A DNA stretch of 64,000 nt from Dicyema japonicum (taxonomy: Eukaryota > Animalia > Dicyemida): positions 1,113,989 through 1,177,988 of the forward strand of contig RDEW01000006.1 in the NCBI GenBank assembly GCA_011109175.1. Direction: 5' to 3'. The notes under the pieces are model-generated. The model did no database searches and was not told the DNA's origin. It worked only from the letters and a program-made list of their open reading frames with translations. The number at the start of each line of letters is the position of its first letter. The stretch's first letter is position 1. A program made the translations under genes and the position numbers. Of the stretch, positions 1 to 64,000 are shown piece after piece.

Positions 1-218
1 AGTGGTGACTTTTTGAGGACATTGTATTTATAATGTAAAACAGATTAAATAGTAATGAACAGCCCACAATAGTATAGCTCTAATCAAGTATCAAGATAAC
101 TATTATAAAATCATAAACCACCCTAAGTATTAGCCCACGTGCATGGGGAACCCCTAACAGTAACATTAATATATTAAGTAACGTGAAAATGTGTTAAATA
201 GAATTAGTGAATTACTGA

Positions 219-1804
219 TTATTTAGTTATCGAGGACATGAATTTGTCAGATGAAATTGACTTTGGTCTTTCAATTGGGAATCCAAATGCTCTAGACCAC
301 ACCAATTGTGCCATAACACCCATAGCACGTGACACACCAAACAGAACTGTATAAAAGTAATTTTCAGTCATTCCAAAATGTTGTAACAAACATCCACTAT
401 GGGAGTCCACATTGGGGTATGGATTGCTCACTTTCCCAGTCTCCAACAAAATCCCGGGTACAACACGGTGCAGCTGGGCTACTAAGTCGATCAACGAGTC
501 ATTCTTAATATTCGCCTTAGCAAAATCTTGGAAAGCAGTGAATCTGGGATCTGTTTTCCTAAGGACTGCGTGGCCATATCCAGGAACCACCTAAGGATCT
601 AATCACCCATATACCTGTCCCTTAGCAAGAGTGTTCCTTATAAACTGACTCAATTCGTTGTCAGAAACACACTCCTTATCCAGTTCAGCCCTCACTCTAA
701 AGAGATAAGACAACACCTCCTGCAAATAAAACCACTAACTACCTGACAAGCCATTCCATGCAAGGGACCAGCCAAACCATTCATAGAAGCTCCAAAACAC
801 AGAAAAGGGTCAGACAGGGCACTCCCCACAAGATGGCATGTATGTGCACTTACATTGCCTCCCTCGTGATCACTAAATAATTAATTTAAATAAACCAGTG
901 CAATGTGAGGTACAGTCTCAACATGTCTACGAATGACTGATTGGAGTACCCCATCATATCCGCAAAGTTGCCTGTCCAGTCTCCGTTTTTCCGTTTCTGG
1001 TCAACGGAGGAGCCATCTCTATACAGATTCCTGTAGATAATAGCTGCCACTGTGGGTGCCTTGGCGACGACGCTAATGGTGTCCTCTAATACGTACTAAA
1101 CCTCATATCAGTGAAATAACCTTCCAGTATTCCGTTTTCGGAATCCCCCTCATGTAAGCTTGAGCGAATTCACTCTGTTCACTCAAGGCAGTCATTGCTG
1201 CACTGAACTGAGCCATTGGATGCACCGACGATGGCATGGCCTTCAGCATTTTTACGACAAAGTCTGGGACCTCGCATTTGTCCACTAATTCCTTAAAATA
1301 ATCTTGATTTAGTAAAACCATGGAGAGGCTATCCACTTGGGACCGTGTAGGGATCTTTCCAGTAGCCAGAAGCCAAAAGATACCCTCTGGTTGTACTTGT
1401 GTTCCGTTTGCACTGGTTGGTAGAAATTTGAGGACCTCATTAATGCTATAGCCTCGAAATCTGATCCCCTCGTTCGGGTCGAGCACTGAGGTCTCACAGA
1501 TTAGACCCAAAATCCCTTTCATTCCGCCATAAACCTTGGATTGTCAGTTTCAAGCCTACTTGGTCCACAGTTACCTTCCCCACTTCCGTGTTCCCGTACT
1601 CCTTCCTAAATTTGGCTACCCTTTCCTTCTCAGATTGGATGGAGATGGCCATAGTGTCTCTGAACTCCTAAGAATTATAAAATTGATGACTTCACAGACT
1701 GAAGAAAGATTCCTGACTCCAAACTGTGCACATTTCAGCTAAAACTGATCATTTAACCTCACTCTAAAAGATGGAGCAATTCTTGATACAACGAGCATAG
1801 GCAT
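219..1804 (-). CDS. CS: Mitochondrial citrate synthase, multi-exon
   Basis: Spliced product contains [74 protein letters not shown] and IERPKS. ATG at 1804, stop at 219. Introns include 1739-1762 (24 nt) and 1535-1559 (25 nt), both GT..AG. Confidence 0.95.
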
Positions 1805-2206
1805 AATTCGTGCTGTTTTGATTAATTACAAATTTGTTAAGATATTTTTATATAAATATTAATAAAAATATTAATTTATTATTTTATTTGATAGTTTTCA
1901 CCATAAATTAATTTTTACCTCTAAAATACGTCATCAATTAATTTTCCTCACATTATGATCCCCTATTGTTATAATATTCAATAAATTTGTCAAATAAAGC
2001 TTACTTTTCTGTTTTAATTCTTTTAGTCAATGTATTTAAGTTATATTTTATTTCTGTAATTTTTGTGTTGTATAATAGTCGTTAGGTAGTTTATTAATCA
2101 GTCATTAAGTTTTTGTGGTTATCTTTATTCTACTAACTGATAAATAAAATAATAGTAACATAACCCATAGAACACTGATAAATAAAATAATAGTAACCTA
2201 CTAGTT

Positions 2207-3715
2207 CAGGGGTCGGCAACTGTGGCTCTTGTGTAGACGACATCATCACAGGATCAATACGTTCAGGCAGCCACGGAAAGAGTACAACGTCGCCTGAAAA
2301 GTTTACTTGTTGCTCCTGGACGAAAATCGACTGACAATTAGCCATGAGAAATCCTTATTCACACAAGAAAATGTCAAATAGAAGTGGTTTGGTATATAGT
2401 AGAGATGGAAATCCAGATTCACATAGCCAAGTTGTTGCAAATGGAACCAGAACTACCTGTGCTTTTTATGCAAGGGTCGGAAAACCAAATTGCAAATCGC
2501 ACCAAAAAAACTCCAAAGAATTTGAGTCGTATAACATTTTCATTGTAAATGAGTGCATTTCAATCAAATTTTCTTTAATCTCTTTTCTATCCTCCATCTT
2601 TTCTATTTTGAAAGCGAGTGGGTTAACAATCCAGGTATCAGAATCTTTAATATATCCGATTGAGAAATAGTCAACAAATAATAGTTTCTAACATTCAGAA
2701 TGACTGCTGATTTTTTTAATATTTTTATATAAAGTTGAGTTGAATTCAATAGCAATTTCCAAAATTATTGTCTTAATACGTCGAGTCGACAATAACAGTT
2801 TATTCCTGAAGGCACGTAGATTGTCAGAACCATTTATAATGCTCATCCATTTCCCTTGAATTGAAAGATTCAAATGGTTAAGATGATTAAATATGTCAGC
2901 CAATTATGCCACAAAAATTAGAGATTTGAAACAATCAAATAGTTCAGAGTTTTTTTCAAATAAAAATTGTTCGATTTCACGTCTGAGAATAAAAAATCTT
3001 GTTAAAAACAGCCATCTAGCATCAGTATGATACAAGAGAACAGTGGCGTCAGCATCATAATCAGTACACAATGCTTTGAACAATCTATGATTCAAAGTCC
3101 TTCCTCGAATAAAATTTACCATTTTGACACACGAATTCAAGACATCTTTTAACTTCATAGGCAGAGACTTAGATACGAGTGCATGTCGATGAAGGATACA
3201 GTGAGTGAATGTTACATCTGGAACATGTTTTCTTAAAAGGGCTGCAAACTCCGACCTGTTCCCCAGCATAATTGAAACATCGTCCGTGCAAATTGACTTG
3301 ATAATTTCCAATGAACTATCGTGTTCATTAAAGAAAGTCTCGATTATTAGAAAAACATTTTTTGCACAGCCTTCTGTTTCGAGAGGTTTACAAAAAAGAA
3401 ACTCTTCGGCAATTAATTTTTCTTGTACATAACGAACGAAGTAAATTAGTTGACTGCAATTATCAACACCGGTAGATTCATCCAACTGGATTGAAATCTT
3501 GATGCAAGAATTCTTATATCCGAAACAACTTGTTTAAGAACATCATCGGTGATACAATTAATTCGATCCCGGATATAACTATTAGATAAAAGAATCTGCT
3601 GCAGTTTTTGAGAGCGTCTGGACCCAGAACTGTTTTCACAATTTCCAATGCACACGGCTTAATAAGAGTCTCCGCAATAGTATGTTGCTTCTTTGATTTC
3701 GCAGCTTCATAGTCA
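2207..3715 (-). mobile_element. Buster/Charlie-type hAT transposon, 5'-truncated, frameshifted transposase (ZBED5/SCAND3-like)
   Basis: Fragments HTIAETLIKPC, DESTG, EEFLFCKPL, HCILHRHAL, LLYHTDARW, DIFNHLNHLNLSIQG. Terminus CAGGGGTCGGCAAC at 2207 is preceded by TACTAGTT, matching the Buster NNNTANNN target. Confidence 0.85.
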
Positions 3716-4333
3716 TGTTTTGTTCGCTCATATATATTAGTTTGTTGTGTTTGATTGCCAAATGCGACTCCAGCGTATCCAACTAAATGCATCAAACACT
3801 CGATAACTGCTCCAAATAAATAGCGTATCCTAAGTCCATGTTCATTTGATTTTATGTCAGTTACACGATTTCGTATTACCCAATTAAAAGATGAAGGATA
3901 TCTTTTTCCATTTGCAGGCGTTGTATAATCTTCAAGTAATTCATCTTCGTATGTATTCTGAGTATTATATAAATCAAATTTGTTTGGTTTGATAAATTCT
4001 CTTCTTGTCTACAAAATATATTGTGAATTAACCATGTCAGCAAACTGATTAATTCCCAGTTCATAGGTAAATTTTCCTTGATTAAAAAGTAAATTGTGTT
4101 TTTCAATAATTCTTAAGTTTTCAGTGAAAATAGCCTTTCTAACTTGGAATATGATTTATCTGTAAAAAGTTAAAATAAATTTAACTATATTTTTCCATGT
4201 AATTATTCCATTGGATTTTATAATATTCGTCGACTTTAATCGAATGATTGTTTGATTCGTATTTGAAATGAATTTTAGATGAAATAAAATAATTTAAAAA
4301 TAAACGTAAAACAAGGACAATTAGGCCGATCAT
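3712..4333 (-). pseudogene. Cathepsin-L-like (papain family) pseudogene: signal peptide, I29 propeptide and start of mature domain, truncated by the hAT element
   Basis: Spliced: MIGLIVLVL..QWNNYMEKYNKSY [frameshift near 4140] RKAIFTENLRIIEKHN..YELGINQFADMTRREF..YPSSFNW..VTDIK..YLFGA|LDTLESHLAIKHNKLIYMSEQNM. The ERFNIN/GNFD propeptide motifs and an LSEQNL-like motif are visible. Confidence 0.75.
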
Positions 4334-4579
4334 TTTAATTAATTCTGTCTATTTTTTATTTAAATGTTTTTCAAATATTAATATATAATATATTTTACGA
4401 ATATTAATATATTTATAACTATGGAGCATCCAAGGCGACAAGAGAGGAAAGTGAGTAACCATATTTTCAAATTGTAGAAAGGATTTTCCTGCTGAAAAAG
4501 TGTCTCGATGTTCGGTCAAAAGGTTTGTTGATACCAAAAGATGCAACAATTGTTCTTTTCGGAGGTTCATTGATATTAA

Positions 4580-7573
4580 ATATTATTATTACAGCACTTA
4601 TCGCCTTGCCATAATAGTTATAGCAAAGCATGTGCAATACAAGAACAATGTTATTAGTTAGCCTCTTCCATCCTCCACGGTTACACGCAGTCGATCTCAG
4701 CATGTCCAGATCGTCTCCCGTCTTTAGGCATTTCTTCATTCTTTGGAGGTCTTTGTGCAGCATGATAGGTAGGGTCATCCTTGGTCTGCCACGGAAGCAT
4801 TTGCCCTCGAACATGAAATGGTCCTCCATCGCCACATTAGCCGGGGCAGCAAGATCCATGCGTAGTACGTGACCAAACAGTCTCCACCGGGCGTCAGTGA
4901 TTTCCAGGCTTAGAGGCCTACTCTTGCATTTTTTGTAAATACCGGTATTCGAGATTCTGGCTGGCCACTGCATGCCAAATAATACTCTAAGCTGTTTTCT
5001 GTGGAACCCATCGAGAGCCATTGATTCCGCACCTGTACAGGCCCAAGTACCAGCATTGTATGTCAGTATCGGTTTCACAAATGCATTGTACATGCGTATC
5101 CGCAGATTGACATCTAGTCCTTTCAGCCATCCCTTTTTGAGTTTTCGCATTGCTACTCCTGCAAGTGTTTTCCTTTTGATGATGTCTTCTGTGTCCCCCA
5201 GTAGGGATCCAAGCTTATTAACATGTCGCCAACGTTCATTAAGGATGTTGTCCATTCTTTTGATTTCCGTGATTTCCGTTTTGGCCCGGTTAACGATGAG
5301 GAACCATTCCCCCAGTTTGTCCGGTGCATTTTCCAGCAGATGTGTGAGAGCTTCTGTATCCTCGGATATAAAATCCACATCATCCGCGTATACGACTTCG
5401 TTTATTTTTCCTTCATAGCAAGTTCTTAGATCCTTTAGTGCAGCTTCGAGATATATCACAAATAGTAAGGGGGAGAGGGAGTCTCCCTGAGGAGTGCCGA
5501 TTGTAGTTTTGAATGGTCGGGATAGAGTTCTCCCAATTCGGACTGACAGTTCAGTACTTGAGAGAAGTACTCTGATTATCCGTAGCAATGATTGGTCCAC
5601 AAATTGATGAAGGACAACCATTAGCTTGTGTCGGCTAATGGTGTCGAAAGCTCTTGACATATCGATCCCAGGATGGTCGTGGCATTTTTGTATCTTTGAG
5701 CCGTTGCACACCGCCACCTGTGGCTCCACAGAATGTCCGCTGTCGACCTTCCTTCACGAAATCCACTATGGCATGCTGATAGGTAATTTCCTGCAGGATG
5801 TTTTAAGCGGTCCAAAGCAACAGATGCAAGAACTTTTCGTAATGTGTTTAACAATATGACTGGGCGTAGGCTTTCTAGTGGTCCCTTTGGTTTGTTAGGC
5901 TTTTGTATAGGTATCAATGTCCCTTTCCCCAGTGGTAGGACAGAGTTGGATGTAAACATTCCATTTAACAATGTCGCAATGGTTTCGAATAGACGCATAG
6001 GTCCATATTTCAGCAGTTCGGGAGGGATGTTGTCTGGTCCAGCGCTCCTGTGATTCTTTAGCTTACTGCACGCACTCTGAACTTCCTTAGATGTGATAAT
6101 TGTTTCCAGCATCCGCGGTTCTCCGATGAAAGGGGCCAGTTCTTGGCCGTTCGCATTGAACAGTTTTTCAAAATGGGCAGCAATCAATTCGATCTGTTCG
6201 TCTGGTTTTAAGATAAGTTTCCCCTTCCCATCCATAACATGTACTGTCGCTTTTTTCTTTCCTCGCATTAGTCGGACTGCAGCGAACATTTGTGCATTGT
6301 CCTTTAGTTGCTCCAGCTCTCTAAGATGTGATAGGAAGACATCCTTCGAGTGTTCATTATTAAGCTTCATGATTCTTCTCTTGATAATATTTCGTTCAGT
6401 TCGTAGTTTGTTTTTGATATGTATATCCGTCGTGTTTAGACTCTGTATCCATATTTCTCGTTGTTGTTTTGCCAGTAATAAGGAGTCTGGATGGCCAAGT
6501 GACATATTTCCGGTTGTCTGCCGTCTCACTCCAAGGTGGGTGTTTGCGGCAAGGCAAATAATGCTTTTGGTCTGATCCCATAGGTCTTGTATAGTCATAT
6601 TAGCTGGTAATGTATATAGGTGGTTCTCTATATGTTTTTGGTAGTTTGTCACCAGCAGCGGCTGAGACCAGAGCTTCTCAGTCATATATACATGGGTATG
6701 GTAAGGTGGTAGCGTTTTGCTTAGACTCAGGTTCTTCCTGCCAATGTAGTATTTCTTCAAGGAGAACTTGCCAATAACCATTTTATGGTCACTATTTATC
6801 ATCGACCCTCCATAAGAACGGGCATCATTCAGTAGGTGTTTGTCCTTGGTCCGACAAATGATGTAATCAATTTGATTATAAATATTGACACTTTTGTTTT
6901 CCGAGTTCGTTCTATGGCCAGTCCATGTGCTCCTGTGGCGAGCTGGGTGCATAAAGGCAGTGTTTCCTATGAAAAGATCATTCGCTTGACAGAAATTGGC
7001 CAGTAGTGTTCCCGGGGTGTTTCTCCACCCCCGTCCATGCCTGCCGATGAACGATTCCTCTCCACTGCGTCGCATCCCAACTTTAGCGTTAAAGTCCCCG
7101 GCAATAAATATCAACGACGAAGATTCGTATTCCGAGTACGTCCTCAATAGTTGACAGTAGAAGTCATCCAGTTCCTCAGGATTTTTCAAAAATCTGCCAC
7201 TATGTGGAGCATACACGTTAATGACTGTCATGTAGCTTTTGGAAGGGCACATGTCATTCATCCTAATTTGCAGAACACTAATCCTGTCGTTGACTTTCCA
7301 AAATTGATGTATCCGTGGTACAAGATGTTCATGGACTGCGAAACCTTGTCCGTAATGTTTAGACTCACTAGGGAAGAGAATAAGTTTATAGGTTCCATAG
7401 TGTTCACAGCATCCATCAGAGACCTTCGTTTCTTGCAGACATCCGATAGAGACGCGGTACTTGTCTAAATCATCGCACAGTGTTTTCCTCATCCATGTCT
7501 TCGAGATCCCCCTGACATTAAACGAGAGTAGGTTGAGGCCATCCCATTGAATCTTGTATTTTTCAGACTGCAT
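4580..7573 (-). mobile_element. Near-full-length RTE-clade non-LTR retrotransposon (APE + RT), one frameshift
   Basis: APE motifs SFNVRG, LQET, NVYAP, GDFNA, QIDYI, SDH. RT motifs PQGDSLSP, YADD. RTE C-terminus GRPRMTL..NRGGW and a (TAA)n 3' tail near 4581. A 1-nt loss at ~5668 (CTG GG ATC GAT) separates the two ORFs. Confidence 0.93.
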
Positions 7574-8320
7574 TAAAGAGCCACGTCACTAACTCAACCA
7601 CTCAATATATTAAATATGTCATAAATAAATTGAGTCAGTTTGATAGATGTGTTGTAGTCGAATGAAAAATACGAAATCATGTTGGATTCGGCAAATGACA
7701 GGTACGGGTTTGACAAAAATAGTAGAATTCTGTAACAATCTTCGAGACAACAGACAAAGTGGAAATAGAACGATTAGAAGAATGATCAGAAGGGTGGCGG
7801 TTAGGCTTAATTAGGAATGATTGTGGATTTCTTCCAGAGCATAGATCCGTGAATAATTAATTTTTCGATTAAATCGGTTAAAGGAAAAAACTAATTAGGT
7901 ACTAGATTTATAAGATGATGTACAGACAACCCCTTTTGTATTAGAGTTGGCAAAAGGTTAAGTAATTAGGGATTTTGGAATAATGAAAAGATTGATTTCT
8001 GAGCATGCGGTCTGATTAGAGCGGAAGTCCTTTGGGGTGGCTTATCTACATATAATGACCACAAAAACCTTAGAAATCGTCCTAGATACGAGATAACTGG
8101 AGAGCCATCCAGGATTTTCGTCTACGTCCAATAGGATATCCTCTATGTCGATATGGATCACTTTGTTAGAAACTTTTTTTTGCCCTTTAACCAGATCATC
8201 ATGGGTGATAATAAATAGACACCAATAGTCAGTGCTAATCTCTGCATCCTCAAATTATTACATTTAAAGTTTTATTTTTTAAAATACTAAATGGATGTGA
8301 TATGGGATGTTTGGTCTTGG

Positions 8321-8726
8321 GGGTCATGGGCATATCGTGCCCTTCTGGCTGAACGTTACGTATGATGACATCGGATCTTGAAATTATCAGAGAAGCTAAA
8401 TTCTTGTCAAACAGATCCCACCCGTAAGGCGATGAGTCCTTCTAGCACGACACAGTAGTTGAAAGGGATCTTCCTACCATCTCCCTGACCAAATACTCTG
8501 GTGTAGATTACATTATGAAAACTATTCCGACGAAGAATGAAGTGATATCCGCGACAGTAGGACGTGTGATGAAAATGGAAGATGGTGGACCTACTTCTCT
8601 ACCTCTCTTCTGAAACGGAACCCTGCGATGTACTATTGGAGATAGATTTGGTCGGTTAAGCAGATGTTCTCCTTTGTGTTCCTCCCTTGGGTTAATAAAT
8701 TTTGACAGTTTGTGCTGGGCTTACCA
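8321..8726 (+). repeat. ~400-bp SINE-like repeat, copy 1 (copy 2 at 29893-30325)
   Basis: Colinear high similarity with 29893-30325. Ends in a TTGTGTTCCTCCCTTGGGTTAATAAA tail resembling the Vingi-like 3' tails at 50905-50935 and 55558-55590. Confidence 0.8.
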
Positions 8727-9149
8727 AAAATAACAACAATGGGCATTATTATTAAAAAGCACTTTCACATAACTAAAGAACGTTATATCAACTAAGGTCC
8801 CGTTTGTGCCACACGTTTCGTAATTTGTTTCACGTCTCCGTCGCCCTCTGCTTTGGGCATCTGTTCGTAGATAGGTTTTCTGCAGATTTAAGTTTTCTTC
8901 CAATTCCATAGAGATTCTTGTTTAGAGCCACAGGGTGGGAAGCCGATGAGGACACCCTGTACTGCTCTTCACTATGGCATCTGCTCATGAGAAGTTTTGA
9001 AGAAATCTAAAAAGGATTTTTATAGAGTGAGGTGTTTGGTAGGTTGTCTAGGAATTTTCTTTATTATTGAAATATAATTGCTTTAATAAACTTGAAATTG
9101 TATCCGATTACTCTGCTTCATGGATGGGTTTTCTGCATTAAACTCTTCT

Positions 9150-9470
9150 TTATTTTTATAGTGCACAGTGCATATCTAACAAACACCGATGTACTCAAAC
9201 AGGTGGAGACGGACATTTCGCTAAAAAGAAGAATCGTAAAACACATATTGGCGTTCTTTGGGCATGTTGTCTGCTCTGACTCCCTGGAAAGAACCATTAT
9301 GCTGAACAATATTACTGGGAAGAGAAGACCTGGTCGACCGAGGACTCGGTGGCTATCCACAGTAAAGACGTAACGGGAATGCCTATATCAAGGCTACTCC
9401 AAATTGCGACGGATCGGGGAGAGTGGAGGAAACTTGTTCATGAGATCTCTAAGGGTCGGACACGATTTAC
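9150..9470 (+). mobile_element. RTE (BovB-like) 3'-end fragment
   Basis: TNTDVLKQV..LAFFGHVV..LERTIM..ITGKRRPGRPRTRWL..DRGEWRKLV. Confidence 0.8.
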
Positions 9471-10814
9471 TTAGATAACACAACATACAATAATTCTGTG
9501 AGCAGATGCATCAAAGTATTTCTGATGACATTGAAACCACTTTGGTTCGGCGAATAAAAAAATCTGTGTTTTTTGCGCTTCAAGTGGATGAAAGCTGAGT
9601 CCTTGTTTTCGTTCGATATATGAATGATGAATCCATTGTTGAAGATTTTCTTTGCTGCAAAGAGTTGCTCGGAACAACAAAGAGATATGACATCTTCAAT
9701 CTTATAAATTCATATTTGAGGATACAAGTTGGATTGGAATGCATGTGTGGGTATCTTCACTGATGGTGCTCCAGCAATGACTGGGCAATTTAAAGGGTTT
9801 GTTTCTATTGCGAAAAATAAGAATCCGAACATTATTTACACGCATTGTTTTTTTCATCGCGAGGCATTGGTCGTAAAAACTATTGGGCATCAAAATGAGG
9901 CCGTTGAAGTTGCGACAGTTCTCGAAAAGTTGTGAAAATGCATTCAGTTTTGATTTTGCATACTGAAGTAGGATGGCTCTCAAAGGGAAACATGTTAATT
10001 CGTTTCTATGAACTAAGACAAGAATTGTTGGCTTTTTGTATACAAGAGAAGTTGGATGACTTTATTGAATGCCTCAATTATGAATGTTGGTGTTGCAAAT
10101 TAGCATACCTCGACGATATTTTTTATGAACTCAATGTTCTCAATAGCAGCATGAAAGGAAAAAATGAAAATCTATTGAGTTACGCGGACAAAATAGCTGC
10201 TTTTCTGAAAAACTACAAATATGAAAACGACATGGAATCTTGGAAATGTTTCCTCATGTGCAAGAAAGAAATTTACAAAGAAATTGTTCCAAAAATTGTA
10301 GATCATTTGGACTATTTACATGTACGAATAATTATTTTCCATCCATATCAGTTGAACTCTATGATTGGGTGGGGAATCCTTTTGCTGAGTACGAAATTAC
10401 TGGAAACGTGCTATCATTAAAAGAGGAAAAACTTGCGTTTTCAATTGACATAATGTTAAAAATGGAATATTTACAGCTTGATATTGATTCGTTTTGGCTG
10501 ATTGCAAAAAAAGAATATCCTATTCTGGCAAACAAAGCTTTAAGAGTTTTGGTCCAGTTTTCAACGACTTATCTCTGTGAAAGTAGATTTTCTGCATTAA
10601 CAAACATAAAACATAAAAATGCGCGAATTTACTGTATGTGAAAGAAGACCTGTGTTTATCCCTGTCAAAGACACGGCCAAATATTAAAGAGCTATGCAAG
10701 AGACATCAGCCCCAACCATCTCACTAACTAGCATTTTTTTATATTAGTAAAATACTGATAATTGTTAAAAACTAAATAAGGGTTCCGTGCTCTCAAAAAA
10801 ATTGGGAACCACTA
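9470..10814 (+). mobile_element. Buster/Charlie-type hAT transposon relic with right TIR
   Basis: TDGAPAMTG, HCFFHREAL, LHTEVGWLSKG, FSTTYLCESRFS (hATC dimerisation domain). Ends TTGGGAACCACTA (10802-10814) followed by ATCTAGGC (NNNTANNN). Confidence 0.88.
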
Positions 10815-11086
10815 ATCTAGGCTGTAGGCTTGGAGAGGAACTGCAGAGCTCTCATTTCCAGATGGATTCCAATTGGGAGGATCTTTGATTTTCAATGTAG
10901 ATGATCAATAGGGGTTGATCTGAGACATCCAGTGATTGTTCTGAGCGCGGTGATACAGGAGATTTTTCAAAGAAATAAGAAGATACTAAATTTGGCTCAA
11001 ATTAAATTTTAGAATATTTTAAAGTTAAATAATGAAAATGTTTTTTTAATTTTCAATAAAACATTTTTGTTTCTTTGTGGTCATTA

Positions 11087-11632
11087 ATGAGCTATGAATT
11101 TTTCGGAATTTTAAATAACCTTAGTAACGAAGAATTAAATTTAATACACGAGGACGAGTCCTTTGCCAGTGGAATAGCTCTAAAACTACCACGGGTACAA
11201 TAAAGAGTAAAATCTGATAGACTGCCGAACTAATGTCTGAATACAACAGAGTAAAGTCAGAATGCGTTCAAATAGCCTCCACAACTTTGAAAATGAAGGA
11301 GGAATACGAACGACTGAAGGAATCGATTAAAAGGGAACGTTTTGAGTTGGTCTCTCTATTGGAAGAATTCAAGCGATTGACTGTGAAAGGTGGTTTTGAT
11401 GATACAAAAAGGCTCAAATGACTCAAATTCAGCGGATTCAATTGGAGTCCAACTTCAGATTGCTGCTGTCTCAGAGGAAGAAAGGACGGAAGGGCTGGTA
11501 AATGACTTTTTTGACAGAAAACTACAAATTGATGAATTCCTGCAGAAATTCCAATCTCAGAGACAATATTATTATCAGCTCTTCTTTATGGATAAAAAAT
11601 TCAGAGATTCGACTAACTTTAATAAATTTTAA
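11087..11632 (+). CDS. VPS37: ESCRT-I subunit VPS37-like (Mod(r) domain), about 3 exons
   Basis: MSYEFFGILNNLSNEELNLIHEDE, a coiled coil, then LQIAAVSEEERTEGLVNDFFDRKLQIDEFLQKFQSQR matching Mod(r). Tiny introns near 11195 and 11389. Confidence 0.75.
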
Positions 11633-13282
11633 TATTTTTGAATTAATTTTTAATTTCATTAGTCAAGGACATGTTAGGAAGATTGGTAGATAATATATAG
11701 ACAATAATGTCCTCTCAAATATAACCTATGGTACCCTTCTTAAGGAATTTTGGAAATATTGGAAACCCAAAGTTTCGATTACGGACGCATACAATTTCTG
11801 GGTTCAAATTCCGTCTGGTGAAAATTGGGGGAATCAAGTTATGGGGGATTAAACATGTATTATGTTGTACCTAGCATATTCTAACAAATTTTAGGAGGCG
11901 ATGGGGAGAAGCCCGATGGGATGCCATTGCTTCCATACTCCTAAGGTAAATCAATGGTTTTTGATGCCACGTGTGTGGACACTTTCTGGGGCCAGATCGC
12001 TGACGTGACACATTCACCTGGAGACGCGGCAGACTAGGTGGAGTTAGGAAAAATCAGAAAGTACAAATTACTCAAATAAAAATACCATTTCGTGCTTATT
12101 GCGATGGAGACTTCCGGGGTCGTGTGAGAGATGACGGTCGCCTTCTATCCAATATCGGAGTAAGGATCGCTTCGAGGAGAACCCTACGAAGAACATTGGT
12201 TTAGACAGAGGCTCTAAATAGTAGTGATCAGAAGGAACGCATTCCTGGCCTTTTAACTAAGGGACTTTATTGTTTACAATTCTTAAAAAGTAACTTTGTG
12301 CTATTTTGGATAAATTTAAGTATTGTTTAAAAAATAAAGAAAATAGCCTTTTATATAATTTGTCAATTTTGACACAAGTCATATGCCAGGATGCCCTTAA
12401 ATACTTGCTTTCTCCCACTCTATTCCTTATGAGATTCTCCACAAGTCAAGGACTGGACATTTCATTATCTTTCCTTTGGTAGTCTATTAGTTGGAAGGAT
12501 TCGTCTCCGTGATAGTGGGAGTTGGATGCACCATTGTTAACTTCCATCTCGGGCTATCCATGGGTTGCTAAAATCTTAGAAGTTGTACGTATATTTATTC
12601 TTCTATTACCCTCAGTCTTTTAGAGTTAAGGCAGGATATATCAGTAATTGAAAGGAGACCAAGATGTGTCTTGAGGTCGTCTAGAAGACAGTGACATGTA
12701 GTCTTGTAGAATCGTATGATGACCACAGATGAGGTGAACTCAATGGACACGAACTTTGCCTCCATCAATGACCTCAAGAAACTTTACAAACTAAGTCTTT
12801 TTATGGAATTAGTATAAATCGTGGATCGTTTTGATGCTTGGCTTCGTTTCGGGGATGGTTTGAAGAATTCAAAATTTACCCGGAGTTTTACATATGCTAG
12901 GGATCGTAGTTGAAGTAGCCTTTGACTGGGAGAATTTTTGATTCTTAATGTAGATGGTCAATTTGAGATGTTTTAGAGAGAATTGTTCTTAGGTTCGTTA
13001 TTGATAAACAGGAACCTTGGGAAAAAGCATAATTCATAATTGTGATAAATTGCTTGTAGATAGTTAAGATCCCCTTGCTTCTGGTTAGTCGGTAAGCTTG
13101 ATGGATGTGTTTAATAAGTCGGAGAAAGAGAACATAATCTTGAGTAAATCCATTAGGTAGGTGTGTAGACATAATAGATGGGCAGAGTAGCCATAAAAGA
13201 CAAGTGAAATAAACATAAATCTACAATAAAGACACCACGTGACAAATCGTTAAATGAAAAACCAATGATTAGAAAATGTTAA

Positions 13283-13858
13283 TTAAGAAAATTGAATATA
13301 TTTGAGGATAGAAGAATTATTTTTTGCTCCAATAATAAATTCGTTCAAGGATATTTCTCCGTCACCGTTATCATCTAATTTTTTGAAAATGTCCTTAGCA
13401 ATTTCTATGGGGGTCTTATCATCATCAGTGTCTCCTGTCAATTCATAAACCGCCTGAAATGGTAAGAACACGGATATTACAGTGACAATGGTTATCATTT
13501 CATTTTCCGTGATGAATCCGTCATTATCAATGTCGTGAAGACCGAAAGCCCACCTGAGTTTCTTATCAACGTCATCACAACGAGACATGTACATAGCAAT
13601 AGTAAATTCCTTAAAGTCAATAAAACCGTCGTTGTTTTTGTCAATGTGATTAAATAAATATTTTGAAAATTTAGTTGGATCTCCATTCGGGAAGAAGACT
13701 CTATACATTGTGTTGAATCCCTCAGAAGTCAGTTTTCCACTGGGACAGTTTTCAAGGAATGCTTGGTGGAATACCTGTAATTCCTTCTTTGAAAAGGAAG
13801 TGAACTCTTCCAGTTCTCGTTTCATGGAGTAAGTTAATTTAGTATTATTATTTCCCAT
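13283..13858 (-). CDS. NCS1: Neuronal calcium sensor (NCS-1/frequenin/neurocalcin family), N-myristoylated EF-hand protein
   Basis: MGNNNTKL myristoylation signal, CPSGKL, FFPNGDPTKF, KLRWAF and EF loops DKNNDGFIDFKE, DIDNDGFITENE, DDNGDGEISLNE. In-frame 27-nt intron at 13454-13480. Confidence 0.88.
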   Translation of the reverse strand: MGNNNTKLTYSMKRELEEFTSFSKKELQVFHQAFLENCPSGKLTSEGFNTMYRVFFPNGDPTKFSKYLFNHIDKNNDGFIDFKEFTIAMYMSRCDDVDKKLRWAFGLHDIDNDGFITENEMITIVTVISVFLPFQAVYELTGDTDDDKTPIEIAKDIFKKLDDNGDGEISLNEFIIGAKNNSSILKYIQFS

Positions 13859-14079
13859 TAAAATTGTAATTTACTTGTTATTTTAAATCAGTATAATTAA
13901 ACATGTTGTTCACAATTTGCGATTATTACATCATTCAATTAGGTTGTATTATCATTTACCTCATTTTCATAATTCACATCAACTATTATATCATCATATA
14001 CCAGAGATTGTCAAGAGACAATTTCTAGTGTCCCGCCAGGCAAATACAAATTTAAATAAATGGTTTCTAGCAAATAGAC

Positions 14080-15538
14080 ATTTTACTTCCAAGCATCCCG
14101 ACTATTCCAAAAATCTGTGGATTATTTTATGCATTATTTTGTTCTGATCCAATTAACCTTTTTGCAGTCTCCTCGATTGCGGACAGTTTCAATGAGGAGG
14201 ATCGTGAGATCTGCATTGCCCATGAAGGACTTGCATACGTCATCGTTGGTCGGATAAATTGTTCATAAAACGTGGCAAGGCCACCAGTTTGGTCTCTAAG
14301 TGTTTTTGAGAGCACTTTTAAAATTCACATTTTCTTCAGAGCAGAAGTTACTTTGTTTTCAACATGTCGGGTGAAGGTGAGTCCCTGATCAAAGGTTACT
14401 CCAGAATCTTCGGTGTTTTGTTAATAGGAACAGCTTCGTTCTTCATAAAGACTTTTGGTTCCTCCAGAGTAGTTGGTCCGGTTCTGTGTCTCCCACAAGA
14501 CCACCGCTCCGTCATTCTGAAAGCCTTCTTTTGAACGTCCTCAATTTTCTTAGTGTTCGTCTATGATAAAGAAGGTCCCCACGAAGCACACGCGTACGAG
14601 AAGCATGGTTCGATGTATTGCTTGTAAATGTTCATCAAGACTGGGTGGGTACATGTCTTTCATATTCCAGATAAACATTTTAATACATTGATCCTCTTCT
14701 CGCACTTCAGAACAATGTTTGCCACGTGTGGTGACAAACATAGGTGTGTATTCAGTGTCACGCCCAGGATCTTCTGACATTTGGTGAAGGGGATTTCAAA
14801 GTTGTCCAATTTTAACTTGACAGTCATCTTCCCCAACCTTTTGTCCGAAGTAAACATAGACGTGACCGACTTTCTGGAATTTATCGTGAGTCGATTCTTC
14901 ATTACCCAGGCGTTGAGTCGGTCCAGGTTAATTTGTAATTTTTCTGTAGCATTTTGGATATCCCGATCACGCGAGGCCAAAACAATGTCGTCCGCATATG
15001 TGAGTAGAACATCGTTATTGGATTCCGGTGTCGGGAGGTCTGCCAGGTATAAATTGAATAAGGCGGGGGATAAAGGAGATCCTTGGGGGACACCGTTTGG
15101 GAGAAGACGTGAGACTGATTTCAGTCCTCCGAGGCATACACGTCCCCTTCGTCCACTTAAGAAATTTGTTATCCAAATTTTAAACTTCCCCGGGATCTCG
15201 GACTGGAAAATTTTCTTTGATAATATTTTTCTCGAAATAGAATCAAAGGCCTTGTTAATGGAACATAAGACTGTCTTCAAATGCCTTGGTTTGTTTGAAA
15301 ATCCATCTCTAATGAAGTTGGTTAATTTCTGTAGGTACGTTGATGTAGAACAATCGCTCTTGAATCCGTGTTGAAAATCCTTTTCTGGTAAGAAAGCCTT
15401 GATTCTCCCAAGCACAAGCCTTTCCAGGATTTTCGATATGGAACATAACAATGACACAGGTCTAAATGATGCCGGATCTTCCTTAGGTTTTCCAGGTTTC
15501 AGTATAGGTCGGAAGTTGGCTTGCTTCCATAACAACGG
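14080..15538 (-). mobile_element. Two abutting Ingi/Vingi-like LINE RT fragments (about 14080-14460 and 14470-15538)
   Basis: FRPVSLLC, QHGF, KAFD, GVPQGSPLSP, YADD, KILGVT. A second KILGVTFD..YEQFIRPTMTYASPSW block lies downstream. Confidence 0.8.
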
Positions 15539-17235
15539 TATTACATTACAATCAGAGGGTTTATGTAGAAATTAAAGAGTTGGAGTGATAGTGGGGAGCC
15601 TTTAGGGACTCCATTTGGGAAATAGCGAGATCTTGATTTGATGTTGTTGCAGAGTACTTGTGCTCGTCTTCCATTTAGGAAGTTTCCAAGCCAAAGTTTC
15701 AGGTTCGGATGGATGTTGGTTTCAAATATTTTTGTTAGGAGTTTCCTAGGGACTGAGTCGAACGCTTTTGTGATGTCCACGGATATAAGTACTGTCCTCT
15801 GATGGGGTTTGGGGGAGTTAAATCCTTTCGCAATGAATTGTGTGAGGGTTGTAAGGTGTGTTGTGGTCGAATGGTTATCCCGGAATCTGCTGGGTCGGAG
15901 GTATTGATTGAGTCTTGTATTTTTTCCAAAACAAGCCTTTCAAGGATCCTTGAGACCGGACATAGAATAGATATTGGGCGATAGAAGATGGTTGGGTTTT
16001 CGGATAGGTCTGATTAGAGACTTCTTTCATATTTCAGGGATTGTATTTGTGTTAATGGATAGGTTGAAGATATAGACTAATAGTTCCAGGGTCGGTGGCC
16101 TAGGTGCTTCAGTTCACATGTGGTTATGTTTTCTGGTCCTTTGGCCTCTGAGTTGTTGGCTTGGATATGGATCTGCGAACATCTTGACTAGTAAATAGAT
16201 CCAGTTATCGGAGCGTTTCGGTTCAATCTTTTTCAGGAATACTTGTGTCTTTTGAAAACTTCTTGTAAGAGATAGACGTGTAGTATTTTATCAGAGTGTC
16301 TGGTTTTATGTAGACTTCGACTTTTCTCTCTGGGGGGATCTTTTGATGTTCTTGATCCACTTCCACACTCTCTGCATTGGGGGGTTTTTGCAGAGAACCT
16401 TCGATAGTCTCGTCCATCTATTTGCATTTTCTGCCTTTATGTTATAGTCGATCTCTCTGTTCAATTTCGTATTTTTCTGATGTTCTCTTCTGTTGGCGAT
16501 TTTACCATCTTTAGATTATTTCGTTCACTGATCAGATGTTTCGTCGTTGTGTTGAAACGTTTTGATAACGTAGGTTGTCTCCCATAGGAATGTACTTCTT
16601 TTTCGCAGCGTTTTGGTGGAGTTGAACCATTTCACTAATTGTTACGGAGGGAGTGGGGAAATTTAATAGTCCAATACAATTATCGACGTATTCCTTGAAT
16701 CCTTTCCAATTCGCAAGGCTGTAGTTAGTTATCGTTGGGATTGTCCTTTTATCCGTGACCTTGTTTTGACCTCCAAAAATATTGGATTGTGGTCACTCTG
16801 GTGTCATACTTCACTGACCAATCAATAAGAGGGGCTAAGGACGGTGATGACAGTGAGATGTCGATAGAAGAAGGTTTATCGTTACGTCGAGTAGGTGTTC
16901 TTGTATGAGATGCAAGATCGTTGAGTATACATAGGCTGTGTAGGTCCTCAATTATCATCTTCCCTCTTTTGTCGTAGGTTTGTCCTGTCAGCCACAGTGG
17001 GTGCTTCGCATTGAAGTCACCACAGATAATCACATCCTTCAGTGATGCGAGAGGAGTGAGTCTCAACGGTGGGAGATATGCGTTGACAATTATTATTGAT
17101 AGTCTTGGGAATCGTACTTTGGTAACCAAAAGTTCAAGATTTCCATATCCTTTAAGCATAGTGTAAGCACTGTTACTTATGTCCTCAAACGGAATGCCGT
17201 TGCGGATAACTGTGAGAAGACCCCCACCAATTCTG

Positions 17236-17850
17236 GTTGTAGGAAAAAAAGTCAAGCGGAAAAAAAGTCAAGTTGTCTTTTTTAGTTTATATCGCATTTT
17301 TGTGATACTACTAGCATCTTTTAATTTTTAAAAATTTTTTCAATACTTGACTTTTTTTCCATTTTTGAAAATTTTTCCCTTATAAATTTTCAAAATTTAA
17401 AGTCCGTAATTTCGTTAACGGACTTGACTTTTTTCCGTTTATAAATTAAGATTTTTATTCATGATCGTTTCATTTTAAAGTAAGCGAATTTAGAATAACA
17501 AATTATTTAAATAGTTAATTTTGGCTAATGTTAATGAATTAAAATGTCCCGCCACAACTAAAACTACACGTGGTGGAAATAAATTCTAAAAATAAAACAG
17601 ATTTTTTCTACTTTTAAAATTTTTAAAATGTTATAAACATATGATTTTTATTTAACGAGAATCAAGGAAAAATTTTCAAAAATGGAAAAAAAGTCAAGTA
17701 TTGAAAAAAATTTTAAAAATTAAAAGATGCTAGTAGTATCACAAAAATTGCGATATAAACTAAAAAAAAGACAACTTGACTTTTTTTCCGCTTACGGACT
17801 TGATTTTTTTCCGCTTGACTTTTTTTCCATTTGACTTTTTTTCCGCTCTC
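17236..17850. mobile_element. Non-autonomous Mutator-like/foldback MITE (615 bp, ~145-bp TIRs, 9-bp TSD)
   Basis: CCAATTCTG is duplicated at 17227-17235 and 17851-17859. Long inverted arms are built from GGAAAAAAAGTCAA units. Excision restores the APE frame IHRDRIGGGLLTVIR. Confidence 0.88.
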
Positions 17851-18087
17851 CCAATTCTGTCACGGTGAATTACTGTGAATCCCGGAAATACTTTGGAAAA
17901 AGTTTAGACTCTTGAGTTAGCAACAGATCGATGTGATTTTCTTTCACAAATGTCCGAAGTTCGAGTATCTTGTTCTTGATTCCATTTATGTTGAGTTGGA
18001 CTATTCTGGCTGGTCCAGGGTTTGCCTCAACGTCTCCGCAGCGGCGCAGGCCTTCCTTATTGGTCCACCCGTGAAGATAGGGGAAAG

Positions 18088-18141
18088 TGTGGTTCTTTTT
18101 TTCCAAATGCCACCACGTCGTCGGCAAGCCACATGACATTA
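18088..18141 (-). ncRNA. HDV-like ribozyme fold, degenerate (P4 and catalytic C deleted)
   Basis: AATGTC-A-TGTGGCTT-GCC-GACGACGT-GGT-GGCATT-TGG-AAAAAAA-GAACCACA, read as P1, P2, P3, L3, P3', P1', P2'. Confidence 0.6.
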
Positions 18142-18169
18142 TCACCATCGATTTTTACTAGGGAGTTTT

Positions 18170-18600
18170 TAAACTTTCCAGAAAGATATGAAAAGCAGGT
18201 ATTCCAACCTCCAAATATTTGGTTTTAAGTATAGAATCTGATTGGATTTCCAACAGTTCCATTTTTTAGCTTTCATCTGCACTGGAGACATTAAAAGAGA
18301 ATGGTGTGTGAATAATGGAAATTGTTGTTCAAAAGACGATAAATCATTAAATATTTCTTGAAATTCCCTTAACAACGATTCTAGTCTTTCATAATGGGAA
18401 AATTCATTACAGTATGTGCATCAACAGCTCTGTGCACGTAGGAAAATAAACTAAATCTTCATTTAATAGCTGAGACTTCCATAATTTATTTTTGAAATAA
18501 AACACGTGATATCATCTGACTATCTCTCTCATCCTGAGAGGGAATAGCCACTCATTCAGGCGGCCGCTGTATGACCTTTTTGATTATCCTACAAAAATAA
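18170..18600 (-). mobile_element. hAT (GTF2IRD2/SPIN-like) transposase fragment
   Basis: LLREFQEIFNDLSSFEQQFPLF..ELLEIQSD resembles the C-terminal region of GTF2IRD2-type transposases; heavily decayed. Confidence 0.5.
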
Positions 18601-18871
18601 ACTTCTCAAAAAGTTAAATCTTTGTAACGTAACTTATTAATTTAGAATTTCGAGATAACCAAAAAGAAAGACAGAAAACATCAAATAGTCAGGTGATCCC
18701 AGTTTCAGTAATCAACTGCGCCATCCAACGTCTTTGATCTCCCATCGTTCCCATTACCGTACGAAAGAGTCTTCGCTCATTCCTGTAGAGGAATCCGATT
18801 AGAGAAGATAACTTTTCAACCAATAGGTTTTCTTTTGGATAAGGAACTCTTTTTTTTGTTCATATATATTT

Positions 18872-18993
18872 AACTAGATACCCGTGCACGCTCCGCTTGA
18901 GGGCCTGTCGCGAGTTTCGATTATTTGACAAACGACGCTGAGTCTCTTCTGGGAACTATTCCAATAGTAATGAGCGTGCACAGGTGTCTAGTT
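18872..18993. mobile_element. 122-bp MITE-like element with 22-bp terminal inverted repeats
   Basis: AACTAGATACCCGTGCACGCTC (18872-18893) vs the reverse complement of 18972-18993, AACTAGACACCTGTGCACGCTC; 20/22 match. Confidence 0.6.
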
Positions 18994-19339
18994 TTGATTT
19001 AAAGTGCTTAAAAGACTTAAGTATTTTATTATTGTATTTGTAAGAAGAGTGTTTAAATAAGCAGTTTAAAAAAGTTTTGATTTTTACCCATGTGGGGTGT
19101 CTCCCATTGTCCCCCATCTCCGGGATCTCTGGGATATTGTATTAGTGCCTAGAAATGATTAAAGTTGAAAGTTTTAAAATTAGCATTGAAGGTCACGTCA
19201 CTTGACATGAGTGATATTGATCGAAATTTTCTCAGTCTTCATATCTGATTCACTCACTTTTGTTTTTATTTATTCAAAACTTTTTTAAAATTAAAATCCG
19301 TCCATTTATCCGCGAGTTATCATGCCACATATAGCACTT

Positions 19340-20040
19340 AGTTATTTAGTTAGTGAAAGCACATCCGCGTTACCAGTAGACAGTGTTTATTGTTTCGCTT
19401 GTGTTTTTCGACTATTATTGCCGTTAGCCTTCTCCAACTCTTTCATTGTCGTGCTCGCCTCCTGATTTCGTCCAGATCGTCTGCATCCATCAATCGGCCC
19501 CAGATCACAGCATAATCCTCCGCAGGTGTCTTGGGAAAACAACTTCTTAGACATCTTCTGAATGTAGAAGATTAAGTATGGCCGAAAAAATTCTTCTACG
19601 GCGGCATTGGATGGTGTTTTTTCACCCGTCCGTAGAATATGTTCAAAAAGGCGCCAGTATGTTCAGACTTATTGGTCCACAATTAGTCAGTCTGTATAAT
19701 TATTGTTTGAGATTTTCTTTTGCCAAGAATATCCAAGGAGTTTTCTTAGTTGGCCACTGAAACAAATCGAGTTGCTCCATGTCTTTCTTTGATGTTCGCC
19801 AAGTACCTGCGTTGTGCATGAAAACTGGTAGGACAAACCTATTATATAAGCGTAACCGCATATTATTAGGAATTTGAATTTTTAGTGCTATTGTGGCCAA
19901 TATCTTTCGTCGTGTGATATCTTCTGAATGGGAAAGTAAAGATCCGAGATTTCGGATGTTCCTCCACTTTTCAACGCGGATCTGCGTTCTTTCAATATTG
20001 GCTATTTCAGTTTTGTCTTCATTGAGCTTTAATAAGCATA
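19340..20040 (-). mobile_element. RTE 3' fragment
   Basis: KTEIANIE..LGSLL..DITRRK..RLRLYNRFVLPVFMHNAGTW..LDLF, homologous to the 4580-7573 element. Confidence 0.8.
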
Positions 20041-22362
20041 TATATAGATTAGTGTAAAAATATTAGATTTTATTAAGAATTTGCGTTTAATCTTAATTCC
20101 GAAAAATTTTTTCATGTCTGCAAGCAACACTCTGACGGCCCTCGGAAAAGCAGTTATGAAGCGCTAATCTCAGAAGGTCTGCGCTCCAGTATCTTATTCT
20201 CTTTGGGGATCATGTGACACGCGTACTTAGGGAACATCAAATAGATACAAAGTCATTTACACTCAGGTTTACTAATTTGCTGGAGGTGGTTTTTCATGAG
20301 TGTTCTTTGGAGGTCAGTGAAGGTTCTTCGATGTGTCTGCGGTTAGTTAATTCGAGTAATAGGGAAGGTTGAGTAGTTTGAGTCGGTGGCCACCTAAGAT
20401 ATCGTAATCTCCTCATTTTAAGATGGTCACCTAACGTCTGGATCTTCGACTCCCAATGTAAGTAGTCAAATGATTTTAAACAGCCCATCATAGTTTTCAA
20501 TGTTGAATTTTGATCTTCTGTAGTTTTTGTAGGATGGAGAGTAATGTGATGGAGCAGTTGTCCGTTAAATATTTCTTATTTAAATTATTCCAAATTATGT
20601 AGTCATTTCATCTAATTAGAATAAAAAATGAATCAACTAAATTCCACGTGTTTTGCATCACTACAGTTTTTTCAATACGACTGACTAATTCAACCTAGGA
20701 ACCCACAAACAGACACCTAGTACGTCGGATCAATAATCCAAAGGGTCACCTTGTGAGACTGAATGGGTTCAAGAGTATTTTGATAGCCATCTTCAGAGGT
20801 CTATTCAAACTCCCTAGTTTAATGAATTGTTATCGAATTTAAATTAAGCAATTAGGGAAAATAAATTAGTATGGTTTAGAGGCTAAAAATAAGTTTTTGA
20901 GGTTATAGTTTTTGACAATGAGATAACAAATTTGTTTCAAATATCTTGCATTCGTTAATTTTGCTTTGAACGCCATTGACCTTTAAGCTGTCAGTAAAAG
21001 AGCTAAGCCATAAATCAATGACTAATCCCTCAATTTGACAGAAAACCATAATCGAATTTGATTAACTCCACATGTATTGAATTTATGTTAACGTGTAAGG
21101 TTATTTGCATTGTAATGCGCAGAATCGCAATTATACTTAATAAGTCCGGTAATGGCGGTTGGAATCATTTACGTTGTTTCATCGTCGTTACTATTTCCAA
21201 CATGATTACAAAAAAGTTTATTCACGACCTCCAAAGAAAGTTACAAGCTAAACTAGAAAATGGAGTATAAAGATTGGTGACTTTTAGAAACAAAATGAGG
21301 TGATCGACGAGATTAAGACATTTGATGACGAGAGGATTATTACTAACATCGAGATCGTGAGAATTGGAGTGTTTGCTCTTTGCGAGTTGAGTTTGTTTTT
21401 ACTTGACTAGACGGAATTTGAAAGGAGATTTAGCAAACGCTGAAAATTTATGTTTTAATGTTTTATTTCTTTAAAATTTAGGCTCTTCGCACGTGTTCTC
21501 CAAATGAGAAGAGTGACATATTTATTCTGCTTGGGAGAGGAAAAAAGCATAAGTTCCTAGACTCGGGTTCTCTGGAAGATGCAAGAAAATGCAAAGAATA
21601 GTATTAATTTGGCAAACTTGTAGCTACGATATGGCTCGCATATTAAGTCGGAACCCCCATGAATTTGTGAGCATCATAAACCTACTTACTCTGTATTATA
21701 CGCTTGGAGAAAACTTTAATACTGCTAAGATAAAGGGATACAGTTTTCCTTGTGTGTTTATTTAGTCGACTTGTTGAAGCTTAGGGTTTCAAGTCCTCAT
21801 AACAATCCGTTTTGGGTGAATAGTACCCTAGTAGTACTCCATTGTATGTTAAACAAATTCGCTCTTATGATCTCTTCGATGGAGGAGATTAGCAGATCAA
21901 AGCCTTCTCAGAGGTTTTGGTTTTCTATATTCAAAGAGAATGGAGGGAAATATGATGGCTGCTGACCGTTTAATTTTTAATAGATCTGTAGTCCTCTTAT
22001 TTATTTTTAGTTCCAGGAAATCCTTGAAAATTACCTCAAACCAAATATTCACGAATTATCCCTATTTGTAGCTTTATGTTTTATTTTCAGGCTTTGACTA
22101 TGGGGACTTTATGTAGAATCACTCCTTCCATTGAGGACAACCACCTGGTATTTCCTTTGCATTATTTAGAATATTACATACGAGGGAACTAACAGTTTGG
22201 AAATCCTTACGAGGCCTCGCTTTCAGTATTATTTATCACCTTATTAGTTTTATTGACCCAAATAAGATTGAGATTATCTCCAATAACTCAAATATAACCA
22301 TACAGTTCGTGAATTACGAAAAAACACGAAAGTAATCTTTTATCACTACTTAGTGTTCTTCA

Positions 22363-23261
22363 ATGGATACAAAAATACGCTGGACAGACTGTAAAGTTAC
22401 GTCCCTTGACAGACTCAGTGGTCCTCCCTCCCATTGACTTCTCTCAAGTTGGGAGTGGAACTAGTTTTAATGTGACTTCGGCAACTTTTCAAAATTTCAA
22501 AGTGAGAATTGTCCCATATAGAAAATCGTTAGATTGAGCTTATTTCTTTAGTGTGGCTGATAAGCTCGTTTCCTCGATTGATGCTATAGACGAGAGTATG
22601 ATTCGACATCCTGTACTCTTCAGACACCAGGAGGTTATACAACATGATTTATTCTTAATTTTTGTTGTTGACTATTTTAATGGTTTTTTTCGTTTTAATA
22701 CAAGTTCTGTCTCTGAGAGATCTCATCCTCAGTGAAGAACCAATTGTTGACAGCCACATCGTGGAATGGGTTCATCAGTTGTTGGACGGTCTGGTTTACA
22801 TGGTTTTTTTATTTTTTTACTTCCAGCATGATCTGAGAATCATACATGGTTTTATTTGCGGGAGAACAGTCTATGTGTCTTCTCTAAAAGTGAAGATCGA
22901 GATTTGCGATTTTTTCACAACAGCCAATCTCATTTCGGGAGAGAAAGTTGATGATCTAATAGAAATTGCACCAGAAATTATTAAACATGGCTCATGTGGA
23001 GTTTGTTTGAGGTATTGTATTATGAAAAATTTATAGAGCGACATTTGGGGTCTTGGTGCCGTCACGTGTGAGTTAATAACACGGCAACCTTTTGATTACG
23101 CCAATATTAGAACAGAATCAGGGATAGTGCCCACATCGACTTTTTGGGATTTTATTTTGAGGTAACTCACTCCCCTGTTTGATATTAGATGTTGTAGGGA
23201 AGAACCTAGTATGAGGACATCCTTAATGGATTTGAAGTTTCATCATTTTTTGATGAACTGA
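22363..23261 (+). CDS. Protein-kinase-fold protein, predicted pseudokinase, multi-exon
   Basis: Spliced: QVGSGTSFNV..IRHPVL..WVHQLLDGLVYM|HDLRIIHGFICGRTVYV..IEICDFF..IAPEII..SDIWGLGAVTCEL..CCREEPSMRTSLMDLKFHHFL*. Introns are 22-36 nt. Confidence 0.75.
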
Positions 23262-23309
23262 CTCACCGTAAATTAAATAAATTCATAATTCTGTTTATTT
23301 ATAGAATAT

Positions 23310-24390
23310 TTTTAATTTTTATTAAAAAAGGGTCTAAAAGAGGTTAACTTTGTCAATTCTCTTAATTCCACTGCATCGACTGTAGGTACTCTAGATCTCT
23401 GTACATTTAGTTTCTTTATAATCATCTTAAGGTCCTTGCTAAAAACCGTAGTTAGAGTGACTCTCGGCCTTCTTCTAATGGGGTCTGTTCTCATTGTTGA
23501 AGTATTGTTCCATTACTATATTTGCAAGGCATCAATGTTCATACGCAGTACGTGCTCAAAGAGTATCCACCTCATTCAATGATTTCCATGCCTAATGGTA
23601 CTCATTTGGTTCACGTCTTTCATTCGAAATTTTATTTGGCCAATCCATCTTTTGAAGCTCTGCCTCAATAGTCCCCATGTTCCCGAACTATACATCAGTA
23701 CCGGTTTTGTGTTGCATTATATATTACAAAATTCGTTTTCAAGAATTTTCTCAACGTTTTCCATTTTCTTATACATTGCTGCACTATGACCCTCATGTGC
23801 ATCATGTCTTCACTATCTCCAATCAAAGATCCAAATTTTTTTTCAACCATCTTCAAGATACTCAGGTTCTTTTGTAATTGTTATAAACTCTGTCTTGGTT
23901 GACGTCCCAAAACTAGTCTTTTAACTTATTGGGGATTGTGGCCGATAACCGCTCCAATTCACAGCCATTTTCACAAAAATGTCGTCAGCATAAACTATTT
24001 CCATTGGCATATGTCCTTCGCATCTTTACTTGAGAGATCTCAGAGCTGCCTCAAGGTATACAATAAAAAGGAAAAGTGACATCGAGTGGTATTCAAATGG
24101 TTGTCCTAAAAGGAGTAAATGTCTTGTTCACAACTGGACAGTACATTCAGTATCAGAATGTAGAAAGCGAATTATTCTTGTGCAGTCTTCATCAAGGAAA
24201 CATCCAGTAATCTTCTGTCGACAATGTCAAAGATCCTAGACATATCAAGTAACAAGCTTTTGAATTCAATTTTGTATCGTTGACACAGGGCACAAATCAA
24301 TCTATAAAACCAGACAGCATCCTTAGTAGAGCGTGAAATTAAAATCCGATCGCTTCAAAAGATAATGAGTCGAAGGTTATTATTATTATT
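23310..24390 (-). mobile_element. Decayed RTE fragment
   Basis: Homology to the RT and C-terminus of the 4580-7573 element (YLEAALRDL, VYADD, LFEHVLRM, RRRPRVTL). Confidence 0.75.
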
Positions 24391-25100
24391 TAAGCCAAAG
24401 AAACACCGTCTTAACCAATAACTAATATTCAGGTGATCGTCCACAGGTAAATTGCTGCTTTTATCTTTTTTGTAATTTTTGTTGTCCGTTTCAGAGATAT
24501 CGAGGAATTTCGGGATTCAATAATATTGTGGAAAATACTGTTGAAGTAACGGAGTCAGACGGTCAAAACAACACTGAAATATTTAGTAAAGGTTTTTTCT
24601 TTAATTTTACAAAAGATTATTTCAAATTTATTTTTCCGAGGGTCGATGTGAATAATCCAATAAAAGAATGAATAGGAAGATGCGAGTGTATCGATCAAAA
24701 TATGAATAAAACATTGGAGATATTGTATTCAATTTATACTTAAAAGGTTAGTATTCAGAAAGATTATGGGACTAATCCTTATGGACTAATTCTTGTCAAC
24801 GTTCAACTTAGTGATGGTTCAGTGACGAAAGTCCATTCTAGACGGCTTAAAAATAGTTAACTATGATTAGTTTTTATATCTGAAAAATTGATTAATTTTA
24901 TTTTTTGACAATGAATGATCAAGTTTCACCTAAGACTCGGTGCGATTGTTTAACCTTATAAAGATGGATTTGTTCTTTTTTATAGAAGTTTGAGTTCGAA
25001 TATTACATAAAATTTTTAAGATGGACAATTTTACCGTGAGGAAGAACGAGTTAATAATTAAATAATATTTTTTGTTAGTAGACAAAAGGTTAAATTAAAG

Positions 25101-26290
25101 CTAAAGGCCAACCTTGAACCTGACTAGTTCAATACAAGTTCGGGCATCAGTTAAACTGTCATGTCCTCTACTATCTGCTGTGATATGACCAAACAACCAT
25201 TTTGTATCATTTTATTCAAGTAGGTAAGAGCCAAATACCTGAGGGAATTCCTACAAGAAGGTCCCGATTTGTGTGGAAATAGAGCAGAAGTGTCCACCAC
25301 GGTTTCGTGTACAAGCTAAATTTTCAAAAACCATTTACTTTAATGGCAACAAAGTCATTATGCATACTGTGCCCAACTAGAATTGAATTACTACAAAGAA
25401 GATTCAAATCATATTCTGAACATCTTTGAATGTCGTCCTTGTTTCCTTTAATATCTCTTCTGTGATCCCACTGAATCTAATACTAAACAAACCACGTGAC
25501 TTTGTATTATAATCTATTATTTTCCCCACAGGAAGCACATAGGAATCATAAACCAACTGGAGGTTGTGGTCCACTAAGGTTAGCCTCCCTAATTCAATTC
25601 CATTTGTTGTGTAAATCATTTCACAGTCAATCCCATAAATTCCACATTTACAACTTCCTCCACGACAATCTGAGGAAGTCACATAGCCAGTTGTCTCCGC
25701 ACCCTGGTACACGTGGTACTAAATGTAAAAGAAATCAAACTAATGCTGATGAACAAGGGATAGCCCATCTCAAACTGGAGTTGCAACATGAATAATTTGG
25801 ATAGATACTTCTGTTGTACTTGTAAGGATGATAATGACACATGGGTGTGCGTGGCTCAGTCTTATAGTGTTCATCTATATAAAAACTGTCTCCACAGCGA
25901 CGACACAAACCCATTCCATTCGCATTCTTAACTGAAATTATTAAAAAACTACCTTGTGGACAATATTTGCAGTTCATGAACATCACAGTCTCAGGATCAT
26001 TTATGCGGAAAGTTGGATAACCAAATATCATTAGACGATCGAATGATAAAACGTGAATACTTAACTTGTCTCTAAGCAGTCTCCCTAAGAAATCCTAAAA
26101 TAAGAAGACAGTCAATAAATTCCACATTTTTAACATCTTCGTTATTGAGATTGTAGGTGTTTCTAACAGACATGTGATTTTCGGTCGAGTCAACGCATTT
26201 CACTTTTATTATTGTGGTTTTGATAATTTTTACGTTTGACTTATCAAAATGGGCATAGACCACAGACAATTTGATTTTCGATGGAATCAC
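25101..26290 (-). CDS. REXO1: REXO1/REX1-like DEDDh RNA exonuclease, multi-exon (5' end uncertain)
   Basis: CRRCG..CHYH..YSCC (REXO1 domain), [69 protein letters not shown]. Stop at 25101. Confidence 0.85.
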
Positions 26291-27159
26291 AGTTTAAGAG
26301 ATATTATGATATTGGTTTGGAAATATTAACTTTTGGTTACGGAAACCATCAAAATAGCAAAAAATAAACTATCATCAAATTAGAAAATAATAAAATTCAA
26401 TGTTTGATTTTTATTAGTCAATTATATGAGGTTGAGGTTTATTTCAAACGATTAACAAAATAGTCAATTATAACCACAATGAAATTTACTTATTTGGCAT
26501 CGAGGGTGCATTGGAAACAACCGTTGGGTGGATTTGAAAAATTTACTCATCAAAAATTTCTTCAATAATGAATACAATCACGATTGGAGATTGTAACGCA
26601 AAACATACTGAATATGGTTAAATCAAATAGGAATTGAAATTCTTTTTGGAAAAACTCATTCACATTCATCAACAGATTGGAGATATCTGATTATTATGTC
26701 AAAATGTGTGACTATGCGATTGGCCTTATTTGGAAAGTGATATAAAAAGTGATCATCTCTAACAAACTATGGGTTACCGACATGTCCTGTCTATTCATGA
26801 ATTATCTTTTGGATACCAGGAATTTTGATAGCAGTGACGGCACGACGGAATGAGGCTTTGGTCATCTGAAGACCTGACTTCTTTGTCCGCTGGAGATTTA
26901 TGGCTTCGTCTTAACAAATTCAATTATCTCACTTATGAACCGGATTTTGTATGTAAGATTTCTCGATATACTCCACCACGTCCTGTTCTCTGCCATTCTG
27001 ATCGCTTTCAATAAGCAGTGAGGCCGAGTGCGATCGAGTTTGTCCTCAGGACGTTGGCTGCCAAGATTTCCTCTCGATATAATTTTTAGGACATTTTAAA
27101 ACCGAAATAGTACAATTGGGACATCTTAGAAAAAATTAATTAATTTATTAACCCTGGAT

Positions 27160-27448
27160 ACACCGAGAAAGAAGTTAAAGTAACCAACTAATTAAGTGTA
27201 TCCAGTTTCCACTTCTACAGAGTCCATCCGGAATCTAAAGGGTAAAAGACTTCCATAGTTGCAGTTGTGGAAACCCCTCCAGTGGAGTGGGGGAGAGCAA
27301 ATGATCCTTTTTCATGCCGGCCTGGCACTGGGCGTCACCTAGACAGGTGGATCACATGACGCCACTCTAATGAGAAGAGAGAGGAGGAACAGACAAGCAA
27401 GCAGAAAACTTGAACCAATTAACCACGCAGCACCACATGGCGCCACGC
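27160..27448 (-). mobile_element. ~290-bp non-autonomous Ingi/Vingi derivative (leader + HDV-like fold + 3' tail)
   Basis: Reverse-complement homologue of 35571-35860. HDV-like fold at 27300-27364; tail GTGTATCCAGGGTTAATAAA. Confidence 0.8.
27300..27364 (-). ncRNA. HDV-like ribozyme fold (catalytic C position is T in this copy)
   Basis: GGCGTC-A-TGTGATCC-ACC-TGTCTA-GGT-GACGCC-CAG-TGCC(AGGCC)GGCA-TGAAAAA-GGATCATT. Confidence 0.7.
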
Positions 27449-27473
27449 GGATATAGGCCAATCTCAAATAATA

Positions 27474-28729
27474 CACTTAATCCCTTAATTGTTGACCCAA
27501 TTCCCATTAATGTTGACCCAATTCCATTAATGTTGACCCAATTCACACAAATGTTGACCTAATTCCCATAAATGATGTCCAAGTTATATATATAAATAAT
27601 ACACGAATAAATCTATATTTTAATTTCCCCTATTATGGTATCAACTAATACAGATATGAGAAGTCGCAAGGTTTTTATGAACGAAAGTCTATTTAATCAA
27701 ATTAAAAGACTTTACAAAGTTAAAACAAAAAAAGAGTTGATTGAGATCACTTCGATCAGTAAAAAGAGTTTGAACAGGTGTATACAAAAGATTGAAAGCT
27801 GTGGACTCGAGGATCCTTCTTTCGGTGATCTTTACAAGACAGTAGGCCGAAAAAAGAAAGATAAAGAAATGTTGAATGTCGAAATGAGATCTATTTTTGG
27901 AAATGACAACTCGCTGACACAAGTTGGTCTTCAAGAAAAACTTTCAGTGAATCTTTCTAAGTCTCAAATTTCAAGAGATTTAAAGGAGGCCTGCATCACA
28001 AGAAAAAGACTCAAGAAAAGGTCCGAAGTTAGATTGAGTACAGAAAATTTAGCAGAAAGGGAAGTATTTTCATCAAGAATGTTAGGGTCTATAAATAGGC
28101 CGTTATTATTTTTGGATGAAACCGGGTTTAATTTGCATACATCAATTAATTATGGGTATTCCCCAATTAATACTGAAGCAGTTTTGTACCAGACTAAGTC
28201 TAAAGGGAGAAACATCTCAATGTGTTCGGTTATTTCCATAAATGGGAATGAGCATAATATGATATTCGAGGGATCTTTTAATCGGGAATCATTTTTAACT
28301 TTTCTAAATCAATGTGATGAAAAGGGGATATTTACAAATTCTCCTGTTGTTGTGATGGATAATGTTAGATTTCATCATTGTGATGAAATCAAAGACTTCT
28401 TTATTAGGAAAAGTGTTACAACAGTTTATTTACCCCCTTATTCACCTGACCTGAACCCAATTGAAAACTTTTTTTCTCGTGTGAAATCTCGTCTAAATGT
28501 AATTAGACCAAAAGCAACTGTAAGAGAGAATTGCTAACAAATATCGAATTTGTTATGAGTGGTCTCGAAACCGAGGATTTGTCCTCATATTACAACAGTT
28601 TTTGGGAAAGGGTAAATGGAATTAATAACAGATTAATTGAATAAAATACTTTTTTCCTAAATTATTTATTAGTATAATATATATAACTTGGACATATGGG
28701 AATTGGGTCATCATTTATGGGATTGAGTG
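27474..28729 (+). mobile_element. Tc1/IS630-like DD34E DNA transposon with both TIRs and TA TSD; transposase 27635-28643 with a late frameshift
   Basis: LFLDETGF..VMDNVRFHH..YSPDLNPIE, with 34 aa between D2 and E. Ends TA|CACTTAATCCC.. and ..GGGATTGAGTG|TA. ~21-bp subterminal repeats on both ends. Confidence 0.92.
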
Positions 28730-28859
28730 TAAGAAAAAATAAGACAATTATATTTTTTCAAATTATTTTGTATTTTTGTGTTTAACTATAAACAAAATAT
28801 CACAAATACTTAATCTAATTATTCTCAAAAATAACCTAATGATGAGGAGACACCCGCCA

Positions 28860-29220
28860 CAACGGTTTGGGCGGATGCAGTGGTATCCTGGTAAATGCGG
28901 CATAGGTGATAGAGTAAGTCTGCTTTCTTTAAGCAAAATCAAGTAAATGTTCTTTTGTCTATGAAAGACCGCAGTTCAAAGATTTTGCTTTTGATTCCGT
29001 TGATGTTTAAAAATTGAAAGTTGGCGGCTGGATTAAGTTCTATATCACTGGCGAGAATTATTAGAATCACAGTCATTCGAGGCAGATTAAGAAGGGGAAA
29101 AGGCCGTCGTCCGAAGAATCCTTTGTCAACTGGGGTAGCTAACGGTCCTTTTTCGCGGTGCATTAGGTGCACCCTGAGCGCCTCCAGAACTTTCATAACT
29201 GGTAGACCACATGATGCCAC
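28860..29220 (-). mobile_element. 5' end of an Ingi/Vingi-like LINE (HDV-like fold, degenerate 2A, APE start)
   Basis: ILIILASDIELNPAANFQFLNINGIKSK (NPGP with GP lost). Fold at 29141-29219 includes a perfect P4, GGTGCA-CCTAA-TGCACC, and J4/2 CGAAAAA. Confidence 0.8.
29141..29219 (-). ncRNA. HDV-like ribozyme fold with enlarged L3
   Basis: GGCATC-A-TGTGGTCT-ACC..TGGA-GGCGCT-CAG-GGTGCA(CCTAA)TGCACC-G-CGAAAAA-GGACCGT. Confidence 0.65.
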
Positions 29221-29892
29221 GTTTTATATTACAATAAAATCTTTCTATAGTCTTAGTGCAAGATTAATCATAAGAATTTTTGTAATTTAAAATGTTTTTC
29301 TCAAAATAAATATTTATTTAAATTAAATATTTCAAATTTTGCATGTCTGCATGTATTCTTATGTTGGTTTGTCCGTCTTGATTGACTGTTGATGTAACAG
29401 TTAGCTTTATGCGGAAACATTATTTTTGGTTTTAACGCAATTTTCTTTGAATGCTGTAGTTCTTGCCAAATACAGTTAATTAGTCTTTAATTGTTCTAAA
29501 TTGACTTTGTGATGGTCTAGGTTAGTGATTAGGATGTCACACTTGATTCGATTACCCCCATTGGTTGCTTGATCGAAGATTCCTCTGCTTCCTATCTCCC
29601 TTATTCCACTAGGCTTTTTAATTCTGATCCTCCTGCTTTAGATAACCTCAATTGCCAGAATAAAACGAAAATAATAATTTGCTCCATTACTGTACTGAGG
29701 GTTTCCCACAACTATTAAGACTGAATGTGTCTTCCTTTGGTTGTGGATGCGATTATGTGATATTGTGAGGTCTGGACATATTTGATTAATTGCTAACTAT
29801 TAAATTGATTAATTGTTAACTATTAAATTGAGATAAAATTATTTTAAGAAAATTTTGCCCTATGTCAATCAGTCAATAATTGTTTGTACTTA

Positions 29893-30325
29893 GGGTCATG
29901 GGTATATCGTGCCTTCTGGCTGAACTTTACGTATGATGACATCGGATCTTAAGGTCGTGGATTCGAATCCGAAAGATAGAATTATCAGAGAAGGTCAATT
30001 CCTGTCAAACAGATCCCACCCGTGAGGCGATGAGTCCTTCTAGCACGACACAGTAGTTGAAAGGGATCTTCCTACCATCTCCCTTACCGAATACTCTGGT
30101 GAAGATTACATTATGAAAACCATTCCGACGATGAATGAAGTAATGTCCACGACAGTAGGACGTGTGATGAAAATGGAAGATAATGGACCTACTTCTCCAC
30201 TTCTTTTCTGAATCGGAACCCTGCAATGTACTATTGGAGATAGATTTGGTCGGCTAAGCAGATGTTCTCCCTTGTGTTCCTCCCTTGGTTAATAAATTTT
30301 GACTGTTTGTGCTGGGCTTACCAAA
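29893..30325 (+). repeat. ~430-bp SINE-like repeat, copy 2, with a tRNA-like B box
   Basis: Homologous to 8321-8726. Carries an extra AAGGTCGTGGATTCGAATCC (B-box-like, ~29951-29970) that copy 1 lacks. Confidence 0.8.
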
Positions 30326-31109
30326 ATTTGTAAGCCTGGGGTTAACAATAATGGGCATGTCGTCTTCAAATCGAAGACGTTTTTATACCTGATGTCAAAT
30401 ATGGGAGATGTGAAATTACATCCTGGCATAAATTGCAGTACACAATGATTTGAAACGTTTCGGCTCAGGTAAGTTTTTTTTTGTTAGACCATATCTGCTT
30501 AAGTTTGTTTAGGGCGATTGGTGATAGCCTTTTTCCGTTTTTCAGTTCCTCGTCGTTTGGAATTCCAGCCGCCTGCGACAAAAATTAGTCTGCACAAACA
30601 GAGTTTAGAATATATTTAAAACAGACTCTGATCAAAATCATCAAGTTCATCTATTGAAGTTGTTACTCTTCTTGATGCTTATTTGCAAAATTGAAAGTTG
30701 GTGGCCTGGATTAAGGGGGTACGAGAAAGGAGCACCGGGAAAGAATGAGGATTTTGGCGGAACGCATCGGGATCACGTGATAGTTAGTTTTGATTTTACC
30801 GTGGTCTTGGGTGTTAAAAAATAATCTTTTTACTGGTGAGCATATACATTAATGGAAGACTTTTTATATGATTTAATATGATAGTGATTCTGTTTTGGTT
30901 GAGGTAATGACGTCCTTGTCTAGAAAGGACACTCACACAAGAAAAAGAAAAAAAAAGAAGTGAAGATCATTCCTTGGTTCTACGATTAGTTAAAATTAAT
31001 TGTTCTTTACTTAAATAAAGTGTGTGTCCTGCCTATGCGGAGCTATAAAATACTATGGCTCTCGTGAAAAGGCTTTATTATTATTATTAATGACGTCCCT
31101 CATTATGTC

Positions 31110-31830
31110 TAATACACACCCTAGAGAACTCGTGCTAGTTACATTCAATGTGAAGGAAATTGTCACCTTAGTACAAAGGACAAACTGACGGAGGACCTTA
31201 GTCATTATGAAGTTTCTGTAGCCTGCCTTCAAGATACAAAAATAAAAAAAAGAGTTAAAGTCCTGGGAGCATACAGAGTTATACTGGTAGAACCAGAACG
31301 CAGACACTGTACAGGGATTTGCTATTCATCGCTGTTATGCCAATACGATTCACAGATGTTGGAGTGTAAGTGACAGGATCTCGGTCATTCAACTGAAGTT
31401 GGGCAAAACGTTGACTACGGTTATTAACACATAGCAATGAAGTGTCCAGATGAAGTTGAATACTTCTACACTGACCCGAGATGACCATGGACGATATTCG
31501 TGCTTCCCCCTCATTTTTCTTGACGGTGACTGGGACGCAAATTTTGGAACACGTAGTACGGACGAAAACTACATCGGAACCCATAGTAAAGGGAAGAGAA
31601 ATTCTAATGGTACTGTATTCGCAGGTTTCTGCTGTGCATTTGACCTCTTTCTGTGCAATACGGCATTCAAACAAGGAACATGACAACATGAGTCAAATAG
31701 ATAAAAAATCTGAATAGAGAGATAGTTCCGATTTACAATCAAATTGATTATATACGGTGTAAGCGTGATTTCAACTGCATGCTTATGGACTCGCGATCTT
31801 ATGGAGGGTTCACGGCAAATTCGTCTAATT
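31110..31830 (+). mobile_element. RTE APE-domain fragment
   Basis: VTFNVKE..CLQD..QGFA..DRISVIQ..DGDWDANFG..NTAFKQ..QIDYI, homologous to the 5' half of the 4580-7573 element. Confidence 0.75.
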
Positions 31831-33435
31831 AACAATTCGTCTTGTTTTGGTTGTCAAATTACATATGAGCCCAATGTAGTAATTATAAGGATAAAGTATG
31901 TTCATTTATGACTGAACATGTTAAGAGTTCAATATTGTATTTTCTAGACTGTCCTCTTTTTGGCTCCCTTACTCACGGAAGCTGCGACCCGTAGTCGCGG
32001 AACAGGATTCCTTCAAGTCTGGAAGGAGGACAGATTTGTCTCCTACCTTATTCAACTTGCATCTAAGTGATATTCCAACCAATTCTAAGACACTTCTCAT
32101 GCAGATGACCTGATTATCGCTTCTGAAGACAATGACGTTAACGAAGCAACGAAGAATTTTCAGAACCACTTGAACTCTCTTGAAGACTGGCTTGGAGCTA
32201 ATCGCCTCTCCGTCAAAATCCACCACACTATTCACATTGTAATGCTTCCAACTAAATTTTCAGCCGATTTTAACAATTCATGGACAAACACTCCTTGTTA
32301 CGAAATATCCCTAAATACTTGGAATCATTTCGACCATCCAATGACTTCTCAAAACATGTAAAAGAATAATGCACTAAAACCTCTCGCAATACTTTTTTGG
32401 ATAAAGCAAAGAGGCCCTAGGGAATCAAACATCCTTCCAACTGGAGACCATTTGGAAATGAGAGCTCTGTAGTTCTTTTCCCAAGCCTACAACCCAGACC
32501 CTGTCACTCTCCATGCAAAATCAAAACAAAATAAAAATTATAATGACAACCAGTGACCTGTCTCTTTCCAACCACATGTTTAGTCTGTCAATCAAAGTTT
32601 GTAAGCTTCTTGGTACACAATCCATTTAAGCAAAGTCCAGACTCAATCCGAGGTAGGAACATAAGAATGAGTCGACCAAACACTGCAACTTGCGGGGAAT
32701 GACAATTTTTTCAACAAGAAAAGCCTATTCTCCATGACAAAATTGGTAGGCTATTTCAAACCTATTCCCCGAAACCCTGATTGGGAGCAAACCTTGAGAC
32801 CTGACAATATTGTCTTTAGCCATCTAAGGTCCTTCATAGATTTGGGATAATCAGAATCGTGGAAAAAAAACTTTCTTGGGGACAAAAATGTTATTTTTCA
32901 TTAGGAAAAGGAGATATGATTTTCAAGAGGTTTAAGTTTTTCCGTAATGACCGAAACGAATCGACCTTTTTCCTCATAAACTTTTCAAACTCATAGTGGG
33001 CATATATAACTCAAATATCCTTGCACCAGGAAGCAAATAGAAAATGAAAACGCTAAACGTCTGAAAAAATTCCCTACGGAAATAAGGTTGATACTTCTGT
33101 CTGGTTTGTTGAATGCATATAAAAGAGCAATCAAGACACAGTGAAACTACTGATAAGACAGCATCAATATGGAATATTGGCCTGTTTTGTGACGGAGTTC
33201 AAGGTTGTGGCCAAATAGGAGGCAATTGATTCAATAGATGTCCCCTTCGATGAGCTTTGCTTCTATTATTTTCAGTAGATTGTTGCGGACTCCAAACGAC
33301 CCTTCAAGCACGTCTGAATTTAGAATGATGTGATATTGTGCTGGCGATGATGAGAGGTAACTCCCATTGGTGCTAAATGCCTGCGATAGCCTTGTAATAA
33401 TTTACTAATTTCCATAAAGAATAAAGTCAAAATAA

Positions 33436-34640
33436 TTAATAATATTGTGTAGAATTTCCATTCCATTTAGGTTCAGTCTCTCTATCATTATTATTGGAAG
33501 TAGTAAACATTCCACTCACTATAGAATACACATAATTGGGGACATAAAACAACCAATCAATACAAATTCTACCAAATTTGTACATCCTCACAATTGCACC
33601 TTCCTATAATAAATACACAACATTACTGGTTGTGGAGAATGTACAGTAGACACATGCATTACAATAGAACAGGCCTTTATTACATCATCAAATGATCTTT
33701 CTTCTAGTTTTGTTATTTTAAGAGATATTGGATGACCCACATTAATCACAACATTACCACCAAACTCCTATCTTATTATTTAAATTAATACAGCTTCTAT
33801 TAAACTGTAAGCTTGACTCAGTTTGTCCTTTCTACTAAATTCATGTCTTAGACTTCTTCCATCAGGTAGTCTGAACATCACGTTTATTATGTCCCCCTCT
33901 TAAAAACTACATTATCGCCCTCTTTTCGTGGAATAATTGTCTCCTTCTCTTTCAGTCTTTTTGTAACACGTAACTCCTTTTCTTTTCTAACTAAATCTTC
34001 TAATCTCCTCCTATATTCATCTTCTTCAGCTTTTTCTCTCTTCAATTGCTCTATTCTATACTTTTCCGCCTTCTCTTCTAATTCTTTTCTAATATTTGAC
34101 TGTTCAATGCCATCCTTCCGTCTTCTCAACTCATTTTCACCTTCACTAACTCCGCTAATATTAATTAAAAAATAACCTTATTTTAGGTTGAGAAGAAACT
34201 GTTAATGTAAACCTGGTCGAGAAAAAGGTCTAATAATAAAAAAATCAGTAATACTCTAAAGATTCTAACAATAGAACGCATAAATGAGGAAGAGTCACCC
34301 ACGTGATCAACTATTTGACCGACTGATACCCCATCCTTATCAACAAATTGTAAACTGGGGACCTTACAACTAGAAAGATGGTTTATAAAAGAAGGCAATG
34401 AATCCCTAATAATAAAGTGAATTGATTACATAGAGTATTTAACAATAAGTGACCTATTTGCTTCAGTAATAGTATATACTCCCTGTTGGTTAAGCATATC
34501 AATAATAGACAGTGAAAAGTCAGTGTCATCTGTAGTAATATTGTAAATATACCTGATATAAATATAATTAGTAATGAATTATTAGATTTTATATATTCTA
34601 AAGCATTTTCAATTGTTCCACAATAAAACACTCCTGACAT
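33436..34640 (-). CDS. UBXN4: UBX domain protein 4 (erasin)-like, multi-exon
   Basis: N-terminus FYCGTIENAL..LLIIFISG, VPSLQFVDKDG, a coiled coil, UBX (RLPDGRSLRHEF), a hydrophobic segment and the C-terminal signature WNGNSTQ. Confidence 0.85.
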
Positions 34641-34713
34641 ATTAATTTTTTAATTTATTTTAATAAAATAAATTAATGATCAATTTACAAAATGAATTTA
34701 ATTTTTTAATTAC

Positions 34714-35490
34714 AGGAAAGAAATTGGGATGACATTGTCTGCTCCAAAATTTTGAAAGACCTTAAGAAAGAAGCAAATCAACATCGTCTGGCTTGTTTGG
34801 TGTCAGCTTCAAGTCGAGGGAGTGGAGCATGGCTTGGTGCAATACCTTGCCCAAACCTCGGGACCTTTTTGGACGACGATTCTTTGAGGATTGGAATCGG
34901 ACAAAGGCTGGGACTAGACGTTTGCCAGGAGCACCGATGCCGATGCGGGAAAACAGTCGATGTGAAAGGATTGCACCCGTTGTCCTGCAGAAGAAGCGCC
35001 GGAAGGGGACCACGTCATGCCGCTCTGAATGATGTGATCGTCAGAGCTCTGAAGGCTTCAGGCTTCCCAGCACAGCTTGAACCAGTGGGTCTTGATCGAG
35101 GAGATGGGAAGAGACCTGACGGGATGACCCTTTTCCCCTTCACGTCTGGAAGATCTTTGGTCTGGGACGCAACTTGCATAGACACGTTCTCAAGCACGAA
35201 CATTTTTAAATCGGTTCAGACACCTGGAGCAGCTGCTTCGACCGCGGAAAACTTAAAAATCAAGAAATATTCTTGCCTCGGGGATCGCTATTGATTTACT
35301 CCTGTTGCGACCGAATCATCGGGAGCCGTTGGTCCAATGACGGCTGAATTCTTGCAAGAACTCGGAGGATTGCTTGCCAGAAAGAAAAGGGATCAACGAG
35401 AAGGGTTATGGCTAAGACAAAAGATTGGAATAGCCATACTCCGAGGGAACTCGTTCGCAATCCACGCAGCAGGCTTCCTCAACTGACATT
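34714..35490 (+). mobile_element. 3' end of an RLE-type (CRE-like) non-LTR retrotransposon
   Basis: SGAWL..RLG..CRCG..HPLSC..RHAALN (CCHC knuckle), then KRPDG..WD.T (PD-(D/E)xK endonuclease) and ..ILRGN, followed by an A-rich tail. Confidence 0.85.
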
Positions 35491-35570
35491 TGTTTAATTG
35501 TTAAAAAAAATTTTTATTTAAAAAAAAATTACAGGAATCATAAGAATAAAATTGATTATCATATCGCCGA

Positions 35571-35860
35571 GTGGCGTCATGTGATGCAACGTGGCTAATT
35601 GGTTTAAGTTTTCTGTTTGTTTTGCCTGTTCCTCCTATTTCCTTTCTAGTAGAGTGGCGTCATGTGATCCACCTTTCTCAGGTGGCGCCCAGTGACAGGC
35701 TGGCACGAAAAAGGACATTTGCTCTCCTCACTCCATTAGAGAGGGTTTCCCAACTGCAAGTAATGGACGTCTACGCTGGTTTCTGTAGGAGTGGAAACTG
35801 GCTACACTTAACTTGTTTACTTTTAACTTCTCTCTTTGTGTATCTGGGGTTAATAAATTA
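35571..35860 (+). mobile_element. ~290-bp non-autonomous Ingi/Vingi derivative
   Basis: Leader + pyrimidine tract + HDV-like fold (35655-35719) + GGAAACTGGCTACACTTAA + TGTATCTGGGGTTAATAAA. Sister copy of 27160-27448. A degenerate partial leader follows at ~35885-35960. Confidence 0.8.
35655..35719 (+). ncRNA. HDV-like ribozyme fold, best-conserved core
   Basis: GGCGTC-A-TGTGATCC-ACC-TTTCTCA-GGT-GGCGCC-CAG-(weak P4)-CGAAAAA-GGACAT. 7-nt L3, possible P1.1 (CT/AG), catalytic-position C present. Confidence 0.7.
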
Positions 35861-36611
35861 AAAATAAAAATTTGCGATTTTGGCCCAGTGGTACCATATT
35901 GTGCCAGGTGGCTAGTTGATTGAAGATTTCTCTTTCTTTCTGGTGGCGTCATCCACCTTACTAAAGAGACGCCTAATTTATCCACCAAAGACTTGACTGA
36001 TAAATGTGAATAGCCATATTAACGAAAGGAATGACTGTAATAAACTCATATCCCCCAATATTTATAAATAGGTTAGTTTTAAAATTTTCCATGAATAACT
36101 GTGTCAAGGGAGAATTTTCTGTCGAAATAATTCATGAAAGTTATAAATCTTCAATGGTTCCGGTAACAAAAAACGAGAATTTAGAGGGAGAAGGAAACAT
36201 ACTTTGTATCAAAACTAATTTCATAAATTTGTAAAAACCCCAAATCGTGACAGTTAGAGAGATAATGCATATCACGTCCTTATTGATGTATGTTAAAACT
36301 CATTTGTTAGCCATAAAATGAGGGATTTTGTGGGTAATTTTGTGGTCCTCAATGAAGACATCTGCCAATGCAGCGAGATTCCACTTGAAGACTTCATAAA
36401 CATGCATGAGCTTCAACGTATCACACCTCTATTGTTCGTGCTCTCCTTGACAACTGTGGTAATCTGGTCTCTTACTCTGACCATTCTTGTTTAGGGATAT
36501 TTTCTTAAGCTCACTCACAGATATAGCAGTACATAGCTCCACCAAGTATGGCCAGCAATACCAGGGTATTCTGGGTAGCCTGCTACGTACCTGCAAGACT
36601 ACATGTAGCAT

Positions 36612-36748
36612 TGTGGTTAATCCTGTCGCTCGAGTCACAATTATATGTGGGTTTGATTATCATATATTAACGTTTTGACCTTTCCAGAGGTTAAACAAGG
36701 ATTGCCAGTACTCTGAGGGTGATTGTTCGAATCTAAATCATGCTTACC
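36612..36748. repeat. ~135-bp dispersed repeat (second copy 42945-43080), origin unknown
   Basis: GTGGTTAATCC..CGAGTCACAATTA..TTAACGTTTTGACC..CAGAGGTTAAACAAGGATTGCCAGTAC..ATCTAAATCAT is present at both sites. Confidence 0.7.
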
Positions 36749-37011
36749 TCTCCCAAACCTACACTACAAACCATCAATGTCATTCTCTTTGCAAAACCCT
36801 CAACAAAAGAAAAATTACACTGTTCGTCTACAATGCCATAAATGACTGATCTATGGGAGCGACGACATACGTCCTATTAAATAGGCCTTGTTCTCCTAAA
36901 AGTCAGTACTTAACTAAAAGAGAGAGACAGAAGTTAAGAGAATTTTTTAATGTGAGATGAAATAAAATTAGGATGCCTAGTGAAGGTAATTATCAATAAA
37001 ATTCCTTTCGT

Positions 37012-37701
37012 TTATACTTTCTCTGGTAATTTTGAGGGAGAGACCTTCGACGAGCATTGATGAACCAGTTATTGATTTGCACGTGTGTTAGATTTGTTTT
37101 GTAAACCATTTCAGCCTTTTCTTGTTCAGTTGGATAAGGGTTCTGTTATAAGTGTGAAACAAACCATAGCATTCTCATATAACCATTTTCGTAATATATT
37201 TGTTGATTTGATTGATAAACATCTTTTTTCTAATTTGTCTGTAATTTCTGAATCCTAATTAAATTAATAAAATACTTTAAATGTTTCATTTTTTAATATT
37301 TGCACTAATATTTATTATTTATTAATACTTTTAATCTTTTCTATATTTGATTTTAATTCGTATTTGTAGTAATTAGAATACGTGTCTTTAAACTTATTAA
37401 TATAATCATTCATCAGTTTAAACTCCAACAATTGACTCCACAGTGATTCGATCGCACACTTTATCTACCATTACATATTAATAAATACCACTTCTTCCAC
37501 TTCCTTACTCCCTTCTTTTTTGTTTTTAAAGCTTTCTAACATACAAATTTGAATTTCTGAGATATCATCCATCACTAAAGTCCCCCTTGTTATTAAATTT
37601 AGTTTTTCATAAATTTTATTAATAACTTTGAATAAAAAATGACTAATTTATATATAAAACTACTTTTTAATTTCCATTTTAATTAAATCTTTAGAACTCA
37701 T
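37012..37701 (-). CDS. TALE-class homeobox gene, Meis/PKNOX(Prep)/homothorax-like (MEIS domain + homeodomain)
   Basis: Spliced: [13 protein letters not shown]|[23 protein letters not shown]|[50 protein letters not shown]|[35 protein letters not shown]. The PYP loop and WFINARRR are present; introns 21-24 nt. Confidence 0.88.
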
Positions 37702-37830
37702 TACGAAATATACGTTTAAATTATATTTAAAGGTATAAATTAAACAGCAGTTAATCCTTACTTTGAATATAAGAGTACTTACATGTTCTTTAATATTCAC
37801 TATAAAAGGTTGTTCAATAAATTATAATTT

Positions 37831-39850
37831 TTGATGCATTGCATGAGTATTTTCATAAGGTGATTGTCGATGTTGTTAATGGAAAATGTATTCCAGGGGA
37901 TTGGTCATACTGGGATAACGCATCGTTTACCAAAAAGGAATATTGTGAGGCATCAAAGATTTACGACCAACTACATGCATGCCGAACTTATATAAACTGA
38001 TAACAAAATGTGTCAATAAGAAACTAAGTGATTTTGTTGACACATTCCAAATAATCTCAGATATCCAACTAGGAACGAAGTGTCAGGGTGCTAATAAATC
38101 AGTGTATTAACCAAGAATTTGACAACTCTTTATATTCAGCATGGATAGACGTCCAAAAAGCGTTTGACAGCCGTGAATTCCTATTTAAAACTCAACAATG
38201 CACATTAGCCAGTCTAGTCTATCGATGATTACCTATGCCACTAACAATTTGCTTTTTATGGATGATCTAAAAATATTTGCCCAGAAAGAGGCCACGATTA
38301 TTAAGATGATGCACGACATTGAATTATTTTTTGAATCAGCAGGACTCAATAAAAACATTAAGTCGGCTACTAATGTTGAATGTTTATCAAAGGAAGCAAA
38401 ATATTTGGATGGAACTGAAGGCTATCGATACCTTGGAGTGTTGGAGGATAAATGGAGTAACACTCTAAAACAGGAAATTTTAGAAAAGATTGCCGATGAA
38501 GTTATAAAAAGAATTAAAGGTTTGGCAAGCACAAAGTTGAATGCAGTAAATATGTTCAAAGCAATTAACGAATCCGCACTGTCACTTTACAACTATTATA
38601 TTGGACTAATCAACATTGAACCACATGAGTTTGAGGATTTTGATGTTGACGTTTGACGTATTATTTATGAGATAAAACTTCATTTAAAGCCTGCAAATAA
38701 AAAGAGGCTTTATTTATAAAGAGATAAACTTGGGAGAGGACTCACTTCAATCGTGTTCAAAAGTGGATGCATGTTGTTCCAATTCCTCCATGATTTGGAA
38801 GGAAAATCTAATGTATGTCTGAGGAAAGCTGAATTCTGCGGATTGTCAATTTAAAGAAAACACATATGCCCACGATCGCCGGGATAATTCCTCTGCAATG
38901 GATGTACGGAAACTTAAACCAAGTTCAAATTGAATAGTTATTGATGAAAATTAACAGTAAATCTCTTCATTCTATGTTATTCAAAAAAGACCCGACTGTT
39001 GACATTGCATCATCTTCGGGATGGCTACGAGGGAGACCAAAAATTTGTTCTTTGAAGAAAAAGGATCGAATTGCAATCATTGTAAATCTTCCAAACAAAG
39101 CAGTCGATCATTTGGCAACGAGATGCAATAAGGTGTTAAATAGTGATTACATACGACGTCACAATGAGGTGGTGAGATGATTCATTTAAACCTGTGTCGT
39201 AAATATGGAATCACATATTCAAAGAAACTGAAGACTCACGCAGTCCAATCAATAGTAACAACTGAGAATGTTGAGATCCGAGTCGATACAACGCAATTGA
39301 CGGATGTCAAAGTACAACATAACAAGCCGGACATATTTGTTTGATAAAAGGACAAGTGAGATTACTTTAGTGGAGGTTGGAATCACTTCTCAGGAGATGC
39401 TGAAGGTGGTTGAGGTAGAAAAACTTCATAAATACGACCTCCTCGTTGGAGAGTTGTCTCAAATATACAACGCGAAAATTATTCCTATTGTTTTGACTTG
39501 GGAGGGAATTGTAAGTTCTACAAGTCATATATGGATGTTTTGGACGTGGATATAATTCCGAGATTAAATCTATTGTGTTAAACAAAACTCTTGAAAGAAT
39601 GTTAGTGGAGCAGCGAAATGGGATGAACTTTCAAGAGAGTGATGTCATTCATTTCCTACAACGAAAGTCTCTACAACAATTTGAGGATGACGGAATCGTG
39701 CCCATAGAACAACAATGCTGGAGTGAAGATCATATTGGTGATGGTGACCAAGAGATTGCAGTTAAGGAATGGCTCAAACGAAAGAAATTAAATTAATACA
39801 GCCAATCAATTTTAAATATTTAATTCTGACTTTTGGTTTTTGTTTAATTG
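37831..39850 (+). mobile_element. R4/Dong-like RLE non-LTR retrotransposon, 5'-truncated and decayed, flanked by a ~95-bp direct repeat
   Basis: WIDVQKAFDS, LFMDDLK, YRYLGV, LNAVNMFKAIN, LGRGL, VDHLATRC..RRHNEV, NKPD-like, LVEVGIT. Confidence 0.85.
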
Positions 39851-40304
39851 TAAATTAAACAGCAATTAATCCTTACTTTGAATATGAGTACTTACATGTT
39901 CTTTAATATTCATTATAAAAGGTTGTTCAATAAATTATAATTTATTTTCCCATACTTTTAAATTAGTTTATACTTTCACAATATTCATCAGTCTCATTGC
40001 CGAACAGGATTGTCTATAAAGGACTTCTGCTTCCTTGGTTCCTCTTCGAATATTTAATACTACTGGTCTTTGCTTAAAAATAAAGTGTGTATCCTGTCTG
40101 GGATGAGCGATATGACTCTTCTTAAAGAACAGTATTATTATGAGTCGTGTAGAAGATCAGTTTTTCGGTGAAGTATTCAATAGCGTCAAACCTAGAGTAT
40201 CAGCGGAATGTACAACTGTGAGATTAGAACAAAACTTATAAAGAGGGTAGTTTTAAATCCATTTTCATAGTTTTCACAGTCCATTTTAAAAAAGAATTAA
40301 TTTT

Positions 40305-40590
40305 ATTTAACCAGAAATACACCGTCAGAGACAACGAAAAAATTTAGGTTATCCTGGCCTCCCTCAGCAATCTTCGCATGCTCTGAATTGAAGGAAGTGC
40401 CGTCCAGGGGAACTCCTCTGGATAATTGTTAACTAATGGTCCTTTTTGGATTTAATTTAAGATTATATCTGGCGCAACCAGAGATGGTGAACCAATGAAT
40501 TACGCTAACAATTCAAGCTTCCTAGAGACAAAAGAGAAGAGGAAAAACAAATACAAAATCTTCAATTCACGTAGCCACATAGCACCGCAC
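40305..40590 (-). mobile_element. Non-autonomous internal-deletion derivative of the 43345-45513 LINE family, with HDV-like fold at 40436-40507
   Basis: 5' ATCCAGA..CCTGGACGGCACTTCCT matches 45435-45465. 3' GAGGGAGGCCAGGATAACCTAA matches 43360-43381. Fold: GCGTA..TGGTTC-ACC-ATCTCT-GGT-TGCGC-CA-GATATAAT(CTTAA)ATTAAATC-CAAAAA-GGACCA. Confidence 0.78.
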
Positions 40591-40769
40591 TAACTTTGTC
40601 GCAACGTAACATAGTTGCCAATAACTTTATAAAAATTGTAAGATTATTAAGTGTTGGCTTTAAAAACTATTAATGTGATAATAATGGAACAATAATAGTC
40701 AATTAACGCTCTTTGAAGCTGCCCCACTTACACTTTCAGGCTGTTCGAGTAAATAATTTGGGGAGTCAT

Positions 40770-42480
40770 GGGTTGAGTTTTTTTTCAATTTGTTCATTCA
40801 TATTTTCAAGCAACCTCAATAGCCTTCGTAAATCATTCCAACATCAATATTAGTTTCCTACAAACCCATTTTTATGTCGATAGGGGTTACTCTTAGCCTC
40901 TTACTCATCGTTGTTTGGAATTCCCACTTTATCTTTTTTTGGCGATTGTTAGGATGTGATTCCCACTTCTATTGGAGTTATTGTATTCTTCATATTATCA
41001 AACACAACTATGTCGGGTTTATTATTTTGTACCTTTGTGTCCAAGGCTATTGTTGCATCCACTCGAATTTTCATTTTTTTATGTTTTGGTTGTCAAATTT
41101 GGAAGGTTTTATGAGCCCAATGTAGTAATTATAAGGATAAAGTATGTTCATTTATGACTGAACATGTTAAGAGTTCAATATTGTATTTTCTAGACTGTCC
41201 TCTTTTTAACCCCATCAAATATTTACTTAAACACTTTGTTTTTCAATACGATGCTTGTTTATCCTCTAACACATCAAGGAATCTACATCCATATTCCGTC
41301 AAGAAAATTACCTTCAGATCCCAAGGTGAGCACATTCGTAGCAGATTTGACTTTTTGTTCAAGTCAAAAAAGAAAAAGAATTAATCTCCTACATCATAAT
41401 CGTTGTGTTTGCTTCTCGAAGGAATAATTTTAGATCGTCCATAACAGGAGGTGGTTGGTTAAATAACTATGAGATCTTTGGTCGTGGTTGTCAATAACCA
41501 CTTTGAGGTATTTCGTATCCTGCTATGAAGGTCTATTACAAGCACGAAAATCTGCGGTGACAGAGTCATGATGCAGTATCCTTCTCTTTACCTTGATTTC
41601 CCCAATTTCTTTGTGATTAAAATTCAGTAAAGGAGTCTAGAGTTATTGAGTACTAAAATTATTCCAGTCAGTCTATCCAAGCAGTGGCCAAATTATTCAC
41701 GTTCTGCTGGTTGATGCATTGGTTTAATAGTGCCTGCTCCTTAGCCTCTTGGTACATTCTTCTTGTTCCCAATTGATTGTCACTGATGGTATGCCTCAAT
41801 ATACTCTGATAATTTTCTGTTCAAACACTTTGTAACCAACTTGTATAAACTACACGTAATTGGTCTTAAGTCCTTTGGGAAATACGTCTTTCTTTGGGAT
41901 GAGATGTGTAATTCCAGCGTAGAACCACTCATCTGGAATATACTTTCTGTCATTAACTTGGAGACCTCTTCACAGAGGTGGTCATGAATTTATGTGAATT
42001 TTTGAGGAAGAAGTTATACACCCAATCACATCTACTAATTCTTCAGTTCGGGAGCTGTTTAATTAGGGTACTTTCTTTACTAAAGTCTACAAATGTATTT
42101 TCTTCCCGATCACTTTTTTTTCATCAAAAATTTGTTCACATTTTCGCCTATTTTTTCCATAATAAAAGACACTCGCTTTTGTTGAACAAAAATTGAGCAT
42201 TCATTTGCTCCTTGTTTAAGCCACGATAACAATATCTTCGATTGAGTTCAAAACACCAATTATGTTTTTTGAATTCCTTTCTAGATTCATGGATTCGAAG
42301 TCTTTTCTCACAATCTTTATGCCATCCTGAATACAAGCACTGATTCTCCAGAATTCACCTTTATTTGACTTTCAATATCCACATTAGCAAAGCATATCCC
42401 TCGTTTCATCATATCTTTCGTTCCTTCTCTTTTCGGTAAGCTCTGTTATTTGTTCAAACTGCCTCTTCAATTTTGTAAGT
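40770..42480 (-). mobile_element. Second R4/Dong-like RLE retroelement, decayed
   Basis: IPDEWFYAGITHLIPK, GYCIMTLSPQIF, YLKVVI and NPNNRQK-type remnants across frameshifts; related to 37831-39850. Confidence 0.6.
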
Positions 42481-43344
42481 TTGGCTTTCATATTGTTTGA
42501 CCTGATTATCGCCTCTAAAGACAGTGACGTTAAGAATCAACGAAGGATGTCCAGAACCACTTGAACTCTCTTGAAGGGTGGCTTAGATTAAATCATTTTC
42601 TCCTCCATTTAAATCCACCGTCACTGTATTCACATTGTAACAACGCCAACTAAATTATCATCCAATTTGAACATTCATGGACAATCACTTCCAATTAAAA
42701 GCATCCCAAAAATACTTGGAGTCATTTTCGACAAACTACTGACTTTTTCGAAACATGTGGGGGAACAATATAGAAAGGTCGAAAGGTCTTTCCATCATAA
42801 CAATTAATTCTAACCACAATTAACTATAACTAATTCTATTGACAAAAAATATCCAAAACAACTCGCTCGGAAGAATTACTGGATGTCTCAAATCACCCCC
42901 TATTGATCACTGGGAATCAAAAATCTCTTACGATAAGATAGCATAGTGGTTAATCCATTCGTTCGAGTCACAATTATCTGTGGGTTTTATTATCACACAT
43001 TAACGTTTTGACCTTCCCAGAGGTTAAACAAGGATTGCCAGTACCCTGAGGGTAGTTGTTCAAATCTAAATCATCCTTACATGTAATATCCTAGACCATA
43101 ATTTCTCAGCTTTTTAACGTCAGGTCCAAATCGATAATTTACCCGTCCCTTCTGGGCTGCAAAAAAATAATTCAAAAAGTTAATTAATTTGTCATAACAC
43201 GGAATAAAGGAGGCACACGTAGATCGCAACAACTGACTTAGGTGACTATCAGTCAATTTATGTGATATTTATTCTTTATGTGAATTATTTTACTGAATAT
43301 TGATTCACATAAATATGTCATTCAAACATTGAATCGTGTTTATA

Positions 43345-45513
43345 AGCAATAAACAAAATTCAGGTGATCCCGGCCTCCCTCAACAGTCTTCATATCTTTT
43401 CTCGGTGTTCCGACTGCGTTCCTGTGCATTTCCGATATGGACGGGGTCCGCATACTTGAGTCCTTCGCAGGAGCACTGTTCCAGTCGTTTCTATCATATT
43501 TTCAAGGTTTCTGGGCAGGATTTCCACACGGGAAGATTTCCTTAATAGGTTTGCTGCCTTCACTTGAATGTTGCAGATCTTGTCCAAATTCGTTGCAACA
43601 AAGTTAGATCACCAGACATTAAATGCATATCTTATTGTAGACTAGATGAACTGTTTGTATATGACATCCAGTCCTCTTTTTGTCTCAGGTTTCCAAGAAC
43701 GCCTTCAGGAAGTTGATTTTCCTTGTACAAGTCAGTAACATATTTTCGACATGGTCTGTTAAGGTTATGAAGGTGTCAAAGGTAACTCCTAGGATTTTCT
43801 AGAATTTGTTTGCGGGATATTCTTCCCATCCAGTGTGACATCAATTGATACTTTCCCTAGTTTTCTGTTCGAATAGGGTCAACATCTAGGAAGGAATGTC
43901 GTGTGAGTATCATAATCATCCTTTCTAAGATTTTTGTCTGGACGCACAAGAGCGACAAAGGCTTGTAAGAAGCCGGGACCTCCCTTGGTTTCCAAGACTT
44001 CAGAATTGGATGAATATTCGAAAGTTTTCATATAGCTGGAATACAGTAAAGTTGATTGAGTAGTTGAAGATGTATGTTAGTGCTGATACGCCCAATGTGC
44101 CCATCTTTTTCAACAGAATAACTGGGATCCCGTTCGGTCCACAGGAATATGTGTTCTTTGTTCGATAGATCTCCAAAGCGACATCTCCCGGTAGAAATAC
44201 ATTGTTGGAAGCTTCCTTTTTGGTTTCGGTTTTTTGTGTGGAGGAATATTCATCCTTTTGGAAAGGTTTGTGGCTTATTCTCACACAATGTTTGATAAAT
44301 TTATTCAGATCCATCTCCTGTTCACGGTCTCCCTCTATTTTATTTTCGGCGTTTTTGACATTTTGCAGCATCCTACAAATGTTGGTAAGTTAACTATTTT
44401 TTCATAGCATTAGAAATTCGGCCCAGTTTTGTTTGTTGGAGAAGTTTTGACTTTTCCATGTTCAGTGCACTGATTCTGTTAGTATCATATTTTGTTAGGT
44501 GCTTTTTACGTTTGAGACAATTTCTATTTTTTATTAGTTTGATTATGCTAGCAACATACTTCTTGGTGAGTTTTAAGATTCCTTTTCTGACAATTGCTCT
44601 ATCAATTGAAATTATTCGGATGGAAATTCAATAAGGACGAATCCACGTATCTTCTGAATCCTCTCCAGTCAGCATTAATATAGTCATAAAAATGACGTGT
44701 TTTGACCGCGTCATTGGTGTACAATTGATCTTAGTCAGAATGGGATTATGGTCGTTTCGTAGATCACAGTGTACCCATCAGCATATAAGCGGAGCAAGCC
44801 ATGGTGAACATGATGTAATATCGGGCGATGTAAGCGAATCTTTGCTATTATACGGGGTTCGAGTATTCCTATTTGGGTCGTTCATAATGGACAGATTTTC
44901 TAATTGGGGAATAATATTAAACCCCATTGTGTCTGGAGGTTGTTTCTCATTCCACGAAGGGTGCTTGGCATCAAAATCCCGAACACCAACAAGTTTTCCA
45001 TCATATCTAGGGCAGACAAATCCATAGAAAACCCATTGCACAGGAACCTGGAGGGGGAACATAGACGTTGGCGATAATAATAGCTCCGAGAGAGGTCTGT
45101 ACCGAAATCCTAATAACTTCTGTGTTTGCGTCTTCTATCAGATTCCTGAATATGGAGAAGTGTTTATCGAACATAATGCCTTTCCTGACAAGGTCAATAG
45201 TCCCCCAATACATTGAAACCGATAAATTTAGGAGTAGTGGAATTCCCAGAAAGTTTAATCTCTTGTAAATGGCAGATATCAATTTTATTCCTCTCCAAAT
45301 ACAATCTCAGTTCGGATGCCTTGCCTCTGACTCCGTTAATGTTCAGGCTAAGTATCTTTAAAAACTTTGGTCCCGGATTCATTTCAACATCTCCTAACAT
45401 GACGAGTCTCCACCGAAAAAGTGCACGGATGTGTAGGAAGTGCCGTCCAGGAAAACTCTCTGGATGGTTGTATCCAAAAAGGACTTTTTGGATACAATTT
45501 TGACTTGTATCTG
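43345..45513 (-). mobile_element. Ingi/Vingi-like LINE with intact 2A motif; decayed and internally deleted
   Basis: RLVMLGDVEMNPGP-KFLKILSLNING..LQE, NVYVPP, DFDAKHPSW, SPDIT, KILGVTFD, C-terminal CGPRPY..H, ending LLREAGIT*. Confidence 0.85.
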
Positions 45514-45711
45514 AATAATCGATAAATATTAATAATTATAATCAATAAATTAATCAATACTAAATGTTGTTAATTTGTTATACTAAGTTCGATAAAACGA
45601 TAGTTTTCCCTTGTTAATTTGTTATTCCCAGTGTTGCTCAAGGAGGCTGGGATCACCTGACGGCCCCACTCTCTTTTGTTTTGTTGGTGATTCTTGGTTC
45701 TATATATTAAT

Positions 45712-46445
45712 ATTATTATTAAGGCACTTTCACGAAAGCCATAATGTTTATAGCCCCATGTGCAACACTCATAGAAACAATATTTATAGTTAATCTCTTT
45801 TATCTACCTCTGTCAAATGCTAGTGATCTCAATTCGTCCAGATCGTCCTTTGTCTTTAGATTTTTTCTCACACGATTTAGATCTTTGTTTAAGGCAGTCG
45901 GAAGTGTCGATCTAGGTCGTCCTCGGAAGGGTTTGCCGCAACTGTCAAAGTAATCTTCCATCGCTTTGTTAGCGGGTGCGTCTGGGTTCATTCTTAGTAC
46001 ATGCCGAAATAGCCTCCACCGGGAATCTATCACATCCTTGCTGATGTATGAACACACACTTGTTATAAATACCAGTGGTTGATATTCTACGTGGCCACTC
46101 CATTCCGAGTAAGCTTCTTAGTTGCCTTCTATGGAACGAATCCAGTTTCAATAGTTTGTTGAAGGAACTTTCCCATGTCCCAGCGTTGTACAGTAGGATC
46201 TGTTTCACAAACGCGTTGTAAAGCCTGCATGTAATGTTCAATTCCAAGTCCTTTGGCTCTTAAACCATCCTTTCCTCAGTTTAGCAATTTGCCGCATTTG
46301 CCCAGTTGTTTTCCTCCTTAGTGGCATCTTCAGCGTCTCATAGTAGAGAAGCCGAGCTAATTAGTACATCTTCATCTTTCATGAGTAATATCGTCTTCTC
46401 TTGATTTCAGTAATTTCAGTTTTGTTTTACATTTATGCTGAGAAA
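45712..46445 (-). mobile_element. RTE 3' fragment of the same family as 4580-7573
   Basis: LYNAFVKQILLYNAGTW..LDSFHRRQLR..RWRLFRHVLRM..FRGRPRSTLP; similar 3' UTR and (TAA)n tail. Confidence 0.88.
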
Positions 46446-47269
46446 ACCATCTAGATCGTCCTCAAGCTCAAACCAAGTTTTAAGAGGTTTAGGATTAGAT
46501 TGAATGTTCTTTATTGAGAGGTAGGATTTAGATTGAATGTTTTCCACAAGAAAGTATTGCACATTATGAGATTTTGGCTTTATCCTTGTCTAAAATATCT
46601 TCAAAGGTAAGTTTATCACATGTCTAAACTTAATGATTTTGGTAATTCTGGCAAAGTAGGGAAATCCATGACATACAGATCTATAGGGTTATTATATATT
46701 CTACAGGGACCCTCGACATTATGAAACTCATGGTTCCTCAAAAACCACATGAAAATATCCCCTGGTAAGTCGAGCACTGCGATTATCTCCTCTACAGAAA
46801 ACATTAATCTTTCGATCCTAAATTAACTTGGAATGGAGAGCTTATCCCAGTTAATAGGAACCCATCAATCTTTAAAGTTACATATGACGTTCACACATCA
46901 TGTGGACATAATAATTTCAAGAGTTCAATAAAAGATGGGGATCCTCAAGACCTTTGCTTTGCTTTCCAATATCTTCGCTTTCCAATCTAAAATTATTATA
47001 CAAACAGTATATTCTACCGACAATGAAACATGCATGTACGGCGTACACCCTTGTCAATATCCACGCAGAACAAATTAGAGGTCATACAAAACCAATGCAT
47101 CCGGATCCTTCTTAAATGTGGACAGAACGACGCCTAAATGAGGAACACATTAGATCTCAAAAAAAGTTAGAGAGTTTTCAACCATAGAAGGTATCAATGC
47201 TGCAAGTAGAGAATTAACAAATCTACTGCAGTCATATCTTCATCTGTATTCACGAAAGGTTTTCTCAAA

Positions 47270-48730
47270 AAAATCATTATTTTGTGTCGCCAATTATTAT
47301 GAGGCTTATTCGGGAGAGGAATTGCCTAAGGGCAAAGCAAAGACGTTGTGCTGACAAAATAGACGGGGAATTCATATCAGCCAGAATCAGGATGATGAAG
47401 GAAGCAATCAGCAATATATGGAAGGAGGAGACTGACCGTATATGGAAAGCTGAGGCTGCAAAAATTGATATGAAGAATCCCTCTTTTTGGAAATGCTATC
47501 AGAAGATAATGTGTCTGAAGTCGGGTGCAGAAAAAATTATACTGGATAAACCAGACGGGGGAGTATGCATAACGAAGGAAACACCTTCGATATTCAGGGA
47601 TCAGCTCCAAAAAATTCAGGGTGTGGATCCGTGGAGTTTGATCCCTGATGACAAAAAGAAGGTGTCTGCCGATATATTTAAACACTCCGACGAGGAACTA
47701 CTTATTGCTGATAGCACTGTCAGCATCTTTGAAGTGATGACAGCTATCAGGGAATGCAAGGTCAATGCTCCAGGATGTGACCACATATCAATGAAACTTA
47801 TCTAAGAGGGTCCGGATATTTTGTTTGACTATCTGCGATGTCTTTATGATGGGTGTTTACGACTTGGCCACTTGCCTTTAATATGGAAGAAAGCTGTTGT
47901 GAGGATGATTCCAAAACCAGGGAAGCCAAAGAGAGATCCGGCAAGCTACAGACCAATTATTTTAGTATGTTCTTTCGCGAAAGTGATTGAACGTATCATT
48001 TTCAAAAGGCTAAGCAGACATATAGAAGAAAACGACTTTCTGATTCCGGAGCAGTGGGGTTTTCGTCCCGGAAGAGGCTGTACAGACTGTTTCTTTCTAC
48101 TGAATTCTGAAATCATGAAAGCAAAGGATTCCAAGAGACAAATAAACTTACTATGTCTTGATATCTCGAAAGCATTCGACAGTGTATGCCATGAAGCGTT
48201 GTTAAAGCAGCTTGTATCAGCATGTGTTCCAAGATAAAACTCTCTGCTGAAAAATCTTGCGCACTCAGAATAAGCAGTTTGAAAAAGCACCTGAAACAAG
48301 AATACACACTGGGAGTAAACAATTCACACAGTCTGCGCTACCTAAGGGTCGACTATGGACACGCAGGAGATTACATGGACGACATAAAGGGGAGGAGAAA
48401 GAGAGCCTTTCAGTCGCTCCTATGTACACGGAAGTTACACGTTAGCCGTGACACTTACCTGTTTATCTTCAAGGGAGTTATTCTCCCTAGCCTACTTTAT
48501 GGGTGCGAGGAATGGTTCTTCTCTCCGAAGAGGGACAAGATCTTATCCCCCCTAGAGAAGACTAGAAGAGCTGCAATTAAGCTCTCCTTAAACAAGAAAC
48601 TGAAAGACTGTCTAAACGAGGACGAAAACAAGCTTTTGGAACCGATTAGCAAGATTGTGGAGGATCGGATCAATGGTTTCAGGAGGAGATCAAAGGTCCA
48701 GGACACATATATAAAGCTGAGAGAATAAAG
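47270..48730 (+). mobile_element. APE-type LINE RT fragment (I/Jockey/CR1-like) with an internal deletion
   Basis: APGCD, WKKAVVRMIPKPGK, YRPI, QWGFRPGR, LDISKAFDSV, then jumps to LRYLRV..ILPSLLYG. Confidence 0.8.
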
Positions 48731-48929
48731 ATTAAAAAGCTGGAAGAAACGTTCCGAAAAAGATTAACACTAAAAAAAAGGAGGAAGGGTCCAGGTGTGG
48801 AGTCCAAGCCTTATGGTAGGACTCAGATGTAATACCCTCCAGAAATCTCCTTAACTCTTTTGTCAATAAATTCGATCTGTTCTCAAAAAAGTTTTTACGG
48901 AAACCATAAAAAATCAACACTCCACATAT

Positions 48930-50250
48930 AATCATGGATCTAATTCGAGAAAGAAATTGCTTAAGAGTAAGACTAAGACGCTGTGTTGATTGGATGGACA
49001 GAATGGCACTCAGAAATAATTACATTGACTAAAAAAGCCATAAAAGAGAGATGGAAGTGGATAAGGAACACAAGTGGAGGGGTGAGGCAACCAAATTAAG
49101 CTACAAGAGGCTCACAGGCCGCAAGACAGACACTAGGAAGATTGCTTTGGATAATCCAGATGGAGGCACGTATTCCATGGAGGATGTACCTGCATTATTC
49201 AAGAATTAACTGGAAAATATTCAAGGCATCAACGATCCCATTAATTCCGAATGATCAGATGGATGCCTCATTGGAACTCTCTTACTATTGCCTGGATGGT
49301 CTCGGAGAAGCTGAGGAGGAAATTACCTTGGATTATTTTAAGAGGCCGTTTCAGCAAATAGAAGAGAGATATTTCCTCCTCGCAGAATAATGGGATTCCG
49401 TCCAGGAAAATCCTGCGTCGATTGTGTTCACCTTATGTACATGGATGTGTTGAGAAGGATAAGAAGGAAGAGACAGATGAACCTAGTGTGCCTGGATATT
49501 TCCAAGGCCTTTGATAGTGCGTGGCATGAAGCCCTCTTATCAAGGCTGGTGTCAGCGGATATTACAAGATACCTGTTTGTATGGCTGAGGAATTTCCTAA
49601 CTGGGAGGATATCTCAAGTGTGTATTGGAGGATTCGTATCAGAAGATTTTTCATTTTTTAGAGGCGTCCTGCAGGACTCTGTCTTAAGCCCGCTACTGTT
49701 CAATATTCCATTGACAGGCTTCCCGATCCCACCTGATCGGAATTCAAAACTACTTATATACGCGGATGATATCTTAATAATGAGCATGTCTGGCAAGTCA
49801 ACCCTATCTGATAGGAGGCTCAAGAAATATATTGCGTTTACTCCACTACCTGGGTGTTACAATTGATCATGAAGGCTCATTCCTTGAGGATATTAAACTA
49901 AGAAGAAAAATAGCGCTACAAGCACTTTGTATGCGAACACTTTGTGTCGACACAGAAAAGTTCTTATTCATAATCTTAGGAATAATCCAGACCAGCTTGA
50001 TATATGGTTGTGAGTCGTGCTATCTGTCTACAAAGAAGGACAGGATACTATCATCAATGGAAAAGTCAAGAAGGGATACAATAATGTTGGTATTCGGGAA
50101 AAGGTTACACGACAACATCAGCATGGATGATGAGATACTTATCCCAATAGGATAGATAGTGGAGAACAGGATTCGCGATTTCCGTGAGAGAACGCTAGTA
50201 ATTGAGGAGATGGGAAACATGCGAAGTATTCAGGCCATAAAGGCAGGACT
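48930..50250 (+). mobile_element. Second copy of the same LINE family (RT core)
   Basis: GFRPGKS, LDISKAFDS, RGVLQDSVLSPLLFN, YADD, LHYLGV, SLIYG. Confidence 0.8.
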
Positions 50251-51837
50251 ATGATAAACCCCTCTATCTAACCACTAGTTCAGTTTCTAATAAAGTTATG
50301 TTATTTTTTTACCTCAAGTTGACCATAAATGGTTATGAAAGAGTAACAAATCGCTTGCAAGAATACGGTTGAAATGTTTGGTGTAACGTTAAACACCATC
50401 AGACAACAAGTGAACAATGTGCTAAAGTACTAAGTTGGTCTAATTACTTGTGACTATGGTAGGTGGCTGAATATGTTGAATACATATTAACAGATTATTG
50501 AAAAGTTTAATTTACAAAGGGCTGTCCATCTTAATGAATTAATTATGGAACCCAAAGATCATCAAGAAAGATATTAAAACAAATAAGTGATCCCAGCTTC
50601 CATTATTCCCAGACTCGTAGTCTTGCAATGTCCCAACTTTAGAACGGTAGAGCCAACGCAAATCCTTACAACATTTTTTTTAAAACCGATCCAAGTTCCT
50701 CTATGTGAGCATCACTCAATAGGTTTTTTCGGTTTTTTGCAGAAACACAGGAAACCGGGCGCAAAAACAAAGTAGTTATCCGTCTGATTGAATTTAGTTT
50801 GTCGAGTTCGAGCGGGAATGTCGCAAACTTCCATGGGAGACAGGTATATTCGATTGTTGGGACAATGACCTGGCTATAGGGTATAGAAACAGGATTTATT
50901 TATTTAATAACCCCGAGAAGGGAACACCAAGAAAGAATGCAACTAATTAAGTGATCCCGGTATACCTCAAAAAGATCGAGAGGTTTTTCTTTTGTTCCTC
51001 CAGAGTACCCACGGATTTCTTGTGTCGACGACGATCATCTTTCATTAAAATTTGAAGAGGGGTGGGTTTTTTTTTCAATATACGTGTATTTGAGGCTTCT
51101 AGTCTTGAATGGAAGAAACGACTTGTTTCGTGACCACACAGAATAGATCCTTCAGATATTTGTGAGAAAGTGTGATTTAATAGAATACAAGTTCTTTAAT
51201 GCAGTCCCAAGATGCTTAAGGTGGATCGTTATTATCCCATCTGGGCAACATGCACTAGTTGTGCATAGTGAAACAATGTAATCAGTCATATTATCTGGAG
51301 TGAAGAAGATAATTGGACTGAGGGGTTTAAATTAAAGTACTTTACCGTACGGAGAGATCCAAGTCTTTGTGACTCATGTCGACGTAGTGTTTTAGTAAAT
51401 TATAAGGTAGGGACTGGCCGATCCACTGCTGTCATTCTCGTTGATAAGACTGTTTATACTTGGTAGCGGTTTCCGGAAGGTGGACGTGAATTTTCATGAC
51501 ATAACGTCAAACGAGACGACTCAACTTGCCAATAATTCGAATTAATTGCGATATTGTAAAATTGAGGAAGTGTAAAGACGATTAAGAGTCATCAAATTGT
51601 TATGATAAATTATTAGTAATAGACTAAAATTCTAATTAATAAGAACAGTCCTGGTGATCCGGCATTCTTTCAAAGGAAATGCATTATTAATTTGTATAAA
51701 TAGATACTACAATAATTAAAGAATTTATAATATATATATATTTAGAATTAATTAAATAAGTAATAAAAATTCTTTTAGGATGGAAAACCTAACGATAAAT
51801 ATTTATAGAAACGCTCGCTATTTCGATCGTTTTTGTT

Positions 51838-52545
51838 ATGGAGTCGGTTATTCAGTCTGCCATTGGAGGAGATAAACCCGAAGCCGTATAGAGTTTTTTG
51901 ACCTCATAGTTGGAATATCTAAATCTTGATGGTATTGAAATCACATTCAAACAGTTAAGCAGCTACACATTTCCGGAACTTAAGACACTTAGCATTTCTA
52001 TGTGCGGTTTAACCTCACTGAGTGGATTTCCAAACTATCCCAAGTTGGAGAAACTGACGCTCACTTCTAACGATCTATCCGACGGACTCGAATATGTCGT
52101 GCAGTCGTGTCCTTCTCTTATATATCTGGACCTGAGCAGCACTTTGTACACTCCTGAGAGTCTCTCCCTCTGGTGCCCGAATTATTGATTGTAGGCAAAT
52201 ATTAAATCCTTGATTGGATTACAGTTAACGTTGACTCCGGCTTCTAAGATAGAGAACTATGTAGCTTCCACATTCAAGGCTTTTCCTCAATTAAAAGTGG
52301 TAGATAACCTGAATGTTGAGGGAGAAGCTATCTATTTTGGTATTTGTATTTGTTTATCAACAGAGGATGTCATCAATTTCGACGAGGAGGACTTTGAGGA
52401 TGAGGAAGATGCTGACTTTGATGATGAGGACGATGATGTGTTTTCTGATGAATCTGATTGTTCTAACAGTGGAGAGAGTGAGGAGCAGGAAAAGAGACAC
52501 AATAATTCCAATCCTGAGTCTAATAAGAGACCCAGGAATGATTAG
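51838..52545 (+). CDS. ANP32: Acidic leucine-rich nuclear phosphoprotein 32 family (LRR + acidic tail)
   Basis: MESVIQSAIGGDKPEA|LEYLNLDG..LTSLSGFPNYPKLEKLTLTSN..CPSLIYLDLS..ENY..FPQLKVVD, a D/E-rich tail and a terminal KRPR NLS. Confidence 0.88.
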
Positions 52546-53169
52546 TGTGTTTTACTGTAGATTGTTGTTCTGTCTTTAATTCTTTGTTGATTTTATAGAC
52601 TTTCTTTTATTCTAGTTTACTTTATTGTACCTACTATCTGTTTAATTGATCTCCTACACTTTAATACCATCAAAATAGTTACAAGGTCCACGGTTATACT
52701 AATTGTGTGTTTCCTACTAATTCAACAGTGACTTTGTTCATTACTTGATTACACGACCTATTGGACTTGGCACAATCGCACTCGTCGATTGTCCGTTGCT
52801 TGAATGCCTTTTTCTGGCTATGGTATTTGTCCAGGAAACGAATGGACGCCACAAGGCGCAATAAATGCATGTCTCAAGTACTGGTTCTCGGATGAATTAG
52901 ATTTTTATAGCCCCGAGAGACTTCTCAGCTAATTCATCTCACTTTCACATCTTGTCATCACATTTTCAACAAAGAATGTCAAAAAATCAGCCACAAACCT
53001 TTTTGTCTACTAAAGGGAAATGAAGTTGTTTTCCTTATTCGACTACCCGTCTTCCCAATCTTTTTTTAGATGAAAAGAGTTGTGACAGACTTTTTTAGAT
53101 CATATGAAGGTTCTTTATTAGCCGTTGAGACTTAGGTCATTTTTTTTCTTTTTGTTATGTAATTAATTT

Positions 53170-54790
53170 CACGTGGTGGTCTTGTGGTGCGTAATTATAT
53201 TTTCATGGAGCGTTGTTCATATAATGGAGCAACACATATTATACCCAAGAGACTGGACACTACATGCTCTTAATGTGGTTATGCCAATGCACGCAAATGT
53301 GGACTTTTCTGCTCGTCTTGCGGTGACTTTTTCCACCTCGGATGCATAAAGATGTCTCAGCGGGCTGCATGATCGCTCTGCCTGTGGAACTGCAGTGTCT
53401 GCATGGGCACTGGTCGGAAAACCCAGAAGATCATTTCGAACGAGCACGTCGAACCGAATGAGCCTCTAGACTTCAATGATATGGACAACCTCTTGCTCTT
53501 CTTGTCAGATCTAAGGAAGGCCAGGAAGATTCCAATCAGGATCCCAAGACCCGTCCGGATCCCCGCAGCTACATCCCTGGCCTCTGTAATTGACGATGTT
53601 CTCACTTCCGACGACCAGGAGGCCTGGCTACAACTTCTCAGTTTCGCCCCGATGGCACTTGAGATTCCATTTATCGACTCAAAAGGATATCAACGGAACA
53701 CAGGAGAAAGTATGACACCTGGGAACTCTCTTGCCTCAAAAATGAAGAAGAACATCCAGGTTTTCTATGCACATTCTCTCACCAAGACGGAAGTCATGAA
53801 ACCCAAACATTCTGATTCCAATCCTCCGGTTTCTTTGAATGGCCCGGACAAACTTGGAGAGAGGGTAAATCGTAAACTATTTGAAGGCGAGCGGCGTTGA
53901 GCGTCGTTGCCAGCGACGATACAGTCATGGTTGCGACGCCTGAGAAACATCCATGTCTTCCGGCAGATTACCGCCCATTAGTGCTTTCGGGAAATTTGTC
54001 AAGGACGACCGTCTCAAGTGGAAGCCTTTTGGTCCAAGATATCCTACGTTTTCCAACCGGACTTTCTTGGGAAAAGTCTTCGATGAAGCTCGTCGCGAAT
54101 GGTGTGAAACTGGTTTTGATACGCCGAACGATTCTTCGAGGCAACGTGACTGGGATGAGATCTACTTCAAGAATACCTTCGACATGCTAAAGTCTGAAGC
54201 CAACCATCTCCTCTTTCCGCTGCCAACCATGGGAACGGAGCGTGGCTGGATGCACTCCCGAGTTCCTCCCTGGGGACCCTTTTGGGCGATGACTGTATTC
54301 GGATTAGGATCACACAACGCCTGGGAGTTGATGTTTGCGTCAAACACCAATGTCCTTGTGGAGTGATCGTCGATTCCAAAGGGCTGCATTCGCTCTCGTA
54401 CAAAAGGAGTGCGGGCAGAGCACCCCGCCATGCTGCTATGAACAACATTGTCATGCGTGCTCTTGAAGCTGTAGGCTTTCCGGCAGTACTGGAGCCCGTG
54501 GGATTGGACCGCGGAGACTGGAAAAGACCGGATGGGTTAACTATCTTTCCGTTCACTGAGGGAAAATCGCTCGTATGAAACTGCACTGTTGTGGATTCTT
54601 TCTCGAACTCGATGATACTCATTTAAGCGCAGTCTGCTGGATCGGCAGCTGATCTGGTCGAGAAAATCAAGATTAAAAAATATGGCAGAATTGGAGGCCT
54701 CTACCGTTTTGTACCGGTGGCAATCGAGACGTCTGGTGCGGCGGGAAGTATCACAGCCTCTTTCCTGAAAGAAATCATGATCGAATCTCG
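53170..54790 (+). mobile_element. CRE-like RLE retroelement with N-terminal PHD finger and deleted RT
   Basis: PHD pattern at 53265-53402; RIPRPVRI..W..LL.F; RQRDWDE; CPCG..HSLS..RH; KRPDGLTIFPF..W; FVPVAIETSG. Related to 34714-35490. Confidence 0.8.
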
Positions 54791-55732
54791 CTTCTGTACA
54801 TTACGGTTGAATGCTCCATGCATCTACGATGTTTTTTCTTGACGAGTGTGAACATTTCACTGCGGATAGTCTTTTAAGGAAATGCACTCAATAAAAAGAA
54901 AAAAAACAAGTGACGACATTTTGTGGTTTTCCTTCTAAGATTAGTTATCATAACTGTTCTTTACTTAAAATGTGTGTCATGGTATTTATATTTGTTCCAC
55001 TAAATAGGATAACGATTAACAATGATAAAATGAGGTTATTAAATGAAAATTGTAATTTCTTAAGTGCTTGTAAAGTAGTTAAATGCTTGTAGTTAAATAA
55101 GTGTTTGCAGTAGTTAAATTGATTAAGTTTGTCGATTATTATATTTGTGGGCAGTATTTCATAATTAGTTCATTGATTAACATTAAGACAGATTATCTCC
55201 TTACAACATTTCTATATTTGGACTTGATTCTCTTCAAAATGACTGTTTATTATTAAAACTCAGACTTTATCAAAATAATAAACTAAACATAATCAGGTCA
55301 ATTAGAAATTTTATTATATCCGCGTTGTTAGTCTATAATAGACACTATTTGTGTAATGGATTATGTATAATTTAAAATGTATAGGGTTGCACAAATTGTC
55401 TATGTCAAAATCGGCGGGATGGGCATCTTTAACCGCTCTCCATATAACGAACTTGTAGTCTTTTCGCATCTTAAGTGATTTTTGAGATATTTGATAAAAA
55501 TATCGTAGAGGGGGCTGTGTAGTAAGACTCATAAACTCAGAATTAGGACCGATTATTATCTAACCCGAAAAAGGGAACACCAGGAAAGAAGGAATTAAGT
55601 GATCCCGGTAGACCCGAATTAGGATAGATTATGTTGTCAGCTTCTTTGATATGCATTCGATTGTAAAAAAGTTAAATAACAAAAAAAATATTATTTAAAT
55701 TAAAATCAATTTAAATAATAATTATAATATTG

Positions 55733-58700
55733 ATGTGGATTATACCCAAAGAAATAACAAAAAATGACAAAAGATGGTAATTATATAATAATATGAAAGG
55801 GAAATTGAGAGAGCCAACATGTTCTTTTCACTACAAATATACCACAATTACTTTATTAATGACAGAAAAGTATATTTTAATAAAATTTGAGAAATCCCGA
55901 ATTGTTTTAATACTCAAACATAAAAAATATAGTATTTATTTTATTTATTCAGTTATTTTCACTGACACGTTCGAGGAAAGTCTAATAATGTGGACTTGGA
56001 TAGAAAATAACCTTCTCCCTACTATTTGTATGTGACTCCTATATTCTAGTTTCCATGGACGAGGAGAATGACATTCTTCCGTTCATCAGTGACAAAATAC
56101 TCTCAATCCTCGAACAACCCTTACCTTTGGAGACAGTAAACACTGACCTTGTGTGTGGTATTAATTATTTTTATGGAGAATTTCCCTGTTTTTACTGGTA
56201 TGACGCAATTCCCATATCTGGGACAGCCTTCATTTGGCTGACTCATTTATCATTCGATTCAAACAAACACCACGTGAAAATAAACTGGTCTTCGTTGTTG
56301 GTTGGTAACGTGGGATGAATTTTTAGGATACAATGCCTCTCCAACACGTCTTCTCCGTTGATGTTGTGACATTTGTAACCCAAAACAGACTTGTTTGTAT
56401 GTGGATGTAATGTAGCACCGTTTTTCAGTGATAAACAATTCCAAAGAGTTTGAAAATATAACGGGAATGATGATAAAACGGAGTAGTGACTCACAAATGG
56501 ATAAGTATTTACTTTATTCATCACAGATACTCCATTCCTATCAAAAGGAGATTATCAGCCATCAAAATATGGGACAGGACAAGGTATATCCCCTCTTATT
56601 TCACACAGAAAGACATTCCATATTTCACAGACGGAGGAACTTAAGAGCTTCACTCCCACCTGTCTATTCGTCCCCTATCTTGAAAAGTCTGTGACTGGCC
56701 ATCTTTTCCTTTCTGACAACTTTTTTTGTTTCACCAGCAAGGTGATTCTTATTTTTATGTAGACTGAAGGACTTGCCTCCTTGGCTATCCCTTTCTACGA
56801 AATTGTCTCTATTTCGTCGGTCTCCCACGAAAAGATTTCCATAATCACACGTGATGAGGTTAACTCTGGATTAACGTTAAGAACACTTATCAATTCACAG
56901 CCATATCTAGCTTGGAATTCGAGGAATCTGTTAGAGTTTTAAATTTGACTTTAAATTTGCATTCTTCCAAACCACCCTGTCTTCACCACCAAGGTCATGT
57001 GGGAATATTATTTTAGACATGGAAACCGCTTTCTGTGCTCTACATCTAAGACAGAACGATTTTAATGAAAGAATGGTAGACAGACTTGCTGAGTGTAACT
57101 GGGAGATGCTTCTTCTTAAAACAGGATGTGGTCCTTGTATGTACAGAATCTCAAAGACAATAGAATATTCCTACTCAGGCATCGTTGAAGGGTACCGTCA
57201 GGATATATGTGTACTCAGGTGCAGTTTATCTGGTTTTTCTACATTTTACTTAAGCGGGATCAACAACCGGACTACTATAGAAGGATTCTCTCTCAGTCAT
57301 GTAATGAAACCATTGCCGATGAGATTGAGAAGGATCTTTATAGGTATTACACTTTTAAACTCAGATCTTTGCCTGAACATCCAGTATTCCGTACAGATAA
57401 GGGAGTCAGGGCCCTTCGTAGACTTTTGACAGCATATGCTATACATAACCCGTCTGTAGGGTACTGCCAGGCCATGAACATTGTTGGGTGTGTCCTTCTG
57501 GTATACTGTGACGAAGAAATCGCTTTTTGGATATTTGTACAGATTTGTGAAGTTCTCTTACCTGATTACTATGATAAAAACGTATTTGGCGCACGTGTGG
57601 ATATACAAGTGTTACGGATGCTCAACAAAAAGTACCTCCCATCAGCTTATGCACTTCATAACATGGGAAGTGATCTTTTCACAGGGATATGTCTCTCTTG
57701 GTTCCTTACCATTTTTATAAACGTGATGCCATTCAACTGTGCTGCCAGAATCATTGATTGCTTCATTTGTGAGGGACCTCCCGTTTGTGTGGTTTGATAT
57801 GATAGATCCTCTTCCGTGTGGCCCTCACCATGTTCAGTCACTGCACCGACGGAATTAATAACGCTAACGAGTATTTTGAGGTCGTCACTGTAATCAACAA
57901 TTATCTTAATCGGATTGTCTACCGGCAAAACAGTATGTGCAACAAAACAGATCCCATTAGAATTGACGACCTTCTCAATAAATCTCACTCTCTTTTTGGT
58001 GGCATTACAATAGGGGAGATTGATTCTCTCCGGACACGCGTTCGTTTATCTATAATGCAGGTTGGTGAGTGGACAATTGTCTAGGACAACGCCAAACGTA
58101 ATATTGACGACGTGATTGGAAGTGCATCTGTGATGAGTCTGCTCTCCCCTTCAGAACTGACACAATTATTTTATGTTTTTAAAGCCAACTTTTTTGGAGA
58201 TCAGTGGACTGACTCTCAGAATCTCTTTGAATTTGAGGACGCAATTTTTGATCCTGCTGACTACTACCGAATAAGATTTGACCAATATTCTCTCCTAATG
58301 AAGAGTCTCACTCCTTATCGTCTTTCCGATGATCTCATACTGAGGATATTTAAAGTTTACGGAAATTTTATATTCCATAGCTGTTGGACAAGTCCTCTTC
58401 CAGTACAATATCTTTTCTTGATTTTTCCTGGCTGATTGGCTTACTCCATAAAGGAGACACATCCAGCATATTAGTTTTACTGTATTTGGCACATCTTTAT
58501 TCCCTTGAAGGTGAGGAATTGAGTTATTCTTAGAATCATCAGATCCCCAGGAAGCTTCCCAACTTCACAAAGGTTGAGGTTACTGTTATTTCCAGATATG
58601 TACCAAATTGTCGTGCAATTTCAAAACAGAATAACTTTTAGTGAATTTCCAAACATCGACTCTGTAATCTGGTTTTTATTATTTAGACTCGATTGCTCAA

Positions 58701-58953
58701 AATGATTCAAAATCTTTACGAGTTAGGGGACGATCAGTTAGCCTCCTCTATTCAAACAGCCTTAGCTTCTATTACAAAGATTGGATGTTGTGCTTTGAGC
58801 TTTGAGAATGAGTCATCTAATGGGAAAAACTTTTATGTTTCCCTCCCTCAGTTTTTAGGTGCCATGATTCATCAATCCTATATTTCATCATTCTTTGAGG
58901 ACAATCGGTGTTCCTTTTTTGATTTAGTGGGTCATATAACAACACAATCATAA
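55733..58953 (+). CDS. TBC1D9: TBC1D8/TBC1D9 Rab-GAP (GRAM-GRAM-TBC-EF), many tiny introns
   Basis: MWIIPKEI, W.WIENNLLPT, HLSFDS, GHLFLSDNFFCFTS, DEIEKDLYR|SLPEHP.F, LRRLLTAYA.HNPSVGYCQAMNI, LLPDYY, SWFLT.F. Confidence 0.88.
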
Positions 58954-59190
58954 CTATATTTCTTTTATTATAATTTATTAAATATATGGAGAGTTTAAAT
59001 ATTAAAAATAAGCTCAATCTAAGGGTCCATTTATGCAATAGTTCTGTTATAGTTAGTCAAACAATACATTTGTGATTTGATCTGTGTTTTTAATTCCTAC
59101 AGCCAAATCCCACAATTTGTGCATATAATTTGATAATTGTCCACTTACTGGATTATTTGTGTCTGCATCATTGGGTGTTGTATTCAAATA

Positions 59191-59631
59191 TTAATTAAAT
59201 AATACAGATTGAGTGAACATTTTGATTTTGTTTACTGTAAAGTCCTTCCAATTCCCGTTAGGTTGAAATAAAATAAACCGCATCTGTAAAACATTCTCCA
59301 ATTTGACATCAAACTCGGTTAGCTCAAATGAGTTTTCAGATTCATTTTCAAATTCTGTATGATTCATTAGTTCTTTTCTAGTTACTACAGTAATCCAATT
59401 CCTTAAACAATAAACTAAGTACAACCTAGTATCTCCTGTCTTGTAAATAACCTGAATAGTGATCTGGTGAGTGTAATAGTTATCAAACGTAATCCTTGTT
59501 ATCTACTATAATGTTAACCGACTTGCATTTAAATTTGATTTAAAGTAAATATTGATAACACGACATCCAGAATTGAAGCAATCCTCATATAATAGCACTT
59601 TTCCAATGGATTTAACAACAATATCAATCAT
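59191..59631 (-). CDS. NICN1: Nicolin-1-like (tubulin polyglutamylase complex subunit)
   Basis: SGCRVINIYF, ITFDNYYTHQITIQV, W..V..KELM, MRFILFQPNGNWKDFTV resemble NICN1 (NYYT..LM..LRLILRQPSPLWLSFTV). Confidence 0.7.
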
Positions 59632-59670
59632 TGCTTGGAAACTATAAAATAATGTTGCCAGGTTATTTAA

Positions 59671-61647
59671 ATGACATCAATTGAGTCTAAATTATATGAA
59701 AATTGTAAAGCCTCATTCTACAATTATTATTTGGGATTAAATTATTTGATTAATTCAGAGGAAGAATTCATGACTTGTATTTTAATTATTTATAATTAGT
59801 ACTACAAATGGCAGGACTAAATCCTCCAAGTCACAAAGTCAAACTGCTATGGAAAGAAAACAAAGGTAAGCAGGCTTTGATAAACAGATTCCTTCACTTT
59901 CAACCGTTTCTGTCAGGCCTCATCACAATTCCAACAAATTGACAAAAAATCCTTGCTCGAAAAGTTTAAAAAATTGGACAAAAATGATAATGGATATTTA
60001 AACAAGAATGACATTCTAAAAATGCTCAGTCAGGTAATTTATGTGTGAAATTTAGTATAACCAAGGAAGACGATGTGATGACGTACAAGTCCTTCTAAAT
60101 GAGATGTACTTTGAAAATGATAGATTTTACTATGAAAAAGTTATTTTTTGAGTAAAACCAGTTTTGTGATGATTTTGAGCTCGCAACTGAAAAGTTATTA
60201 AATTTAATGAAAAATGAACTGGATAGTTCACAAAAAGGTAAAATGATGTAATATTAAGAAAAATCTCCAAAGGGAATCCTGAAAGCAACTAAAGTAGAAA
60301 AACCAATAAAAACGTTAAAGAAAGAAATATTTCAGTACAATTTAGGGACTCTTAACATAATTAATAAAATAAACAGTACAATATTCAGGACATATGATTT
60401 TAAAGTAAATAATTAATTTCATAGAAATATCACTATACTTCACTTAATGGTTGTTTCTACTATGACGCAAGTGATGTTATGTGGTCACACGTGTACGAAC
60501 TTAAAGTCACCCATAAATGTTCTCCTATTATTTACATCAGTCCAAGTTTGTATTTTAATAATTCAGTTCAACGGAGTAATTTTATTTTTACATTCTTACT
60601 TGACCAGTTTGGACATTTAGCAGGAGTATCGTCCTTAAAGGACCAAAATGGAGTAAATATGTTTATAAAATTAGGTATACATCACCAATCTAAAGTTACA
60701 ACCGGGAACCTACACGTTGGTACCATACGCAATCAATTCTCCTATATCAGTCAAAAAAGACTACAAATCAACCATCCTAGTTAGAAAGGACAAGAGTGGA
60801 CAGTTCAGACTTTCAGAAAGATGCTTGTATTTGTTATTATCATTTAAAGGACTGCAGTTACGAAAGCATTTGAAATTTTAGATTTAAATAATGATGGGTT
60901 CTTGGATTTATTAGAATTTAATTTTTACTACTTATTAACAACAGGGGAGACCATTAACCAAGAAATATGGTTACAACTTAAAAGTAATTTATTTTTGTTG
61001 AAATTCAGCAAAGGGGTTTGCAACAGATTCAGGTGTAAGCTTACACGACTTGATAAATCTGATGGAGTTGGAATTGAAAGCAAATTCAGGACAAGTCCAC
61101 GATATCTGGACTACTTTGATTCTTCTTGGGTTCGACAGTTCACTTAATTGTGTTAAAGTAATGAATTTGTCAAATCCAGAATATTCCCTTTGAGATGACT
61201 TGTTTTAATAAAAACAAAAAGTTAACTTTTGAAGTGAAGGCTCTAAGAAACACAAACTCAGAGCTCATAAAAATATTTAGAAATTCACAATCTCAGAACG
61301 TATAACCGTTTTCTCTATTCAGGTTCAAAAAAGGACTATTCCAGTTCTATCTGACTTTTCATCATATTCGATAAATACTGACTTGTTTGTGCTTATTATT
61401 TACGACAATCAGGTAATAATCATGGTTTATGGTAGTTGGACAAACAAGTAGAAATTGAATACAATGTCTCAGATAGTCATAATCTCCAATCAATCAACTC
61501 TAAATTTTCTGGAAATTTCAAATTGATGCCAAAATCTAAATCTGTTTAATATTTTTAATATTTTAGAATTCATTTGGGTACATAAGTTGTGATAATGTCT
61601 CAGAATATAAATTTACTTCAAACGAAATTATTAGAATCACTGAATAA
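59671..61647 (+). CDS. EFCAB7: EF-hand calcium-binding domain protein 7-like, multi-exon
   Basis: LYENCKASF..LQMAGLNP..FTFNRFC..FKKLDKNDNGYL; LVRKDKSGQFRLS; AFEILDLNNDGFLDLLEFNFYYLLTTGE..W; DIWTTL..GFD, colinear with EFCAB7. The 3' end is approximate. Confidence 0.78.
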
Positions 61648-61670
61648 TTTTACTTAATATATTTAATTGT

Positions 61671-62871
61671 TCACTTTTCATTAACAATTACAAAATCTCC
61701 AACTGTCCGTTTAAAGATTTTTCACTGAATTCCATGTTAGGAAGGCTTGTCCCACTGTGGACCAGATAGTGTCAGGGATAGGATGAGACTAATATATGAG
61801 GGTGATCAGACTACCTTCATGAAAGCAATTTTTCCGTTCAAAGCGGTGCACTCATAAGTTTTTGAATTTCTGGGTCGAAGAGATAGTACAGTCTTGACCC
61901 GTATAACAACGTGATGCCGTGGTACGAGTACAATATTTTCTTAAGAAAGTATTGTTCTGCTCGATGGTAGCAATCTAAATCTCCTTGTGGAGGTCAGTGT
62001 GAAAAAATAACGGTTTTTTATTTTGTGTATGACATTTATATGACACGACGAGGAGGTTGATCACATCGTCATAAGAAATTGAGTAAAAATTAGTAAAGAC
62101 AATAAGCAAAACTCGCTTCTCTTGCAGTAGTTCATTGTGGGTATTACAGTTATTAAAAATCTCATTCAGCATCAGTTGTACCAACAATTTCACTATTATC
62201 AAAACTCTCTTAAGATCGAAACTTTAAATCCGATAATACCGATTCCTGCCTATCTTTGCAAGTCAGATTTGTGAGAATGAATAAGTTGTGGTAGCTAGAG
62301 TAAGCTGGTTTATCTGTGTATGACAATCCAATTAATAAAACTAAGAAACCACGAGTATTAAAAATCAACTAATCAATGACGTATTGTTTGTTGTCCTCCA
62401 TTAGAAGGTATAAAAGAGTTAAAACAAAGACAACAACAAAGAACAGTCGAATCTATAATTATAAAAAAAACAAACAATCCATCTCATGTATCGATATGAC
62501 TGTTTTGGAGGGGCTACCACAAAGTTCTTATAGTTGTGAATCGTTGGTCTGGCACTCACTCCATACGCTCTTGAAGTATTGGTGTACACTCCACTAGGGC
62601 GTGTAGAATTCATTGTGGAGGATAGACATGGAAGATCGTTGAACTGATCACTATCGCAGTCGCTGTCATCTGTCGGTAAATCGCAAGTGGAATTTTCTTG
62701 TAGTTTTTGTAGTCGCATTTTGTACACTTTTCTGGTACTATCTGAAGAGGTATTTATAAAAAGAATACCTGTGAGAGGACCTACACTGATGTTGTGACTA
62801 CGAAGAGATGACCGTAACTCAACATCAGTTAAATCGCTAATTTCTTGACTAAGGTTTGAAAATCGGCTCAT
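61671..62871 (-). CDS. LEM-domain inner nuclear membrane protein (LEMD2/MAN1-like)
   Basis: LEM motif LTDVELRSSLRSHNISVGPLT|DSTRKVYKMRL, a Ser-rich linker, two hydrophobic segments and an MSC-like C-terminus. Internal exons are approximate. Confidence 0.72.
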
Positions 62872-62913
62872 CACACAATAAGACGGCGGGTAATATTTAA
62901 AAAAATTAAAAAA

Positions 62914-64000
62914 TTAATTTTTAAAATTAATATTATTAATCTTATTTAAGTAATAGGACATTTCTACATTAGTATCAAATTTAATGATCTCTAAAACCTC
63001 ATCCAAAAAGTGGGCATATTTCTGTTTGTGTGAATAACCGAAAACCTGTTCTTGACTTGGGTATATTTCCATTTCATTTTCAGTTTTTCCTAACATTGTT
63101 TTGATTTTCCTCCACAAAAAGTTAATAATTTCATTTCCTCCATTTCTTCTTCCTTTGCCTTTGCGTAAGAATCATTGATTATGGAGACAAACATACTCAA
63201 CAGTATAAAGATGCAGATTATTGCGAAGAGGAAGAACCCAGGCAAGGCGAGACGAGAGTTTGCTGTGACTAACTCGGAAAACTTGAACTTTCCTAGTTTT
63301 TAAACAATTCCGATTACCGAGAATCATATTCAGGGAAGATTCCAACGAGTAAAGCAAGGTGGAATAATTTTGAAGATGGGAGTTGAAAGCTAGAAAGAAA
63401 TAGGCACAAAATGCGAAAAATATGATAAAAAACAAAATAGAGAAGAAAACTATTGATTTGGAAGTCTGACGAAGAGATTTGATAAAAATAGTAATAAATG
63501 AGCTCTTTTTAAATAATTTGATAAATTTTATGGTAGAAAAAAAGACATTCAATCCAATCGCCCAAATGAGAAAATCGTTAGCATATGCCAATTTCTAAAG
63601 TCAATAATGGCCAGCACCTGGAAATTCAAATAAACATCTCCCTTCTCTTCATTAAATTTATCAAGCAGGACTTTAGTCTTTATTAGTTTGTAAGCATAAA
63701 ATCCAATAATAATAAATGAAAATGACATTATCATTAATTCTACTAAATTCCAAAATTTTGTAAAATATTGTAATTTTTCGTGGAATAAAGTGAAGAGCTG
63801 TAATGAAAATATAAAATAACTTGAATAATAAAGTGAATAACCACAAATAACACAAAAATGCTTTCAAATACAAATTGTCTAATATTTTCAATGTCCAAAT
63901 AACCTAATAATTTGATTGGATTGACATAAATATATGTACTAATTTGTCCAGCCAAATTCCACTCAAATAATAGGGATGTAAATGCAAAAATATTTATTTC
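62914..64000 (-). CDS. Polycystin-2 (PKD2/TRPP)-like channel, 3' part (runs off the window)
   Basis: NVFFSTIKFIKLF, FFIIFFAFCAYFFLAFN, YSTL..S...MILG|KF.F, IFILLSMFVSIINDSY (the TRPP S6 signature is NMFLAIINDTY). Confidence 0.8.

Follow-up and report, generated by a model that had tools for sequence, protein, structure and literature searches.

HDV-like folds have been described at the 5' ends of LINEs. In T. cruzi, the APE-type LINE L1Tc and its non-autonomous partner NARTc carry such a fold, L1TcRz/Pr77, in their first ~80 nt, and the same stretch appears to serve also as a promoter-type 5' module (PMC3185411, PMC3383444). L1TcRz was shown to be active and cuts at the first nucleotide of the element; the G·U wobble at the base of its P1 is not absolute, with L1Tc starting at C1, and its P1.1 is minimal (PMC3185411). 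R2 elements, which are rDNA-specific and co-transcribed with 28S, have a double pseudoknot at their 5' end, with variable P4 and J1/2 and a covarying P1 of ~7 bp. The R2 cut falls at or upstream of the junction, so that self-cleavage strips all upstream sequence from the template and none of it is inherited (PMC3774820). The Perere-3 LINE of Schistosoma mansoni carries at its 5' ends a motif of another ribozyme class, a twister variant that has been linked to translation of the downstream ORF and whose cleavage site adjoins the target-site duplications (PMC8501958). In HDV and CPEB3 (RF00094, RF00622), a 3-bp, G/C-rich P3 abuts P2 and P1', and J4/2 reads (G)CGAA.

We analysed a stretch of 64,000 nucleotides (the window; animal DNA, 36.7% G+C) from Dicyema japonicum, whose genome comprises 67.5 Mb in 377 scaffolds, with 36.7% GC and 49% repeats (Lu et al. 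2019; PMC6736024), in a study that also used pooled RNA to obtain a reference transcriptome. Window and genome carry what is probably a lineage-specific family of HDV-like double pseudoknots, located in the 5' module of APE-type LINEs and of SINE-like derivatives. The association with an APE-type LINE and a non-autonomous partner, the apparent promoter-type character of the module, the non-canonical +1 pair and the minimal putative P1.1 recall L1TcRz/Pr77. The position at LINE 5' ends, the variable P4 and J1/2 and the covarying P1 recall R2, and, as with Perere-3, the LINEs that carry a motif of ribozyme type at their 5' ends belong to a parasitic spiralian. The strand order, the short P3 wedged between P2 and P1' and the start of J4/2 are those of HDV and CPEB3. 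Unlike L1TcRz, the ribozyme activity is here putative, the cut is predicted to lie downstream of a conserved 3-7-nt leader (90 nt in the SINE), the AUG is enclosed by the fold and sequence similarity is absent. Unlike HDV and CPEB3, the fold has a P1 of 6 bp with a base pair that is mostly G-C, three extra A in J4/2 and an L3 of up to 30 nt, and the models of these two ribozymes did not match the fold sequences.

In the collection of papers searched, none connects dicyemids with ribozymes. If the fold is active, HDV-like ribozymes would extend to Dicyemida, and this genome would offer natural variants, in the hundreds to thousands, of a core missed by current Rfam models and characterized by the 6-bp P1, the long J4/2 and the L3 inserts. 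The elements bearing the fold account for a sizeable slice of a genome reported to contain 49% repeats (PMC6736024).

Copies of the fold in the window

A loose HDV-like descriptor gave 1,059 matches in the AT-rich window. A fold that can be drawn is therefore no evidence by itself; what counts is that homologous families conserve it while its paired positions change in a compensatory way. A covariance model built in this analysis (R1), which contains P2, P3 and P4 only, was run on the window with filters off and gave exactly four significant matches, with E values of 1e-14 to 1e-25 (Table 1). These matches (59-96 bits) bear out four of the six places named in the sequence-only reading, and the helices listed there can be read directly in the copies at 35655, 27300, 29141 and 40436. 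The fifth place, 18088-18141(-), had been taken for a copy of the fold and is rejected: R1 matched at 18085-18147(-) with 9.6 bits and E=2, and both P4 and the J4/2 C are absent. What lies there is the 5' end of a different LINE, with a head-like motif and the ATGTGG start codon. The sixth, 45485-45513(-), is a P4-J4/2 fragment that shares 75% identity over 83 nt with the 40436 copy, and it had no significant R1 match in the window scan.

The copies at 35655 and 27364 represent two subfamilies of a SINE-like element, 79% alike over ~320 bp. The 35655 copy is damaged by a 1-nt deletion in P2' and one mismatch in P4. In the 27364 copy all helices are complete (P1 GGCGTC/GACGCC, P2 TGATCC/GGATCA, P3 ACC/GGT, P4 TGCC/GGCA), and a T replaces the J4/2 C, a CpG transition; at that site its sister copies (n=28) carry CG in 17 cases versus TG in 10. 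The 29141 copy, of family C, has a G1·U at the base of P1, P3 CCAG/CTGG, P4 GGTGCA/TGCACC and J4/2 GCGAAAAA, and its P1 carries an A·C mismatch. A leader of 3-5 nt (~29219-29223) separates it from the 5' end of a LINE fragment, which is interrupted downstream by a Tc1/mariner element. The 40436 copy, of family E, combines P1 AGCGTA/TGCGCC (5 bp plus an A·C), P2 TGGTTC/GGACCA, P3 ACC/GGT, an A/T-rich P4 of ~7 of 8 bp and J4/2 CAAAAA; the head and spacer before it follow the same layout as in the SINE. The absence of a +1 G-U pair, stated in the same reading, applies to the other families, in which this pair is G-C, and does not apply to family C, including the 29141 copy: G·U was found in 34/103 sequences, all of that family.

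Table 1. Features located in the window (positions from the first letter of the stretch)
Feature	Position	Strand	Remarks
R1 match	29138-29225	-	96 bits
R1 match	27297-27370	-	65 bits
R1 match	40432-40510	-	61 bits
R1 match	35649-35722	+	59 bits
HDV-like fold, decayed	35656..35717	+	Helices read directly; R1 59 bits
P1 of this fold	35656-35661 with 35684-35689	+
P2 of this fold	35665-35670 with 35713-35717	+	1 nt missing
P3 of this fold	35671-35673 with 35681-35683	+
CAG of this fold	35690-35692	+
P4 of this fold	35693-35705	+	One mismatch
J4/2 of this fold	35706-35712	+	CGAAAAA
HDV-like fold, every helix intact	27302..27363	-	R1 65 bits
HDV-like fold, family C	29143..29218	-	R1 96 bits
HDV-like fold, family E	40437..40506	-	R1 61 bits
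Head motif and pyrimidine-rich spacer	40511..40602	-	..CTATGTGGCTACGTG..; upstream of the family E fold
P4-J4/2 fragment only	45485..45513	-	P4 hairpin GATACAA/TTGTATC, then CAAAAA
SINE-like non-autonomous retroelement containing the fold	35563..35868	+	81% identical, whole length, to a genomic full-length copy
SINE-like element copy	27140..27455	-	91-94% identical to at least 40 scored genomic copies
Tc1/mariner-type DNA transposon	27543-28722		Between the family C fold and the SINE copy
DDE_3 ORF of this transposon	27635-28537	+	300 aa
Terminal inverted repeats of this transposon	27543-27593 and 28677-28722
Host gene/exon, EF-hand protein	13283-13858	-
Host gene/exon, RabGAP-TBC domain	57207-57797	+
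Host gene/exon, LEM domain	62419-62874	-

Genomic subfamilies, covariation and class

Relatives of the fold were gathered from the same genome by a DNA search, two pattern scans and a covariance-model scan. The pattern scans returned 39 matches versus 11 in controls and 96 versus 24, and the covariance-model scan returned 150 scored matches, each above 52 bits and with the strand order P1-P2-P3-P3'-P1'-P4-P2'. The relatives sort into ~10 subfamilies. P1 reads GGCGTC/GACGCC in the SINE type, GGCGTT/AACGCC in B1, B2 and B3 (the L3 of B3 and B2 carrying an insert of 10 to ~14 nt) and GGCGTC/GGCGCT, with G1·U, in C; further relatives form D, E, F, G and several single variants. Since copies decay neutrally once inserted, the informative units are the subfamilies, and independent compensatory events number about 10, not hundreds.

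Pairing was retained in three alignments. With MAFFT (13 sequences), 88% of the cells were paired (31-48% in slid-partner controls), and 9 pairs were changed on both sides versus 4.0 in shuffles (0/500). With R1 (105 sequences), 85% were paired (controls, 30-47%); P1, left unmodelled there, was 88% paired, with pair 13-83 being U-A in 60 sequences and C-G in 28. With model R2 (P1, P3 and P4; 29 representatives), 85% were paired (controls, 32-53%), and the unmodelled P2 reached 86.5%, with three pairs changed on both sides. The covariation claimed for the nested double pseudoknot is thus upheld, at ~85-88% of cells paired versus 30-53% with slid partners, the structure tested being derived from the very sequences counted. 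Two relatedness-robust measures reached only 77/500 and 27/500 shuffles in the larger alignments. P4 has at least 8 different sequences across subfamilies and forms a hairpin each time. J4/2 opens with C(G/A)AAAA in every family, so the lengthening of this junction, also noted before, holds throughout; it is CG plus AAAA in 67/105 sequences, the variants being mostly CC, AC or TG, and decayed copies have TG or CA at the C. The trinucleotide after P1' is CAG in 79/105 sequences. Some of the compensatory changes and part of the conservation fall at synonymous codon positions (B1 and C copies, codons judged by eye). As judged from these comparisons, the families show an RNA structure under selection, in which P1, P2 and P4 covary and an invariant J4/2 C is followed by G/A and a run of A. 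The alignments support a nested double pseudoknot of HDV-like strand order that is kept through compensatory changes.

P1 has 6 bp in the fold family as a whole, family E being an exception with 5 bp. P3 is ACC/GGT in the SINE and in families D, E and F, where L3 measures 6-7 nt and a possible P1.1 (CU/AG), too short for a covariation test, sits one C away from P1'; in families B and C, P3 has 4-6 bp and L3 has 11-30 nt. The P2/P3 and P3'/P1' junctions are 0-1 nt long. The GCGAA of J4/2 is that of the HDV and CPEB3 cores, in which this junction is shorter than the 7 nt found here. Nested MFE folds recovered P2+P3+P4 or P1+P4, and in the B families the leader (UAGCG) and the 5' strand of P1 also formed a small competing hairpin. 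An alternative P1 formed through the leader (AGCGT with ACGCC) was rejected; it is the sole option in family E and is weaker than the main register elsewhere.

Standard HDV-like models miss the fold, as had been anticipated: those of Rfam had no match at the window copies at gathering score and, at E<=10, none across 27000-41000 (14 kb) or in 3.6 kb from six short loci with the best genomic copies. The Rfam scans gave chance sRNA matches only. A metagenome pattern scan returned six contigs in which the pattern-specified letters alone match, without P1 or other similarity. A core of ribozyme type is suggested by the strand order, the 0-1-nt junctions, the invariant C with GAA, the G1·U of family C and the occurrence near LINE 5' ends. 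The 6-bp P1, the mostly G-C pair at +1, the spacer C before P1.1, the 7-nt J4/2, the long L3 of families B and C and the Rfam misses argue for an activity that would be weak, conditional or lost.

Element 5' ends and the role of the fold

The SINE-like unit is ~310 bp long; a first look gave 1,974 candidates when the whole unit was considered and 1,589 when only the 3' half was. It is short, non-coding, dispersed in many copies and flanked by target-site duplications, as expected of a SINE-like element. The window copy at 35563..35868 consists of a ~90-nt head and pyrimidine-rich spacer, the fold, a ~150-nt body and an A/T-rich tail; within the unit, the fold occupies positions ~92-157. Thirty genomic copies, 91-94% identical, start at GCCGCGTGGCGCC and end in a (TAAA)n-type tail. 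Target-site duplications of 9-13 bp were found at at least 4 loci, and together with the flanks they bracket the entire unit, head included. The first ~25 nt of the head repeat the leader and the 5' strands of P1, J1/2 and P2 (GTGGCGCCATGTGGTGC versus GTGGCGTTATGTGGTCT), and a TGA directly follows the ATG. The copy at 27140..27455 has its 5' end at ~27450-27455.

In the LINEs, the fold is followed by Exo_endo_phos_2 and RVT_1 domains. RNase H was not seen among the ORFs of at least 150 aa, and a homology search with the reverse transcriptase (RT) gave no clade: its named relatives are called just "jockey-like" or "X-element", which leaves the Ingi/Vingi-like affinity suggested in the sequence-only reading putative. 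Families B1 and B3 are collinear, with 75% identity over 2.9 kb. Copies of B1, B3 and C have unrelated upstream flanks. The first homologous letters are (T/G)TAGCGT, ahead of GGCGTT, in B1 and B3 and (A)ACGT, ahead of GGCGTC, in C, i.e., 3-7 nt upstream of the predicted cleavage site. The LINE AUG lies within J1/2-P2, and in most copies of B1 and B3 no stop codon interrupts its frame for 50-78 codons or more. Because this ATG opens the frame from inside J1/2-P2, the fold also forms the first ~25 codons of the LINE.

Mapping of these ends contradicts the earlier proposal that the fold stands at the 5' end of the elements. In the two best window copies, which belong to the SINE, it lies ~90 nt inside, the LINEs place it 3-7 nt inside, and none of ~100 sampled copies starts at the predicted cleavage site (0/~85 LINE copies chosen via the fold and 0/~20 SINE copies chosen regardless of their upstream part begin at G1). 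In repeat-family contigs from four runs of one sample (run type unrecorded), homology gives way to unrelated flanks at 27450, the SINE 5' end; among the best-supported ones listed, none breaks at 27363. The fold is thus not what sets the 5' ends of the element copies. The leader and the 90-nt head are conserved in the copies, and therefore templated. Efficient cleavage of the R2 type should have removed them here, and because every copy inherits them, the reverse-transcribed RNA was the uncut form. The gap between the predicted cut and the inherited ends distinguishes, in a matter of general relevance to LINE ribozymes, a ribozyme that makes the end of the element from a ribozyme or fold that serves translation or binds a protein.

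An efficient HDV-like ribozyme heading the elements and making their 5' ends, as in L1Tc or Drosophila R2, is already disfavoured by these genomic copies and seems to us very unlikely. The fold and its covariation would suit it, as would the location within 7 nt of the LINE 5' end, and at three loci (L127, L129 and L139) the LINE 5' end abuts, head-to-tail, the ..GGGGTTAWTAAATAAATAA tail of another element, which makes read-through co-transcripts, and their processing, plausible. The ends and flanks nevertheless precede the predicted cut by 3-7 nt in the LINEs and by ~90 nt in the SINE, and these nucleotides are conserved, hence templated, whereas the duplications or junctions of Perere-3 and R2 sit at the cut (PMC8501958, PMC3774820). 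We give equally little credence to the view that no functional RNA structure exists and that the block is kept at the DNA level, as an internal promoter and as the first ORF codons, with incidental helices. The first ~25 nt (GCGTGGCGYYATGTGG) do recur alone, without the rest of the fold, in the heads of the SINE and of the 18141 and 40600 loci, the region is coding in the LINEs, and some paired changes are synonymous third positions (judged by eye). Yet two-sided changes preserve pairing in P1, P2 and P4, P4 was swapped wholesale with its hairpin retained, slid-partner controls are only 30-53% paired, and pair 13-83 is kept despite joining the 5' UTR to a first codon position. Moreover, indels of 1, 10 and 13 nt between families disrupt a shared reading frame across the fold.

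A structured 5' double pseudoknot that does not cleave is a possible but doubtful alternative. The 5' pseudoknot of R2 is a binding site for the element's own protein, and the fold, perhaps ribozyme-derived, could likewise bind such a protein or control translation at the AUG; carried into SINEs, it could aid their use of the LINE machinery. This would fit a conserved structure of which all sampled copies retain the 3-7-nt leader or the 90-nt head, the AUG inside the fold, the lack of matches to Rfam HDV-like models and a non-canonical core (6-bp P1, mostly G-C at +1, long L3, long J4/2). A mere binding site, however, would not require J4/2 to open with an invariant C and then G/A and AA, as it does in HDV and CPEB3. 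A strand order identical to that of HDV, with 0-1-nt junctions, is a catalytic architecture, and family C has kept the G1·U wobble. We tentatively prefer, at a little less than an even chance, a self-cleaving motif that would act on the mRNA side, trimming its own or read-through transcripts before the AUG. Cleavage is predicted to separate T(-1) from G1, at a point six nt ahead of the AUG. In the element's own or in read-through transcripts, it would leave an mRNA that lacks a cap and can be translated, a role that has been proposed for LINE ribozymes elsewhere. Self-cleavage may be weak or conditional, the uncut RNA would be the form copied into DNA, and in the SINE the ribozyme may be a passenger or attenuated by the head. 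A full scenario, in which an active ribozyme around the LINE AUG is also translated as a 2A-type leader, its cut uncaps the mRNA, the uncut RNA is copied and the SINE head attenuates cleavage, is unlikely as a whole.

Neighbouring elements

The ORF of L1Tc begins with a 2A peptide at its N-terminus. A similar feature is found in a neighbouring LINE of the window: a canonical 2A ribosome-skipping motif, GDVEANPGP (..RRCGDVEANPGP), is encoded at 18011-18037(-), near the N-terminus of a decayed LINE ORF. In B1 copies, the frame that starts at the ATG within the fold encodes GDILVPGR, a degenerate form of the motif. The LINE at 18141 belongs to a different family, with an endonuclease 48% identical to that of B1, and it is in fact two elements: a 5' part with head, 2A motif and endonuclease, then a 5'-truncated RT. 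The latter, from ~15546 downwards (14660-15535, -), is of the B3 type, with 96% DNA identity to the B3-family LINE at locus L164.

Loci L094, L095 and L098, as well as the flanks of L035 and L038, contain another repeat family, which has a tRNA-like B box (GGTTCGATTCTCG) and ends in ..GTCAAAAAAGGACCCACACACAAGAAAA. ARAGORN found zero tRNA in L095 and L098, the two B-box loci checked. Two B2-family folds lie 241 nt apart (L165:6387-6486 and 6628-6728) at the end of the 6.7-kb contig C192, within which there is no larger tandem array of folds. A SINE copy (L060:2834-2929) has a deletion between the two P1 strands (GGCG...CGCC).

The 43-nt spacer between head and fold at 27367-27409(-) has the form GT...pyrimidine tract...TTAG and resembles a short intron or a splice acceptor. 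Every SINE copy has a spacer of this GT...TTAG type, and LINE families B1 and B3 start at the same TTAG. At 50903-50928(-), a 3' end (..TTCTTGGTGTTCCC..GGGGTTATTAAATAAATAAAT) is similar to that of the SINE and is a candidate for the end of a partner LINE.
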